From an uncultured Clostridia bacterium (lineage in GTDB: Bacteria > Bacillota > Clostridia > Christensenellales > UBA1242): a stretch of DNA of 64,000 nt. Positions within the stretch are counted from its first letter, which is position 1; each line of letters starts with the position of its first letter. The stretch spans positions 2,278-66,277 of the forward strand of contig CANCYS010000006.1 of NCBI GenBank assembly GCA_947382485.1, read 5' to 3'. Below, one piece after another: positions 1 to 64,000 of this stretch. The notes under the pieces are model-generated. The model was not told where the DNA came from, did not search any database, and worked only from the letters and a program-made list of their open reading frames with translations. The position numbers were made by a program, and so were the translations under genes.

Positions 1-3000
1 TGTTCACCAAAAAATTTTGGATAAACACGTTGGTTTAAAATTTTGTCATCTACTTTTTCATTGTCTTGAATATGATATATTTTGATTGCTTGATATGAAG
101 GGTAAACTAAATATTGAATATATTCATTTTTACTTAATAACTCTTTATGATAACCAAACAAATATGGCAAATTCATTGCGTTGTTATTTGATAAGCTTCT
201 ATCAAAAAGCATACCAAAAGTTATTGCTGTACCTTTTGAATCTTTTAAAAGTTCAAAACGTTTTGAACCAGCACTTGTTTCATAGAAACATCTACCATCA
301 CCAGCAACATATATGTCAGTTCTTGTATATGTACCATCTTTAATTGTATATAATTTATAAGTAATTAATAAACTTAAATATTTTCCAGTTGTTCCACCTA
401 ATTTATAAGCAATTGGGCTAGTTACGAATTTATCATTTCCATAAATAAAATCATATTCAGTAGCATTGTTATTATTAGCAATGTTTGCTGCTAAGTTTGA
501 AGTATATGAATTACTTTGTAATGCACTTGGTTCTTCTAGAATATATTTATCTTTTCCATTTGCTGAATATAGTTCACCATCAAATGAACCAACAGAGAAT
601 GAAAGATAATCAATGACAATAGTACCATTTGATGATTGTCCTATAACATTGAAATCTGCTTTTTTAGTAAATTTTGAATCAGTGTATACATCATATCTAT
701 AATTTGATTGAATATTATTGTTTGTGCCTCTTATATCAGCATAATAAGTTTTATCGTTATATTCAAATTTGCCTATACTGTTAACTGATATAAAATATTT
801 TGAAGGATATCTTCCACCAATGAATGTTCCTAAGTTTGGTGCTAAATCCATTGACAAATCTAAAATGTTATTTGAGTTTGTATCTGAAACAACAACACTA
901 TATGAGAAGTTGTTAATTACATTAACTTTTCCTGTATAAACATCATTTGGTTTATTTTCATAGTGATATATAACTTCGTCGTATGTTAAAATTCCGCCAA
1001 GGTTTGATTCACGTTCCTGAGTTACATATACTGATTTCTTTTCTTCTAATGGTTTAATGTAATAATAAGCATTTGAAACTATTTTTGCACCAAGGATTTG
1101 ATAGAAATCTTTGATGTTATTGAATGTTGATTGGGAAATTAAATGTCCTAATTCATCTCTAATTCCATCAGAATCATCATCTGACTCAACCCAATTAGCA
1201 TTTGCTATTCTAGTTATATCTGAACCTTTCATTATTGAATGTTCAGCAACTAATGTTTCAAAATTTGTTATACCATAGAAGAATACATCTTGTTGTTTGA
1301 AATTTCCAAAATCATCAACATTGTTTTGATGTTTTGCAAGTTGGGAAGTGAGGTAATAGTTTGTTTTGCCTAATTTGCTAACACTTTCAATGTCATAATA
1401 AGCATAAACATTAGAAATTGTTACATCTGCATCAATTCCTTCTCTTCCAGTTTTAACTTCTGTTCCATCAATTGAAATTTCAAGACCACTTGGCAATTTC
1501 ATGTTGAGTTTGCCATTAACTTCTTTTATTGTGTATAAATCTTCAACCTGTGAAACACCAATTAATGAACTGTTTGGAGTTGTTCCTTTGATTGCTTTAT
1601 TTATTTTTATAATAACAATTTTTGATGAACCATAATACATGAAAGCATTTATATCATCGCTTTTGTATTCTTCTGTCATTTCTTGATCTTTATAGACTTT
1701 AACAACATCACCAACTTTATATTGCTTTAAATCAAAATAGATTTGTGTTGAATCAGATGAATCGGCAATTATGAGTGTGTTGTTTTTAACAGAAACTATA
1801 CTACATAAGTTGTAGTATTCATCATATCCATCATCAAGCATGTGTTTTTCTTTATGTCCAATTACTGCAAAATCATTATAAACATTGCTTGGTGACATAA
1901 CAGAATCTGTAAATGTTTGTGAGTATGAATAATTTTCGCCACCAATATTAACGATTTTATTATTTAATGCACAATTATCAAAACTATTAAAGTAGTATCT
2001 TTCTTGACCACCTTCAATAAATTCTTTTCTTGAAATGTTTCCAGCAACTTCAACATCATAGCCATTTGCAAAAGTTTTATCGGTGAGTTCTTTATCATCA
2101 GCAAAAGTTTCTTTTGAATAAACTTTATAATTGAATTGTGGAATTAAACCACCATCTTTATTTTCAACATATACTGTTTCTTTTAAAACATAAACATAGC
2201 AATCATAAAGGTGGAACGCATAAAGTTCCATATCTGTTTTGTGAACATCAGTAACTAGGGCAGTGTTTGAATTTCCAAAATACTTGATTGAATCTCTAAA
2301 TGCATCTTGACTGTCTTTGATAACTTTGTTATTTGAGCTGTTAACAAAAACTGTTACTTCGGTTTCACCCTCAGTCTTTTTTATTGACTCAATTTTGATT
2401 GATGTTGATTGATCATCTTTTCCAGTTAGGGTGGTGTTGAATAATGTTCCCATTGTCATGGAAACTATTCTCTTTGTGTAGTCATTTGAGAGAACTACAT
2501 TAACATTGTAATATACAAAATTGTTAACATCAACCCAAGCATTTTCGGTTGTATCATACTTTTTAAGCACTCTGTTATTATCAAAATAAGCATATTTTCC
2601 GTTATAATCATTAATTATACTTGAAGTGCTTCCAGTTGTAATGTCAAATGTCATGTATGTTGTAAAGATGTTTTCAAACGAAATTTCTTTATTATCAATA
2701 TCAATATAGAATGTATCTGTAAATTTTGCTGCTTCGCCACATTCAAATGTTTTATATAAATATGGTCTTTTTGGATTTACAACTAATTTTCCATCTTCTT
2801 TAATGGTGTTTATGTAGTAAGTGTTATTATCTTTAAGCAAAACACTATATCTGCTAAGATAAATACCTTTTTCACTGCTTACTACATCAACTCTGTGTGA
2901 AACACAACCAGTTTCATCTTCGATGTTAATTTTATAATTTCCAATACTTGAACTGTTGAGTGTGTGAAGGGCACTATTGAAATAATAAGTTTTACTATTA

Positions 3001-6000
3001 TATGTAATTGTATATCTTGTTAAATTGATGTTGCGGCTTGCTACGTTAAATTCAATAGTTTCCCAACCAAACTTATCAGTGATTTCTTCACTGAATTCTT
3101 TTGTTATTGGATCAAGATTTTTATATATCTTGAAAATGCCATTATCATTTCCAACATAATAACTATATCCATTGAATTGGAATGAATAGTAGGTGAAATC
3201 TCCATCGTTATGTATTGCCATTGGAACATCAATGCTATAACTTCCAAACTTATAAAATTCTTCTCTTAATGAAATTTTATAAGCGTCATTGAACATTAAT
3301 GTGTACATACCATAATTAGGTTTTGATGAATCATTATTTAATGTTCCAGCAATTTCAAAATTGCCAATGCTTAAATCATCTGTGTAATTAGGGTATTTTG
3401 TTGAATATACACTTTGCAAGTATGAATTTGTTTTATCATAGTTAATTGCATAAGTATAAGTGTTTTCAAATTTTGTTGCTTTATTTTCAATTGCAGCATT
3501 ATTAGAAACTTCATATTTTAAATCACTTAAATCAAGAAAATTGTCATTTGCACCATAGAAATAGAAATAGCCATTGTATACTATATAGTTATATACATTT
3601 CCATTACCTTCAACAGTTGTGATTCCTGAACTTGTATACAAATAGTTTGCGTCTTTTTCATCAGTTGAATAGTTGATTTTTTCAATAATAAGCAATTTGA
3701 AGCTTTCATTATTAACTCTTACCATTAAATTGCTTGATGATTTTGATTGATAAATATCGTATGGGGTGTTTTCATAATTTGAAGTGTATTTATATTCAAA
3801 GTATTCTAAAATTCCAGTACCAGCATCATAAATGAGAGAATTTGAACTTTGTGCAAGTTTTACACTGTCACTTGGAACAGTGCTTGGTGTCATGAAGAAA
3901 TAATTTTGAACAACTGTTTTATCTTGAAGTGCAGTTTGTTTCAAAATTGAACTTGGAACACCTGAACTTTCATTCATGCTATTTTTATATAATGTTATAC
4001 CAATTGTGTTGTCAGTTACGACATTATATGATTCAATGGTTACATTGCTTGGTATTACAACTGAAACATAAACAGTTGTTTTTACACAGCCAAGTGAATC
4101 AACATAAGAAGACACCGAAGATATAACTTCGTATGAAATACCATATTTTGTTGGATCAACAACTTCACCATTTTCAAAAATTGATACATTTACAACAAGT
4201 GATGTGTCTGCATCATATTTTGTTGCAAGAATTGATGAATTTGTTAAATCTAGTGCTTTATAAATATATTCAACTTTAAAACTTGGGTATGAAACGCCAT
4301 CTGAGTCATAAACATTGTTTCCATCAACATAATAACTTTTACTTCCTGAATAGAATGATTTTGCAGATGGACTAAGATAAAATTTATCACCCCTTGAATT
4401 TGTTACTATAATAGCTGTGCAAGTTGATTCATTTATTTTGTAGTTTTGAAGGGCAGAATAGGTTGGTTTATCAATATTTGTTACTTTTGAAATGTCATTT
4501 CCATAGAAATTGTAATCTAAGGTTGTATTTTCTTCAACAATTTGTTTACTAAATACAACATAATCACCATATCTCAAACCTGTTAAGTTGTATTCATATC
4601 CATCTAATTTCTTTGTATAGTATGGATTTGCAAGATCATCTTTACTAAAAATGTTTACATATACATCAAAAAGTTTTGAATCTTTGCTATTTAAAATTTT
4701 ATCAGCATCAAAAATTGTTCCAGCAAGTGCAAAGTTGTCAACCTTAACATAATTTGCGTAGAAAGTGTAATTGTTATATTCAACATCAGAAGTTACGCAA
4801 AGTGTTCCGTTTGGTGTCAAGTTTGTTCCAAAATAAATTTCATATGCTTTTGAGTTTTCATCGAGTTTGTCACCAGCTTTATATGACTTGATTGCTTGAT
4901 TAATATTCTTTTCATTAACTTTTGCCAAATCAAATCCAAATAAACTATGATAGCCAGCATCAAAATCTTCAATTAAATCATATTTTGAATTTGATGGTAA
5001 AGTGAAATCAATTGCAAGAGTGTTGACTGGTTTTTTGTTGGTTGACCATGATTGGAAAGCATAATATCTGTTTGTGTCTGTTACCAAATTTCCATTAGCA
5101 TCATTAAAGTTTCTTATGCTAACAGGTGATGTATCAAACATACCTTGGAAATTTTCTTTATCATACAAAACTCTATCAACTTGAACAATTCTTCCAGCAG
5201 GGAAAAATCCTGTTATTGAAGAAAGTTGATAGGTTTTTGTTGAAAGAGAATATTTGGTTTCCGTTTCATAGAAATAATATTTATTTTTATTGTAGTAAAG
5301 TTCGCCATAATCAAGTTGTGAAGAGTTGTTTGAGTATGTTTTAAATGACATTTTGTATGCTGAATATGAGATTTGTGAAGAATATAGTGATTCGCCACGA
5401 ACTTGATTTTCATAATTTAATCTTGCGGTTTTAACTGCAACATCATTTGATTCACTCAAATCTACGCTTACGCCATCAATGAGCAAGTTTGGAACTGCTT
5501 TAACTCTAATTCTTCTTGTGTTTGTTCCTGTTTGAAGAATTGGGTTGAATGACATATAGAATACATGGTCAAAACTTTGTGAAGCATCTAATGTTACATC
5601 AGTTCCACCAGTTTCTTGATTTGAATGAAGATATACTGCTTGAATAAATTCATCAGCATCAAGCCATTCACCAGAAGTTCCATTTCTATATGAAAATTTG
5701 AAAATGTTGTTTAGTTGAAGTGGAGAACCATTTACATCAACTGGCTTGATATAGTTGTTTGAATTGTAGTATGAACCATTTGCAGTGTCAGCTTTTGAAT
5801 TTATTACAAGTTTTGAATAGTCTACATGAACATGGATTTGATAAATGTAGCCATCAACCCAGAAAGTGTAGTCAGGGTAGTAAACATTTAAACCATCAAG
5901 TGTTGAGCCATTGCTTACATATTCAAATTCACCATTTAACATAGGAAAGGCTTTTGAACCACCTTGATCATAATCATGATCAAAATATGGGTTTAAAGAA

Positions 6001-6284
6001 TTATTGAACATTGTTGAGAATGTGTTATCACGATAAAATTCCATTGGAACTAAGAAAGATCCAGTGTATTCATTTGTTTTGTTATCTGATGTTTTGTCAT
6101 AGAAAGTTAACGCTGGGGTTAAAAGTCTATAATGTCCATATGCATCATAACCAGAATCAGATGCACTTGACGATTTGCCACATGCAACAAAAAATACTGA
6201 TACAAATGCAGTGACAATCAGCATGAATGTTTTAACGAATTTTTTAATTCCAAATGACAATTTATTCTTTTGTGTTTTTTCCAT
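1..6284 (-). CDS. giant surface lipoprotein, >2094 aa, C-terminus lies beyond the left window edge
   Basis: ATG at 6284-6282 preceded by GGTAGGA RBS. N-terminus MEKTQKNKLSFGIKKFVKTFMLIVTAFVSVFFVAC-GKSSS is a signal peptide plus lipobox (FVAC). The frame (plus-strand triplets starting at positions divisible by 3) was checked stop-free near 1-60, 3000-3060 and 6100-6284. It is absent from the ORF track because it has no stop in the window; a complete ORF would have been listed if any in-frame stop existed. The product is N/Y/T/S-rich and no catalytic motif was recognised by eye. Confidence 0.85.
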   Translation of the reverse strand, partial: MEKTQKNKLSFGIKKFVKTFMLIVTAFVSVFFVACGKSSSASDSGYDAYGHYRLLTPALTFYDKTSDNKTNEYTGSFLVPMEFYRDNTFSTMFNNSLNPYFDHDYDQGGSKAFPMLNGEFEYVSNGSTLDGLNVYYPDYTFWVDGYIYQIHVHVDYSKLVINSKADTANGSYYNSNNYIKPVDVNGSPLQLNNIFKFSYRNGTSGEWLDADEFIQAVYLHSNQETGGTDVTLDASQSFDHVFYMSFNPILQTGTNTRRIRVKAVPNLLIDGVSVDLSESNDVAVKTARLNYENQVRGESLYSSQISYSAYKMSFKTYSNNSSQLDYGELYYNKNKYYFYETETKYSLSTKTYQLSSITGFFPAGRIVQVDRVLYDKENFQGMFDTSPVSIRNFNDANGNLVTDTNRYYAFQSWSTNKKPVNTLAIDFTLPSNSKYDLIEDFDAGYHSLFGFDLAKVNEKNINQAIKSYKAGDKLDENSKAYEIYFGTNLTPNGTLCVTSDVEYNNYTFYANYVKVDNFALAGTIFDADKILNSKDSKLFDVYVNIFSKDDLANPYYTKKLDGYEYNLTGLRYGDYVVFSKQIVEENTTLDYNFYGNDISKVTNIDKPTYSALQNYKINESTCTAIIVTNSRGDKFYLSPSAKSFYSGSKSYYVDGNNVYDSDGVSYPSFKVEYIYKALDLTNSSILATKYDADTSLVVNVSIFENGEVVDPTKYGISYEVISSVSSYVDSLGCVKTTVYVSVVIPSNVTIESYNVVTDNTIGITLYKNSMNESSGVPSSILKQTALQDKTVVQNYFFMTPSTVPSDSVKLAQSSNSLIYDAGTGILEYFEYKYTSNYENTPYDIYQSKSSSNLMVRVNNESFKLLIIEKINYSTDEKDANYLYTSSGITTVEGNGNVYNYIVYNGYFYFYGANDNFLDLSDLKYEVSNNAAIENKATKFENTYTYAINYDKTNSYLQSVYSTKYPNYTDDLSIGNFEIAGTLNNDSSKPNYGMYTLMFNDAYKISLREEFYKFGSYSIDVPMAIHNDGDFTYYSFQFNGYSYYVGNDNGIFKIYKNLDPITKEFSEEITDKFGWETIEFNVASRNINLTRYTITYNSKTYYFNSALHTLNSSSIGNYKINIEDETGCVSHRVDVVSSEKGIYLSRYSVLLKDNNTYYINTIKEDGKLVVNPKRPYLYKTFECGEAAKFTDTFYIDIDNKEISFENIFTTYMTFDITTGSTSSIINDYNGKYAYFDNNRVLKKYDTTENAWVDVNNFVYYNVNVVLSNDYTKRIVSMTMGTLFNTTLTGKDDQSTSIKIESIKKTEGETEVTVFVNSSNNKVIKDSQDAFRDSIKYFGNSNTALVTDVHKTDMELYAFHLYDCYVYVLKETVYVENKDGGLIPQFNYKVYSKETFADDKELTDKTFANGYDVEVAGNISRKEFIEGGQERYYFNSFDNCALNNKIVNIGGENYSYSQTFTDSVMSPSNVYNDFAVIGHKEKHMLDDGYDEYYNLCSIVSVKNNTLIIADSSDSTQIYFDLKQYKVGDVVKVYKDQEMTEEYKSDDINAFMYYGSSKIVIIKINKAIKGTTPNSSLIGVSQVEDLYTIKEVNGKLNMKLPSGLEISIDGTEVKTGREGIDADVTISNVYAYYDIESVSKLGKTNYYLTSQLAKHQNNVDDFGNFKQQDVFFYGITNFETLVAEHSIMKGSDITRIANANWVESDDDSDGIRDELGHLISQSTFNNIKDFYQILGAKIVSNAYYYIKPLEEKKSVYVTQERESNLGGILTYDEVIYHYENKPNDVYTGKVNVINNFSYSVVVSDTNSNNILDLSMDLAPNLGTFIGGRYPSKYFISVNSIGKFEYNDKTYYADIRGTNNNIQSNYRYDVYTDSKFTKKADFNVIGQSSNGTIVIDYLSFSVGSFDGELYSANGKDKYILEEPSALQSNSYTSNLAANIANNNNATEYDFIYGNDKFVTSPIAYKLGGTTGKYLSLLITYKLYTIKDGTYTRTDIYVAGDGRCFYETSAGSKRFELLKDSKGTAITFGMLFDRSLSNNNAMNLPYLFGYHKELLSKNEYIQYLVYPSYQAIKIYHIQDNEKVDDKILNQRVYPKFFGE

Positions 6285-6707
6285 AAATTCCTACCTTTTC
6301 TTAGTTTGTCTTAGAATTTTATTTATAAATATATATATACTTACTTATTTTAGCATATTAAGTCGAATTTTCAAACAAAAAAACCAAGCCTAGATATAAA
6401 AATTAACGTATATAGTTATTAAACAAAAAGTATTATATTGTCGAAAATTAAAGTTATAAATTTATAATTATTTTTGTTATATTTAATTTTTTCAAGCATA
6501 AGAAAAAATAAATAAATTTTTATGTAATAATTTAATAACAAACTTATTTTAAAAATTAATTTTTTTTAAAATTTTTTTTTGGTTATTTTGCACATATTTG
6601 TTTCAATTTGGAAAAAAGTGACATGGGTGAAAGTTAACAAAAAAATATTTATATTAAAATGAAATTGCAGTCACGAAAATGTGTCTGTGTCTACTAAGGA
6701 GAATAAC

Positions 6708-7415
6708 ATGAATCAAGAAGAAACTACTAATTCAGCACTAATTGCGACCCATCTGCCCAAAAATTTTAAAAAGAAAGATAAGATAAATAAGTCTTTGCTT
6801 ATAAGAAATTATATAGCAAATTTAAATAATCCTACAAAAATGAAATTCTGGATTAAAACACTACTATCTTCACTTAATGCATTGCCACAAATTATGAATA
6901 CTCTTGATAAAATCATTGAACTTCAAGCATCTTCTGTGTCATTCGCATCAAACATTTACAATAGCGATAAATCCACACTTAAAGACATTGAAAAAGTAAT
7001 TGATTTATCTGAACGCAAAAACACTATTTTGAATATTTATCTCATGACAAAAGATATGCTTAAAGGGCTATCTGAAAACGACATGATACTCATTGAAAAA
7101 CGTTATGTTGATGGTTGGAGTATTGATGAAATTTCAAAAGAATTTGAAATTTCGCACAGAACCGTTTTTAGAAAAATTGATAAAATTATTGAAAACATTC
7201 ATGAAAATTGCTTGAAAAAGCATTGGTCTGTAAGATTTATTGAATCACAAATTCAAACCGAAGGTTGGCTTAAAGAAAAGTTTACTAAACTTGTAAGCGA
7301 TTATTGCAAAAACATTAATTACAAACAAGAATCCGAAACTACATGTTTGGCAATTTTTGATAAAACTTCTTACAGTAAATCATCTTCTGAACTATACGAA
7401 GGAAACTTAGGATAG
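6708..7415 (+). CDS. phage-type late transcriptional regulator with sigma-70 region-4 / ArpU-like HTH
   Basis: ATG 6708 follows an AAGGAG RBS (the track start 6681 is GTG). HTH segment LSENDMILIEKRYVDGWSIDEISKEFEISHRTVFRKIDKII. It sits just upstream of the packaging genes, where Firmicute phage late activators usually lie. No sigma region 2 was recognised. Confidence 0.5.
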   Translation: MNQEETTNSALIATHLPKNFKKKDKINKSLLIRNYIANLNNPTKMKFWIKTLLSSLNALPQIMNTLDKIIELQASSVSFASNIYNSDKSTLKDIEKVIDLSERKNTILNIYLMTKDMLKGLSENDMILIEKRYVDGWSIDEISKEFEISHRTVFRKIDKIIENIHENCLKKHWSVRFIESQIQTEGWLKEKFTKLVSDYCKNINYKQESETTCLAIFDKTSYSKSSSELYEGNLG

Positions 7416-8443
7416 TTTAGGGAAGAACTTTTTGAACTTTGACTTTGATTTGGATATATTATGCTAGGTCTTTCTTTTTTGATATAAGTTGTATTTTTCA
7501 TATTGTTAAGTCTATTATGCAATGAATTTTCATTTTCTCTTGTATCTCCGTAATCTCTAACATAATCATCATAATTTTGATCTCTGTTATGTTCTCTCAA
7601 ATATTTTATTTCTTGACTATCTACATGCTTTTTATTTAAATTTTCTTTAAAGCGTTTAACAACTTTGTAAAGCAAGATTGCAAACAATAAAATTATTGGA
7701 ATAGCAATGATTGCAATAATTATTGTTTTAACTGTTGAAGATACATAAATTGTGTCGTTAATTTCTTTATTGTCTGGCGGATTTATGACTTCTGGATTGG
7801 TTTCTGTGTTAGCAACTATTTCTGTTAAATTAGTAACATTTTCACTATAAATGTATCCTTCATAAACATTTGTTGAATTGCTATCTGGTGTATATGAAAT
7901 GTAATACCACAAATTACTTTCGCCACCACTTGGAATATTTCCATACATTGATGCGATATAATTTATACCTGTTGTTCCTGCCAAAATGGTTGTTAAAATT
8001 TTGCCCTCTGAACTAGATGGGGCAGTCCATATTTGCGTGCCAGATGTACCTTTGATATCACACTTAATATTGTCTAAGGTTTTAACAATAGGAATGAATG
8101 TTGCAATCGTAACAGTTGTTATATTTACATAACCTATATATTTATTATATTGAACTTTCAAACAAACATCTGAAATGCTTTCAAGAACAACTACAAAATA
8201 CGTTTCAGGAATGATAAAATAAATATTTTCAAGTTCATTGCTCATTGATCTTGATTTATATAATGTGCAACCAACAAGTGCTTTTGCATATGTTGTTGTT
8301 TCTGCACTAAACAAATTTAAAGAATTATTAGCATTAGAATTTATAACTTGGTTATAGTTTTTTGCATGCAAAAAATTTACACTACACGAAAAACAACAAA
8401 TCAAATAACTACACAATAATACGCATATTTTCTTCATAATCAT
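7370..8443 (-). CDS. bitopic membrane protein with SH3b-like extracellular repeats and a charged cytoplasmic tail
   Basis: The track ORF 7370-8464 starts at TTG; the first ATGs are at 8443 and 8437. N-terminal hydrophobic segment KKICVLLCSYLICCFSCSV, second TM IIIAIIAIPIILLFAILLY, then a Y/N/D/R-rich tail. The SH3b resemblance is by eye only. No clear RBS. The 3' end overlaps 6708-7415 by 46 nt. Confidence 0.5.
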   Translation of the reverse strand: MIMKKICVLLCSYLICCFSCSVNFLHAKNYNQVINSNANNSLNLFSAETTTYAKALVGCTLYKSRSMSNELENIYFIIPETYFVVVLESISDVCLKVQYNKYIGYVNITTVTIATFIPIVKTLDNIKCDIKGTSGTQIWTAPSSSEGKILTTILAGTTGINYIASMYGNIPSGGESNLWYYISYTPDSNSTNVYEGYIYSENVTNLTEIVANTETNPEVINPPDNKEINDTIYVSSTVKTIIIAIIAIPIILLFAILLYKVVKRFKENLNKKHVDSQEIKYLREHNRDQNYDDYVRDYGDTRENENSLHNRLNNMKNTTYIKKERPSIIYPNQSQSSKSSSLNYPKFPSYSSEDDLL

Positions 8444-8520
8444 ATTATATTTCAATAATTTCAAAGGAAAAATGCGAAAAATGTCTTATATTTCAAACTT
8501 ATAAACTATTATAAAAAATT

Positions 8521-9954
8521 ATGAATAAAAATAAAATCTATAAACTTAAAAATGTTTTTAAAGAAATTAACAATAGAAATCTACTTCAACTTTTAAATTA
8601 CAACTCAGGAAAAATCAAACATCAAAAACAAATTGAATTTCATAAATCAACAAAAAGAAATCGTTGGCTATTTGGTGGAAATAGGACGGGAAAAACTGAG
8701 TGTGGAGCTGTTGAAACTATATGGCTTTCACTTGGAATTCATCCCTATAAAAATAATAAAAATAGTACAGATTGCTGGGTTGTTAGTTTGTCTAACAGAG
8801 TTCAAAAAGAAGTTGCACAAGCAAAAATTTTAAAGTATCTTCCGAGAAATTCAATAGAAGAAATTGTTATGTCAGAAGGCAAAAAATCTAATCCTGAAAA
8901 CGGAGTAATCGAATGTATTATTGTAAAAAATATATTTGGAAATCAAAGTCGAATTTGGTTTAAATCTTGTGAAGAAGGAAGAGATAAATTTCAAGGTGCA
9001 AGTTTAGATTTTGTATGGTTTGATGAAGAACCTCCACAAGATATTTATTGTGAATGCAAAATGCGTGTGCTTGATAGATGTGGAGAAATTTTTGGAACAA
9101 TGACACCTTTAAAAGGGTTTACATATATCTATGATGAAATTTATTTGAATAATAAAAATGACGATGAAATTTATTGTTTATTTATGAGTTGGGAAGACAA
9201 TCCTTATTTAAAATTAAGCGAAATAGAAAGACTATCAAAGACTATGTCAGAAGATGAAATTGAAAGTAGAAAGTTTGGAAGATTTTCATCAATAGATTGT
9301 GGATTAATATATAATGAGTTTGATATAAATGTGAATGTTGTTGAACCTTTTAATATTCCAAAAGAATGGCAAGATAATATATCTATTGATCCTGGACTAA
9401 GCAATCCACTTTCTTGTCATTGGTATGCACGAGATTATGATGATAATGTGTATGTGATTGCAGAGCATTTTGCTGAAAACAAAACAATTGAATTTCATTC
9501 TAATAGAATAAAAGAAATATCAAAAAGTTTAAATTGGAAAACAAAGTCAAATGGAATGGTGGAGGCTCTAATTGACAGTGCTGCAAACCAGAGAACTCTT
9601 GCTTCACAAAAAAGTGTTTCAGAGTTATTTTTTGATAACGGAATTTTAGTTAATCCAAATGTCAATAAAGATGTTTTATCTGGTATATCAAAAGTGAAAA
9701 CTTATCTTAAAAATATAACAGGAAAAAGTAAACTTTTTATATTTTCAAACTGCGTAAATTTAATTCGAGAATTTAAAACATATAGATGGAATGGCTCAGA
9801 TTCTCCAATAAAAAAAGATGACCATTGTTTGGACGAATTAAGGTATTACATTATGAGTTTAACTTCTTATACTTCTAATAAAAATTTTAAAAGTGAAATC
9901 ACAAAAGACAAAGAACGTCTAATTAAATTATTAAAGAGAAAACAAAATGTCTAA
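8521..9954 (+). CDS. terL: terminase large subunit
   Basis: Walker A-like GGNRTGKTE and Walker B LDFVWFDEE, with C-terminal nuclease-type acidic motifs (for example KKDDHCLDELRYY). 477 aa. An in-frame TAA at 8512-8514 fixes ATG 8521 as the first start. No Shine-Dalgarno sequence upstream. Confidence 0.85.
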   Translation: MNKNKIYKLKNVFKEINNRNLLQLLNYNSGKIKHQKQIEFHKSTKRNRWLFGGNRTGKTECGAVETIWLSLGIHPYKNNKNSTDCWVVSLSNRVQKEVAQAKILKYLPRNSIEEIVMSEGKKSNPENGVIECIIVKNIFGNQSRIWFKSCEEGRDKFQGASLDFVWFDEEPPQDIYCECKMRVLDRCGEIFGTMTPLKGFTYIYDEIYLNNKNDDEIYCLFMSWEDNPYLKLSEIERLSKTMSEDEIESRKFGRFSSIDCGLIYNEFDINVNVVEPFNIPKEWQDNISIDPGLSNPLSCHWYARDYDDNVYVIAEHFAENKTIEFHSNRIKEISKSLNWKTKSNGMVEALIDSAANQRTLASQKSVSELFFDNGILVNPNVNKDVLSGISKVKTYLKNITGKSKLFIFSNCVNLIREFKTYRWNGSDSPIKKDDHCLDELRYYIMSLTSYTSNKNFKSEITKDKERLIKLLKRKQNV

Positions 9955-10378
9955 TAACAAAATTACTAATAAAAAATTAATTAATCTTTTAACAAAACTT
10001 GCAAATGGTTTTTATTATTCAGAAGAACAAGTCGAGTATCAAAAAACGCAAAATAAAGTAAAAAACATTGAAAACTATAATAATAATGCTAAAAATATAA
10101 GTTTTTTCGATTATGATGTCACGGGTAAACAACTATTTGAAAATGATTATGATAAAATTAAAACATCAAATGAAACAGAAACAATCTCTAATAAAAACCT
10201 TACTTTATCTAAAAAGAAAATTACCACGCACTACGTTCAACCTGATATTAGTGCTATTAAAATTTTGTTTGAAATTAATAGGAAGAAGGTAGATAAAAAT
10301 GACATAGAAAGCATGAGTGATGACAAACTTATAAAACTTAAAAATAAACTTATTGAGGAACTATCAAATGAAAATTAA
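9947..10378 (+). CDS. hypothetical phage protein, weak candidate small terminase subunit
   Basis: 143 aa. The ATG overlaps the terL stop (ATGTCTAA). The segment KKKITTHYVQPDISAIKILFEINRKK resembles a C-terminal motif of some small terminases; this is a weak comparison from memory. Confidence 0.35.
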   Translation: MSNNKITNKKLINLLTKLANGFYYSEEQVEYQKTQNKVKNIENYNNNAKNISFFDYDVTGKQLFENDYDKIKTSNETETISNKNLTLSKKKITTHYVQPDISAIKILFEINRKKVDKNDIESMSDDKLIKLKNKLIEELSNEN

Positions 10379-10544
10379 TAAATCAAATAGTATATTTAAA
10401 TGTGATATTGTTGGGTGTAACAAAAACTCAACTTTTGAAATTAAAACTGGTAGTTATAAAGGTGACTTATTTATGTGCGAAAATTGTTTCAAACAACTTC
10501 GAAATTTAATAAAAAAGGAAAGCACAAATGAATCAAAAAAATAA
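10368..10544 (+). CDS. small zinc-ribbon protein
   Basis: ATG 10368 follows GAGGAA (the track start 10353 is TTG). Four Cys arranged as CDIVGC...CENC. Overlaps both neighbouring ORFs. Confidence 0.5.
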   Translation: MKINKSNSIFKCDIVGCNKNSTFEIKTGSYKGDLFMCENCFKQLRNLIKKESTNESKK

Positions 10545-12399
10545 AAAATATTTTTATTCTGAAATCGAAGACCAAGTGATTGTCAACTTTATCAAAGAAG
10601 ATTTTTTAAATAGACAGCAACAACGAAAACAATATGAGTTAACTTGGGAATTAAACTTAAACTTTTACTTAGGAAACCAATTTAGTTATATATCAAATGC
10701 AGGTGAAATTAATGATGTTGAAAAACAATATTACTGGGAAAACAGAGAGGTTTTTAATCATATTGCACCTATTATTGAAGCAAGATTATCTAAACTTAAT
10801 AAGGTTAAACCTTTATTAAATATTCGTCCTTCAAGTGGTTCAGATAAAGATATTTATTCAGCAAAACTTGCAAAATCTATACTTCAATCAACCATTGATA
10901 AATATTCGCTATCTTCAATTATATCAACTGCAAACTATTGGAGCGAAATTACTGGAACTTCATTTTATAAACTATCTTGGGACGACGCTCTTGGAGATAC
11001 CATTGGAGTGATTGATAAACAAGAAATTAAAAATGGAGATGTAACCATTTCAGTTTGTTCACCATTTGAAATTTATCCGGATTCTAATAGTTCTATTGAA
11101 ATTGAAGATTGCGAATCAATAATTGAAGCAAGGGCATATCCAGTTAAATATATCAATTCAATTTGGAATACTAATTTTGTTGGCGAAAATATTGATTTGT
11201 TTGATATTAATAATAACAGTTTTCTTTCAGGAATGTCTGGAAGAAGTAATATTACAAAAGTAATTCATTCAACAAAACAAGACCATATTTTACTAATTGA
11301 ACGATATGAAAAACCAACAAAAAATAGAGTGAATGGAAGACATACAATAATTTGTGGAGATACACTTTTATATGATGGTGATTTACCATACAACCTTGGT
11401 AAAAATGGAAACAAATCATATCCATTTATTAAACAAGTTTCAACTAAACAAATAACTTCATTCTGGGGAATGAGTGTCATTGAAAGATGTATTCCTTTGC
11501 AAAGGACATATAATGCAATTAAAAATAAAAAACATGAACTGATTGCAAGACTTGCAAGTGGAGTTCTTGCTGTTGAAGACGGTTCAATTGATATTGATAA
11601 TTTAGAAGATGAAGGTCTTGCACCTGGCAAAATTTTAATTTATAGAAATGGAACCACACCTCCTAAATTTTTAGATGCTGGTTCAATACCACCAGAATTT
11701 GATGATGAAGAAAATAAACTTAGATCAGAAATGAATAGTCTTGCTTGCATAAGCGACATAACAACAAATTCTAGTATTCCAAGTAATGTAAATAGTGGTT
11801 CTGCTATTTCAATGCTCATTAATCAAGATGAATCTAGACTGTCGCTTACAGCAGAACACATAAGAGAAAGTATTCGAAAGATTGGCGTCGGGATAATTAG
11901 GTTATACAAACAATTTGCTAAGAAAGTTAGACTTGGTAAAATTAACGATTCCAATAATATCATGCAAATATTTTATTGGAATAATTCTGACCTTACAAGC
12001 GATGATGTTATTTTTGAATATGACAATGAATTAGAAAATTCAACAGAAAATTTAAAATCATTAATCTTATCTTTATATGACAAAGGTTTGCTTTCAGATG
12101 AAAATGGTAAAACAAGTTCTGATGCAAAACATAAAATTTTAGAAATGCTTGGATTTAAAAATTGGGAATATCATGATGATTTAATTGAAAATCACAAATC
12201 AAGAGCCCATAAAGAAAATTTGCAACTTTTAAAATTGGAAGCACCATTGGATATTGATGAACATTCAATTCACATTGTTGAACATACTAAATTTTTAATT
12301 TCTGATCAATCATCAAACGTTGATAATGATTTTAAAGAAAAGTTATTAAAACATATCAAAGAACATAAACAAAAACAAAATTTTATTAAGGAAAATTAA
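10528..12399 (+). CDS. phage portal protein
   Basis: 623 aa ORF between the terminase and scaffold genes. The N-terminal LNLNFYLGNQFSY segment looks portal-like. Size and position are typical for a portal. Confidence 0.75.
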   Translation: MNQKNKKYFYSEIEDQVIVNFIKEDFLNRQQQRKQYELTWELNLNFYLGNQFSYISNAGEINDVEKQYYWENREVFNHIAPIIEARLSKLNKVKPLLNIRPSSGSDKDIYSAKLAKSILQSTIDKYSLSSIISTANYWSEITGTSFYKLSWDDALGDTIGVIDKQEIKNGDVTISVCSPFEIYPDSNSSIEIEDCESIIEARAYPVKYINSIWNTNFVGENIDLFDINNNSFLSGMSGRSNITKVIHSTKQDHILLIERYEKPTKNRVNGRHTIICGDTLLYDGDLPYNLGKNGNKSYPFIKQVSTKQITSFWGMSVIERCIPLQRTYNAIKNKKHELIARLASGVLAVEDGSIDIDNLEDEGLAPGKILIYRNGTTPPKFLDAGSIPPEFDDEENKLRSEMNSLACISDITTNSSIPSNVNSGSAISMLINQDESRLSLTAEHIRESIRKIGVGIIRLYKQFAKKVRLGKINDSNNIMQIFYWNNSDLTSDDVIFEYDNELENSTENLKSLILSLYDKGLLSDENGKTSSDAKHKILEMLGFKNWEYHDDLIENHKSRAHKENLQLLKLEAPLDIDEHSIHIVEHTKFLISDQSSNVDNDFKEKLLKHIKEHKQKQNFIKEN

Positions 12400-12401
12400 T
12401 T

Positions 12402-12998
12402 ATGGATGAAAACATTTTAGAACAACCATCTTTTAATAGCAACAATGAAAATTTAGATAATAATATTAAGCAAAATGAAGATGGCTCTATTTTTGGAAAA
12501 TTTAAAGATGCAAAAAGTTTGCTTGAAGCATATAACAACTTACAATCAGAATTTACCAGAAAAAGCCAAAAATTAGCTGATTTACAAAAAAAAGTTGAAG
12601 AAAATGCAGTTTTTAATACTTATGAAAATATTGATGATTTTGTTAATAGCACAAAAGATAGCGATAAATATAAAAAGGAAATCACGGAGATTATTGAAAC
12701 AGATAATGAAATAAATAGTCTGCCAAATAAATATCATGTTGCTTACAAAATTATTCAAACTGCTGAAAACAAATCTGCACAAACTTTAAATGACCAAAAT
12801 TTTATAGACAATTATATTCAAAACAACAATCAAATTAAAGAGAATATTATATCTGAATATTTGTCTAATTTAAACAATATTTCAACCGAACCAAAAACAA
12901 TTCAGGGCAGTCCTACGAGTATATATTTTTCACCTAACACAAACAAGCCTAGAACTTTAAAGGAAGCTGGGGAAATATTTAAGAAAATGCTAAATTAA
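12402..12998 (+). CDS. capsid scaffolding protein
   Basis: 198 aa, acidic and helical-looking. GKFKDAKSLLEAYNNLQSEFTRKSQKLADLQKK resembles scaffold N-terminal motifs. Lies immediately upstream of the capsid gene. No prohead protease gene is present. Confidence 0.6.
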   Translation: MDENILEQPSFNSNNENLDNNIKQNEDGSIFGKFKDAKSLLEAYNNLQSEFTRKSQKLADLQKKVEENAVFNTYENIDDFVNSTKDSDKYKKEITEIIETDNEINSLPNKYHVAYKIIQTAENKSAQTLNDQNFIDNYIQNNNQIKENIISEYLSNLNNISTEPKTIQGSPTSIYFSPNTNKPRTLKEAGEIFKKMLN

Positions 12999-13011
12999 AA
13001 TAGGAGAAAAC

Positions 13012-14184
13012 ATGGTAACATTAGAAACAGCAAATAGCGCACTTAAAGAAGTTTACTTGGGCGTTGTATCTAATCAATTAAACACATCAATCAATCCGCT
13101 TCTTGCAAGAATTAATCAAACAACCTCTGATGTGTGGGGAAAGGAAATCAGAAAACTTGCACCTTATGGTATAAACGGCGGCATTGGTGCAGGTACAGAA
13201 GATGGAAACTTGCCAAGTTCAGCAGGCAACAACTATGCACAATTTGTACTTGAACTTAAAAACCTTTATGGTAGAGTTGAAATTTCTGATAAAGCAATAC
13301 GAGCATCTGAAAATTCAGAAGGAGCTTTTGTAAATTTACTTAATGCAGAAATGGATGGACTTATTAAAGCTAGTGCATTCAATTTTGGAAGAATGCTTTA
13401 TGGTGATGGTTCAGGTATTTTAACAACAATTACCGAAGATGGAGATAACATTATTACCGTTGATTCAGTTTCAAATCTTATCGAAGGTATGGTCGTTGAT
13501 ATTATTTCTACAAGCGGTGTATCTATTAAAGATGGTTTGAGAATTGCATCTATTGATAGAACAAATAAAACAGTTAAATTTACAACTTCAATTTCGGGAA
13601 CATTCAAAGATAACTGTTTGTGTGTTCAAGGATCATACGGAAAAGAACTTACTGGTCTTGGAGCAATTTTTAAAAGCAATGGTTCTCTTTATGGTTTGAA
13701 TAGAGAGAATTATAGTTGGATGGTTCCTTATATGAAAAACATTGCAACTGAAAGTGCAAATACAAATATAAGTGAAACAGTAATACAAAAAGCAATTGAT
13801 GAACTTGATGAATGTGCTAATAGCAAAGTTGATTTTATTGTGTGCTCAGCAGGTGTAAAAAGAAATTATCAATCATACATGCTTTCATACAGAACTAACA
13901 TTGATGTTATGAATTTAGAAGGGGGATTTAAAGCCATTTCATATAATGGTATTCCTGTTGTATCTGACAGATTTGCACCAGCCAATACAATGTTTTTACT
14001 AAACACTAGTGAATTTAATCTTCATCAATTGTGTGATTGGAAATGGCTTGAAGGAGAAGATGGAAGAGTGATTAGACAAACACTTGGAAAACCGACTTAT
14101 CAAGCAACGCTTGTTAAATATGCTGATATTATATGCAATAAACCAAGTGGTCAAGCAAAAATCTCAGGAATTGCCGAATCATAA
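13012..14184 (+). CDS. major capsid protein (HK97 fold)
   Basis: 390 aa, follows GGAGAAAAC RBS. The core segment LYGRVEISDKAIRASENSEGAFVNLLNAEMDGLIKASAFNFGRMLYGDGSG matches the pattern of HK97-like capsid families. Position after the scaffold gene fits. Confidence 0.8.
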   Translation: MVTLETANSALKEVYLGVVSNQLNTSINPLLARINQTTSDVWGKEIRKLAPYGINGGIGAGTEDGNLPSSAGNNYAQFVLELKNLYGRVEISDKAIRASENSEGAFVNLLNAEMDGLIKASAFNFGRMLYGDGSGILTTITEDGDNIITVDSVSNLIEGMVVDIISTSGVSIKDGLRIASIDRTNKTVKFTTSISGTFKDNCLCVQGSYGKELTGLGAIFKSNGSLYGLNRENYSWMVPYMKNIATESANTNISETVIQKAIDELDECANSKVDFIVCSAGVKRNYQSYMLSYRTNIDVMNLEGGFKAISYNGIPVVSDRFAPANTMFLLNTSEFNLHQLCDWKWLEGEDGRVIRQTLGKPTYQATLVKYADIICNKPSGQAKISGIAES

Positions 14185-14228
14185 ATTACATTTAAAAACT
14201 TGTAATTTAAATTTTGTTGGAGAATAAA

Positions 14229-14621
14229 ATGAAATATGTAAATAAACGATACGAAGTTTATTATGATAATTTTAATTATTATAATTTAATAACTAAAATT
14301 GATAGAAATTATAGATTATGTTTTGATAATATCGAAAAATTATTCATTATAATAAATATCGCAAAAAACAATCAAATTTGCATGAAATTTAAATCATTTT
14401 CATTTAATCTAATCAAATCATTGCAAAAAACAAGAGTTGAAAATTCAAAATTTATATTTGATGAAATTGATAGTAATAATAACAAAATCATCTTAGATAA
14501 TCATAAAGTGATTAAAAATAAAGCAATTGACTCTTTGCATGATTTGATTAAATTTTCCAACAGAACAAACACAATTTCTAAAACAGACATTAATAAAATT
14601 GTCGAGGGAAAAAATGCTTAA
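14229..14621 (+). CDS. hypothetical virion-module protein
   Basis: ATG 14229 follows GGAGAA (the track start 14214 is TTG). 130 aa, N/K-rich. No motif recognised. Confidence 0.5.
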   Translation: MKYVNKRYEVYYDNFNYYNLITKIDRNYRLCFDNIEKLFIIINIAKNNQICMKFKSFSFNLIKSLQKTRVENSKFIFDEIDSNNNKIILDNHKVIKNKAIDSLHDLIKFSNRTNTISKTDINKIVEGKNA

Positions 14622-15189
14622 AAAGACACTAATTAAATGTTCACAATTAATTGGAAGAGATGACATAATTTTAACATTGAAAGATGTTAATGATGCAGAT
14701 GAAATTGAAAATTCTTCAATTAAAAATGATGTCACTAGACTTATAAACTTTTACAATTTTATTGTAAATTCTATATGCGAAAATTATCTAGATTTGACTT
14801 ATACCGAAAGCCTATCTTCTGATTTTGAACGCAAAATTTTTTATCATGATTTCTATTACTATCCAATTAAAATTATAGAAATAGCAGATAAAAATTTTGG
14901 ACATAGGCCATTTCAAATTAAATCAAATTTTATTATAACAAATGAACCAAACAAAATTTACAACATTACTTATAAATATGTTCCTAACGCTATAACAAAA
15001 CTTTCAGACTGTTCAAGTCTTACAAAAACTATTAATGACAATATTATTTGTTTTGGTATTGCAAGTGAGTTTTTAGCTAGCAAAGGGCAATATAATCAAA
15101 GTGAATATTGGAAAAATAAATTTTTATTTGAAATATTTAAAATTAAAACTCATAAGGAAAGACTTTTAAAGTCAACTTTCTGCAAATGA
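14614..15189 (+). CDS. hypothetical protein, candidate head-to-tail adaptor
   Basis: ATG 14614 follows GAGGGA. 191 aa. Overlaps the previous ORF by 8 nt and the next by 4 nt (ATGA). The adaptor call rests on position only. Confidence 0.4.
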   Translation: MLKKTLIKCSQLIGRDDIILTLKDVNDADEIENSSIKNDVTRLINFYNFIVNSICENYLDLTYTESLSSDFERKIFYHDFYYYPIKIIEIADKNFGHRPFQIKSNFIITNEPNKIYNITYKYVPNAITKLSDCSSLTKTINDNIICFGIASEFLASKGQYNQSEYWKNKFLFEIFKIKTHKERLLKSTFCK

Positions 15190-16568
15190 AACAGAACAAC
15201 AAAAACTACTTATTTTTTAACTTTAATCCAGTTATTGAAAATAAGATAATAAACAAATCAGACTTAACAATAGAATCGGTTTATAATATTACACTTGAAA
15301 ATAATATTATTGAACCCGTGCATGATTTTACAGACATTTTTGAATTAATTATCGATAAACAAAATTTAGAAAGTTTTTATGATGAGAACAAAGACATTTT
15401 AAATCAACTGACTGATATAAAATTTTATGAATTTATTTATGACAAAAACTATTATGAGAGAGTATTTGTATTAACACAAAATTATAAACTATATGAGATT
15501 GATAAATCACTAAATATAATTGTTGATTTGAATATCAAATTTAGTTCAGAGCCAAAAACTTTTATTAGAGACAACAAAATTTATTTCTTATCAAAAAATG
15601 ATATTTTGATATACTTTGAAAAATTTGAAAATCCAGTATTTATAAGTTCGTTTTGTAATATTGAAAAAGTATGTACACATGATAAATATTTATATTTTAC
15701 AACTGGGGAAGAACCTTTTAAAATTTTTTCAACAGAAAATCAAGAGTTATCAAACATTTCAGATGATTTATCATATTTTGAATATTTTGAACTAAATTCT
15801 AATGATGGAAAGATTTTAGAAATATTAAACTTTAAAGATAATTTGTATATTGTTCAGCAATATAATATAACTAAAATGACTTTACACTCTGGTAAATTTA
15901 CTCTCCATAGTTATTGCAAGATTGAATCTAGAATATTTGAAAATACAATATCTCAAATTGATGATTATATTTTAATCTATACAACATCTGGTCTATACAT
16001 TTTTGACGGAAATGATTTCAAACAAATTTTTAGCAATATTACTAAAAAAATTTGTAATAATCAAAATCAAGCGGTTTCGTTTAACAACAAATATTATTTG
16101 ACTACAAAGTTATTAATTAATGACAAAATTGAATCTGTATTATTAGAATTTAACCTTGAAAATAATATTTGTAACATTTATAAAATAGGAAAAATTAAAA
16201 ATATTTATGTTTCTAAAACTATTAGTGAATATAATTTATTTATTAATGTTGAAGAAAATAACAATTCTATGTTGTTATTTTATAATAACAATTATAATTC
16301 AATAAACAAAAAATATATAAAATTTAATAAGATGACTTTTGATGATACTTTTGTTAAAACTTTGAATTCAATAAAATTTATTTGCAATGGTAAATTTTAC
16401 ATTAACATTGGTAGTGACATTTCAAACATTCAGCTAAGTAGCACAAATTATACAAGAATGTCTAATCTGGGATTGAGAGGAAGTTATTTTCAAATTGAAA
16501 TTTTTGGAGATGAACAATTTTTTATAGAATCTTTCTTAATTGAAATTTCAAATGTGGGTGAATATTAA
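15186..16568 (+). CDS. hypothetical protein, candidate tail hub or nozzle (beta-propeller-like repeats)
   Basis: 460 aa. Recurrent blade-like motifs: KIYFLSKNDILIYF, KYLYFTTGEEPFKIF, NLYIVQQYNITKM, YILIYTTSGLYIFDG, KYYLTTKLLI. Its position after the putative adaptor matches P22 gp10 and T7 gp12. Confidence 0.4.
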   Translation: MKQNNKNYLFFNFNPVIENKIINKSDLTIESVYNITLENNIIEPVHDFTDIFELIIDKQNLESFYDENKDILNQLTDIKFYEFIYDKNYYERVFVLTQNYKLYEIDKSLNIIVDLNIKFSSEPKTFIRDNKIYFLSKNDILIYFEKFENPVFISSFCNIEKVCTHDKYLYFTTGEEPFKIFSTENQELSNISDDLSYFEYFELNSNDGKILEILNFKDNLYIVQQYNITKMTLHSGKFTLHSYCKIESRIFENTISQIDDYILIYTTSGLYIFDGNDFKQIFSNITKKICNNQNQAVSFNNKYYLTTKLLINDKIESVLLEFNLENNICNIYKIGKIKNIYVSKTISEYNLFINVEENNNSMLLFYNNNYNSINKKYIKFNKMTFDDTFVKTLNSIKFICNGKFYINIGSDISNIQLSSTNYTRMSNLGLRGSYFQIEIFGDEQFFIESFLIEISNVGEY

Positions 16569-17602
16569 TGATTGATAAATACAAAAATCTTCTTTCAAAA
16601 ACAATTGAAATTGAAGAGAGTTTAAAATCCATTGAAACCATAAAAGAAAGTACACAAAATCTATCAACAAGTTTTAATAAAAGTTTTTTGAACTATTCAA
16701 TTATTGGCACAAAAAGAATATCGATTGCTAGTTTCGACATAAAAAAAGATTTGACTATAACTTTGCAATGCCAAATTGATTTAAGTCTTTTATCTAAACA
16801 AAACATATCTTTTTCATTGATTATAAATGATTTTTGCGTTTTTTTAACAAGAAAACAGTTGGAAAGTGGTCACAATCAGATTGTATTAACAAAAAATTAT
16901 ACTTCATATAATAATGAAAAATTAAATATTTATCTTGAAATTAATACGTTAGACAATAAAGTTGCTACGCTTGAATCTGAAAATCTTCTTGTTATTGGGT
17001 TAAATGTAAACAATAATGAAAATGAATATAATGCTATAGAAAGTAATGATGGATTTTTGTTGTCTTGTTTAGTTAATAATAATCTCTATATAAAAAATAC
17101 AGATAAAAATTTGAAAACTTTAAATTTAGAAGAATTCAATTATTTGGCATCTGCAAAGTCACACTGTATAGTTTATTTGAAAAATCAAAATAAAACATAC
17201 ATTTTTAGGGTTGACCTTAATGGTAAACTATTTTACTGCAACACTGATGATATGAATGAAAAATACATTACTGATAAAGTAAATAAAGTTTATACATCAA
17301 CAGATGATAATATAATTCTTGTTAGTTTTATAAAAAACAATTCATGTTATTATTTTGATATTGAGAATGGAAATGTATCTAAAATATCAAAACTTGAATT
17401 TGTAAATAATCCTTTAATTTCTTGTTATAATTACTACAACAAATTCAATGATAAATTTTATTTAATTGTAACAGATAGATACAATTCAAATTTTATTGTT
17501 GAATCAATTATACCTAAAAATTCAACTGGTGAAAATCTTAAAGTTGATTATAAAATTGATATTTCTACTTATGAGGTGAATGATGAAAATGAATCTTCAT
17601 AA
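16568..17602 (+). CDS. hypothetical virion protein with an N-terminal coiled coil
   Basis: 344 aa. The start overlaps the previous stop (TAATG). The N-terminus KYKNLLSKTIEIEESLKSIETIKESTQNL looks helical and the rest is N-rich and beta-like. Confidence 0.4.
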   Translation: MIDKYKNLLSKTIEIEESLKSIETIKESTQNLSTSFNKSFLNYSIIGTKRISIASFDIKKDLTITLQCQIDLSLLSKQNISFSLIINDFCVFLTRKQLESGHNQIVLTKNYTSYNNEKLNIYLEINTLDNKVATLESENLLVIGLNVNNNENEYNAIESNDGFLLSCLVNNNLYIKNTDKNLKTLNLEEFNYLASAKSHCIVYLKNQNKTYIFRVDLNGKLFYCNTDDMNEKYITDKVNKVYTSTDDNIILVSFIKNNSCYYFDIENGNVSKISKLEFVNNPLISCYNYYNKFNDKFYLIVTDRYNSNFIVESIIPKNSTGENLKVDYKIDISTYEVNDENESS

Positions 17603-19583
17603 CAAATTAGTTGTTTGCTTAAATGGCAAAGAATACATATTTTATAATCAAATGTTTGAAAGCGTTTATGAAAAAATAAAAAACTTAGAATCATACAATA
17701 ATTTAATTGCGATTGGAAAAGGTGAACGATCATCAAATCAAAATAATTTTAAATTAACAAATTATATAAAAACTTTTAATCTTGAAACTGAAACAATTCA
17801 AAATGATATTTCAAAAGGTGAATTATTTATTAAAAAATCTTTAACCATAAATGATGGTTCTCTTGATGGACAGTATATTACTGAGATGGGTTTATGTTCG
17901 TGTGATGAAGAACCAACTATATATAATTATTTTTCACTTATCAATGAGGAACATCAAGGAATATTAAAAAACAAAAACGAAAGTATCCAAATTTATATCT
18001 ATATTTATTTAGAACTTACACATGAAAAAGAAGGATTATTTACACTTGGAAATAATCCATTCATAAGTTTTCTTTTGGGTGAGGGTTTAAATAATAAAAA
18101 AATTTATATTTCACGAGGTAATAACACATCAGAGAATATACCAATATCACGAGCAAAATTGTCTTCTGCAAATAAATATTTATGTGATATAAAATTTAAT
18201 ACTAATGAAAATTCCAAATCCGAACTTATCCTTTCATCCAATCTTGGTTCTGGCTCAACATATGAAATTGTTTACTTGATTGATGATGAACCATTTGCAA
18301 GAATGAATGTGTTAAACATAAAAAACACCATTTCATTAACTAAGGATTTTGAGCCAAAAGCAAATTATGTTTTGGACCTTGGCGATGAAATTTCTCACAT
18401 AAATAGTATTACTAATTCTACCACAAATGAAACAGAAAATAATTTTTACACGACTAAGTATGCAACAAAATTCGGAGATAAAATTATCTTGCCATTTAAC
18501 AATATGTTTAATTTTGAAACCCCAAGATTTATTTCGAAAGATGGAGATAAAATATTTTTTGTTGTTAATGATACAATTTATGGATACCAAAATATAAACT
18601 ACAATTTGATACAACTTAATCTATCAAATTTACATATTCAAAACATAAGTAAAATTGTCAGTTTTGACAGATACCTATTTGTAATTACAAAACATAGCCC
18701 TTATATTTCTTTATTCATATTTGATAATGGACTTTTAAAAAAGTGCAAAATTGATACAAAAAATAGTGAAATATATAAAAAATTAGACGATTTTTACAGT
18801 ATTGACATTACGCAAGCAAGAAACAATATTTTCATGATTGGTTTTATTTCAAAGCATGACAACATAGGTCATACATTATATTTTAACTTTAATGAAGAAA
18901 ATTTTAGTTTGGAATTTGATTCTTATTTAGAAACTCCATATGAAATTAACTTTATGCTTGCTATGTATAAAAATAATTTTTCAGATGCAGTAATCATATT
19001 TTTAAAAGAACATCAGTACTCACTATATTGCAGGATTATTAATCATTTTCCAGATAAAACAAAAACAGAAACTCAGTCTGTTGTAGCATATTATTATACT
19101 CATGATACAAAAAATATTTATACAAAAAACAGGGCAGTAATTGTAGAGAAAAACACGGCACCTTACACTTGGATTTACTATTATCCTCAACTATACAGAT
19201 ATACCCTTGACCTTTTTGAAACAGAACATAAGATTAACATTTCAACAAATTTACTATATTTAATTCAACAGCAAGATGATAAATCTTATAAAATATATAA
19301 CTTAGTTGGATATAATATTCCAACTGAATTTACTGATGGTTTTCCAGAAGAAATTGATCAATCAAAAATAATTGATTTTGAATTTTTAACTGACACTCTA
19401 CTAATTTTTACTAATGACACAAAAGAAAATATTTTAGCATATAATTTAAACAATCTATGCACAGCAATAGAAAATGTGTCATCAAATAATGATACCTATT
19501 CGGTTAATATGGATACCTATGACATAATCGGAAAAAACAATGAAGGAGTTATTGCTTCACTTACAATAAATTTTGAACTATGA
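17580..19583 (+). CDS. candidate tail fibre or receptor-binding protein
   Basis: 667 aa. Alternative ATGs at 17583 and 17589, with GAGGTG at 17574-17579 favouring 17589. The N-terminal segment ...GELFIKKSLTINDGSLDGQYITEMGLCSCDEEPTIYNYF resembles the tail-collar fibre N-domain motif (..IrEiGLfd.dG.li..), recalled from memory. Confidence 0.4.
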   Translation: MMKMNLHNKLVVCLNGKEYIFYNQMFESVYEKIKNLESYNNLIAIGKGERSSNQNNFKLTNYIKTFNLETETIQNDISKGELFIKKSLTINDGSLDGQYITEMGLCSCDEEPTIYNYFSLINEEHQGILKNKNESIQIYIYIYLELTHEKEGLFTLGNNPFISFLLGEGLNNKKIYISRGNNTSENIPISRAKLSSANKYLCDIKFNTNENSKSELILSSNLGSGSTYEIVYLIDDEPFARMNVLNIKNTISLTKDFEPKANYVLDLGDEISHINSITNSTTNETENNFYTTKYATKFGDKIILPFNNMFNFETPRFISKDGDKIFFVVNDTIYGYQNINYNLIQLNLSNLHIQNISKIVSFDRYLFVITKHSPYISLFIFDNGLLKKCKIDTKNSEIYKKLDDFYSIDITQARNNIFMIGFISKHDNIGHTLYFNFNEENFSLEFDSYLETPYEINFMLAMYKNNFSDAVIIFLKEHQYSLYCRIINHFPDKTKTETQSVVAYYYTHDTKNIYTKNRAVIVEKNTAPYTWIYYYPQLYRYTLDLFETEHKINISTNLLYLIQQQDDKSYKIYNLVGYNIPTEFTDGFPEEIDQSKIIDFEFLTDTLLIFTNDTKENILAYNLNNLCTAIENVSSNNDTYSVNMDTYDIIGKNNEGVIASLTINFEL

Positions 19584-19828
19584 AATTTAATAATAAAATC
19601 TATAAAATATCTTCTGGAACAAATGTAAATTTATATGCAACTGATGCTTCACATATGGACTTGTATGTATGCAATAAATTTGTTACAAAAAAACAGTTGT
19701 CACTCGAACCATTTATAAGATGTTTAAGCACAAACACATCTTTTAATGCTGGTTATGTAAAGAAAATTAATGATAACTATATTTGCATTTGTTTCGACGA
19801 TATTATTTCGGTGCAACATGAAAAGTAA
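19580..19828 (+). CDS. hypothetical small protein, last gene of the coupled operon
   Basis: 82 aa. The ATG overlaps the previous stop (ATGA). Confidence 0.45.
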   Translation: MKFNNKIYKISSGTNVNLYATDASHMDLYVCNKFVTKKQLSLEPFIRCLSTNTSFNAGYVKKINDNYICICFDDIISVQHEK

Positions 19829-19912
19829 GATAATAGATAATTTCTATTTTGAATATATATACAAAGTTACAAAGACATACAAACTTAATAAAATTTTAAC
19901 ACGAGGAAAAAA

Positions 19913-20533
19913 ATGAACTTGAAATCAAAAATCAAATCCTATAACTTTTGGGTTAGTTTAGGCAGTGCAGTTTTATTGCTTTTAAACTTGCTTGGTAGGC
20001 AATTTAACTTTTCAATTGATGAATGTTTATATAATGATATCTTAACAGCTATTTGTGGTATTTTAGTTATTCTTGGAATTATTACTATGCCAGCAGGTAC
20101 AAATCAAAAACTTCCAACTCAACAAACAAATGATTCAATTTTAAATCAACCATTTATTAAAGAACAAACACTAACTATTAATCAAACTAATCTTAATAAC
20201 TCTGAACCTGAAAATCTTAACTTTGAAGAAAAACAAGAAAATGATACTGACAATGAACAACTTCAAATGCAGGTGAATGAAATTACAAATGAAAATTCTG
20301 TTAATGGAACAACTTCACAACAATTTATTTCAAACGAAACACAAACTATAAATCAAACTGAGATTCAAAACGAAGAACAAGTCTCAATTCAATCTAATTT
20401 GAATAATATTTATGATAATAATCATGAAGTCTCAATTTCTGATACACATGTTGTTATTGAAAATAATGATTTCTCAAATCAAAATAACAATCAAAGTGAA
20501 TTTACTAATAACCAACAAACCAACACATTTTAA
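19913..20533 (+). CDS. phiLC3/LL-H-type holin N-domain fused to a long Q/N/E-rich tail
   Basis: RBS GAGGAAAAAA. N-terminus KSKIKSYNFWVSLGSAVLLLLNLLGRQFNFSIDE...ILTAICGILVILGIITMPAG gives two TM helices in the arrangement of phage holin family 1. It is followed by about 140 aa of low-complexity Q/N/E/T sequence. Confidence 0.6.
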   Translation: MNLKSKIKSYNFWVSLGSAVLLLLNLLGRQFNFSIDECLYNDILTAICGILVILGIITMPAGTNQKLPTQQTNDSILNQPFIKEQTLTINQTNLNNSEPENLNFEEKQENDTDNEQLQMQVNEITNENSVNGTTSQQFISNETQTINQTEIQNEEQVSIQSNLNNIYDNNHEVSISDTHVVIENNDFSNQNNNQSEFTNNQQTNTF

Positions 20534-20597
20534 ATCCATAATGCTATAAATAATCTTGAACCTAAAACTATGGATAATTTGTTTAAATATATTTATA

Positions 20598-20634
20598 AGA
20601 GAGATACTTTTATGTGTTTCTCTTTTTTATTTTG
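20598..20634 (+). terminator. rho-independent terminator after the holin gene
   Basis: Stem AGAGAGATAC / GTGTTTCTCT (10 bp including 2 G-U pairs), loop TTTTAT, then TTTTTATTTT. Confidence 0.6.
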
Positions 20635-20677
20635 CATAATTTGACTTTATTATTACATCTTAAATACTTTATTTTAC

Positions 20678-20706
20678 TTGATTTATTATATAAGGCATAT
20701 TATAAT
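20678..20706 (+). promoter_or_regulatory. sigma-A type promoter
   Basis: TTGATT, 17 nt spacer, TATAAT. Lies about 65 nt upstream of the ATG at 20772. Confidence 0.55.
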
Positions 20707-20771
20707 ATCACTAAGATTAAAGTTTTTTTATTAATATTTTAATTTTATAGTGAAAAGAAGGTGGCACTTTT

Positions 20772-21788
20772 ATGTCTTATAAGAACACAATGAAACTTTT
20801 TGCTTCTAATTTTGTGCTTGTTTGGAAACAATTACTATATCTTTTGGTATGTCTACTTATTTTTATTTTGTTTTCATATGTTATGGCAAGCCCAATCGTA
20901 GATTTGCTTAAAGAAAACAATATTATGAATGATATCAACATTACTTTATCAAATGCTTACAACACACCAAGTGAAGTGGCACTTAGTATTAGTGATATGT
21001 TCAAACATTTCTTTGTTATCATATTCAAAAACTTTGATAAAATTTGGCTCAGTTTCTTTGGAACAATAATCTTTGCATTATTGCTACCTTATATACTTAT
21101 TCAATTGTCTTTTTATAATATCAGTTCAATCATTTACCAAAAATTATCAACGAATATGAATGTAAAATATATTCAAAACGGACTTCAAACTCTTAGACAA
21201 TCAATCAAATATGCATTAACAACAATATTAATCAACATTCCATTTATGATTATTAGTATTTTGCTTTTATATATTTATGTGATGTCTGCGACAACTGTTA
21301 TATCTGCAATTATTGGATTGGTGTTCCTTTTTGCATTGCTTATTTTTTCGACATCAGTTCGAATGACTATATTTACTTGTTTTGTTGGAGAAATGGTTCA
21401 AAACAATTCAAGTCCATTTACTGCATTTGGCAAAGGTCTTAAATCAGTAATGAAAAACTTCTGGAAAATTTTATCAATGAGCATTATGATTCTTTTAACT
21501 GTAATTTTAGTTAATGGATTCATTGCATTATTCACATTCTTATCAGGATTGTTAGTTACAATTCCTGCAACATTTGTGCTTCTTGCAATTTACTATTTAG
21601 TCATTCACTTGAACATTCAAGGAGAAAGATATTACCTTGGTGATAACTTTATATTCAATCCTGTTAAATATAAAGTAAAAAAAGAAGACTACACAGTGAT
21701 TGATTATCCAGAAGAACAAAAAGAAATTCAAGTTCAAACCACAGTTATTAAGAAAAAGAAAACTAAAAAATCTAAAACAAATAAATAA
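20772..21788 (+). CDS. polytopic membrane protein of unknown function
   Basis: RBS GAAGGTGG. 338 aa with at least 6 hydrophobic segments and a K-rich C-terminus. Only 14 nt separate it from rnj, so co-transcription is likely. Confidence 0.6.
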   Translation: MSYKNTMKLFASNFVLVWKQLLYLLVCLLIFILFSYVMASPIVDLLKENNIMNDINITLSNAYNTPSEVALSISDMFKHFFVIIFKNFDKIWLSFFGTIIFALLLPYILIQLSFYNISSIIYQKLSTNMNVKYIQNGLQTLRQSIKYALTTILINIPFMIISILLLYIYVMSATTVISAIIGLVFLFALLIFSTSVRMTIFTCFVGEMVQNNSSPFTAFGKGLKSVMKNFWKILSMSIMILLTVILVNGFIALFTFLSGLLVTIPATFVLLAIYYLVIHLNIQGERYYLGDNFIFNPVKYKVKKEDYTVIDYPEEQKEIQVQTTVIKKKKTKKSKTNK

Positions 21789-21802
21789 TTTAAAGGAATT
21801 TT

Positions 21803-23743
21803 ATGGAAGAAAATAATTTAAACCAAAACTCAAATAGTGGAGAAGTTAATCAAACAAACAATCAAACCAATTCAAACCCACCAAAAATAAGAACTTTTAC
21901 TGAAAGCGAGCAGAGCAGTGGTTCTTATAATGTTGGAATGAAAAAAAATAAAAATCACATAAGTGATAAAATGAAACAAAAGGTTATTAAAAACCTTAAA
22001 GATATAAATCCAAATATTAATTTGGAAAATATTGCTCAACAAGAGTTATTAACTAAGAATGCTGGAACTAATGTTTCAAAAAATTCCAAGTCACAAGGAA
22101 ATAAAGTTAAAGTTATTTTTCTTGGGGGAATTGGAGAAATTGGTAAAAATATAACAGCAATTGAATGTGGAAATGACATGATTATCATTGACTGCGGTCT
22201 AGCATTTCCAAGTGAAGATATGCCTGGTGTTGACCTTGTTATACCAGATTTTTCATATATCAAAGAAAATGCTCACAAACTTAAAGGTATTGTCATAACT
22301 CACGGACATGAAGACCATATTGGAAGTTTACCATATCTGCTTCGTGATGTTAATGCTCCAATTTATGCAAGCAAAATGACATTAACTCTTCTTGATAACA
22401 AAATTAGAGAACACAAAATTCAAGGTGTAAAAGGTATTTGCGTAAATCCTGGATATGTTGTTAAGCTTGGTTGTTTTTCTGTTGAATTTGTTAAAGTAAA
22501 TCACTCAATTCCTGGTGCTTTTGCACTTTCAATCAATACTCCTGCTGGTGTAATTTTTCATACTGGTGACTTCAAAATTGACTATGAACCAATAGACGGA
22601 GAAGTTATTGACCTTGCTAGAATTGCAGAAATTGGTAAAAATGGTGTAACACTTCTACTTTCTGAAAGTACAAACGTTGAACGACCAGGTTATACAATTT
22701 CTGAAAAAAGAGTTGGTGAAAACTTAGAGAGAGTATTTATTGAAAATGCCACAAGAAGAATTTTTGTAGCAACCTTTTCAAGTAACATCTATCGTGTTGA
22801 ACAAATTGTTGACCTTGCAATTAAATATAACAGGCGAGTTGCTGTTGTTGGTAGAAGTATGATAAACAACATTGATGCTGGAATGAAAATTGGTTTATTC
22901 AAATTTGACAAAAATGTTTTCGTTGATATTGAAAAAATATCATCACTTGAAGATAAAAATGTTTTAGTTCTTTCAACAGGAAGTCAAGGTGAACCAAATA
23001 GTGCACTTTCAAGACTTGCAAATGGTGAATTTAGTAAAATTGAAATTGGTGACAATGATACAGTAATTTTTTCAAGTTATCCAATTCCTGGAAACGAAAG
23101 TATGGTTAATAGTGTGGTTAATAACCTTTACAAAAAAGGAGCTATCGTTGTCAATGAAAACGTCCATGCTTCTGGACATGCTTGTCAAGAAGAATTAAAA
23201 ACCATTCACACACTTTTAAATCCAAAATTCTTTATTCCTGTTCACGGTGAATATAGACATTTAAAAGAACATGTCATTCTTTCAGAAAAAATTGGTATGC
23301 CAAAAACAAATATGCTTATTGCAGAAATTGGAAATGTTGTTGAGTTAACAAAAAATTCAATGGCTCTTAAAGGTAATGTTCAAGCAGGTGAACAACTTGT
23401 TGACGGACTTGGTATTGGAGATGTTGGAAGTGTCGTGCTTCGTGATAGAAAACTTTTGTCAGAAGATGGACTTGTTATTGTTGTTATGGGTGTTGCTGAT
23501 GCAACAGGCGAACTTATCAATGAGCCATACCTTATCACTCGTGGATTTGTTTATACAGAAGAAGCAAGTAAACTTGGTGAAGAAGCTAAACAAGTTTTGC
23601 ATGACACTATTGAAACATTAAATTTAAGAGAAAATCATGACTGGAATGAAATTAGAAATTTAATCAGAAAACCACTCAGAAATTTCTTCTATAAAAAGAC
23701 AATGAGAACACCAATGATTCTTCCTATTATTTTCAGAGTTTAG
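21803..23743 (+). CDS. rnj: ribonuclease J
   Basis: Metallo-beta-lactamase / beta-CASP signature: VIFLGGIGEIGKN and HGHEDHIG. 646 aa. Carries an N/Q-rich N-terminal extension of about 95 aa. Confidence 0.85.
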   Translation: MEENNLNQNSNSGEVNQTNNQTNSNPPKIRTFTESEQSSGSYNVGMKKNKNHISDKMKQKVIKNLKDINPNINLENIAQQELLTKNAGTNVSKNSKSQGNKVKVIFLGGIGEIGKNITAIECGNDMIIIDCGLAFPSEDMPGVDLVIPDFSYIKENAHKLKGIVITHGHEDHIGSLPYLLRDVNAPIYASKMTLTLLDNKIREHKIQGVKGICVNPGYVVKLGCFSVEFVKVNHSIPGAFALSINTPAGVIFHTGDFKIDYEPIDGEVIDLARIAEIGKNGVTLLLSESTNVERPGYTISEKRVGENLERVFIENATRRIFVATFSSNIYRVEQIVDLAIKYNRRVAVVGRSMINNIDAGMKIGLFKFDKNVFVDIEKISSLEDKNVLVLSTGSQGEPNSALSRLANGEFSKIEIGDNDTVIFSSYPIPGNESMVNSVVNNLYKKGAIVVNENVHASGHACQEELKTIHTLLNPKFFIPVHGEYRHLKEHVILSEKIGMPKTNMLIAEIGNVVELTKNSMALKGNVQAGEQLVDGLGIGDVGSVVLRDRKLLSEDGLVIVVMGVADATGELINEPYLITRGFVYTEEASKLGEEAKQVLHDTIETLNLRENHDWNEIRNLIRKPLRNFFYKKTMRTPMILPIIFRV

Positions 23744-23758
23744 GTGAACTGGTGAACT

Positions 23759-24373
23759 ATGGAAATTGATAAAATTGAGAGTAGTGCAAGAGAATTTGGT
23801 ATTCCAATTTTAAGAACAGAAAGTCATAAAATTTTAGAAGAAATTGTTATAAAAGAAAAACCAACTAACATTCTTGAAATTGGAACAGCAATTGGATTTA
23901 GCGGAATCATCATGCTTAAATCTTCAAATGCTAAACTTGTAACAATTGAACATAATGAAGACTTTATCAAACAAGCAAAATTAAATTTTAAAAAACACCA
24001 CCTAATTAAGCGAGTTAAAATAATTCATGGTGATGCACTAGTTGAAATTTCAAAAATGCTTGCATCAAAAAAATATAATGAGTTTTTTGATTTTATTTTT
24101 CTTGATGGACCAAAAGCACAATATGATTTGATGCTTGATAGTTTACTTTTAATGCTTAAATCAAATGGAACTTTTGTTGCAGATAATGTACTTTTTAGAG
24201 GCTATATTGAAGGTAATAATACTGTCCCAACAAAACGATATAAAACTATAATTAAACGATTAGATGAATTTATTAAAAACTGCAAAAATAATCCGAATTT
24301 AATTGATTTTGAACTCAAAACCATTGAAGATGGCATTATTATTGCAAAAAAGGTTAATAATGAAAAAAAATAA
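23759..24373 (+). CDS. trmR: class I SAM-dependent O-methyltransferase (YrrM/TrmR-like)
   Basis: SAM-binding motif ILEIGTAIGFSG plus FIFLDGPK. Followed by a U32 peptidase gene, as in B. subtilis yrrM-yrrN-yrrO. Confidence 0.65.
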   Translation: MEIDKIESSAREFGIPILRTESHKILEEIVIKEKPTNILEIGTAIGFSGIIMLKSSNAKLVTIEHNEDFIKQAKLNFKKHHLIKRVKIIHGDALVEISKMLASKKYNEFFDFIFLDGPKAQYDLMLDSLLLMLKSNGTFVADNVLFRGYIEGNNTVPTKRYKTIIKRLDEFIKNCKNNPNLIDFELKTIEDGIIIAKKVNNEKK

Positions 24374-25583
24374 ATTAGAACTACTTGCTCCCGCAGGTGA
24401 TATGGAAAAACTTAAAACAGCAGTGCATTTTGGTGCAGATGCTGTTTATTTTGCTGGAAAAAATTATGGGCTTCGTGCATATGGAACGAACTTTGAAAAC
24501 TTCTCAATAAAAGAAGCAATGGACTATCTGCATGAACATGGAAAAAAGGGTTATGTAACTTTAAATGTATATGCAAGACACAATGATTTTGATGGATTAA
24601 AAGAATATTTGCTTACACTTGTTGATGCAAAAGTTGATGCTGTTATTGTATCTGACCTTGGCATTTTTACATTTATAAAAGAGAATTTTCCTAATCTTAA
24701 TATCCATGTTTCAACTCAGGCAAATGTAACAAATAGTTACGCTGTGAAGATGTGGAAAAATCTTGGTGCGGAGCGAATTGTTCTTGCAAGAGAACTTGAT
24801 ATTGATGAAATTAAAAAGATAATTAAAGACAACCCAGAAATTGATATTGAAGTTTTTGTGCATGGAGCAATGTGCATTAGTTATAGTGGAAGGTGTTTGC
24901 TTTCAAACTATTTAACAGGTAGAGATTCAAATCATGGTGAATGTGTTCAAGCATGCAGATGGAAATATTCTGTTGTTGAAGAAAATCGTCCTGATGACAA
25001 ACTTGACCTTGAAGAAGATGAAAGAGGAACATATATTTTTAATAGTAAAGATTTATGCTTAATTGAATATCTTGACAAAATCTATGATGCTGGAATTTAT
25101 AGTTTAAAGATTGAAGGTAGAATGAAATCTCCATATTACGTTGCAACAATAATCAATGCATATCGCAGAGCAATTGACCAAATGTTTGAGTGCAAAAATA
25201 ATAACTCTAAATATGATGTTTCAAACACTCTCAAAAAAGAACTTTTAAATGCAAGCCACAGAAAATATACTACTGGTTTCATGTTCAAAGATGGTGAATT
25301 AACTCAAAATCTTGAAACATCAGTTCAAGAACAAGACAGCAAGTTTATGGCAATTGTAAAAGAAGTTGAAAAAGGAAAAATCTTAATTGAACAAAGAAAC
25401 AAATTTGCAATTGGTGATAGTCTTGAAATTCTTTCTCCAAAAGATTTATTTAAGAAAGTTTTAAAAATTGAAAAGATGTATGACATTGACGGCAATGAAA
25501 TTCAAGAAGCTAAAAATGTTCAACAACTCATTTGGATTGAAACTGATCTTCCATTTGAAGTTGGTGATATATTAAGAAAATAG
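24360..25583 (+). CDS. peptidase U32 family protein (YrrO/TrhP-like)
   Basis: ATG 24360 gives MKKNKLELLAPAGD, a typical U32 N-terminus. Also IEGRMKSPYYV. The track start 24303 lies inside the upstream gene. Confidence 0.75.
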   Translation: MKKNKLELLAPAGDMEKLKTAVHFGADAVYFAGKNYGLRAYGTNFENFSIKEAMDYLHEHGKKGYVTLNVYARHNDFDGLKEYLLTLVDAKVDAVIVSDLGIFTFIKENFPNLNIHVSTQANVTNSYAVKMWKNLGAERIVLARELDIDEIKKIIKDNPEIDIEVFVHGAMCISYSGRCLLSNYLTGRDSNHGECVQACRWKYSVVEENRPDDKLDLEEDERGTYIFNSKDLCLIEYLDKIYDAGIYSLKIEGRMKSPYYVATIINAYRRAIDQMFECKNNNSKYDVSNTLKKELLNASHRKYTTGFMFKDGELTQNLETSVQEQDSKFMAIVKEVEKGKILIEQRNKFAIGDSLEILSPKDLFKKVLKIEKMYDIDGNEIQEAKNVQQLIWIETDLPFEVGDILRK

Positions 25584-25610
25584 AGACTAAGAAAAAGTCT
25601 CTTTTTTATT
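25582..25610 (+). terminator. rho-independent terminator
   Basis: AGAGACT, loop AAGAAAA, AGTCTCT, then TTTTTTATTT. Confidence 0.7.
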
Positions 25611-25675
25611 TAAAAAATTTTATATTTCAACATAAACAACAATAATCTTTCATAAAAATTTATTATGGAGGATTT

Positions 25676-26374
25676 ATGTTTTTATCTGGATTATTTGCAC
25701 TTCTATCAAAACTGTTCTTTTTCATGGGAAGAGTTGAAACGAAAAACGCATTTGAAAAACCTCTTACACATGAAGAAGAAAGAGAATGTTTTAGTAAAAT
25801 GAAAGAAGGTGATGAACTTGCAAAGGAAAAACTTATTAAACACAATTTAAGACTCGTTGCTCATATTTCTAAAAAATATAAAAATTCAAATATAGATACC
25901 GATGATTTAATTTCGATTGGTTCAATTGGTCTTATGAAAGCAATAAAAACTTTCACATATGAAAAAGGAAATAGTTTTTCAACTTATGCATCAAGATGTA
26001 TTGAAAATGAAATTTTAATGACTTTTCGTTCTGATAAAAAGAATGCCAGTGCGGTGTATTTAGATGATGTAATTTCAGTTGACAAAGATGGCAACAATCT
26101 TTCATTGTATGAAATTTTGAACTCTGATGAAAAGTGTGTTGATGAACAAGTTGAAAACAGAATAATATATAAGCAAATTGAAGAAATCATTTCAACATAT
26201 TTATCTGACAGAGAAAAAGAAATAATAGTTAAGAGATACGGCTTATATGGAACACTTCCAAAAACCCAAATCGAACTTGCAAACGAATTAAATATTTCAA
26301 GGTCATATATTTCAAGATTAGAGAAAAAAGCACTCAGTATTATTAAAAATAAATGCAATTTATTTAAAAATTGA
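25676..26374 (+). CDS. sigK: sporulation sigma factor SigK (pro-sigma-K), uninterrupted
   Basis: RBS GGAGGA. Matches B. subtilis SigK (recalled from memory) at the hydrophobic pro-sequence and the segment VETKNAFEKPLTHEEE, at HNLRLVAHI, at DLISIGSIGLMKAI and RCIENEILM, and at ISRSYISRLEKKAL. Confidence 0.85.
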   Translation: MFLSGLFALLSKLFFFMGRVETKNAFEKPLTHEEERECFSKMKEGDELAKEKLIKHNLRLVAHISKKYKNSNIDTDDLISIGSIGLMKAIKTFTYEKGNSFSTYASRCIENEILMTFRSDKKNASAVYLDDVISVDKDGNNLSLYEILNSDEKCVDEQVENRIIYKQIEEIISTYLSDREKEIIVKRYGLYGTLPKTQIELANELNISRSYISRLEKKALSIIKNKCNLFKN

Positions 26375-26438
26375 CAATATTTGCATTTTTTTGGCTAATG
26401 CATATTTTTTAAGATAGTTCTCGGCAATTCAAATAATA

Positions 26439-26467
26439 TTGACTATTTTGATTTTTCGTGCTATACT
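26439..26467 (+). promoter_or_regulatory. sigma-A promoter for rnpB
   Basis: TTGACT, 17 nt spacer, TATACT. The predicted start near 26473-26475 coincides with the 5' strand of P1. Confidence 0.65.
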
Positions 26468-26472
26468 TTGTA

Positions 26473-26791
26473 TAGTTGATTGGGCAATCACGCAACGCAA
26501 GTTGTGAGGAAAGTCCGAGCACCAAAGAGCAATCACGCTTGATAACGTCAAGCCAGGGTGACCTGAGGAAAAGTGCAACAGAAATATACAGCCTTCGGGC
26601 AATGGTGAAAAAGTGGGGTAAGAGCCCACTCGAAATATTGGTGACAATAATTCGCTGTAAACTCCGTGAGGTGCAAGATGTGGAACATATGGGCTGCTCG
26701 TCCGTTCCCGTAATCGCTTGAACATAACAGCAATGTTATGTCTAGATTGATGATTGCCTTCAATGACAGAACTCGGCTTACAGGTCAACTA
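26473..26791 (+). ncRNA. rnpB: RNase P RNA
   Basis: Universal P4 strands GAGGAAAGTCCGAGC and ACAGAACTCGGCTTACAG, with a compensatory CCGAG/CTCGG pair. P1 pairing is TAGTTGA (26473-26479) with TCAACTA (26785-26791). GC content is much higher than the flanks. The three track ORFs here are artefacts. Confidence 0.9.
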
Positions 26792-26792
26792 A

Positions 26793-26819
26793 ACGCATAA
26801 TCTTATGCGTTTTTATTTT
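26793..26819 (+). terminator. rho-independent terminator after rnpB
   Basis: ACGCATA, loop ATCT, TATGCGT, then TTTTATTTT. Confidence 0.75.
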
Positions 26820-26854
26820 GCTTAAAAATATTATTTAAGGCAATAATTTTTACT

Positions 26855-27625
26855 ATGATGATTTTTGTTTTTACAACAATACTAATCATAATTTTTTTAA
26901 TATGCATACTATGTTTCACATTCATAATGTCAAATAACAAAAAAGAAGTTTTTAACAAGAACTTTAACAATCTTAAATTTCTTTTTGTTGATGATAAAAT
27001 TAAAAAACTAAACTATCTTACACTTTATAAGTCTAATGTGAATGAAGATATGCAATTTTTATTTATGAACAAACACAAAAAATTGTACTTTGAAAATATT
27101 TTATTTAAAAACAAAAATTATTTACTAGCACTTTCAAAATTTGTAGATTATAAAATTAACACTTGCAATCAAAAGTTCAGGTCAAAAGATTCATTAATTT
27201 TAATTGATGAAATTTCAAAAATACTTGCACATGACTTAATTATAACAAACAAATGTGAAATTTTTTCAAAATACAAGATGTTAATTTCAGCGTTTAGTAT
27301 TAAACAAAAGGAAAATAAAATTTTCAAATTGCTTCTTTCTCAAAAACTTATAATTCTCTTGATTCAAATAGAAAAAGAGTTAATCGAAATATCTAATGTA
27401 ATTTATGTCTCAAAAAAAACTAAAAAAGTTAAAAAATATAAAAAGAAAATTTTATACAATGCACAAATTTACTCAATAAAAAATTATAACAAAAACTCAA
27501 CAAAACTGCTTTATGGTCGAAATATAAATATAAAAAAAACTATCAACAACTTGTTCAATGAACTTTTTGAAGCTGAATATAAACTTAAAGTTATTATTAA
27601 TTATTTAATTACAATGTACACATAA
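26855..27625 (+). CDS. hypothetical K/N-rich protein with an N-terminal TM anchor
   Basis: 256 aa. Hydrophobic N-terminus MMIFVFTTILIIIFLICILCFTFI. No motif recognised and no clear RBS. Confidence 0.5.
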   Translation: MMIFVFTTILIIIFLICILCFTFIMSNNKKEVFNKNFNNLKFLFVDDKIKKLNYLTLYKSNVNEDMQFLFMNKHKKLYFENILFKNKNYLLALSKFVDYKINTCNQKFRSKDSLILIDEISKILAHDLIITNKCEIFSKYKMLISAFSIKQKENKIFKLLLSQKLIILLIQIEKELIEISNVIYVSKKTKKVKKYKKKILYNAQIYSIKNYNKNSTKLLYGRNINIKKTINNLFNELFEAEYKLKVIINYLITMYT

Positions 27626-27689
27626 ATTTTCTTTACAAAGATGACAAAAACATGCTACAATATTACGAATATATTTAGTGGGGTTATTT

Positions 27690-28997
27690 ATGTCAAATTT
27701 GTTTAGTGAGAATGTAAAAAAACTTGCACCGCTTGCTGACAGACTTAGACCTGAATCATTAGATGAATTCATTGGTCAAGAACATATTGTTGGCAAAAAT
27801 TCTTTTTTGCGTAGGGCAATCATGATGGACAGACTTGGTAGTTGTATTTTTTATGGTCCTCCTGGAACAGGAAAAACTACATTAGCCTCTATTATTGCCA
27901 ACCAAACTAATAGTTACTTTGTTAAACTTAACGCTGTATCATCTGGTGTTGCCGAAGTTAAACAAGTTATTGCAGATGCAAAATCAAACATGGAACTTTT
28001 TTCAAAAAAAACTTATCTGCTTTTAGACGAATGTCACAGATGGAACAAAGCACAATCTGACAGTATGCTTGAAGCAATTGAAAAAGGTTATATTATTTTT
28101 ATTGGTGCAACAACAGAAAATCCATTTGTTTCAATGACAAGAGCAATTGTTTCAAGATGTAGAGTTTTTGGATTTAAACCACTTTCAAAAGAAAATATTT
28201 TAACCGCAATAGACAGAGCACTTTCTGATAAAAAGAAAGGGTTTGGAAATATTGACATAAATATGTCAGATGAAGCAAAAAATATTTTTGCAAACACTTC
28301 TGGTGGAGATGCAAGAATTGCACTTGGAAATTTGGAAATTGCTGTTCTTTCATCAGAAAAAGAAAATGGAACTATTGTTATTAATGAAACTGTTGCAAAA
28401 GAAATTTGTGCAAACAACAATAACAGCATTGACTCAGACATTTATTATGATATGCTTTCAGCATTTTGCAAAAGTTTAAGAGGAAGCGATGCCGATGCAG
28501 CTCTTTACTGGGCACATAGATTGATTAATGCTGGTTGCGACCCTATGCTAATTTTCAGAAGAATGATGGCACATGCTAGTGAAGATATTGGACTCGCAAA
28601 TTCAAATGCACTTTCTGTCGCAGTCAATGCTTGTACGGCATATCAAAACATGGGAGTTCCAGAAGGATTGATTCCAATGTCTCATGCAATAATTTATATT
28701 TGTATGAGTCCTAAATCAAATTCTGTTATAACTGCAATGTATGCTTGTGAAGAAGATGTAAAAAACACATATACAGGTAGCGTTCCAGACCATTTGAAAA
28801 ATTATAATTATTTAAAAGAAAAAAGAGAAAAATATAAATATCCACACAGCTATGGTGGCTATGTCGAGCAACAATATTTACCAGATGAAATTAAAGACCA
28901 TGTTTATTATAAACCTAGCAAAAATGGAAGTGAGGCTTCAATAAAACTTCCAGAATGGAAATTAAAAAATATACAAGATGAAGACACAAAAAAGTAG
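27690..28997 (+). CDS. rarA: replication-associated recombination protein A (AAA+ ATPase)
   Basis: LRPESLDEFIGQEHIVG, Walker A GPPGTGKTT, Walker B LLLDECHRWNK, and an MgsA C-terminal domain. ATG 27690 was chosen over the GTG at 27678. Confidence 0.85.
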   Translation: MSNLFSENVKKLAPLADRLRPESLDEFIGQEHIVGKNSFLRRAIMMDRLGSCIFYGPPGTGKTTLASIIANQTNSYFVKLNAVSSGVAEVKQVIADAKSNMELFSKKTYLLLDECHRWNKAQSDSMLEAIEKGYIIFIGATTENPFVSMTRAIVSRCRVFGFKPLSKENILTAIDRALSDKKKGFGNIDINMSDEAKNIFANTSGGDARIALGNLEIAVLSSEKENGTIVINETVAKEICANNNNSIDSDIYYDMLSAFCKSLRGSDADAALYWAHRLINAGCDPMLIFRRMMAHASEDIGLANSNALSVAVNACTAYQNMGVPEGLIPMSHAIIYICMSPKSNSVITAMYACEEDVKNTYTGSVPDHLKNYNYLKEKREKYKYPHSYGGYVEQQYLPDEIKDHVYYKPSKNGSEASIKLPEWKLKNIQDEDTKK

Positions 28998-29005
28998 GAG
29001 AAGCA

Positions 29006-31201
29006 ATGATTACACCAGAAGAATTAGAGCAAGAAAAAAGTTATCTTAAAAAAGTAATTAACATTTTACAAGAAGAAATTGACAACTATAAACAAAGAGT
29101 AAAATCACTGTCAGACAACATTCAACAACAAATGAATTATGCTTGGGATAAAACAAATAGATTATCTGACACTGAATTTGTCTATGCTGTTGCAAATATA
29201 CAAAAACGCAGTGTTTATGCCGAAAACGCCAATAAAAAGGTTAATTTTTATCAAAAAATGTTAAATAATGCGTATTTTGCCAGAATTGACTTTAATGATG
29301 GAGAAGAAACTATACCTGTTTATATTGGAATTTCTTCACTTCAAAACGGTGATGACTTCTATGTTTATGACTGGCGTGCTCCAATATCAAGTATGTTTTA
29401 CAATAATGAAATTGGAAAGGCAAGTTATACAATTTCAACTGGTGACAAAGTCACTGGAACAATTAAACTAAAAAGACAATATCGAATCAGTGGCGGAGAA
29501 ATTAAAGAAGTTTTTGACACTGATATGCAAATTATTGATAACGTATTAAGAAACATTTTGTCAGCAAACGCCAACAATAAAATGAAAAATATTGTTAATA
29601 CAATTCAAAAAGAACAAAATGAAATTATACGAAAAAATGATGTTGATATTTTGATTATTCAAGGTCCTGCTGGAAGTGGAAAAACAAGCATTGCTCTTCA
29701 TAAAATTGCATACCTTTTATATGCAGAGCGTGACAAAATTAACAATACCAATTTAATGATTCTTTCACCAAACGAAATTTTTTCAAATTATATTTCAGAT
29801 GTTTTGCCTGAAATTGGAGAAGACAATGTGGTGAATGCAACATTTTTAGAATTTGCAAAAGCATATATCTCTGACTTTAAAATTATCACAAAAATTGAAG
29901 ACAATTATGAAATTGTTTATGCAAATCACAAAAATGAAATAGACAAAAAATTTAATGAACTTAAATTCAAATACGACAAATTTTATACAACAATTTTAGA
30001 AGATTATATTGAGCAAAATAAAGCAGAATTGTTAGGACTTGACCCAATTGAAATTAGCGAAGAAACTGTTATGTCTACTGAGGAAATCAATAAAATTATT
30101 TATTCCGTTCCAAACACTGGCGAAAGTTTATACTTGCTTGGAAAGAAAATTGTTGAAAAAGTTTACCTTGTTGCAAGCATGAAAACAAAAAAACTTGTTA
30201 CTCTTGAAAAACTAAAAAAACAAGCAATTGAAGGTTTATCAAAAATTAAACTTAAAGCAGCTGGATTATATAAAAAGTTATATGGAAACAAAGAAGATTT
30301 TATTAAATTTGTGACTGCTGAATATAAAAAACACAACCTAGAAAATGAACTTTCAAACTATAATCTTTCTGAAATTTTCGATATAACAAACAGCTATGTT
30401 TCAAAAGATATTCTCGAATATCAAGATGTTGCACCATTCATGTATTTAAAATCTCAAATTGTTGGTATAACTGCAAACAAAAATTTAAAATATGTTTTAA
30501 TTGATGAAGCACAGGATTATTCAATTTGTCAATATAAAATTTTATCAATGCTTTTTAAGGGTTCAAACATCACACTGCTTGGCGACCTTAATCAATCAAT
30601 CTTACCATTTAACGACTATACAAGTTATGATGATATCTTGTCATCAATAAAACTATGCAAACTAAACGCAAGTTCTGACAAAAGAAATCTAACAAAAACT
30701 TATAGGTCAACCTATGAAATTAACGAATTTGCTAAAAAGGTTTTAACATTAAATGAAAACTATTCTCAAATTGATAGACATGGCGAACAAGTTAAAATTT
30801 TTAGACAAGAAAAGTTTGATGCAAAGAAAATTGTTGATAGGGCAATAGAATTAAAAAAATCTTATAATACCGTTGCAATTATTTGCAAAAATATTGAAGA
30901 AACATTATTATATAATCAGATAATGAATCTTGATGAATACAAACATATTTTAAGGTTAGTCACAAAGAATGACAATGTATTCGTTGGCGAAAAAATCATG
31001 ATTATTCCATCTTATCTTGCAAAGGGTTTAGAGTTTGATGCTGTCGTAGTAAGCAATGCAAGTGATGAAGAATATAATGATACGGAAAGAAACCTGTTAT
31101 ATGTTGTTCTCACAAGAGCATTGCATAAACTTGAAATTTTTTACACAGGACAAATAACCAAATTGATTTTGGGAGAAAGTAATGAGCAGAAAAACAAATA
31201 A
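29006..31201 (+). CDS. helD: HelD-type helicase IV / RNA polymerase recycling ATPase
   Basis: The N-terminal YFARIDF....PVYIGISSL....YVYDWRAPISSMFY segment is characteristic of HelD. Also Walker A QGPAGSGKT and a UvrD-like C-terminus LLYVVLTRALHKL. Confidence 0.75.
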   Translation: MITPEELEQEKSYLKKVINILQEEIDNYKQRVKSLSDNIQQQMNYAWDKTNRLSDTEFVYAVANIQKRSVYAENANKKVNFYQKMLNNAYFARIDFNDGEETIPVYIGISSLQNGDDFYVYDWRAPISSMFYNNEIGKASYTISTGDKVTGTIKLKRQYRISGGEIKEVFDTDMQIIDNVLRNILSANANNKMKNIVNTIQKEQNEIIRKNDVDILIIQGPAGSGKTSIALHKIAYLLYAERDKINNTNLMILSPNEIFSNYISDVLPEIGEDNVVNATFLEFAKAYISDFKIITKIEDNYEIVYANHKNEIDKKFNELKFKYDKFYTTILEDYIEQNKAELLGLDPIEISEETVMSTEEINKIIYSVPNTGESLYLLGKKIVEKVYLVASMKTKKLVTLEKLKKQAIEGLSKIKLKAAGLYKKLYGNKEDFIKFVTAEYKKHNLENELSNYNLSEIFDITNSYVSKDILEYQDVAPFMYLKSQIVGITANKNLKYVLIDEAQDYSICQYKILSMLFKGSNITLLGDLNQSILPFNDYTSYDDILSSIKLCKLNASSDKRNLTKTYRSTYEINEFAKKVLTLNENYSQIDRHGEQVKIFRQEKFDAKKIVDRAIELKKSYNTVAIICKNIEETLLYNQIMNLDEYKHILRLVTKNDNVFVGEKIMIIPSYLAKGLEFDAVVVSNASDEEYNDTERNLLYVVLTRALHKLEIFYTGQITKLILGESNEQKNK

Positions 31202-32153
31202 AACTGTTATCAATCAAAGTTATCAGCGTAATTTGATAAGGTCATCATCATCGTCCAGTGTTGGAATAAACAACCATGACAGGCTTATCAGTGTTTATGG
31301 CAAAGACGCCGACCAAGTTGAATTTTTGACAAGATTAAAAAAACAATCAAAATTCACAATCTTTTGGTATATAACATTCATAATCCTTGGTGCTGTTTGT
31401 CTTGCACTTGATATTAAAGGATGGCTTTATGTTATTGACCTTTATGTTGTTATGCTTAACATAGACCTTGTTGCAAGAGGCAAAATATCTGGTATTTATG
31501 TCGGAATTGCAGAATGCGTGCTTTATGGTGTTATATGTTTCATCACTCAGCTTTATGGTGAAATTTTTAAAGTTTTGTGTATAAGCATTCCACTTAACAT
31601 TGTTTCAATTGTGAACTGGACAAAAAGTAAAAAGAAAAATGAAAAAGAAAAATATGCGGATACTGAACAAGACGTTGTTGTAAAAAAACTTAATAAAAAA
31701 CAAATCCTTGCATATTGGGGAATTGCCATTGGAGTTGCTGTTGCTTCATATTTCTTGCTTAAATATGTTCTTGGGCAAAAAACTGCAATTTTAATAAGCA
31801 CAATATCACTTGCAAACACAATTATAACAAAAATCTTAACCGCAAAAGGTTATATGCAATCATGGATACTCGCAATAACAGGTGACATAATTGGTATAAT
31901 CCTTTGGGGACAAACAATCATAACTGGCGGATTTGACCTTTCACAAATCTCAATGATAGTTCTATATCTTGCATGTTTCACAAACGATGTTTATGCGTTT
32001 AGACTTTGGAAGGGCATGTACAGAAAAATCACAGTTAATGGTGGTGTGCTTCTTGCAATGCGTGATGTGAAAATTAATAAAATCACAAAACTTAAAAGAA
32101 GATATAAAAACCTTTATTGGGATAAAGAAGTTGATATGACAAAAAATAGTTAG
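31182..32153 (+). CDS. pnuC: PnuC-family nicotinamide riboside transporter with an N-terminal extension
   Basis: LVARGKISGIYVGIAECVLYGVICFITQLYGE and NWTKSKK...QSWILAITGDIIGIILWG match the PnuC pattern. RBS GGGAGAAAG. Overlaps helD by 20 nt. Confidence 0.65.
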   Translation: MSRKTNKTVINQSYQRNLIRSSSSSSVGINNHDRLISVYGKDADQVEFLTRLKKQSKFTIFWYITFIILGAVCLALDIKGWLYVIDLYVVMLNIDLVARGKISGIYVGIAECVLYGVICFITQLYGEIFKVLCISIPLNIVSIVNWTKSKKKNEKEKYADTEQDVVVKKLNKKQILAYWGIAIGVAVASYFLLKYVLGQKTAILISTISLANTIITKILTAKGYMQSWILAITGDIIGIILWGQTIITGGFDLSQISMIVLYLACFTNDVYAFRLWKGMYRKITVNGGVLLAMRDVKINKITKLKRRYKNLYWDKEVDMTKNS

Positions 32154-32186
32154 AAAAAAATCACACAATTAAGTGTGATTTTTTTA
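32154..32186. terminator. bidirectional terminator between convergent genes
   Basis: A-run, AATCACAC, loop AATTAA, GTGTGATT, T-run. Confidence 0.75.
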
Positions 32187-32933
32187 TTTTATTACTCCTT
32201 CTAAACTAGTTGGAATATATGAATCAAAAATAATGTTGTCACAATACTCTTTAACACGCTTTTCTTCGTCAACACTTGTGATTGTGAAAGCAATAACAGG
32301 AATAACACCAAAATATTTTTTAACATAACGATTTGGCAAGTTTTCTGTTGCATAAACAATAAAGTTAGGTTCACTAATTTTTTTATTAAGCATCATTCGC
32401 TTTAATGCAAATCTTTTAATGCCAGTGATTTCTCTGTCTTCAAAGAAAGATGCAAGTTGACCACGTTTAATTTTTGGGGCATTCTTTTTAAACCATTCAA
32501 GGGTATACGGATTAAATGATTCAATAACATATTCGCCTTTATATTCTTGAAGAACTTTCCAAATTGCTTTTTCAATAACGCCAACTTTTCCATAATTTTT
32601 AATTTCAATTAAAATAGGAACTTTTCCATCAATAACACTAAGTGCTTCACGCAGAGTAGGGATTTTTTCCTTTGTTCCTGCAAGAGTTAATTTTGAAATA
32701 TCTTCATATTTACAATTTGAAATAAAACCATCTTTGCCAGTCATTCTTGCAAGTTTCTGGTCATGAAAAACAACTGGTGTTCCATCTGCTAAACAATTAA
32801 CATCAATTTCAATAGGGAGTTTATTTTTTACTGCATTTTTAAATGCTGCTATTGAGTTTTCTGGATACTTTTCATTAAACAATCCTCTATGAGCGATTGG
32901 GGTGGTTGCTATCCAAGATTCATAAATATTCAT
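32184..32933 (-). CDS. glycerophosphodiester phosphodiesterase
   Basis: IAHRGL..ENS..AF..A......IEIDV.....G.PVVFHD motif. ATG 32933 follows a GGAG RBS; the track start 32999 has none. Confidence 0.8.
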   Translation of the reverse strand: MNIYESWIATTPIAHRGLFNEKYPENSIAAFKNAVKNKLPIEIDVNCLADGTPVVFHDQKLARMTGKDGFISNCKYEDISKLTLAGTKEKIPTLREALSVIDGKVPILIEIKNYGKVGVIEKAIWKVLQEYKGEYVIESFNPYTLEWFKKNAPKIKRGQLASFFEDREITGIKRFALKRMMLNKKISEPNFIVYATENLPNRYVKKYFGVIPVIAFTITSVDEEKRVKEYCDNIIFDSYIPTSLEGVIK

Positions 32934-33129
32934 AGTTTCTCCATTTAGGCACGCAAAAAGATTGCGTTTCCGCTTATAATTAAAAATTATACTATACATA
33001 AAAATTCTTTGTCAAATTATTATGGCATATAATTTTTTGTTTAAATTACTATAATTTATGCTTCAAAAATATATTTTATATTTGATTTATTTACAAGTTT
33101 AGTCTAAAATCAATATATATGAGGTATTT

Positions 33130-34932
33130 ATGGATAAATCGCTAGAAAATATTCGCAATTTTTCAATTATCGCACACATCGACCATGGAAAGAGTACACT
33201 TGCAGACAGACTTATGGAATTCACAGGGACTGTTGCAAAAAGAGATAGCAAAGAGCAACTTCTTGACTCGATGGACATTGAAAGAGAACGTGGAATAACC
33301 ATCAAACTTGCACCTGTTACAATGAAATATGAAAAAGATGGAAAAGAATACATATTAAACTTAATAGACACACCAGGACATGTTGATTTTACATACGAAG
33401 TGTCAAGATCACTAGCTGCATGTGAAGGAGCACTTTTAATTGTAGATGCAACACAAGGTGTTCAAGCTCAAACACTTGCAAATTTCTATTTGGCTTTTGA
33501 AAATGATTTGGAAATTTTGCCAGTTATAAACAAAATGGATCTTCCATCTGCAAGACCAGATGAAGCAAAACTTGAAATAGAAAATGTTATAGGTATTCCA
33601 GCAGATGATGCACCATGTATTTCTGCAAAAACAGGTTTAAACATTAAAGATGTTTTAGACCAAATTGTTGATAAAGTTCCTGCACCAAAAGGAGATTGTA
33701 ACGCCCCTTTGCAAGCACTTATATTTGATAGTTACTATGACAATTATAAAGGTGCAGTATGTTTGGTTCGAATCAAAAATGGAAAAGTTAAAACTGGAAC
33801 GAAAATAAAAATGATTCAAACAGGAAAAGAGTTTGATGTTGTTGAAGTTGGTGTTTTCAAACCAAAAATCGAAAGAACAGAAGAACTTTCTGCTGGTGAT
33901 GTTGGATATATTGCTGCAAGTATCAAAACTGTGTCAGACATCAGTGTTGGTGACACAATAACCGAAACTGAACGAATGGCACAACCACTTCCTGGTTACA
34001 GACAAATTCAACCAGTTGTTTACTCTGGAATTTTCCCAATAGATGGTGAAAAATATAACACTCTAAAAGACTGTATTGAAAAAATTAAACTTTCTGATGC
34101 GTCTCTTGTATACACTCCTGAAACATCAAATGCACTAGGATATGGTTTTAGGTGTGGATTTTTAGGACTTTTACATCTTGAAATTATAAGTGAAAGGCTT
34201 GAAAGAGAATTTAATCTTGATGTAATCACAACAATGCCAAGTGTAACTTATAAAGTTTATAAAAATGATGGTACAATGTCTGAAATTTCAAATCCAAGTG
34301 AAATGCCAGATGCAGAAAATATAGATTATATTGAAGAGCCTTTTATTAAAGCAAATATTTACTCTCCGCCAGAATATGTTGGGGCAATAATGGATCTTTG
34401 CATAAACAAGCGTGGAATCTACAAAGATATGCAATACATCGCAGACAGCAGAGTTAAACTTGATTTTGACCTACCACTATGTGAAGTGGTCTACGACTTT
34501 TTTGATAAACTTAAATCATCAACACATGGCTATGCAAGTTTTGACTATGAAATAAGCGATTATAAAGAAAGCGATATGGTCAAAGTTGACATGCTTTTAA
34601 ACAGTGAATCATGCGACGCACTTTCGTTTATTGTTCACAGAACAAAAGCCTATGACAGGGCAAGAGCACTTGCAGAAAAACTCAAAGAAGTTGTTCCAAG
34701 ACAACTTTTTGAAATTCCAATTCAAGCCGTAATTGGAAGAAAAGTCATTGCAAGAGAAACAGTAAAAGCATTAAGAAAAGATGTTACTGCAAAATGTTAT
34801 GGTGGTGATGTCACTCGTAAACGAAAACTTCTTGAAAAACAAAAAGAAGGAAAAAAGAAGATGAAACGCTTTGGTAGTGTTGAACTTCCAAGTGAAGCAT
34901 TTTTAAGCATATTAAAAATGGATAATGATTAA
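33130..34932 (+). CDS. lepA: translation elongation factor 4
   Basis: [20 protein letters not shown] and DTPGHVDF GTPase motifs. 600 aa. lepA-hemW-hrcA synteny. Confidence 0.95.
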
Positions 34933-34992
34933 TAGTTAAAACAAACCACCTTTAATATTTAACTAAATAAGCAAACTTATGATGTTTTGCTA

Positions 34993-35020
34993 TTGACAAA
35001 ATTTGAAAGTTCTTTAAAAT
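34993..35020 (+). promoter_or_regulatory. sigma-A type promoter upstream of hemW
   Basis: TTGACA, 16 nt spacer, TAAAAT. Confidence 0.45.
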
Positions 35021-35041
35021 AGATATGGTAGGAGAATTTTA

Positions 35042-36232
35042 ATGTCTATTAATAAAGTAGGTTTAAGCATAACTGAAACATCAGGGAAAAAAAGTTTGAG
35101 TATTTATATTCATATTCCTTTTTGTGGCTCAAAATGTGCATATTGTTCATTTGTTTCAGTTGTAGGTTCTCCCGAAGATAAAAAAAGATATTTTGCAGCA
35201 CTTTTAACAGAAATCTCAATTCAATCAAAAAAATATCGTGAATTTTACTCTGTTTCAAGCATCTACATTGGTGGAGGAACACCATCTTGCATGGATTATT
35301 ACTTAATTCGTGACTTGCTTTCAAATATTTATAAAAATTTTGCAGTAAAAAATTCTGCTGAAATCACTATTGAACTTAATCCAAATACCGTAGATAAAAC
35401 TAAAATTCGTGAATACATTCTTTCTGGCGTAAATAGATTTAGCATTGGGTTGCAATCAACCTCATCAAAAATTTTGAAAGCCATGGGAAGAACACACACT
35501 GTTGAAGACTATGAAGAACTCGTTGGAATAATAAAAGATTATGGTATAAAAAATATCAGCACAGACATTATAATTGGTTATCCTGGGCAAAAACTTGTTG
35601 ATGTCAAAGATACTATTGATTATTTAATTAGTCTTGAAATTCCACATATTTCAGTTTATATGTTATCTGTTGAAGAGGGCACAAGACTAAAAAAACTTGT
35701 AGACAATGGCTCAGTTGGACTTCCAGATGAAGATTTGGTTATTCAAATGTATAATGAAGTTTATGACAGACTTTCTGACGAAGGATACACTCGCTATGAA
35801 TTTTCCAATTTTTCATTACCAACTTTTGAATCATTTCATAACAGAGTATATTGGAATAGAAAAGACTATCTCGGAATGGGGCTTGCAGCACATTCATATA
35901 TAGACGGAACAAGATTTGCAAACACAGAAAATATTATTGAATATGCAAGAGAACTTGAAACCAACAAAACACTTCCTGTTTCAATGTCAAAAACACTTTC
36001 AGATGATGAAAAGAAAGAAGAAATGATTATGCTTTCACTCAGAACAAAAGATGGTTTTGATATAAATGAATATAAAAGATTATTTAACGAAAATTTTCTA
36101 GCAAAGAAAAAAGAAAAACTAACAATGCTAATAACAGAAGGATATATGCTTCTTACACCAGAGAATAGACTTGTGTGTACAGATAAAGGATTTCTTGTTT
36201 TAAATAGAATCGTTCTAGACTTAATTGATTAA
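35042..36232 (+). CDS. hemW: radical SAM heme chaperone HemW (HemN-like)
   Basis: IHIPFCGSKCAYCSF is a CxxxCxxC radical SAM motif. Position between lepA and hrcA fits. Confidence 0.85.
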   Translation: MSINKVGLSITETSGKKSLSIYIHIPFCGSKCAYCSFVSVVGSPEDKKRYFAALLTEISIQSKKYREFYSVSSIYIGGGTPSCMDYYLIRDLLSNIYKNFAVKNSAEITIELNPNTVDKTKIREYILSGVNRFSIGLQSTSSKILKAMGRTHTVEDYEELVGIIKDYGIKNISTDIIIGYPGQKLVDVKDTIDYLISLEIPHISVYMLSVEEGTRLKKLVDNGSVGLPDEDLVIQMYNEVYDRLSDEGYTRYEFSNFSLPTFESFHNRVYWNRKDYLGMGLAAHSYIDGTRFANTENIIEYARELETNKTLPVSMSKTLSDDEKKEEMIMLSLRTKDGFDINEYKRLFNENFLAKKKEKLTMLITEGYMLLTPENRLVCTDKGFLVLNRIVLDLID

Positions 36233-36257
36233 ACCTTAACAATATAAACTTTATATA

Positions 36258-36290
36258 AACCAAGCAAAAAATGCTTGGTTTTATTTTTTA
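36258..36290 (+). terminator. rho-independent terminator
   Basis: AACCAAGCA, loop AAAAA, TGCTTGGTT, then TTATTTTTT. Confidence 0.8.
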
Positions 36291-36308
36291 AATTTTGTCA
36301 TAAAACAG

Positions 36309-36337
36309 TTGACAAAAATTATTAGCAGTAATAATAT
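36309..36337 (+). promoter_or_regulatory. sigma-A promoter of the hrcA-grpE-dnaK-dnaJ operon
   Basis: TTGACA, 17 nt spacer, TAATAT, immediately followed by CIRCE. Confidence 0.7.
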
Positions 36338-36345
36338 ATACACTG

Positions 36346-36372
36346 TTAGCACTCTAAAACAAAGATTGCTAA
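36346..36372 (+). promoter_or_regulatory. CIRCE operator (HrcA binding site), one mismatch
   Basis: TTAGCACTC-N9-GATTGCTAA against the consensus TTAGCACTC-N9-GAGTGCTAA. Confidence 0.8.
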
Positions 36373-36425
36373 AAATACGTATAAATTTTGCTTGGTTTGT
36401 ATATAATACATACAAAGAGGTTCAA

Positions 36426-37454
36426 ATGGAATTAAGCGAAAGAAAGAAAAAAATATTAAGTGCAGTTGTTGAAACCAACGTAAAAAGCAAAAAAGGTGAG
36501 GCTGTTTCAAGTAAACAACTTCAAGAAGAATATCTTCCGTCACTCAGTTCTGCAACAATCAGAAATGAACTTAATGCACTTGAAGAAATGGGTTATCTAA
36601 CACATCTTCACACATCATCAGGAAGAGTTCCGACAAAAGAAGGCTATGAAAAATATATCAACGAACTCATGCATGAAAAAAGATTATCAGTTAAAGATAA
36701 AGAATTGATTCAATCAAACTTTGCAAAAAAACTTGTTAGTATCAAAGATATCATAGACAGGTCTGCAAAAACAATTTCTAATGCAACCAACTACACTTCA
36801 ATAGTTTATTCAGACACTTCAAACGAACTTATCATTAAAGACATAAAACTTTATCCAGTCAGCAAAACAACACAACTTGTTGTTGTTGTTACAAATGAAA
36901 AGGTTATTAATGAACTCGCTGACCTAGGAACAAACGAAGAAGATGATCTTAAAACAGCAAATGATATTTTGAATGATTTGTTCATTGGAAAACCAATTTC
37001 ACAAATAACAAATAAAGCATTTAGAAATAAAATTGTTAGTAAAGAACTAAACAAATATAAAACTGTATTTGATAAAATTTTAGAAATAATTGAATCTAAT
37101 GAAAAAGAAGTTACAAAAAATTTAAGTATTGTTGGAAAAGATAAATTAATGGAATATCCAGAATTTAATGACCTCCAAAAATTTAAAAAAGCAGTAACAT
37201 TATTTGAAAATTCAAACTCAATTATTCCTCTAATTGAATCAGGAAATGACCTTGAAGTATCTATCAAAATTGGCAGTGATGACACAGGTCTTGAAGATTG
37301 TTCACTTGTAACAGTTTCATGTAATATTTTTGGAGCAACAAAAATCACTGCTGGCGTTATTGGTCCAATGCGTATGGACTATCCAAAAGCCATATCTGTT
37401 TTAAAAGAGGTTGCTGAAACAATAGAAAATAGTTTAAACGACGAAGGAGAGTAA
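36426..37454 (+). CDS. hrcA: heat-inducible transcription repressor HrcA
   Basis: MELSERKKKILSAVVE... is a typical HrcA N-terminus. RBS AGAGG. The track start 36309 would run through the promoter and CIRCE. Confidence 0.9.
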   Translation: MELSERKKKILSAVVETNVKSKKGEAVSSKQLQEEYLPSLSSATIRNELNALEEMGYLTHLHTSSGRVPTKEGYEKYINELMHEKRLSVKDKELIQSNFAKKLVSIKDIIDRSAKTISNATNYTSIVYSDTSNELIIKDIKLYPVSKTTQLVVVVTNEKVINELADLGTNEEDDLKTANDILNDLFIGKPISQITNKAFRNKIVSKELNKYKTVFDKILEIIESNEKEVTKNLSIVGKDKLMEYPEFNDLQKFKKAVTLFENSNSIIPLIESGNDLEVSIKIGSDDTGLEDCSLVTVSCNIFGATKITAGVIGPMRMDYPKAISVLKEVAETIENSLNDEGE

Positions 37455-37455
37455 T

Positions 37456-38049
37456 GTGGACAAAAATAAAACAAACTTAAAAGAAGATAATGAAAAGCAT
37501 TGCAAAAAGGAAGAAAAAGATTGTTCTTCAAAAAATTGCGATAAAATGCTTAAAGAACTTGAAACTGAAATTGAAAACTTAAACAAAGAAATTAATGAAC
37601 ATAAAACAAAAGAAAGTCAATATTTAAGTACTGCATCATATTATAAGAATGAAGCAGAAAACTGCAAAAAAGACTTTGAAAGATACAAAGAACGCAATAA
37701 AACCATTGAAATTGACGCAAAAATGAAAGCAAATGAAGAAGTTGCATTAAAATTATTACCAGTTATTGATAACTTTGACCAAGCAATTTCACATGTTGAT
37801 GCTGACACAATGAAAGGTTTTTCAATGATATATGTGTCACTCACAAATGTTCTTTCTGACCTTGGCATAGTTGAAATCAAATGTGCTGGTGAAATGCTTA
37901 ATGGAGAATATCATAACTGCATAAGTACAGAACCAACTGATGACGAAACAAAAGAAGGCATGATTGCCACAGTTTATCAAAAAGGCTATAAGTTTGCAGA
38001 TAGCAACAAAGTTGTTAGAACTGCAACTGTTAGTGTTTATAAAAAATAA
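37456..38049 (+). CDS. grpE: nucleotide exchange factor GrpE
   Basis: GTG start follows GAAGGAGAG. Coiled-coil N-terminus and a C-terminus of the form LLPVIDNFDQA...VYQKGYKF....VVRTATVSV. Confidence 0.9.
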   Translation: MDKNKTNLKEDNEKHCKKEEKDCSSKNCDKMLKELETEIENLNKEINEHKTKESQYLSTASYYKNEAENCKKDFERYKERNKTIEIDAKMKANEEVALKLLPVIDNFDQAISHVDADTMKGFSMIYVSLTNVLSDLGIVEIKCAGEMLNGEYHNCISTEPTDDETKEGMIATVYQKGYKFADSNKVVRTATVSVYKK

Positions 38050-38148
38050 TTTTATAAACTTATAAATCAGCTAATCATAGAGACAAAATTGTAACATTAA
38101 CATTAAATTAATTATTATAAAATCATAACGAAATAAGGAGAATTTATT

Positions 38149-39984
38149 ATGGGAAAAATTATTGGTATTGACCTTGGAACAACAAACTCATGTGTTGCAA
38201 TCATGGAAGGTGGTGAACCAACTGTTATCACAAGTGCAGAAGGAAGTAGAACAACTCCATCTGTTGTTGGTTTCACAAAAGATGGGGAAAGACTTGTAGG
38301 ACAAGTAGCAAAGCGTCAAGCAGTTGCAAACCCAGAAAACACAATCCGCTCAATCAAAAGTAGAATGGGTGAAAATTACAAAGTTGAAGCAGGTGGAAAA
38401 TCATACACTCCACCAGAAATTTCTGCTATGATTCTTTCAAAACTAAAAGCAGATGCAGAAAAATATCTTGGTGAACCTGTTACAGAAGCAGTTATCACAG
38501 TTCCTGCATATTTCAATGACTCACAAAGACAAGCAACAAAAGACGCTGGTAAAATTGCTGGTCTTGATGTAAAAAGAATTATCAACGAACCAACAGCTGC
38601 ATCACTAGCATATGGCCTTGACAAATTAAAAGAACAAGACAATCAAAAGATTTTGGTTTATGACCTTGGTGGTGGAACATTTGATATCTCAGTGCTTGAA
38701 ATTGCTGATGGCGTTTTCCAAGTTCTTGCAACTGGTGGAAACACACGTCTTGGTGGAGACAATTTTGATGAAAAAATTATGAACTACTTAATTGATGAAT
38801 TCAAAAAATCTGATGGCATTGATCTTTCAAAAGATAAAATGGCAATGCAAAGACTTAAAGAAGCAGCAGAAAAAACAAAAATCGAACTTTCAACTCTCAC
38901 TCAAAGCACAATTTCACTTCCATTTATCTCTGCTGATAGCACTGGTCCAAAACATCTTGAAATCAATCTTACTCGTGCAAAATTTGAAAGCATGATAGAA
39001 GACTATATTAATGAAACAATTGACCTTACTAAAAAAGCACTTGCTGATTCAAAACTCACTGTTAATGATGTTGCAAAAATCATAATGGTTGGTGGTTCAA
39101 CAAGAATACCTATGGTACTTGACAAAGTTAAAGCATACATTGGAAAAACTCCTTTCACTGGAATCAATCCAGACGAATGTGTTGCAGTTGGTGCAGCAAT
39201 TCAAGGTGGTGTTCTTGCTGGTGATGTTAAAGATGTCCTTTTGCTTGACGTAACCCCACTTTCACTTGGCATTGAAACAATGGGTGGTGTATTCACAAAA
39301 CTTATTGATAAAAACACAACAATCCCAACAACAAAAACACAAGTATTCTCAACAGCTGCTGACAATCAACCAGGCGTTGACATTCATGTTCTTCAAGGTG
39401 AAAGAGAATTTGCTGCTGACAACAAAACTCTTGGCAGATTTGAACTTACAGGTATTGCACCAGCACCAAGAGGTATACCACAAATTGAAGTTAAATTTGA
39501 TATAGATGCAAATGGCATTGTTCACGTTTCAGCAAAAGATTTAGGAACTGGTAAATCACAAGACATCACAATCACTGCTTCATCAAATCTTTCAGAAGCA
39601 GATATTGACAAAGCAATCAAAGAAGCAGAAATGTATGCCGAAGAAGACAAGAAAAGAAAAGAGGTTGTAGATAATAAAAACAATCTTGACCAACTCATCA
39701 ATAGTATAGAAAAATTCACTCGTGAAAGCGGAGATAAACTTTCAGAAGATGACAAGAAAAAACTTGAAGAAGAAGTAAACAAAGCAAAAGAAACATACAA
39801 AACAGCAAACGATGCTGAAACATTAAAAACTGCTCTTGATGAACTTTCAAAAGTTTCAAATGAAATTTTCACAAAGTTCTATCAAAATGCAAATCCAAAT
39901 GCTGGTGCTGATGGTGCTGGAAATGCTGATGCAGGCAATGGTTCAACAGACCCAAACAACTTTGGTGACTACACAACAAATTAA
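38149..39984 (+). CDS. dnaK: chaperone DnaK (Hsp70)
   Basis: [20 protein letters not shown] and the other Hsp70 signatures. 611 aa. Confidence 0.97.
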
Positions 39985-40049
39985 TTAAAACAAATAATTT
40001 TATATTAATTTTAAATGAAAATTTATTAAAAATGCGTTTTTTAGAAAGT

Positions 40050-40084
40050 CAGACAGTAACAAACATTACTGTCTGTTACTTTTG
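40050..40084 (+). terminator. hairpin between dnaK and dnaJ (possible partial terminator or processing site)
   Basis: CAGACAGTAA, loop CAAACA, TTACTGTCTG, followed by a weak T tract (TTACTTTTG). Confidence 0.45.
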
Positions 40085-40098
40085 AAAAAGGAATAATT

Positions 40099-41235
40099 AT
40101 GGCAAATAAAAACTATTATGACATTCTTGGCGTTAACAAAAATGCTTCTGATGATGAAATAAAAAAAGCATACAGACAACTTGCTAAAAAATATCATCCA
40201 GACTTAAATCCAGGTAATGCAGAAGCAGCAGAAAAGTTAAAAGAAGTTAATGAAGCATATGGCGTGCTTTCTGATAAAACTAAAAAATCCAATTATGATA
40301 CTTATGGAAATGAAAACGGACCACAAGGTTTTGGTGGCAGTGGATTTGGCGGCGGAGGCTTTGGTGGCTTTTCTGATTTCGGCGATTTCGGTGATATTTT
40401 CAGTAATATATTTGGTGGCTCATTTGGCGGTGGAAGAAGCAGAGCAAACAGAGCAAATACCCAATCTCAAGGTGCAGACATTCAAGTTAAAATGAAATTA
40501 TCATTTGTTGAAGCAGCATTTGGTTGCAAGAAGAATATCAACTTAAATCGTTCAGAAACTTGCCCTCATTGCAAAGGCACTGGTGCTAAAAACGGAACTG
40601 ATTTTTCAACTTGTCAAACATGTAATGGAACTGGCTCTGTAAGACAAACTCAAAGAACTCCTTTTGGACAAATTGTTTCCGAAGGTGTTTGTCAAGATTG
40701 TCATGGAACTGGAAAGAAAATTAAAGAAAAATGTTCAAATTGTAATGGTGCTGGCGTAACTCGTGCGAATAGAAACATAGAAATCAATATCCCAGGAGGA
40801 ATTGAGAGTGACCAAGTTTTAACACTACGTGGCCAAGGTGAGGCAGGAAGAAACGGTGGACCTGCTGGTGATATGCAAATTTTAATACAAGTTGAACCAC
40901 ACAAAGTTTTGAAACGTGAAAAATATGACATTTATGTTGATGTTCCAATTTCATTCACAGAAGCACTTCTTGGTGCAAAGATAAAAGTTCCAGGTATAAA
41001 TGAAACACTTGAAATCAATGTTCCAGAACTCACACAAACAGGAACAATAATCACTTTAAAAGGCAAAGGAACAAAAATCCTCAATAAAAATAGTTATGGC
41101 GACTACTTTGCGAAAGTTATTGTTGAAATGCCAAAATCACTTGGACGTAAAGAAAAAGAACTTGTGCAAAAACTTTCTGATAGCATATCAAAATCTGAAT
41201 ATGTTAAAAAGAAAAATTTTAATGATAAAATTTAA
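40099..41235 (+). CDS. dnaJ: co-chaperone DnaJ
   Basis: J domain with YHPD, a G/F-rich linker, and four CxxCxGxG zinc motifs. Confidence 0.95.
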
Positions 41236-41260
41236 AGGTATGAAAATACCTTTTTATTTT
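41234..41260 (+). terminator. rho-independent terminator after dnaJ
   Basis: AAAGGTAT, loop GAAA, ATACCTTT, then TTATTTT. Confidence 0.75.
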
Positions 41261-41293
41261 AACTTTTCATACATAAAGATAAACTTATACCAT

Positions 41294-41322
41294 TTGACCT
41301 TTAACATAAATTATACTATAAT
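41294..41322 (+). promoter_or_regulatory. near-consensus sigma-A promoter placing the transcription start on the rsmE ATG
   Basis: TTGACC, 17 nt spacer, TATAAT, then 6 nt (CTAGCC) before ATG 41329. No Shine-Dalgarno sequence. Confidence 0.6.
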
Positions 41323-41328
41323 CTAGCC

Positions 41329-42066
41329 ATGAAAGAAAAAAAATATTATATCAATCAAAATTTATATGTTGGACAAAAAGTATCACTTGAAGGTGATGAA
41401 TTTCATCATCTTTCAAATGTAATGCGTTCAAGGGTAGGAGATAAAGTTTGCTTGTTTAATGGCAATTCAAATTTCTATTTTGGAGTCATTAATTCTATAT
41501 CAAAAAAATCTGCTGAAATTCAAATCGATTCAGAAATTAAATCTGAAAATGAACCAACAATAAAATTAACAATATATCAAGCACTCGCAAAAGGTGATAA
41601 ACTAAGTCTTATTATGCAAAAGATAACCGAACTTGGTGCAAGCAACCTTTGCTTGTTCGAAAGTAAATTTTGTGATGTGAAAGGTAACACTGGAAAGCAG
41701 GATAGACTTGAAAGTATATCCGTTTCCGCAGCAAAACAATGTGGAAGAGCAAGTATAATAGAAAGCGATGGTGTTTTTAGTGTAAAAGAAATCGCTTCTC
41801 AAATAAAGAATTTTGATAAATTCTTTGTTGCATATGAAAATGAAACTGGAAAAAGTCTTGTTGATGTTTTACTCAACGAAAAAAGTAAATTAAACAATAT
41901 AGCACTCATGATTGGTGCAGAAGGTGGTTTTGCCGAAGACGAAATCTCTTTATTAAAAGAAAATGGTGCGGAAATTGTCACTCTTGGAAAAAGAATCCTT
42001 CGAACTGAAACAGCTTCAATTGCTGGAACAGCAACAATCATGCAAATCTTAGAAAATAATATTTAA
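41329..42066 (+). CDS. rsmE: 16S rRNA (uracil1498-N3)-methyltransferase
   Basis: GDEFHHLSNVMR near the N-terminus and MIGAEGGF...E in the C-terminal SPOUT domain. Synteny with yqeU. Confidence 0.85.
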   Translation: MKEKKYYINQNLYVGQKVSLEGDEFHHLSNVMRSRVGDKVCLFNGNSNFYFGVINSISKKSAEIQIDSEIKSENEPTIKLTIYQALAKGDKLSLIMQKITELGASNLCLFESKFCDVKGNTGKQDRLESISVSAAKQCGRASIIESDGVFSVKEIASQIKNFDKFFVAYENETGKSLVDVLLNEKSKLNNIALMIGAEGGFAEDEISLLKENGAEIVTLGKRILRTETASIAGTATIMQILENNI

Positions 42067-42093
42067 TCAATTATCACTACTAGGGAGAAAATA

Positions 42094-43344
42094 ATGAAAA
42101 AAATTTCAATTATCACTTTGGGATGCAAAGTAAACCAAGTTGAAAGCGAAGATATAGCAGAAAAACTTGAAGCTGATGGTTATGATGTGTCCATGGGTTT
42201 AGTCCAAAGCGATATATATATAATTAATACTTGTGCTGTAACAAATGAAGCTGAACGCAAATCAAGAGGTATCATCACAAAAGTTTTAAAAATAAATCCA
42301 AATGCAAAAATTTATGTTTGCGGTTGCTCATCTGAAAATGATGCATCAAAATTTAATAAAGGTGAATTTGTAAAAGGCATAATCGGCACACAAAATAAAA
42401 TGTCTCTTATTGAAATGATTGAAAATGATGATGAAGATTTTATAAAAAATAATTCTTTAAAAACCATTGCAAGAGTAACTGACAGAACACGTGCAACGCT
42501 TTGGGTTCAAAACGGTTGTAACAATTTTTGCACTTATTGTTTAATACCATATCTTCGTGGAAGAGAAGTAAGTTTTCCATTAAGTGAAATAAAAAAACAA
42601 ATCGACACCTTATCATTGCAAGCAAATGAAATTGTTATTGCGGGAATAAATCTTTCTGCTTATGGAAAAGATTTAGGTAACAACGATGGGTTAATAGAAA
42701 TTGCAAGATTATTTAAAAATAAAAAAACTCGTTTTAGATTTTCATCACTTGAAGTAAATATAATTACCAACAAGTTTTTAAAAGAGTTATCAGAATATAA
42801 CAATTTTTGTGAACATTTTCATTTAAGTCTTCAAAGTGGTTCAGACAATACTCTCAAAAAAATGAATAGACATTACACTAAATCTGAATATCTTGACAAA
42901 GTAAATTTAATTAGAAAATACTTTCCAAATGCAGGCATCACAACAGATATAATAATTGGATTCCCAACAGAAACAAATGATGATTTTAATGAATCATTAG
43001 ATTTCGTAAAACAAGTAAATTTCTCATCAATGCACATTTTCCCATACTCAATCAGAAGTGGAACTGTTGCAGCAACATTCAAAAATGTTGCAACAAATGT
43101 TCCTGAAAGAGTAAAAACGATGACTGAAACTGCCAATATTATGAAATCAAATTTCATTGAAAACAATATAAATACAACTCACGAAGTCGTAATCGAAAAT
43201 GAAAAAGATGGATATTTTATGGCACATACAAAGAATTTTATTTTGTGTTATATCAAATCTGATACGCCTCTCAAACCTAATCAAATATTAAATGTTAGAT
43301 TATTAAAACCATATATTGACGGAGCAATTGCAGAAATCATTTAA
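42094..43344 (+). CDS. mtaB: tRNA methylthiotransferase MtaB (YqeV-like)
   Basis: N-terminus TLGCKVNQ.ES and radical SAM motif CNNFCTYCLIPYLRG. Follows rsmE as in B. subtilis yqeU-yqeV. Confidence 0.75.
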   Translation: MKKISIITLGCKVNQVESEDIAEKLEADGYDVSMGLVQSDIYIINTCAVTNEAERKSRGIITKVLKINPNAKIYVCGCSSENDASKFNKGEFVKGIIGTQNKMSLIEMIENDDEDFIKNNSLKTIARVTDRTRATLWVQNGCNNFCTYCLIPYLRGREVSFPLSEIKKQIDTLSLQANEIVIAGINLSAYGKDLGNNDGLIEIARLFKNKKTRFRFSSLEVNIITNKFLKELSEYNNFCEHFHLSLQSGSDNTLKKMNRHYTKSEYLDKVNLIRKYFPNAGITTDIIIGFPTETNDDFNESLDFVKQVNFSSMHIFPYSIRSGTVAATFKNVATNVPERVKTMTETANIMKSNFIENNINTTHEVVIENEKDGYFMAHTKNFILCYIKSDTPLKPNQILNVRLLKPYIDGAIAEII

Positions 43345-43471
43345 TCAAAAAACGCAATAAATATTTCAATTTATCAATAATTATATTTATTTTTATCTAA
43401 AAATGAGTAAATTTGCGTTTTTTGTATTAATAAATACGTTTTAAATAAATTTATTTACAAAATAAAATTTA

Positions 43472-43500
43472 TTGACAATAATCATTTTATATGATATTAT
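43472..43500 (+). promoter_or_regulatory. sigma-A promoter for rpsU
   Basis: TTGACA, 17 nt spacer, TATTAT. Confidence 0.55.
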
Positions 43501-43534
43501 AATACCAGTTTAGTTGCGAGGAGGTGAATTTATA

Positions 43535-43714
43535 ATGACAACCGTTAAAGTTGGTGAAAACGAAAGTTTAGACAGTGCCATCAAAAGATGGAAAAGAAAA
43601 TGCCAAAAAGACGGCATCATTGGTGACATTCGCAAAAAAGAAGCATATGTTAAACCTAGTGTAGCTCGTAAACTTAAAAGTGAAGCCGCTCGCAAGAGAG
43701 CAAGAAAAGGCTAA
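43535..43714 (+). CDS. rpsU: 30S ribosomal protein S21
   Basis: [28 protein letters not shown]...[18 protein letters not shown]. The track start 43514 is TTG. Confidence 0.92.
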
Positions 43715-43720
43715 AAAATT

Positions 43721-43749
43721 AAAGCAAGCAAACATGCTTGCTTTTTTTA
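43721..43749 (+). terminator. rho-independent terminator after rpsU
   Basis: AAAGCAAGCA, loop AACA, TGCTTGCTTT, then TTTT. Confidence 0.85.
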
Positions 43750-43869
43750 TTTTAAATTTTACATAAAATATTCTTTGTCGATATTTGACTTATTTTGCTA
43801 ATGTAATCCATTAAACAAAAAGTTATAGTAAAATTAAGACCAGTTTTTGTTAAAAGGAGACGATAAAAA

Positions 43870-44211
43870 ATGCAAAGTAGTGCGTTAAAATTATTAGCAC
43901 AAAAGGCAAAGAAAAGATTGAGTTCAGCAGGACAAAATTATGAGAAAACAACAGAAGAAAAATCTACACTAGCATATTTATCACCAACAAAATATGCAAT
44001 CGTAGCAAATAAACAAAGACTGGAAGAAGACCCTTTATTTGAAAAAGTTAAAAAACTTATTGACAAGGGTGACATCACAAACCCATTAGGAGAACTTACA
44101 GATAGCAATGTATTTGCAAGTCTTAATGATTTGGAAAAAGAAAAATATATCATAGACATTTCTAAAAGATATATTGAAATTAAAGATTATTTTGCAAGCC
44201 ACACTGTCTAA
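43870..44211 (+). CDS. hypothetical protein
   Basis: 113 aa. RBS AAGGAGA. Charged and helical-looking. No motif recognised. Confidence 0.55.
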   Translation: MQSSALKLLAQKAKKRLSSAGQNYEKTTEEKSTLAYLSPTKYAIVANKQRLEEDPLFEKVKKLIDKGDITNPLGELTDSNVFASLNDLEKEKYIIDISKRYIEIKDYFASHTV

Positions 44212-44236
44212 TAATCTTTAAAAAGCAAAATTCTAT

Positions 44237-44262
44237 AATGATGCACAATGCATCATTTTTTT
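44237..44262 (+). terminator. rho-independent terminator
   Basis: AATGATGCA, loop CAA, TGCATCATT, then TTTTT. Confidence 0.8.
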
Positions 44263-44308
44263 GTTTGAAGAATTATGTTTTTGTGATAAAATTTTATTGT
44301 AGGTAATT

Positions 44309-46591
44309 ATGACAAGTGAAATTTTAAACAATCTAAATATTGAGCAACAAAAGCCAGCATCTGTAATTGATGGGCCAGTTTTAGTAACCGCTGGTGCAGG
44401 CAGTGGAAAAACTCGAATGCTCACTCACAGAATTGCCCATATGGTTAAAGACTTAGATATTGCACCATATCACATTTTAGCAATAACATTCACAAATAAA
44501 GCCGCAAATGAAATGAAAGAAAGGCTTGAAAAAATGCTAGATAATATTGATGGAATGTGGGTTTGCACATTTCATGCCATGTGTTCAAAAATACTTAGAC
44601 AAAATATTGATTTAATGGGCTATTCAAAAAGTTTTTCAATTTATGGTGACACCGAAAAAAATAGGGTAATTAAAAGAATAATTGAAAATAAAAATACAAA
44701 TATCAATCTTGAAACATTTGCATGGCACATTTCAAATGCAAAAAATAATTTGCTTGATCCAGATGAATACAGTAAATTCATAAGCGACCCTAAAAAATGT
44801 ACTGCAATAACTTCTGTTTTTAAAGAATACGAATCTGAACTAAAAAAATCAAATTCTCTTGATTTTGATGATCTTTTAGTTAAAACATACAATCTTTTAA
44901 CACAAAATCCTGACACTCTTGATTATTATAAAAGAAAATTTAAGTACATATATGTTGATGAGTTTCAAGACACAAACACCACGCAATATGAACTGTTAAA
45001 ACTCCTTGCAGGAGAAAATCAAAATGTACTAGCAGTTGGAGATGAAGACCAATGTATATATTCTTGGCGTGGAGCAAAGGTATCTAACGTTCAACAATTT
45101 ACTAAGGATTTTAATAATTGCCAAATTTTTAAACTAGAACAAAATTATAGATCAACAAAAAAAATTATATCTCTTGCCAACAAACTTATCAAAAACAATA
45201 TTCACCGTATTGACAAAAATCTTTGGACAGAAAATATTGATGGGGAAACTATTGAAATTAAACAAACTTACAATGATATTGAAGAAGCCGAATTCATTGC
45301 TGAAAAAATTGAAGACTTAATTCATATTCAAGGTAAAAAATATTCTGATTTTGCAATTTTAATGAGAGTTAACTCTCTTTCACGAATTATCGAAGAAAAG
45401 TTATTAACTTATAACATTCCATATAAAGTTTATGGTGGTTTTAAGTTCTTTGAAAGAAAAGAAATAAAAGACACAACTGCATATTTACACTTGATTGCAA
45501 ACCCAAATGATAATGATTCAGCAATCAGAATGCTGTCATTTCCAAAAAAGGGCATTGGAGATGTGTCAATCGCACAAATAAATGAACTCGCAAAAACCAA
45601 CTCTGTTTCAATCATGGACATTGTCAATAATGCTAGTGAATATGGAATTTCTGGTTCATTAAAAACTAAATTAGATGGTGTTCGAGATTTATTTATTAAT
45701 CTTAATAGCAAAAAAGATATAATGCCAATTGAAGAATTTGTCAGTTATGTCATAAATCAAGTAGGAATCAAAGATGCTATTGGAACAAAAACCGAAGATG
45801 ATGAAAATAAATGCTTAAATGTCGACGACTTCTTAAAATCTGTAACTGAATATTCCGATGCAAATGAAGGTGCAACTCTTGATGATTTCTTGCAATCAAT
45901 AACACTCATGCGTGATATTGACAATATGTCAGAAGAAGATAACTTTGTTTCTCTTTTAACAGTCCACTCAGCAAAAGGACTTGAATTTGATACAGTGTTC
46001 ATCGCTGGTTTAAATGATGGTTTATTTCCACTTTCAAGAGCAATAAACAGCAACGACCAAAATGACTTGGAAGAAGAAAGGAGACTAATGTATGTTGCTG
46101 TCACAAGAGCAAAAAATAGATTATTCTTAACAAGGTCAAAAGTTAAATTCAGTTTTGAAAGCAAACGAACAGAGTATACAATGATATCAAGATTTTTAAC
46201 CGAAATGTTTGAAGAATTAAAAATTAATAAAACACCATATTCTTCAAATATAATAAAAACAAATTTATCTGAAAGTGGATTTGATGATTATCTTGAATCC
46301 TCAAATCGTAAAGAAAGTTTAGACCAAAGAATGTCTTCACACATCAACATTGTTAATGTTTCAAAATCAAACGAATCAAATTCAAACACTGCATCTTCTG
46401 CACCAAAAATAAACATTCAAGAATATTCAAAATTTAGAACAGGTGTCAAAGTTAAACATAATCATTTTGGAGTTGGCACAATCACACTTGGAGTTAAAGA
46501 TTTTGCTAGTGCATTTGTAACTATAAATTTTGAATCAGTAGGCATAAAAACTCTATCATTAAAATATGCAAACTTGGAAATAATTAATTAA
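44309..46591 (+). CDS. pcrA: ATP-dependent DNA helicase PcrA
   Basis: LNIEQQKPA....GPVLVTAGAGSGKTRMLTHRIA, YVDEFQDTN and VHSAKGLEFD....VAVTRAK. Followed by ligA, as in Bacillus. Confidence 0.9.
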   Translation: MTSEILNNLNIEQQKPASVIDGPVLVTAGAGSGKTRMLTHRIAHMVKDLDIAPYHILAITFTNKAANEMKERLEKMLDNIDGMWVCTFHAMCSKILRQNIDLMGYSKSFSIYGDTEKNRVIKRIIENKNTNINLETFAWHISNAKNNLLDPDEYSKFISDPKKCTAITSVFKEYESELKKSNSLDFDDLLVKTYNLLTQNPDTLDYYKRKFKYIYVDEFQDTNTTQYELLKLLAGENQNVLAVGDEDQCIYSWRGAKVSNVQQFTKDFNNCQIFKLEQNYRSTKKIISLANKLIKNNIHRIDKNLWTENIDGETIEIKQTYNDIEEAEFIAEKIEDLIHIQGKKYSDFAILMRVNSLSRIIEEKLLTYNIPYKVYGGFKFFERKEIKDTTAYLHLIANPNDNDSAIRMLSFPKKGIGDVSIAQINELAKTNSVSIMDIVNNASEYGISGSLKTKLDGVRDLFINLNSKKDIMPIEEFVSYVINQVGIKDAIGTKTEDDENKCLNVDDFLKSVTEYSDANEGATLDDFLQSITLMRDIDNMSEEDNFVSLLTVHSAKGLEFDTVFIAGLNDGLFPLSRAINSNDQNDLEEERRLMYVAVTRAKNRLFLTRSKVKFSFESKRTEYTMISRFLTEMFEELKINKTPYSSNIIKTNLSESGFDDYLESSNRKESLDQRMSSHINIVNVSKSNESNSNTASSAPKINIQEYSKFRTGVKVKHNHFGVGTITLGVKDFASAFVTINFESVGIKTLSLKYANLEIIN

Positions 46592-46703
46592 TACTCAAAT
46601 ATAACAATTATAATATTTTTATAAAAATATCAAAAAACGCAAAAATTAACTAAAAATAATGAAATTTTATCAATTTTAATTATATTTTAAGGAAATTTAT
46701 AAA

Positions 46704-48689
46704 ATGAACGAACCAACAAAAAATAAAATTATTCAGCGAATGGAAGAACTTACCAAACTTATAAATAAGGCAAGTTACGATTATTATGTGCTTGATAATC
46801 CCACAATTTCTGATAAAGAATGGGACAATTTATATTATGAACTTTTAGACCTTGAAAAAGAAAGTGGAATAGTACTTCCAGACTCTCCATCAAAAAAGGT
46901 CGGAGGTGAAGTGCTTGATAAATTTAAAAAAGTCACTCATAGAATCAAACTTCTTTCACTTGCAAAAGCACAAAGTTCCGATGAAATAATTGATTGGGTA
47001 ACAAGAAATCAAAACATATATAAGCATCAAGAAGAGTATTCAGTTGAATACAAATTTGATGGATTATCTCTTTCTCTTTCATACAACAATGGTTTGCTTC
47101 AAAGTGCTCAAACAAGAGGTAATGGAATAATTGGCGAAGATGTAACAGAACAAGTCAAAACAATTAGAACAGTTCCATTAAAAATTCCTTATACTGGCGA
47201 AATCGATATTCAAGGTGAAGGTATAATTAAACTTTCTGAACTAGATAAATATAATAAAACCGCTACTGAAAAATTAAAAAATGCAAGAAATGCAGTTGCA
47301 GGTGCAATCAGAAATTTAGATCCAAAAATCACTGCAAAACGAAATTTAGATTTCTTTGCATACAACATAAATTTCTGTCCAAACAAAACATTCAAATCAC
47401 AAGAAGAAATTTCAAATTTTCTAAATAACCAAGGTTTTTTAACAGGAAGTTTTTTCAAAAAAGTTCATAATATTGATGAACTAAATAATATAATTAACGA
47501 GATTGATATAAAACGCAAAAACTTAGATTTTTTAATTGACGGATTGGTTATAAAAATCAATAATTTAAAAGTTAGAGAAGAACTTGGTTTCACTGAAAAA
47601 TTTCCAAGATGGGCGATTGCCTATAAATTTGAAGCCGAAGAAACTTCAACAATACTTAACGACATCACATGGCAAGTTGGTCGAACAGGAAAAATAACTC
47701 CTGTGGCAGAGCTTGACCCAACTGAACTTTGTGGAGTCACAATAAAAAGAGCAACACTCAATAACTATAATGACATAATGCGTAAAAAAGTTAAATTGGG
47801 AGATAGAGTATTCATTAGAAGAAGTAATGATGTAATTCCAGAAATCTTATCCGTTGCAGAAACATTCGAAAGTTCTAAAAATATAACAAAACCAATAAAC
47901 TGTCCTTGTTGCGGGGCAGTTCTTGAAGATACAGACACCGAACTATATTGTCCAAATCATTTAGGTTGTAGAACCCAAATTGTTTTAAAACTCACACAAT
48001 TTACTAGCAGAAATGCAATGAACATTGAAGGTCTTTCAGTCAAAACCTTAGAGCAATTATATGACAAGTTTGATATAAAAACGTTCAGTGACATTTATAA
48101 ACTTTCAAGTAGCACTCTATCAAATCTTGAAGGATTTAAAGATAAAAAAATCAGCAATATTCTTAGTAGCATTGAAAATAGTAAATCAGTTAAACTTTCA
48201 AATTTCATTTATGCTCTTGGAATTGGAAATATTGGTATTAAAACAGCAAAACAACTTGCAAAACACTATAAATCAATTCAAAACCTTCAAAAAGCCTCTA
48301 TTCCTGATTTAATAGTACTAGACGATATTGCAGAAATTACTGCTAATGAAATCTATCATTATTTGCATGATAAAATAAATATTGAAGAAATCAATGAACT
48401 AGTTAACAATCACTTAAATATTATTAATGAAAGTTCTGTAAATATAACTAATGATAGCTATTTTTATGGCAAAAAAGTAGTTTTAACAGGAACTTTAAAA
48501 AACTTTACAAGACAAAAAGCAGAAGAAATCATCGAATCACTTGGAGGCACATCTTCAACCTCAGTAACTTCACAAACGAACATCGTTTTAGTAGGTGAAA
48601 ATGCGGGAAGTAAACTTGAAAAAGCAAAAAAACTGGGCATTCAAATCATGTATGAAGATGAGTTTTTGACCAAAATACCCAAAAATTAA
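46704..48689 (+). CDS. ligA: NAD-dependent DNA ligase
   Basis: Adenylation-site context EYKFDGLSLSL, a four-Cys zinc finger (CPCCG...CPN..C), and a C-terminal BRCT domain. 661 aa. Confidence 0.93.
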   Translation: MNEPTKNKIIQRMEELTKLINKASYDYYVLDNPTISDKEWDNLYYELLDLEKESGIVLPDSPSKKVGGEVLDKFKKVTHRIKLLSLAKAQSSDEIIDWVTRNQNIYKHQEEYSVEYKFDGLSLSLSYNNGLLQSAQTRGNGIIGEDVTEQVKTIRTVPLKIPYTGEIDIQGEGIIKLSELDKYNKTATEKLKNARNAVAGAIRNLDPKITAKRNLDFFAYNINFCPNKTFKSQEEISNFLNNQGFLTGSFFKKVHNIDELNNIINEIDIKRKNLDFLIDGLVIKINNLKVREELGFTEKFPRWAIAYKFEAEETSTILNDITWQVGRTGKITPVAELDPTELCGVTIKRATLNNYNDIMRKKVKLGDRVFIRRSNDVIPEILSVAETFESSKNITKPINCPCCGAVLEDTDTELYCPNHLGCRTQIVLKLTQFTSRNAMNIEGLSVKTLEQLYDKFDIKTFSDIYKLSSSTLSNLEGFKDKKISNILSSIENSKSVKLSNFIYALGIGNIGIKTAKQLAKHYKSIQNLQKASIPDLIVLDDIAEITANEIYHYLHDKINIEEINELVNNHLNIINESSVNITNDSYFYGKKVVLTGTLKNFTRQKAEEIIESLGGTSSTSVTSQTNIVLVGENAGSKLEKAKKLGIQIMYEDEFLTKIPKN

Positions 48690-48775
48690 TAAAATATTTG
48701 ATTAAATCTATTGCAATTGACCCATACCTATGTGTTATAATATCGCTAGCAATATGAATTAAAGGGGAAATTATT

Positions 48776-48985
48776 ATGTCTTGGTTATATCCACCTATTG
48801 AAAAAGTTATTGACGAAGCAGGAAATAAATATATTTTATGCTCAATCGTTTCAAAAAGAGCAAAGGAACTTCTTTTGAATAAGCCTGAATTCTTTAAAAA
48901 TCATCAAAGAGTTAAACCTATTGAATTTGCAAGCAAAGAATTCTATGAAGGTCTTTATTTTGTTTCAAAACAATCAAAAGACTAG
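48776..48985 (+). CDS. rpoZ: RNA polymerase subunit omega
   Basis: LYPPIEKVIDEAGNKYILCSIVSKRAKEL matches the omega N-terminus. Lies upstream of priA as in the B. subtilis ylo region. Confidence 0.75.
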   Translation: MSWLYPPIEKVIDEAGNKYILCSIVSKRAKELLLNKPEFFKNHQRVKPIEFASKEFYEGLYFVSKQSKD

Positions 48986-49010
48986 TTTCAATATGTTAGA
49001 CAGAAAAGGT

Positions 49011-49049
49011 AAGTTAGTATATAATTAATTATATACTAACTTTTTTTTC
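49011..49049 (+). terminator. strong terminator (perfect 16+16 palindrome)
   Basis: AAGTTAGTATATAATT / AATTATATACTAACTT, followed by TTTTTTT. Confidence 0.8.
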
Positions 49050-49057
49050 GGAGAAAT

Positions 49058-51265
49058 ATGAGAATAGGACAAGTTATTGTTGATATAGCAAGCAGTTTAG
49101 TCGATAAAATTTTCGACTATCTTTTGCCTGAACAAGATATTGCTGTCGGTTCAAGAGTTTTAGTTCCTTTCGGAAAAATCAAAAAGGACGGTTACTTAAT
49201 CAAAATCACAGAAAACACAAACTATGATGTAATCAAACTCAAAACCATTATTGCTTGCATCGATGATTTTCCAGTAATCACATCAGACCAACTTAAACTT
49301 GCAGAATTTATGAAAGAAAAGTTTCATATTGGAATGTGTGATGCTCTCAGACTATTTCTTCCGAGTGAACTTAGACAAGGAAAAGTTAAAGAATTAACAA
49401 AAACAAATTGCTTTATTCAAGATGAAAATAAAGCAAAAGAATTTCTTTCAACCACCAGAAGCAATGCAAAAGCAATCATCGGTATAATAAACTATCTTTT
49501 GGAACATGGCTCAACAACAAAAACAATCCTTGCAAATAAATTTAATTCTGCATCATTAAACAAATTGATTGAACAAAACATAGTTCAAACTCAAATAACA
49601 AAAGTTCGCAGAACGCCATATAAATCAGTTGATGAAGAAAAGCAACAAAAAAGCATAACTTTAACTTCAACCCAACAATCAATTGTTGATAGAGTTATCT
49701 CAGAAAAAAATATTTATCTTTTGCATGGAGTAACAGGAAGTGGAAAAACAGAAGTATATATGCACTGCATGGAAAAGATTCTAGAAAACAATCAAACTGG
49801 CATAATGCTAGTACCCGAAATTTCATTGACACCACAAGTTCTTATGAATTTCCGTTCAAGATTTGGTGAAAATGTTGCAATTCTTCATTCTGGGCTTTCA
49901 GCTGGCGAAAGATTTGACGAATGGCAAAGAATACTTTTTGGTGAAGCACAAATTGTTGTCGGTGCAAGGTCAGCAATTTTTGCACCATTAAAAAACATTG
50001 GACTTATTGTGATTGACGAAGAACATGACAATTCATACACAAGCGACAGCAATCCAAGATACAACACCATTGAAATAGCAAAAGAACGTGCAAAAATCTC
50101 TGGTGCATCACTAGTTCTTGGAAGTGCAACTCCAAGTTTAATTAGCTACCACAACGCAATGGTAGGAAACTATCAACTGCTTGAAATGAAAGAACGTATA
50201 AATAAAAAAGAACTCCCGCCACTCAAAATTGTTGACATGACAAATGAAATAAGAGAAGGAAACATTGGTGTTTTCTCAAATTCTCTTAAAAAAGCATTAA
50301 TAAAAACAATCGAAAGCGGAAATCAAGCAATGCTTTTCATTAACAGGCGTGGATACGCATCATTTTTAATGTGTAAAAAATGTGGATTCGTTGCAAAATG
50401 TGAAGATTGTGATGTATCACTTGTATATCACAAGTCAGAAAAATCTTTAAAATGCCATTATTGTGGAAATCGATATAAAGTTTTAACTGAATGTCCAAAC
50501 TGCGGAAATGAAGAACTCTCAACAGGAGCAGTAGGAACTGAAAGAGTTGTTCAAGAAATCAAAGAATTTTTGCCAAATGTTTCAATCAGCAGAATGGATA
50601 ATGACACAACAAAAACAAAGGATTCGCACTTAAAAATCTTATCAGATTTCAGAAATGGAAAAACTCAAATTTTGGTTGGAACTCAAATGATTGCAAAAGG
50701 TCATGATTTTCCAAGCGTAACACTCGTTGGAATAATTGATGCAGATGTAAGTTTATATCAAACTTCATATACATCAAATGAACAAACATTTCAATTAATA
50801 ACACAAGTTGCTGGCAGGGCAGGAAGAGCCGATAAGGCAGGTGAAATCTATCTTCAAACCTATGCACCAAGACATTATGTTTATAGACTTGCATCTTTTT
50901 ATGATTATCCAGCCTTTTACAATAAGGAAATAAATCTCAGACAAACAACACTTTATCCACCATTTTCAAAAATTATCAGAATTTTATTCACATCTGAAAA
51001 TGAAAATCTTGCAAAAGAATGTACTAAGGTGTATTATGATGATGTTAAAAATCTACAATCTGAATTTTTAAACGATTTTGTTTATCTTGGAGTTATGAAA
51101 TCACCAATAGGACGAATACAAAATAAATATAGACTTCAAATTTTAATGAGAATCAAGCCCGAAAATGAAGATAAAATAACAGATAAACTTTTTGAAATTG
51201 CAGACAATCACAAAATGCGTGATGTTAAAATATTTGTTGAAATTAATCCACAAAACTTAAACTAA
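49058..51265 (+). CDS. priA: primosomal protein N' (PriA helicase)
   Basis: Walker A GVTGSGKTE, DEEHD, and a Cys-rich zinc-binding insertion CKKCG...CEDCD...CHYCG...CPNCG. Confidence 0.92.
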   Translation: MRIGQVIVDIASSLVDKIFDYLLPEQDIAVGSRVLVPFGKIKKDGYLIKITENTNYDVIKLKTIIACIDDFPVITSDQLKLAEFMKEKFHIGMCDALRLFLPSELRQGKVKELTKTNCFIQDENKAKEFLSTTRSNAKAIIGIINYLLEHGSTTKTILANKFNSASLNKLIEQNIVQTQITKVRRTPYKSVDEEKQQKSITLTSTQQSIVDRVISEKNIYLLHGVTGSGKTEVYMHCMEKILENNQTGIMLVPEISLTPQVLMNFRSRFGENVAILHSGLSAGERFDEWQRILFGEAQIVVGARSAIFAPLKNIGLIVIDEEHDNSYTSDSNPRYNTIEIAKERAKISGASLVLGSATPSLISYHNAMVGNYQLLEMKERINKKELPPLKIVDMTNEIREGNIGVFSNSLKKALIKTIESGNQAMLFINRRGYASFLMCKKCGFVAKCEDCDVSLVYHKSEKSLKCHYCGNRYKVLTECPNCGNEELSTGAVGTERVVQEIKEFLPNVSISRMDNDTTKTKDSHLKILSDFRNGKTQILVGTQMIAKGHDFPSVTLVGIIDADVSLYQTSYTSNEQTFQLITQVAGRAGRADKAGEIYLQTYAPRHYVYRLASFYDYPAFYNKEINLRQTTLYPPFSKIIRILFTSENENLAKECTKVYYDDVKNLQSEFLNDFVYLGVMKSPIGRIQNKYRLQILMRIKPENEDKITDKLFEIADNHKMRDVKIFVEINPQNLN

Positions 51266-51277
51266 AAAGGGGAAATT

Positions 51278-51823
51278 ATGGCAATTAGAAAAATTATTAA
51301 TGAAAGTGATGAAACTTTAAGAAAAATCTCAAAACCAGTCGTTGACTTTGATGATAGATTATTTGAACTTATTGAAGATATGAAAGACACACTTGCAAAA
51401 GCAGAAGGTGCAGGCCTAGCAGCAGTTCAAGTGGGCGTTTTAAAAAGACTTTTTGTCATGCATGCAGGAAAAGAGGAAAGAGAATGTATAAATCCGTCAA
51501 TAATAAAACAAGACGGCATCAACAAAATCAAAGTTGAGGCATGCCTTTCTGTTCCAGGAAAATGTGGTTATGTTGAACGTCCAGAAAAAGTTTGGGTTGA
51601 ATACCAAGACAGAACTGGTAAAAAAATCCAAAAAAAGTTTACTGGATTTGAAGCCAAATGCTTTTGTCATGAACTCGACCACTTAGATGGAATTTTATAC
51701 ATCGACAGAGCAACAAAAATGTTTAAAGACAGAGATGAATACGCAAAAGAACAAGGTAAGCAAAAGAAAGACAATTCAAAATCTGATGCTTCAAAATCAA
51801 AAAACACAAAAAGTGAGAAATAA
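51278..51823 (+). CDS. def: peptide deformylase
   Basis: GAGLAAVQVG, EACLSVPG and HELDHLDG motifs. K/S-rich C-terminal tail. Confidence 0.93.
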   Translation: MAIRKIINESDETLRKISKPVVDFDDRLFELIEDMKDTLAKAEGAGLAAVQVGVLKRLFVMHAGKEERECINPSIIKQDGINKIKVEACLSVPGKCGYVERPEKVWVEYQDRTGKKIQKKFTGFEAKCFCHELDHLDGILYIDRATKMFKDRDEYAKEQGKQKKDNSKSDASKSKNTKSEK

Positions 51824-51825
51824 TA

Positions 51826-52794
51826 ATGAGAATTATCTTTTTAGGTACTCCTGAGTTTGCAGTTGATAGTTTAGACACACTTGTAAAATCTAAACATGAA
51901 GTCATAGCAGTAATAACTCAACCAGACAAACCATCTGAACGTGGCAATAAAATACAATTTTCATCGGTTAAAAAGTATGCACTAGCAAACAATTTAACTC
52001 TTTTTCAGTTTCCCAAAATTTCAAGAGACGGAATAATTGATATAAAAGCACTTGCACCAGATATAATGATAACTTCTGCATATGGTCAACTTTTAAGCCA
52101 AGAAATTTTGTCAATACCAAAATTTGGAGTTATCAACATTCATGCTTCTTTGCTTCCAAAATATAGGGGAGCATCTCCAATTCAAACTGCCATTATGCGT
52201 GGAGATACAATGACAGGTATAACAATCATGAACACCGAAATTGGACTCGACACTGGTGACATAATAAATAAAATAGAAACTCCAATTTTTGAAAATGAAA
52301 CAGCTGGTGAACTTTCAGATAGACTTGCAAAACTCTCATCAGGTCTTTTGCTTGAAACTCTTGATAAAATTGAAAATGGCACAGCAAAATATGTTGAACA
52401 AGAACATATCAGTGCAACCGTAACAAAAAAGATTACCAAAGACGATTGCAATATTATTTGGGAAAAATCTTCTAAGGAAATTAAGTGTTTAATCCTAGGA
52501 GCAAACCCAAATCCAATTGCAAGAACGCTTTTAAACGACCAAATTGTAAAAATTTATAAAGCAAAAATCTCAGATATAGAACTTGATGATGAATGCAAAA
52601 AACTTAATTGTGGAACTGTTCTTCCAATAAGTTCTGCAAAAACTGGATTATTTGTAAAAACTAGTGACGGAGCAGTTGAAATCACAGAACTTCAAATGCC
52701 AGGTGGCAAAATTTTACCAGCAAAAGACCTTTTAAATGGTAGAAAAATCAACATTTACGATAAATTTGAAACTGTTTTTAAAATGAATACTTAA
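51826..52794 (+). CDS. fmt: methionyl-tRNA formyltransferase
   Basis: IIFLGTPEFAV and INIHASLLPKYRGASPIQ. Confidence 0.93.
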   Translation: MRIIFLGTPEFAVDSLDTLVKSKHEVIAVITQPDKPSERGNKIQFSSVKKYALANNLTLFQFPKISRDGIIDIKALAPDIMITSAYGQLLSQEILSIPKFGVINIHASLLPKYRGASPIQTAIMRGDTMTGITIMNTEIGLDTGDIINKIETPIFENETAGELSDRLAKLSSGLLLETLDKIENGTAKYVEQEHISATVTKKITKDDCNIIWEKSSKEIKCLILGANPNPIARTLLNDQIVKIYKAKISDIELDDECKKLNCGTVLPISSAKTGLFVKTSDGAVEITELQMPGGKILPAKDLLNGRKINIYDKFETVFKMNT

Positions 52795-52857
52795 TTATTA
52801 AAATATAACAATTTATTATGTTTTTTAATTATAAAATTATAACTATATGAGGAACAA

Positions 52858-53913
52858 ATGAAAATTTTACATGACCTAACTCTAAACGAACTTAAATCAG
52901 AAATGGAAAGTTTGGCACTAAAAATGCCAAGGTATCGTGCTGAACAAATTTTTGAATGGCTCACAAACTATGCCTCATTTGAAGAAATGACAAACATTCC
53001 AATTGAATTAAGAGAAACACTAATCAATAATTATATTGCAAAACCAGTCCAAATTGAAAAAGAACTCATCAGTAAAGATGGAACAAGAAAATTTCTATTT
53101 TCACTTTCTGACGGAAATACTGTTGAAGGTGTTTTAATGAGTTACAAATATGGAAACACAATTTGTATTTCAACACAATGTGGTTGCAGAATGGGTTGTG
53201 CATTTTGTGCAACTGGAATTGATGGCCTTGCAAGAAACTTAACCGCAGGTGAAATGCTTGCAGAAGTTTTGGCAGTTAACAAACATATTGGCGGAAGCAA
53301 AGCAGATAGAAAAATCACAAACATAGTATTGATGGGTTGTGGAGAACCTCTTGATAACTATGATAATGTGATTAAATTCATCAAATTAATTTCAGATAAA
53401 AATGGATTAAACATATCTCAAAGAAACATTTCACTCTCAACTTGTGGACTTGCTGATAAAATCAAAAAACTTGCAGATGAAAACCTGGGAATAACTCTCA
53501 CAATTTCTTTGCATGCATCAACTGATGAACAACGCAAAAAAATCATGAAAGTAGCAGGTGCATATTCATTAAAAGAATTGTTTTTTGCTATAAAATATTA
53601 TTTTGAAAAAACTAAAAGAAGAATCGTTTTTGAATATATCGAACTTGACATGAACACAAATCCAGAAGACGCAAAAAGAATCAAGGAACTTTGTAAAGGA
53701 TTATCTTATCATTTCAACTTAATCCCACTAAACTCAACTCCAAAAACCAATGAAATCCCAGCACTCAAACCTGCAACCAAACAAAAACAATCTGAATTTT
53801 GGGAAAACCTAAAAGAACAAAACATCTCAGCAACCACAAGAAGAACGCTTGGAAGTGACATTGATGGGGCATGTGGACAACTCAGACGTTCAACTTTAAA
53901 TTCAAAAGCCTAA
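52858..53913 (+). CDS. rlmN: 23S rRNA/tRNA A2503/A37 methyltransferase RlmN
   Basis: Radical SAM motif CRMGCAFCATG and C-terminal ACGQL. Confidence 0.9.
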   Translation: MKILHDLTLNELKSEMESLALKMPRYRAEQIFEWLTNYASFEEMTNIPIELRETLINNYIAKPVQIEKELISKDGTRKFLFSLSDGNTVEGVLMSYKYGNTICISTQCGCRMGCAFCATGIDGLARNLTAGEMLAEVLAVNKHIGGSKADRKITNIVLMGCGEPLDNYDNVIKFIKLISDKNGLNISQRNISLSTCGLADKIKKLADENLGITLTISLHASTDEQRKKIMKVAGAYSLKELFFAIKYYFEKTKRRIVFEYIELDMNTNPEDAKRIKELCKGLSYHFNLIPLNSTPKTNEIPALKPATKQKQSEFWENLKEQNISATTRRTLGSDIDGACGQLRRSTLNSKA

Positions 53914-53930
53914 ATTTTCCTTGCTATAAT
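53901..53930 (+). promoter_or_regulatory. extended -10 promoter upstream of rpe
   Basis: TTCAAA, 18 nt spacer, TGCTATAAT. Confidence 0.45.
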
Positions 53931-54002
53931 GATAAAATAAACATATAATAAAATTATAAAAATAATAAATTTAATTATAAAATAATAACTAAGGAGTTAT
54001 TT

Positions 54003-54701
54003 ATGATACCAAAATATATTAGAATTTCTGCATCGCTTCTTGCAATAGATTTCAATAATGAAGAAGTTCTTGACAAAGCACTTGCAGACATTGAAAAAAA
54101 CGGAGCAAACTTTGTTCATCTTGATGTTATGGATGGAAAATTTGTAAAAAACAAAACTTTCGATCATACATTTGTTGACAAACTTCGTGACAAAACCAAT
54201 CTTATGCTAGATGTTCACTTGATGGTTGAAAATCCAGAAGCAGTAATTGAAAAATATGCTAAGGCTGGTGCAGATATCATAACTGTTCATTTCGAAGCAT
54301 GCAAAGATATTGAAAAAACACTCAAACAAATTAAATCACTAAACTGCATAGCAGGTGTAGCAATCAATCCAAAAACACCTGCACTTAAAATCAGAGATTT
54401 GCTCGGAAAGGGAATTGTTGATGTCGTTGTTGTTATGGGCGTTAACCCAGGTGCAAGCGGTCAAAAATTCATTCCTGGTTCTGCTGAAAAAATTGCTGAA
54501 ATTCGTGATATGGATAAGAATGTTTTCATTGAAATTGATGGTGGTGTAACAATCAAAAATGCAAAAATATTAAGACTTGTTGGTGCAAATATCATCATTA
54601 GTGGTGCAACAATTTTCCAATCAAAAAATATGAAAAAAACCATTAAACAACTTAAAGGAAAAGCCTTTATGAATAATTTAATGGATCACTTCAAAAAATA
54701 A
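54003..54701 (+). CDS. rpe: ribulose-phosphate 3-epimerase
   Basis: SASLLAIDF....HLDVMDGKFV and MGVNPGASGQKF. Confidence 0.92.
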   Translation: MIPKYIRISASLLAIDFNNEEVLDKALADIEKNGANFVHLDVMDGKFVKNKTFDHTFVDKLRDKTNLMLDVHLMVENPEAVIEKYAKAGADIITVHFEACKDIEKTLKQIKSLNCIAGVAINPKTPALKIRDLLGKGIVDVVVVMGVNPGASGQKFIPGSAEKIAEIRDMDKNVFIEIDGGVTIKNAKILRLVGANIIISGATIFQSKNMKKTIKQLKGKAFMNNLMDHFKK

Positions 54702-54751
54702 TTGCACACAAAAAATTAAACCTTCATATAATGCAGTAAATGGAGGTAATT

Positions 54752-54826
54752 ATGACGATTGTATGTATTAAAGCACCTAAATTTCTTGGGGGATTTTTAA
54801 AATTATTTGTTAAAAAACAAAAATAA
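54752..54826 (+). CDS. spoVM: stage V sporulation protein M (24 aa), below the ORF-track threshold
   Basis: ATG 54752 lies 6 nt after GGAGGT. Product MTIVCIKAPKFLGGFLKLFVKKQK, compared with B. subtilis SpoVM MKFYTIKLPKFLGGIVRAMLGSFRKD (recalled from memory). Same genomic position as in B. subtilis (rpe...spoVM, then rpmB on the opposite strand). Followed by its own terminator. Confidence 0.8.
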   Translation: MTIVCIKAPKFLGGFLKLFVKKQK

Positions 54827-54840
54827 TTTAATAAAAATAA

Positions 54841-54880
54841 AATGTTTGTGAATGTTATTATTTCATAAACATTTTTATTT
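54841..54880 (+). terminator. rho-independent terminator after spoVM
   Basis: AATGTTTGTGAA, 9 nt loop, TTCATAAACATT (one G-U pair), then TTTATTTT. Confidence 0.7.
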
Positions 54881-54887
54881 TATTTTA

Positions 54888-55025
54888 ATAACTAAAATAA
54901 TTCTATAAATATAACTAACATTACTTATTTTATTATAACTACATTTATTTATAAAAACATAACTTTAAATAATTATTATTTAGTAACTATATTTTTATGT
55001 AAAATAAATTATATTTTTATAACTA
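54888..55025. repeat. phased array of six (A/G)TAACT(A/T) heptamers
   Basis: Heptamers start at 54888, 54911, 54935, 54959, 54983 and 55019, giving spacings of 23, 24, 24, 24 and 36 bp. The sequence between them is AT-rich and not conserved. The array lies between two convergent terminators. Confidence 0.6.
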
Positions 55026-55026
55026 A

Positions 55027-55055
55027 TAAAAAAGAATAGCACAAAGTCTATTCTT
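55027..55055 (-). terminator. terminator of the sufC-sufBD operon
   Basis: AAGAATAG, 8 nt loop, CTATTCTT, with a T-run on the minus strand. Confidence 0.7.
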
Positions 55056-55061
55056 TTATTT

Positions 55062-55985
55062 TTATCTTAAAAATCCTTTAATAATTTCATTTTCTGCCTC
55101 AGTTTCAGTAAGTCCAAGTGTTTGAAGTTTAACAATTTGTTCACCAGCAATTTTTCCAATGGCAGCCTCATGAATAAGTGACGCCTCAGTTGATGCAGCT
55201 GTAAGTTCTGGTTTTGCCACAATATGAGCGTTGTCCATAATGATTGCATCGCATTCTGTATGCCCAAAACATTTGTTATTTCCATTAATAATTGATTTGA
55301 AAATTTGATTACTTTCATTTTTTGCAACAGCTCTTGAAACAACATGAGTAGAGCAATCTTTTCCATTCAAATCAACATTAAAATTTGTTTCAGCATATTC
55401 ATTTCCATCTGTCATAATTTTTTCATTAATTTCAAGTTTTGCTCCGTCATCAAGTTCAGCATTTGTATCACGCTTTGATGAGGTTACGCCACCAATTTGA
55501 ACTGTGTCCATTTTCATATAAGAATTCTTACCAAGTTCAATTTTTGTTACTGGATTTAATATTCTGCTACCAGTTCCATCACCATTAGCATAATGCTTTT
55601 CAATATAATGAACTTTTGAACCTTCTTCAATAAAAAATGAGTGAACTCCATCATGACCTTCATCTTCGCTTGAACCACAGGCAATTCCACAACCAGCCAC
55701 AATCGTAACATCACAGTTTTTGCCTACATAAAAATCATTATAAACCAAATCTTTTAATCCTGCTTCTGACACTATAACAGGAATATGCAAACTTTCATTA
55801 ATTGTACCATCTTTTATAAAAATATTAATTCCAGGCTTATCAGTTTTTGAAACAATATCAATGTTTGCACTAACATTTCTTGAAACAAGTTTACCATCTT
55901 TTCTGATATTGTATGCACCTTCTGGAATCTCATGAAGGTCAGCAATCGTTTTTAATAACTCTTTATCTATATTATTAAGTTCCAT
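55062..55985 (-). CDS. SufB/SufD-family Fe-S cluster assembly protein (short form)
   Basis: 307 aa. C-terminal LIHEAAIGKIAGEQIVKLQTLGLTETEAENEIIKGF is a typical SufB/D motif. The ATG overlaps the sufC stop (TAATG). Confidence 0.75.
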   Translation of the reverse strand: MELNNIDKELLKTIADLHEIPEGAYNIRKDGKLVSRNVSANIDIVSKTDKPGINIFIKDGTINESLHIPVIVSEAGLKDLVYNDFYVGKNCDVTIVAGCGIACGSSEDEGHDGVHSFFIEEGSKVHYIEKHYANGDGTGSRILNPVTKIELGKNSYMKMDTVQIGGVTSSKRDTNAELDDGAKLEINEKIMTDGNEYAETNFNVDLNGKDCSTHVVSRAVAKNESNQIFKSIINGNNKCFGHTECDAIIMDNAHIVAKPELTAASTEASLIHEAAIGKIAGEQIVKLQTLGLTETEAENEIIKGFLR

Positions 55986-56710
55986 TATTCTTCCTCCACA
56001 AGTTTAGTGCATGATGAATAAATTTCAGATAGGCGAGAGAAAACTTTTTCTTTGCTTCCAATCTCCTTAATTTCGCCATTTGAAAGAATTATCACTGAAT
56101 CTGAAATATCCAAAATTCGCTCTTGATGAGAAATTATTATAAATCCACATTTATATTTATTTTTAAGGTTTTTAAAAGTCTTAATTAAACTATTAAAACT
56201 CCAAAGGTCAATACCAGCTTCTGGTTCATCGAAAATTGTGAGTTTGCTTGCTCTTGCAACAATTGTAGCAATCTCAATTCTTTTAAGTTCACCGCCAGAA
56301 AGGCTACCATCAATTTCTCTATCAATATAATCTCTTGCACAAAGTCCAACATCAGACAAAAACTTACACGCTTCACCAACAGAAACTTCACTGCCAGTTG
56401 CAAGGGAAATCATTTGTTTTACTGTGATTCCTTTAAATTTAACAGGTTGCTGAAATGCAAAACTTATACCAAGTTTAGCTCTTTCAGTAATTGACAAATC
56501 AGTTATGTCAGTACCGTTAAATATTATTTTTCCAGATGTTGGTTTATTTATACCCATAATAATTTTAGCAAGTGTAGACTTACCAGAACCATTAGGACCA
56601 GTTATAACAAAAAACTTATCATCATCAATTGTAAGATTTATATTTTTTAGGATTTGCTTAACTTTTCCATTATCATTCACAGAAAAGCATATATCTCTAA
56701 GTTCTAACAT
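55985..56710 (-). CDS. sufC: Fe-S cluster assembly ATPase SufC
   Basis: Walker A GPNGSGKST, signature LSGGELKR, Walker B LTIFDEPEAGID. RBS GGAGGAA. Confidence 0.85.
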   Translation of the reverse strand: MLELRDICFSVNDNGKVKQILKNINLTIDDDKFFVITGPNGSGKSTLAKIIMGINKPTSGKIIFNGTDITDLSITERAKLGISFAFQQPVKFKGITVKQMISLATGSEVSVGEACKFLSDVGLCARDYIDREIDGSLSGGELKRIEIATIVARASKLTIFDEPEAGIDLWSFNSLIKTFKNLKNKYKCGFIIISHQERILDISDSVIILSNGEIKEIGSKEKVFSRLSEIYSSCTKLVEEE

Positions 56711-56823
56711 AATTCCTCCTACGGCAATATTACACCAAACCCCAATAAATAATCAATTAATTATGCCTCACAATTAACATTTAGGGTAGGGCAAAACAAA
56801 ATTTATATAACAAAATTTTGCAA

Positions 56824-56850
56824 TAAAAAATCTAAGCGGTTAGGCTTAGA
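56824..56850 (-). terminator. terminator after rpmB
   Basis: Minus strand: TCTAAGC, loop CTAACC, GCTTAGA, then TTTTTT. Confidence 0.7.
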
Positions 56851-56864
56851 CTTAAAATAGTTTT

Positions 56865-57050
56865 CTATTTATCTTTTTTAGAGCCTTTCAAACACTTTGT
56901 GCAAACATAAGTGTTCACAACTTTTCCGTCAATTTCAACAGTTGTCTTATGTATATTTGGTCTAAAAACTCTTTTAGATATATTTAATGCGTGGCTACGA
57001 GAATTACCAGCGGCTGCGCCTTTTCCACAAATACTACAAACTCTACTCAT
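56865..57050 (-). CDS. rpmB: 50S ribosomal protein L28
   Basis: [32 protein letters not shown]... ATG 57050 follows an AAGGAGG RBS. The track start 57131 is an upstream extension. Confidence 0.92.
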
Positions 57051-57273
57051 AAGTCTTAACCTCCTTGTGAGAACTAATAATACCTTACATATCTTAGCAT
57101 AAAAGAATATGATTTGCAAGTTTATTTGCAAAAATATTTAAAAATTTATAAAATAATTTCATAATCTTGTTAAATTGTTGATTTTTTAATATAAATAGTT
57201 TATTATTATATTAGGTTTGTGTGCATAAAATTAGAATAATCTGGTTTTATCGCAAAAATTTAGAGGAGAGAAT

Positions 57274-57624
57274 ATGTCAGTTAACACCGTTAATTCCTAT
57301 GGAAAAATTTCTGTTACAGATGAATCAGTGGCACTTATTGTGGCACATTCTGCTTTGGACGTTTATGGTGTTGTAGACCTTGTAACAAACAAGTTCTCAG
57401 ACTCTTTACGCGAACTTTTTAAGAAAAAATATAAACCACGTGGTATCAAAATCACAACTATCAGTGATAGAATTAATATTGATCTTGATATCATATTAAA
57501 ATATGGTGTTAGCATTAATGCCGTTGCTGAATCTGTTAGAAGGTTAGTTAAGTATAATGTCGAACAGTTCACTGGCATGCTTGTTGACTCAATAAATATA
57601 AATGTTGTAGGTGTAAAAGTTTAA
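57274..57624 (+). CDS. Asp23/Gls24-family stress protein (YloU-like)
   Basis: 116 aa. ...KISVTDESVALIVAHSALDVYGVVDL... Divergent from rpmB and upstream of a DAK2-domain gene, as in B. subtilis yloU-yloV. Confidence 0.8.
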   Translation: MSVNTVNSYGKISVTDESVALIVAHSALDVYGVVDLVTNKFSDSLRELFKKKYKPRGIKITTISDRINIDLDIILKYGVSINAVAESVRRLVKYNVEQFTGMLVDSININVVGVKV

Positions 57625-57681
57625 CGACTTCTGTCGTTTTCTTTGCGCCTTTTTGATTGCAATTTAGGAGAAAAATTATTT

Positions 57682-59337
57682 ATGGATAAAGTTATAACAG
57701 GAGCATTGCTTCGCAAGATGGTGGTTTCTGGTGCAAACTACCTTGAAGAAAATAAAGAATATGTAAACTCATTAAACGTTTTCCCAGTGCCAGATGGCGA
57801 CACTGGAACAAATATGTCCCTCACAATGAAGTCATCAGTTAAAGAACTTAATTTATGCACAAACAATGATATGGAAACTGTTTGTGATGCAATAAGCAAA
57901 GGTGCTCTTAAAGGAGCAAGAGGAAACTCTGGTGTTATTCTTTCACAAATTTTGAAAGGTTTCACCTCATATTTTACTAACTTAAAAGAAATCAAGACTA
58001 TGGATTTTGCAAATGCCTTGATTGAAGGTGCAAATGTTGCCTATAAAGCTGTAACCAAGCCAAAAGAGGGAACAATTTTAACCGTCATCAAAGCAATGGC
58101 AAATGCATCAGTCAAAATTGCTAAAAAAGAATCTGAAATGGAAGGATTTTTAAAGCAAGTTATTGATATTGGTGAAGAAGCCCTTGCAATGACACCTGAA
58201 CTTCTCCCAGTTTTGAAGAAAGCAGGCGTTGTTGACGCTGGTGGTCGTGGACTTTTAATCATTTTGAATGGATTTTTAAAAATTGTTTGTGGTGATGAAA
58301 GCGAACTTAAAGTTCAATTTGACACAGATAAGGTTTCTGCGGATAGTGGAGCACCAAAAGCAGGAAATGCAAACCCAGAAATCAACTATAATAGTTTATC
58401 AGATATTGAATTTGCATATTGCACTGAATTTTTTGTTATTAACATCAACAAAAAAACCACAGTTGCTGATATTGACAAGCTTCGTGAGACATTGATGGAA
58501 CTCGGCGACTCTGTTATTTGTATTGGTGACCTCAACTTAATCAAAGTTCACGTTCATACAAATCAACCAGGCGTTGCACTCACACACGCCCTTAAACTTG
58601 GTGAACTCAATGGCGTTAAAATTGAAAATATGCTTGAACAATTTAGAGCACTCAAAGTTCAAAATGAACCAGAAGAACTCAAAAAGATTGGTGTTGTTTC
58701 AATTTGTGCTGGTGAAGGTTTGGCTGCACTATTTAAAGATTTGAATGTTGATTATGTCATTGAAGGCGGTCAAACAATGAATCCAAGTGCAGAAGACATC
58801 GCAAAAGCATGTGACAGCGTTCCAGCAGAGAACATTTTTGTGCTTCCAAACAACAAAAACATCATTTTGGCTGCTGAACTTGCTAATGACTTATCTAAAC
58901 GTAACATTTTTGTGCTTCCAACAACTTCAATTCCACAAGGAATTTCTGCTGCAATTAGAATTGACCCAGAACTTTCTATTGAAGAAAACAAACTTAATGT
59001 TGATGAAACAATCAAAGGTGTTGTATCTGGAAGCGTTACTTATGCAGTTCGTTCAACTTCAATTGATGGATTTAAACTCAAAGAAGGCGATATTATCGGC
59101 CTTGGCGAGAAAAAAATCGTTACAAAAGGTAGCAATGTTAGCAAAGTTACCGAAGATACTATTGAAAAACTCATGAATGATGAAATTTCAACCATAACAC
59201 TATTTTATGGTAATGATGTTGACCCAGTTGAAACTGGAAAATTAGTAGATACTTTAAAAGAAAAGTATCCAGACCTTGAAATTGACTGTCATGAGGGTGG
59301 TCAACCACTATATTATTACTTAATTTCTCTTGAATAA
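57682..59337 (+). CDS. fakA: DAK2-domain protein (fatty acid kinase subunit A, YloV-like)
   Basis: NVFPVPDGDTGTNM is a Dak2 phosphate-binding motif. ATG 57682 follows AGGAGA; the track start 57643 is TTG. Confidence 0.8.
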   Translation: MDKVITGALLRKMVVSGANYLEENKEYVNSLNVFPVPDGDTGTNMSLTMKSSVKELNLCTNNDMETVCDAISKGALKGARGNSGVILSQILKGFTSYFTNLKEIKTMDFANALIEGANVAYKAVTKPKEGTILTVIKAMANASVKIAKKESEMEGFLKQVIDIGEEALAMTPELLPVLKKAGVVDAGGRGLLIILNGFLKIVCGDESELKVQFDTDKVSADSGAPKAGNANPEINYNSLSDIEFAYCTEFFVININKKTTVADIDKLRETLMELGDSVICIGDLNLIKVHVHTNQPGVALTHALKLGELNGVKIENMLEQFRALKVQNEPEELKKIGVVSICAGEGLAALFKDLNVDYVIEGGQTMNPSAEDIAKACDSVPAENIFVLPNNKNIILAAELANDLSKRNIFVLPTTSIPQGISAAIRIDPELSIEENKLNVDETIKGVVSGSVTYAVRSTSIDGFKLKEGDIIGLGEKKIVTKGSNVSKVTEDTIEKLMNDEISTITLFYGNDVDPVETGKLVDTLKEKYPDLEIDCHEGGQPLYYYLISLE

Positions 59338-59381
59338 CCTTAAAAATTCATAGAAAATTATTCAAATTGCAATAAAAATTT

Positions 59382-59408
59382 AAAGAATGGGTAACCATTC
59401 TTTTTTTG
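59382..59408 (+). terminator. rho-independent terminator
   Basis: AAAGAATGG, loop GTAA, CCATTCTTT, then TTTTT. Confidence 0.85.
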
Positions 59409-59437
59409 TTGTTAAAAACACCTAATTTTGCTATAAT
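59409..59437 (+). promoter_or_regulatory. extended -10 promoter placing the transcription start on the recG ATG
   Basis: TTGTTA, 17 nt spacer, TGCTATAAT, then 6 nt (TTTTCT) before ATG 59444. No Shine-Dalgarno sequence. Confidence 0.55.
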
Positions 59438-59443
59438 TTTTCT

Positions 59444-61588
59444 ATGAAACTTATAGAAATTACAGGTATTGGAGAAATTAGGAACCATTTATTTGAAGAA
59501 AATGGCATTTTTTCGACTGACGACTTAATTAACTATTATCCTTATAAATATTATGATTTTACCAAAACTGAACCTTTTTCAGATGACGGAAAAGTTAGAC
59601 TTATAAGGGCTATTGCGATTGAAAATGCAAAAATTATCAGAGCAAGAAAAAATTTAACATTTGTTTCAGTTAAAATGCAAGATGAAGTGGGACACATCTT
59701 TACTGCGATGTGGTTTAACCAAACATATATAAAATCTCAAATATATTTGGGGATTGAAATGTATTTGTATGGGAAAAATAGTCCGACCAAAAAAAATACT
59801 TTTATTGTAACTCTTTCAAAACAGAAGAAAAATTTAAATTTTAAAAATTATAATTCTGTAAATTCTGATTTTATCGGCAATGATAAGGAAACAACAAGTT
59901 GTAGCAAAAGGGAAACAAGTGGTAATGAAGGGGAGAAAAATGGTGAGGAGAATTCAAGCATTCAACCTAATCTTGGATTTTTGCCAGTGTATCACAGTGT
60001 TGGAAAAATAGGTCAAAAAGTAATTCATGATACTATTAACAAAATCCTGCAAAGTGTGGAATTTTCAACATTTGTGCCACATTCATTGCTTCAAAAATTT
60101 AATCTTATTGACCTTAAAAAAGCGTATATAGAAATTCATAATCCATCAGAAAAAACAAATTTGGATGAATGCTTTGACAGAGTTCAAATTGAAAATTTGC
60201 TACCAATTTTGGCAACAAATGAATACAATAAGACCATTTTTAGGTGCAAAAAAGGGCATAAATATGACAAAAGTATTGAAATTAAGTCCGAATTTGAACA
60301 ACTTTTACCATTTAAATTAACACCAGACCAAAACAAAGTTATTTATGAAATTGAAAATGATATGACTTCAAAATTTTCAATGAACAGACTACTTCAAGGT
60401 GATGTTGGCTCTGGAAAAACTGTTGTCGCTTTCTTTGGGGCATTTCTTGCTGCAAAAAATGGTTTTCAATCTGCAATTATCGCTCCAACCGAAATTCTTG
60501 CTAATCAACACTACAATTCTTTAAAAAAATTACTAAAAGGAACAAATATTAAAATTAGTCTTGTGACTGGAAGCCTTTCTGGGTTTGAAAAACAAGCAAC
60601 TTTAAATGATATTAAAAACGGTATAAGTTCTATTGTCATTGGAACTCATGCAGTTTTATCGGAAAATGTTGAATTTAATAATTTAACTTATATTGTAGTT
60701 GATGAACAACACAGATTTGGAGTTGAACAACGAGCAAAACTTAAAGAAAAAGGAATTAATCCTGATATTTTGGTTATGAGTGCAACTCCAATTCCAAGAA
60801 CACTCAGTTTGGTTGTTTATGGTGACCTTGACATTTCTTTTATTGAAAATCGTCCAAACAAACAAAACATTAAGACAAACATCGTAAAAAAAGAAAAACA
60901 AGAGGATATGTGGAAATATATTGATGAGAAAATCAAAAATGGCTCAAAAGTTTATGTTGTTTGCTCAAAAATTGATGAAGAAAACGATGACGACGGAATT
61001 TTAAAATTTTCCGCTAAAAATATGTATGAATTTTTATGTACGAAATTTGACAAAAGAGATGTTGCACTGATTCATGGAAAACTTGCTAAATCCACACAAA
61101 ATAAGGTTTTAGACAGCTTTAAGTATGGCATTACTAGGGTTTTGGTTTCAACCACTATTGTTGAAGTTGGAGTTGATGTTCCTGACAGCGATATTATGGT
61201 TATTGCAACACCAGAAAGATTTGGGCTTGCAACACTTCATCAACTTCGTGGTAGAATTGGCAGAAATGGGGAAGAATCTTTTTGTTTTTGTCTAGCAGAC
61301 AACTTAACAGAAAAATCTTATGAAAGAATTTTATATTTCAAATCACATGACAATGGTCTTGACATTGCAGACTTTGACCTTAAAACAAGAGGAGCAGGCA
61401 GTGTTATTGGCACTAATCAACATGGTAATGATAATAGTTTAATTGCCAAATTTTCAGAAAAAAGTTATAGTCTTGCCAAACAAATTTTGGAATTTATCAA
61501 ACAATCACCACAAGATTATGTGAAATTGCTTGAAAAAGGTGCAAATCAGGAAAGTTCTAAAATTTTAAATAAAATCATATTAAATTAA
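59444..61588 (+). CDS. recG: ATP-dependent DNA helicase RecG
   Basis: LQGDVGSGKT, DEQHRFGV, and the TRG-type motif LHQLRGRIGR. N-terminus ...DDLINYYPYKYYD. Contains a low-complexity insertion of about 50 aa in the wedge region. Confidence 0.9.
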   Translation: MKLIEITGIGEIRNHLFEENGIFSTDDLINYYPYKYYDFTKTEPFSDDGKVRLIRAIAIENAKIIRARKNLTFVSVKMQDEVGHIFTAMWFNQTYIKSQIYLGIEMYLYGKNSPTKKNTFIVTLSKQKKNLNFKNYNSVNSDFIGNDKETTSCSKRETSGNEGEKNGEENSSIQPNLGFLPVYHSVGKIGQKVIHDTINKILQSVEFSTFVPHSLLQKFNLIDLKKAYIEIHNPSEKTNLDECFDRVQIENLLPILATNEYNKTIFRCKKGHKYDKSIEIKSEFEQLLPFKLTPDQNKVIYEIENDMTSKFSMNRLLQGDVGSGKTVVAFFGAFLAAKNGFQSAIIAPTEILANQHYNSLKKLLKGTNIKISLVTGSLSGFEKQATLNDIKNGISSIVIGTHAVLSENVEFNNLTYIVVDEQHRFGVEQRAKLKEKGINPDILVMSATPIPRTLSLVVYGDLDISFIENRPNKQNIKTNIVKKEKQEDMWKYIDEKIKNGSKVYVVCSKIDEENDDDGILKFSAKNMYEFLCTKFDKRDVALIHGKLAKSTQNKVLDSFKYGITRVLVSTTIVEVGVDVPDSDIMVIATPERFGLATLHQLRGRIGRNGEESFCFCLADNLTEKSYERILYFKSHDNGLDIADFDLKTRGAGSVIGTNQHGNDNSLIAKFSEKSYSLAKQILEFIKQSPQDYVKLLEKGANQESSKILNKIILN

Positions 61589-61657
61589 TATTGATAATTG
61601 TAAAATGTGGGTGATTTTATAAAAAGAAAGAAATTTTAATTTTTTTTATAAAATCAC

Positions 61658-61686
61658 TTGCAATTAAAAAAAATATTTGATATATT
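61658..61686 (+). promoter_or_regulatory. sigma-A promoter for the tRNA cluster
   Basis: TTGCAA, 17 nt spacer, TATATT. Lies about 20 nt upstream of tRNA-Val. Confidence 0.55.
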
Positions 61687-61707
61687 ACTATTGTTCGACG
61701 AGAACTT

Positions 61708-61783
61708 GGGGGTTTAGCTCAGCTGGGAGAGCATCTGCCTTACAAGCAGGAGGTCATAGGTTCGAGCCCTATAGCCCCCACCA
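61708..61783 (+). tRNA. tRNA-Val (anticodon TAC), CCA encoded
   Basis: The cloverleaf was folded by hand: acceptor GGGGGTT/AGCCCCC, D arm GCTC/GAGC, anticodon loop CTTACAA, T arm ATAGG-TTCGAGC-CCTAT. Confidence 0.92.
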
Positions 61784-61840
61784 GATTTACTCGCACTGCT
61801 GCATCAAAAGTGGTGCGAAGTGCGGGTAATTTTATTTTAT

Positions 61841-61915
61841 GCGGGAATGGCTCAGTGGTAGAGCGCTGCCTTGCCAAGGCAGATGCCGCGAGTTCGAATC
61901 TCGTTTCCCGCTCCA
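61841..61915 (+). tRNA. tRNA-Gly (anticodon GCC), CCA encoded
   Basis: Acceptor GCGGGAA/TTCCCGC, anticodon stem CTGCC/GGCAG with loop TTGCCAA, T loop TTCGAAT. Confidence 0.92.
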
Positions 61916-62010
61916 TACGAAAGAGAGCGGCAGGTTGTTATACTTGCCGTTTGCTTTATCTTTTCATTCACGAAAGGCAATTTGTGATATAAAAACAGTT
62001 GCTTTGACGT

Positions 62011-62085
62011 GGCGACATAGCCAAGCGGTAAGGCACGAGTCTGCAAAACTCCCATTCCTCGGTTCGATTCCGAGTGTCGCCTCCA
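62011..62085 (+). tRNA. tRNA-Cys (anticodon GCA), CCA encoded
   Basis: Acceptor GGCGACA/TGTCGCC, anticodon loop CTGCAAA, T arm CTCGG-TTCGATT-CCGAG. Confidence 0.88.
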
Positions 62086-62094
62086 TAAAAAACA

Positions 62095-62119
62095 ATACAC
62101 CGACAAGGTGTATTTTTTT
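62095..62119 (+). terminator. terminator after tRNA-Cys
   Basis: ATACACC, loop GACAA, GGTGTAT, then TTTTTT. Confidence 0.75.
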
Positions 62120-62263
62120 GGTGACCGAGGAATCAACTTTGGCTTTGCCAAATGTTCGTCAGCTTGGCTTTTGCCAAGGTCACGAGCATAACAATTATTA
62201 ATTTGGGGAAATTAAGAACTTTCAACAACTTTATTTTTTTTAAATTTGAAATTTAATGCGAGT

Positions 62264-62315
62264 ATTCCGAGTGTCGCCTCCATAAAAATAATACACCGAC
62301 AAGGTGTATTTTTTT
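62264..62315 (+). repeat. direct repeat copy of the tRNA-Cys 3' end (from the T loop) plus its terminator
   Basis: 62264-62288 is identical to 62067-62091 (ATTCCGAGTGTCGCCTCCATAAAAA). After one AC to T difference, 62290-62315 is identical to 62094-62119. The offset between copies is 197 bp. Confidence 0.85.
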
Positions 62316-62384
62316 TGTGAATTTAATATTAAATAGTTTTATTGATTCACTTTATTATGATATTATAAATTTGTAGGAGTAAAT

Positions 62385-62927
62385 ATGGACGAACTTATTG
62401 ATATTATTGATGAAAATAACAATGTTTTGTATCAAGTTATGAAAAGTAAAGCACACAAAGATGGTCTTTTGCACCAAGCAATTTGGGCACTGATTTATGA
62501 AAAATCTTCTAAAAAAGTTTTAATTGCAAAAAGAGCACCTCAAAAACTTATGTTTCCTAATCTTTGGGGTTGGTCTTTTGCTGGACATGTGGGTGCAGGG
62601 GAAACACCAATGGAAACGGCTATTCGTGAAGCAAAAGAGGAAATTAACTTTGATGTTGAAGAAAACAACTGCATTGAACTTTTTCATTTAAAAGGTATTT
62701 GTGAAAATGAAAGGGACAAAGATGTGGAAATGGTTTATGTATACCTAATTTGCGTTGATGAAATTGATTTTGATAAAATCAAATTGCAAGAAAGTGAAGT
62801 TTCTGAAATTAAAATGGTTTCGATTGATGAACTTATTGATTTGCACCACAAAGGTGAAGGTACGCCAATTGAAGAAAAATATTTAGAAAATTTAAAAATT
62901 GAAGCAAAAAAAATGGGACTATATTAA
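62385..62927 (+). CDS. NUDIX hydrolase
   Basis: Nudix box GHVGAGETPMETAIREAKEEINF. RBS GTAGGAG. Confidence 0.85.
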   Translation: MDELIDIIDENNNVLYQVMKSKAHKDGLLHQAIWALIYEKSSKKVLIAKRAPQKLMFPNLWGWSFAGHVGAGETPMETAIREAKEEINFDVEENNCIELFHLKGICENERDKDVEMVYVYLICVDEIDFDKIKLQESEVSEIKMVSIDELIDLHHKGEGTPIEEKYLENLKIEAKKMGLY

Positions 62928-62941
62928 ATAGTCCTTTTTTA
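62916..62941 (+). terminator. terminator overlapping the NUDIX stop codon
   Basis: GGACTAT, loop ATTAA, ATAGTCC, then TTTTTT. Confidence 0.7.
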
Positions 62942-62950
62942 TAAATAAGA

Positions 62951-62974
62951 AATGGTGGGAGAGTTCCCACCATT
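62951..62974 (-). terminator. hairpin directly downstream of the tRNA-Leu 3' fragment (probable original tRNA-Leu terminator)
   Basis: Plus strand reads AATGGTGGGA, loop GAGT, TCCCACCATT. On the minus strand it follows the fragment's CCA. Confidence 0.6.
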
Positions 62975-63023
62975 TTGGTGCTGATGATCGGACTTGAACC
63001 GATACGGACTTTTGGTCCGAGGG
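62973..63023 (-). repeat. perfect 51-bp copy of the tRNA-Leu 3' portion (anticodon-stem 3' strand through CCA plus 3 nt)
   Basis: 62973-63023 is identical to 63141-63191 (TTTTGGTGCTGATGATCGGACTTGAACCGATACGGACTTTTGGTCCGAGGG on the plus strand). The offset is 168 bp. No 5' half is present, so it is not a functional tRNA. Confidence 0.9.
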
Positions 63024-63032
63024 GGCGACGCG

Positions 63033-63057
63033 TAAAAAAAACAACCCAGTGGGTTGT
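63033..63057 (-). terminator. terminator inside the insert downstream of tRNA-Leu
   Basis: Minus strand: ACAACCC, loop ACT, GGGTTGT, then TTTTTTTT. Confidence 0.7.
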
Positions 63058-63143
63058 TTTTAGCCAAAGCCGGGAGCAATCTCTGATTGCGGTCTGGCCG
63101 ACAGGATTAAGTCCCGCAGGGGCTTAAAATCCCATTTTAATTT

Positions 63144-63231
63144 TGGTGCTGATGATCGGACTTGAACCGATACGGACTTTTGGTCCGAGGGATTTTAAGT
63201 CCCTTGCGTCTGCCTATTTCGCCACATCAGC
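63144..63231 (-). tRNA. tRNA-Leu (anticodon TAA), long variable arm, CCA encoded
   Basis: Minus strand GCTGATGTGGCGAAATAGGCAGACGCAAGGGACTTAAAATCCCTCGGACCAAAAGTCCGTATCGGTTCAAGTCCGATCATCAGCACCA. Acceptor GCTGATG/CATCAGC, anticodon loop CTTAAAA, variable arm CGGAC-CAAAA-GTCCG. Confidence 0.9.
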
Positions 63232-63374
63232 ATATTTTTTATTTTGAACACAATAAATTTATCACAACTTTTTATATTTGTAAAGAATTTTTATCATTTT
63301 TATAATTAATATTTTATTTGATTATTTACATTATTATGCTACAATATTTTTATAAATAATAAAAAGGAAAGTTT

Positions 63375-64000
63375 ATGAAGTTAAATTTTTTGGGAGTTGG
63401 CACTGCTAGTGCTACCAAAATTTACCACACTTGCTTTACTATTCAAAATAATAATGAACACTTTTTGATTGATTCAGGTGGTGGGGTTGAAATTTTGACC
63501 AATCTTAAAAAGATGAATATTGATATTAGTGGCATTAACCATGTGTTTTTGTCTCACATTCATATTGACCATTGTCTTGGCATGCTTTGGTTTTTAAGAA
63601 AAAGAAACTGGCAATCACATGATGGATTGCTTCCTTTAAATTTTTATGGGAGCAAAAAAGTTCTTGATGATTTTAAAAAGGTTATGCAAGTTTTACTTAA
63701 AAAAGAATTTGCAAAAACTGGGACATTGATTAATTTTCATGAAATTTCTGATGGGCAAACCATAAATATTATTGGTCTTGATTTTAAATTTCTTGATACA
63801 CATGCTAAAAAAGATGAAATGTTTGGATTTATTGCATCTGACGGACACAAAAAAGTTGCATTTGTTGGTGATGAAATTCTTAAAAATGAACTTTATGACA
63901 CTGTTCGTGATATTGACTTTTTGATGCTTGATGCTCTTTGCATTGGTAAAGAAAATAAAAATGTTCTTCATTTAAGAGAAAGTTTAGAGGATTTTTTGAC
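63375..64000 (+). CDS. MBL-fold metallo-hydrolase, C-terminus beyond the right window edge
   Basis: ATG 63375 follows AAGGAAAG. MKLNFLGVGTA...HFLIDSGGG...VFLSHIHIDHCLG carries the HxHxDH motif. The frame was read stop-free to 64000. It is missing from the track because it has no stop in the window. Confidence 0.8.
   Translation, partial: MKLNFLGVGTASATKIYHTCFTIQNNNEHFLIDSGGGVEILTNLKKMNIDISGINHVFLSHIHIDHCLGMLWFLRKRNWQSHDGLLPLNFYGSKKVLDDFKKVMQVLLKKEFAKTGTLINFHEISDGQTINIIGLDFKFLDTHAKKDEMFGFIASDGHKKVAFVGDEILKNELYDTVRDIDFLMLDALCIGKENKNVLHLRESLEDFL

Follow-up and report, generated by a model that had tools for sequence, protein, structure and literature searches.

Known gene transfer agents and related elements

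The closest described system is FpGTA of Faecalibacterium prausnitzii (Nat Commun 2026, PMC12946183). FpGTA is a GTA-like, podovirus-like element in gut Clostridia, with an operon of ~10 kb that encodes TerL, a portal, a scaffold, a major capsid protein (MCP) and several hypothetical virion proteins. It has no replication or integration genes, and lysis or fibre functions may be unlinked (PMC12946183). The locus described here resembles FpGTA in all of these respects. The two are set apart by annotations and descriptions. Between its portal and MCP genes FpGTA encodes a Prp-like protease; a putative TerS lies upstream of TerL, and another operon carries genes for a BppU-like fibre, a receptor-binding protein, a holin and an endolysin. 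In the locus, unlike in FpGTA, a sigma-like regulator and a divergent membrane protein are encoded upstream, and there is a gp10-like hub. The FpGTA MCP is annotated by PGAP as 'N4-gp56 family', whereas the MCP of the locus matches NF033394 capsid_maj_Podo and nothing else at E<=0.01. FpGTA is near-ubiquitous in its host genus and has been reported in Faecalibacterium only (PMC12946183), whereas the locus spans several family-level sub-clades. In VLP long reads, GTA-like packaging of host fragments of ~4-6 kb was also seen in Christensenellaceae (HGM11616, QANA01), for which no responsible locus was named (PMC12946183); this independent experiment speaks for the GTA-like reading proposed below.

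RcGTA and CcGTA of the Alphaproteobacteria are vertically inherited head-tail clusters of ~14 kb, under purifying selection in an order-level clade, without integrase and replication genes and with unlinked lysis genes; the locus is similar on each point. The dedicated GTA activator GafA/GafYZ has a sigma-region-4-like domain and is analogous to the regulator of the locus. However, RcGTA, which has no sequence relationship to the locus, is siphovirus-like and possesses a tape measure, a tail tube and an HK97-type protease, whereas the locus has a predicted short tail and no recognised protease. Packaging and transfer are proven for RcGTA and predicted for the locus. PBSX-like defective prophages of Bacillus are likewise Gram-positive, chromosomally fixed and phage-like, and PBSX particles contain random host DNA and leave the cell by lysis, as may also hold for particles of the locus. 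They differ in their myovirus-like contractile tail, xre repressor, linked holin and lysin, and restriction to a species group, none of which was found at the locus.

P22/SU10/Jasminevirus-type podophages represent the ancestral phage type. Their portal and MCP families match those of the locus, and they share a gp10-like tail hub and the lack of a head protease. Jasmine-like podophages also have the order terL, two small ORFs, portal, scaffold and MCP, and no annotated tape measure. The closest deposited phages, which are Jasmine-like, have MCPs only 23-29% identical to that of the locus, and their genomes (42-47 kb) include genes for replication and lysis, whereas the locus retains only virion and packaging genes, a regulator and a holin-like gene. 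Capsid-forming PICIs and satellites are also small elements encoding their own capsid and packaging genes. They are mobile, with a replication module, alpA, an integrase and att sites, and tail genes are usually absent from them; the locus has tail genes, none of integrase, alpA, replication or att, and is vertically inherited.

Organization of the locus

The locus lies in a window of 64 kb, which is the whole stretch of DNA that was analysed. The module occupies ~13.9 kb (6681-20634), from the regulator through a terminator-like hairpin. At its centre ORF calls give 12 tightly coupled, co-directional ORFs on the + strand (8521-19828), as the preliminary description had reported. Their junctions are overlaps, several of them ATGA, or gaps of at most 44 nt; the gap between MCP and the next gene is 29 nt with a TTG start and 44 nt with the start of the public gene callers. 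The products are, in order, TerL (477 aa), proteins of 143 and 58-63 aa, the portal (623 aa), a scaffold-like protein (198 aa) and the MCP (390 aa), followed by proteins of 130-135, 191-196, 460, 344, 667 and 82 aa. The terminator seen earlier downstream of the module corresponds to the following site.

20597..20634, + strand, intrinsic-terminator-like site that closes the module, its hairpin at 20597-20624 and accompanied by a T tract; the sole terminator-like site detected in 6000-22000

Integrase, repressor, replication and lysin genes were found nowhere in the 64-kb window, and the earlier remarks on the absence of lysogeny, replication and lysin genes are correct. Nor was any tape measure, tail tube, sheath or protease recognised. 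Around the module there are no convincing flanking direct repeats or att-like repeats, and the module has neither a linked endolysin nor a clear small terminase. To the right, rnj is just downstream and the remaining window (24-64 kb) contains housekeeping genes only, in line with the housekeeping flank noted before.

To the left lies the 5' end of a giant gene, a minus-strand ORF of 9895 aa (29.7 kb). One option raised in the preliminary description was that the module is the late arm of a larger complete prophage with its early genes beyond this gene. The window does end inside the giant gene, and the DNA further left lies outside it. However, the giant gene encodes a host lipoprotein, is transcribed from the opposite strand and has homologues in the corresponding position in related species. 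In other sub-clades different conserved host genes take this position and the module remains; those of sub-clade C code for a polysaccharide deacetylase, an SSB-domain protein and a 638-aa protein, and are themselves syntenic across ~20 species. A 30-kb split conserved over the 80 species loci examined would be without precedent, and a larger prophage is thus highly improbable.

Regulator and upstream region

6681..7415, + strand, regulator whose C-terminal half contains a sigma-70 region-4-like HTH (Pfam, PHROG, PDB profile, synteny)
7370..8437, - strand, divergent membrane protein (synteny with the module)
8470..8485, + strand, cis element AAATGCGAAAAATGTC with the core ATGCGAwwwwwTGTC, 49 nt upstream of the terL ATG

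Public gene callers start the regulator at 6708 (235 aa). That it is sigma-region-4-like, as first described, is supported by matches to Pfam Sigma70_r4_2 (28.1 bits) and Sigma70_ECF (24.8 bits), both above cut-off, by a match to phrog_36 at 2e-8, and by a profile of 25 homologues that matches sigma region 4 of SigF/SigL in the PDB (E ~7e-4). The regulator is syntenic, upstream of terL, in every sub-clade examined. The membrane protein is also a constant companion of the module, with a minus-strand homologue directly upstream of terL in sub-clades A to D. Its extracellular domain lies between a signal peptide or N-terminal TM and a TM, after which comes a cytoplasmic tail. The lone family match is a weak one to SH3_3 (E 0.09), and its profile has no match in the PDB.

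The cis element is probably a promoter or operator of the module operon. Among the 11 closest species loci it is found at -49 in eight and at -40 in two, in a spacer that is AT-rich and otherwise diverged; the 11th, L022, has the variant ATGTG...TGTC at -19 of the called start. It occurs once per ~21-kb locus, on the + strand, and is unique within the window at 0 mismatches.

DNA-packaging and head genes

8521..9954, + strand, TerL, large terminase with ATPase and nuclease (Terminase_6N, Terminase_6C; phrog_2 at 4e-29)
9947..10378, + strand, 143-aa conserved protein directly after terL
10368..10544, + strand, 58-63-aa conserved small ORF, after the 143-aa gene and before the portal gene
10528..12399, + strand, portal protein, P22/SU10 type (P22_portal 4e-13; SU10_portal; phrog_156 2e-28)
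12402..12998, + strand, acidic scaffold-like protein in the portal-MCP interval, as in podophage Jasmine
13012..14184, + strand, MCP with HK97 fold, podovirus type (NF033394; phrog_14242; SU10_MCP)

The profile matches agree with the terL, 623-aa portal and HK97-fold capsid genes recognised in the preliminary description; the acidic scaffold is labelled by position only because it has no family match. It is present in 73 loci with lengths of 119-305 aa. The MCP scores 280.7 bits against NCBIfam NF033394 capsid_maj_Podo (cut-off 80) and matches phrog_14242 at 1e-59. The orthologues of TerL in 62 species are invariant in Walker A (GGNR[ST]GK[TS]), in Walker B (VWFDEEP) and at the nuclease Asp. 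Every ORF had been described as intact, and this extends to the orthologues, which are full-length for MCP in 79/79, for portal in 67/68 and for TerL in 60/61 complete sequences.

The 143-aa family has a conserved C-terminal motif, L.L.KKK(I/V)T.HY.PPD..A.K. Two of 24 members match the PHROG terminase small subunit phrog_309 at 1e-6, and the copy in the window has no match. Tentatively, the protein is possibly a small-terminase-like subunit. The 58-63-aa ORF is intact in all 21 orthologues (56-75 aa), and a small ORF is present at its position in sub-clade C (a76).

Tail and holin-like genes

14229..14621, + strand, 130-135-aa conserved protein (22 loci, 97-141 aa)
14614..15189, + strand, 191-aa conserved protein (50 loci, 182-249 aa)
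15186..16568, + strand, tail hub or nozzle, P22 gp10-like and T7 gp12-like (AlphaFold and Foldseek)
16568..17602, + strand, 344-aa distal virion protein, fast-evolving
17580..19583, + strand, 667-aa protein, intact in 22/23 orthologues of sub-clades A and B at 25-49% identity
19580..19828, + strand, 82-aa ORF, last of the coupled block, with an ATGA overlap with the preceding gene
19913..20533, + strand, holin-like protein (phrog_297 holin at 1.7e-7)

Of the ORFs for which profile and structure searches had been proposed earlier, portal, MCP and tail hub were identified, and several are without a match. The 130-135-aa protein, full-length in 17 of 22 loci by a length and coverage filter, has no family match. 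The 191-aa protein is a candidate head-to-tail adaptor by position only; it has no PDB or family match, and its single-sequence AlphaFold model has a pLDDT of 31. The AlphaFold model of the 460-aa protein is better (pLDDT 80.5, pTM 0.74), and its top Foldseek matches in the PDB are podophage tail complexes, with Pa223 at 1e-14 followed by VP1, Pan3, GP4, P22 (9jg6_a, TM 0.55), SU10 and T7 gp12. Top matches in BFVD carry the annotation 'P22 Gp10'. The short-tailed, podovirus-like architecture proposed at the outset is supported structurally: portal and MCP belong to podovirus-type families, and the predicted fold of the 460-aa protein is gp10-like.

The distal genes are more variable. Homologues of the 344-aa protein are ~800 aa long in sub-clade B, its position is occupied by a gene with DUF7934 in sub-clades C and D, and its strain-level pN/pS is ~1.2. 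The 667-aa protein, a candidate fibre or receptor-binding protein, has no family or PDB match, and its gene is missing from L022 and sub-clade C. The 82-aa ORF has eight intact orthologues in sub-clade A.

The cluster was originally said to be followed by a phiLC3-type holin. The N-terminal hydrophobic region of this protein, which precedes a long Q/N-rich tail, matches holin families and is 30-70% conserved in sub-clades A and B. The holin assignment draws on phrog_297; scores for holin_phiLC3 and Phage_holin_1 are below their cut-offs, and the label holin-like is therefore given with moderate confidence only.

Distribution and inheritance

MCP relatives are encoded by 462 stretches in a one-genome-per-species collection (carriers counted). 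In the best 80 of the 462, MCP identity is 62-81% and all are uncultured gut Clostridia MAGs; more than 6300 protein clusters match the MCP at E<=1e-10. Synteny in sub-clades A, B and C covers the whole block, regulator through holin, together with the flanking rnj, methyltransferase and U32 peptidase genes. The locus is just upstream of rnj in these three sub-clades, across genomic GC contents of 28% to 48%. Its position is not universal, because in sub-clade D (Christensenellaceae proper) the right flank is typA/bipA instead of rnj.

The module co-diverges with RNase J (Mantel r 0.85-0.94 overall and 0.60-0.92 within sub-clades, p<=0.002; a host-host control gives r 0.94), and divergence between sub-clades equals that of RNase J (44-50% identity). 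In two strains that are 99.5% identical, module pN/pS is 0.18, with 28 synonymous and 4 non-synonymous changes in terL, portal and MCP. The comparison across relatives suggested in the preliminary description thus shows conserved position in sub-clades A-C together with purifying selection. Across a large clade of gut Clostridia (Christensenellales and relatives), the locus passes vertically along with the chromosome, and it is kept intact in up to several hundred species. This evolutionary result is new relative to the preliminary description.

Could the locus instead be a mobile element, either a capsid-forming, PICI-like satellite or a minimal prophage, that integrates repeatedly beside rnj in many species? 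Its compact size of ~14 kb, its own regulator and its different position in sub-clade D would fit, and IMG/VR pipelines label fragments of it as viral. IMG/VR contains no more than 24 of these, all short and from the same chromosomal element, and no complete phage genome. Against mobility, neither the window nor the conserved flanks of related loci contain an integrase, excisionase, primase/replicase or att repeats. Co-divergence of module proteins with rnj is as tight as that of a host gene next to it, module GC follows host GC from 28% to 48%, and flanking genes abut it directly in each sub-clade. A mobile element is very unlikely, and the satellite variant raised earlier is not supported, for want of an integrase, a replication gene and any sign of mobility.

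A recently inactivated prophage, left to neutral decay, would account for the missing lysogeny, replication and lysin genes. This option was also raised in the preliminary description, and is refuted by the depth of conservation: the RNase J-like divergence between sub-clades, the orthologues intact in nearly all 80 species loci, the low pN/pS and the invariant catalytic residues of TerL. We give it the least credence of all the alternatives.

Proposed function

Synteny at the scale of an order, co-divergence with rnj, intact ORFs and purifying selection rule out, for practical purposes, that the locus is a satellite, a recent remnant or part of a larger prophage. They support the remaining earlier option, a domesticated GTA-like element. 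The locus derives from a phage and now belongs to the host, a 'viriform' gene cluster and not a prophage; we consider a gene-transfer-agent lifestyle probable. Any particles made are most likely GTA-like. It is proposed that the regulator, acting at the conserved ATGCGAwwwwwTGTC site that precedes terL, activates the operon, probably in a subpopulation, and that short-tailed particles then assemble. TerL, with its invariant ATPase and nuclease motifs, would load them with headfuls of DNA, which would be mostly host DNA because the element cannot replicate or excise. The holin-like protein, together with a lysin encoded elsewhere, could release the particles by lysis, and these may bring DNA into related cells, a transfer step that we infer entirely from the genes.

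It has also been considered that the domesticated locus was selected for a function other than gene transfer, such as killing by PBSX-like particles, provision of extracellular DNA or lysis for the population, or a decoy or defence aimed at related phages. The same conservation evidence fits such a function, a conserved membrane protein accompanies the module, and PBSX provides an example of DNA-filled, vertically inherited particles that need no DNA delivery (PMC12946183, discussion). However, the TerL motifs and the portal are strongly constrained, as expected if DNA packaging matters, the podovirus-type tail has no contractile sheath for killing as known tailocins do, and no toxin or bacteriocin domain was found. 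A non-transfer function is possible but rather unlikely. The distal tail genes, which evolve fast and were lost in L022, also fit it. For a GTA-like element, their poor conservation, relaxed selection at strain level and absence from L022 mean that delivery capacity may vary or be lost in some lineages.

Gene content of the module

The phage-like module occupies about 13.9 kb of the window (6681-20634), from the regulator through the terminator, and the GC content of the window is ~28%. At its core are 12 plus-strand ORFs at 8521-19828, in which neighbours either overlap (in several cases as ATGA) or are separated by no more than 44 nt. The preliminary description had reported 12 coupled, co-directional ORFs at this position, with gaps of 30 nt or less, and the 12 coupled ORFs are confirmed. 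Its general description of the module is borne out by family searches and by the ORF layout.

Assigned features of the module
Upstream of the module ORFs: regulator, 235-244 aa, sigma-70 region-4 HTH
Between regulator and terL, opposite strand: membrane protein, 355 aa
Plus strand: TerL, Terminase_6N/6C, phrog_2 at 4e-29
Plus strand: portal, P22_portal at 4e-13, SU10_portal, phrog_156 at 2e-28
Between portal and MCP, in the scaffold position: acidic 198-aa protein, assigned by place, no family match
Plus strand: major capsid protein (MCP), NF033394 'capsid_maj_Podo' at 280.7 bits (cut-off 80), phrog_14242 at 1e-59, Pfam SU10_MCP
Downstream: holin-like protein, 206 aa, phrog_297 at 1.7e-7, Phage_holin_1 and holin_phiLC3 below cut-offs
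20597-20624: terminator-like hairpin, the sole such site in the region

The regulator exceeds the cut-offs of both Sigma70_r4_2 and Sigma70_ECF in the Pfam search, and the PDB entries matched by a profile of 25 homologues are SigF and SigL, in their region 4. The sigma-region-4-like part of the earlier assignment stands. The holin had been called phiLC3-type; the phrog_297 match makes it holin-like, but the phiLC3 family itself falls short of its cut-off. Nothing significant was found for the membrane protein in a PDB profile search. The 143-aa protein encoded after terL may tentatively be regarded as small-terminase-like, as two of 24 family members match phrog_309, a PHROG TerS family.

Sequences upstream of terL

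Among the 11 closest species, eight have a core motif, ATGCGAwwwwwTGTC, at -49 of the terL start and two others have it at -40. The copy in one locus (L004) ends in TGTA, and in the eleventh species (L022) the called start is preceded at -19 by a variant, ATGTG...TGTC. The motif is present as a single plus-strand copy per locus and is surrounded by an otherwise diverged spacer. A promoter consensus scan in this AT-rich DNA gave 126 sites where 124 were expected. On the minus strand, at window 8438-8460, a TATAAT ends 6 nt before the conserved ATG (8437) of the divergent membrane-protein gene, and this region is conserved across the closest species. The arrangement suggests that the membrane-protein mRNA is very short or leaderless and is transcribed back-to-back with terL.

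The virion proteins and the short tail

The earlier proposal of a short-tailed architecture is supported by the 460-aa protein and by family searches of the module, which recognised neither a tape measure nor a tail tube or sheath. With 10 aligned sequences as input, AlphaFold gave a model of the 460-aa protein (pLDDT 80.5, pTM 0.74) that consists of a beta-propeller and a beta-sandwich. Its best PDB matches are podophage tail hub/nozzle chains from Pa223 (9nwi_Y, 1e-14), VP1, Pan3, GP4, the P22 tail complex (9jg6_a, TM 0.55 over the full length), SU10 (7z47_G) and T7 gp12. In BFVD the top named matches are 'Bacteriophage P22, Gp10'. Homologue searches with this protein, either as a single sequence or as a 22-sequence profile, returned 8-10 matches; AT-rich low-complexity words saturated the candidates. 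A P22/SU10-type portal, a podo-type MCP and a gp10/gp12-like hub, with no tape measure recognised, together match a podovirus-type virion.

Family searches gave no assignment for the 130-, 191-, 344-, 667- and 82-aa proteins, PDB profile searches with the 191-, 344- and 667-aa proteins gave no significant match, and a single-sequence AlphaFold model of the 191-aa protein reached a pLDDT of 31. No adaptor or fibres were identified among the module proteins by PDB profile searches and the AlphaFold attempt. In two more distant sub-clades, DUF7934 (E up to 6e-30) recurs at the position of the 344-aa gene (L040:13405-14337 and L077:14364-15341), and this family may therefore belong to the virion or tail proteins of such elements.

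Two related loci differ in the tail half. In L022 (12185-13700) a holin-like gene directly follows the hub gene and the 344-, 667- and 82-aa genes are missing, so that the distal tail genes have either been deleted naturally or moved elsewhere. In a 27-kb IMG/VR contig (L098:6400-16478) the terL-MCP head genes have no tail genes behind them; in their place are genes for a GTPase, a DNA methyltransferase and a helicase and a LexA/UmuD-like gene. This group of genes may be a restriction or defence island within, or substituting for, the tail half.

Distribution and chromosomal position

With each bacterial species represented by a single genome, 462 stretches that encode an MCP relative were identified. 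The best 80 of these 462 lie on 80 different contigs, are 62-81% identical to the query and all come from uncultured gut Clostridia, sampled from human, roe deer, goat, sheep, buffalo, rabbit and chicken. Candidatus Borkfalkia, which the NCBI taxonomy places in Christensenellales, is among these best 80 carriers. In the protein database more than 6300 clusters match the MCP at E<=1e-10.

When every protein of the window was compared, the whole block was found to be syntenic in related loci. From the left it consists of the giant gene (minus strand), the regulator, the membrane protein (minus strand), terL, the 143- and 63-aa proteins, portal, scaffold and MCP, followed by the 135-, 196-, 460-, 344-, 667- and 82-aa proteins, the holin, a membrane protein, rnj (the RNase J gene), a methyltransferase and a U32 peptidase. 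A second sub-clade of ~20 species with genomic GC near 48% (sub-clade C, for example L040 on a 1.09-Mb contig) shares the architecture with shorter distal genes. Its sigma-r4 regulator, located upstream, is 150 aa long and is accompanied by a minus-strand protein of 249 aa; the head genes are terL, 101 aa, 76 aa, portal, 131 aa and MCP; and the distal genes encode 93, 182, 415, 310 (DUF7934) and 273 aa. The module there is immediately upstream of a 353-aa gene, in the place of the window's 338-aa membrane-protein gene, and then rnj. The host genes of its left flank differ from those of the window, yet they are conserved among themselves. In both the window's group and the ~48% GC sub-clade, module GC tracks host GC.

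Conservation of position, a comparison that the preliminary description had proposed, is thus found as rnj synteny from the window's own sub-clade A to sub-clade C. It differs in Christensenellaceae proper (sub-clade D), where typA/bipA is the right neighbour of a module that has kept its regulator and membrane protein beside it.

Intactness, selection and co-divergence with the host

All ORFs had been reported as intact in the window, and nearly the same is seen across relatives. Full-length orthologues were present for MCP in 79/79, TerL in 60/61 and portal in 67/68 loci, and the small ORFs are kept too. Across 62 species TerL shows no variation in Walker A, Walker B or the nuclease aspartates. 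At the strain level the window was compared to a JGI contig of the same species that is 99.5% identical across 21 kb. The module differs by 44 synonymous and 34 non-synonymous changes (pN/pS 0.18), as compared to a pN/pS of 0.10 for the flanking host genes, and terL, portal and MCP together have 28 synonymous versus 4 non-synonymous changes. The purifying selection that had been named as a point to check is therefore evident. At the strain level, constraint is relaxed in the 344-aa protein and in the tail of the holin-like protein. The tail half of the module (window 14000-19000) has a GC content of 22-24%, with 27-29% in the head half and ~30% in the flanks, which agrees with the faster, more relaxed evolution of the tail half.

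Distances among the module proteins follow those of the host. Mantel correlations with RNase J were 0.85 for MCP, 0.94 for TerL and 0.88 for portal, and the control, the neighbouring host methyltransferase, gave 0.94. The overall values were matched by no permutation, and within each of two sub-clades r was 0.60-0.92 (p<=0.002). The mean p-distance overall is lower for MCP (0.27) than for RNase J (0.41), whereas in the window's own sub-clade MCP divergence is slightly greater than that of RNase J. The decisive result is the age of the locus, which has become fixed in the lineage of its hosts.

Mobility genes, flanks and the nature of the locus

The preliminary description had offered several readings of the locus: the late arm of a larger prophage, a recent remnant, a capsid-forming satellite or a domesticated particle-forming locus. 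As it had stated, no integrase, repressor, replication protein or endolysin gene is present in the 64-kb window. No integration, lysogeny-control or replication genes were found in the conserved flanks of related loci either, and leftwards the window extends into the ~30-kb giant gene. Searches for direct and inverted repeats found no att-like repeats bracketing the module, only imperfect AT-rich matches. The right flank had been described as housekeeping, and this is true of all of 20.7-64 kb, which encodes the membrane protein, rnj, methyltransferase, U32 peptidase, a sigma factor, mgsA, pcrA, lepA, hrcA-grpE-dnaK-dnaJ, ligA, priA, def-fmt, recG and others. IMG/VR holds no complete phage genome carrying the module; it has only 24 short fragments of the same chromosomal element, several of which include the giant-gene and regulator flank.

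An integrated prophage has been rejected, as neither a recombinase such as an integrase nor a repressor/Cro gene, replication module or att site was found in the window and the flanks are conserved host genes; the larger-prophage option is contradicted by synteny and co-divergence as well. The recent-remnant option conflicts with the breadth of the family, the intact orthologues and purifying selection. A capsid-forming PICI or other mobile satellite does not fit an element in which no integrase, alpA-type regulator or primase-replicase was found and that co-diverges with its host. A tailocin or PBSX-like element, which would have a long contractile or rigid tail and, in tailocins, no capsid, was also considered and rejected; capsid, portal and terminase are present, the hub is of podovirus type, and sheath, tube and tape measure were not recognised. 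With the larger prophage, the recent remnant and the mobile satellite contradicted, what remains is a domesticated, probably particle-forming locus that is most likely GTA-like. As in GTAs and other viriforms, phage-like head, packaging and tail genes are found on the chromosome, no integration, lysogeny-control or replication genes were found, inheritance is vertical with conserved position (sub-clades A to C), and the genes are intact and under purifying selection.

The particles would almost certainly be DNA-filled because TerL and portal are among the most constrained genes, and the packaged DNA should be mostly chromosomal because the element neither excises nor replicates. Both predictions fit the definition of a GTA-like element; in GTAs, quasi-random pieces of host DNA smaller than the encoding locus are packaged and then delivered to recipient cells. 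In the proposed mechanism, the sigma-like regulator would turn on the operon at the conserved site and short-tailed particles would be assembled. Host DNA would then be packaged by a headful mechanism, and lysis by the holin-like protein and an unlinked lysin would release the particles. A role other than transfer, for example that of a PBSX-like particle, is possible.

At the left edge, the giant gene (window 3-6284, minus strand, continuing past the edge) is the 5' end of a 9895-aa (29.7-kb) ORF. Its product, in which S, N, Y and T are abundant, has a lipoprotein-type signal peptide (…FVSVFFVAC|GKSS), and its first 2096 aa have no Pfam match. Homologues with 24-42% identity are found in the same place in related species, and the product is probably a giant surface protein. 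At the right edge (window 63363-63998, plus strand, continuing past the edge), a gene encodes a metallo-beta-lactamase fold with precomputed PF23023 (Anti-Pycsar Apyc1) and Lactamase_B matches; it is probably a host MBL-fold hydrolase.

Comparison with known systems

GTAs are well documented mainly in Alphaproteobacteria. FpGTA of Faecalibacterium, a gut Firmicute, has been described as the first podovirus-like GTA-like element (PMC12946183, Nat Commun 2026). It has a ~10-kb operon with TerS, TerL, portal, a Prp-like protein and an 'N4-gp56 family' MCP, and a second operon with a BppU-like fibre, receptor-binding protein, holin and endolysin; the 40-nm capsids are tailless or short-tailed and contain ~8.5-9 kb of host DNA (PMC12946183). 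By annotation rather than by alignment, orthology with FpGTA has been rejected. Among NCBIfam families the module MCP matches NF033394 alone at E<=0.01, no Prp match was obtained for the 198-aa gene that occupies the place of FpGTA's Prp-like gene between portal and MCP, and the upstream organisation differs. Distant MCP cluster representatives are named 'phage major capsid protein [Clostridia/Clostridiales/Bacteroidota bacterium]' and show no link to Faecalibacterium. Given the different NCBIfam MCP family, the lack of a Prp-like gene and the upstream differences, the module is best seen, on annotation, as a second, independent lineage of FpGTA's kind. It appears to be a second podovirus-like domestication with a different capsid family and its own regulator. 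Its phylogenetic spread is much broader than that of FpGTA as described.

The closest deposited phages are Jasmine-like phages of Arthrobacter, Microbacterium and Cellulosimicrobium, with an MCP identity of 23-29%. Jasmine shares the order terL, two small ORFs, portal, scaffold and MCP, then has a tail spike; no tape measure is annotated.

GTA-like packaging has been reported in Christensenellaceae VLPs (HGM11616, ~4.1 kb; QANA01, ~6.3 kb) with no locus assigned, and these genomes were not searched there for the responsible locus (PMC12946183). The module is a testable candidate for this unexplained packaging, which bears indirectly on what the module itself may package. A fuller proposal, to which we would give slightly less than an even chance, is that the locus is a GTA of ancient origin, separate from FpGTA, that became fixed in the ancestor shared by much of the gut Christensenellales and related Clostridia, that it is the basis of the ~4-6 kb host-DNA packaging in Christensenellaceae faecal VLPs, and that it has its own sigma-like activator and cis site as well as a membrane partner by which particle production is coupled to a cell-envelope signal. 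With up to 462 species-level genomes, recovered from the guts of humans, ruminants, rabbits and chickens, the host range is far wider than that of FpGTA. Should the particles transfer host DNA, genes would have a major route of flow through them in a gut clade that is abundant, heritable, health-associated and largely uncultured. The capsid gene, with its rnj neighbour in three of four sub-clades, could also be used as a virome marker that separates host-owned particles from prophages; IMG/VR currently lists fragments of such a host-owned locus as viral contigs.

Observations on database records

The taxonomic labels of carrier MAGs are unreliable. Some are labelled Corallococcus, Acidiphilium or Lachnospiraceae (for example L049, L065, L071 and L074, Acidiphilium sp./Corallococcus sp.), and the NCBI taxonomy puts Candidatus Fimimonas (L038, L039) in Myxococcaceae. 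The Clostridia locus and rnj neighbourhood are present, and the Acidiphilium and Corallococcus titles and the Myxococcaceae placement are likely mislabels.

Gene calls in the JGI same-species records (L082, L083) lengthen the 191-aa protein to 211 aa and the 667-aa protein to 681 aa and shorten the 460-aa protein to 416 aa. Strain-level frameshifts and TGA recoding have been rejected as the cause, as the DNA is identical at the stop codons concerned (window 15186-15189 and 19580-19583). Both TGAs sit within ATGA stop/start overlaps, and TGA terminates 4 of the 43 long window ORFs. The length differences are evidently an annotation artefact in which the caller took TGA as sense.
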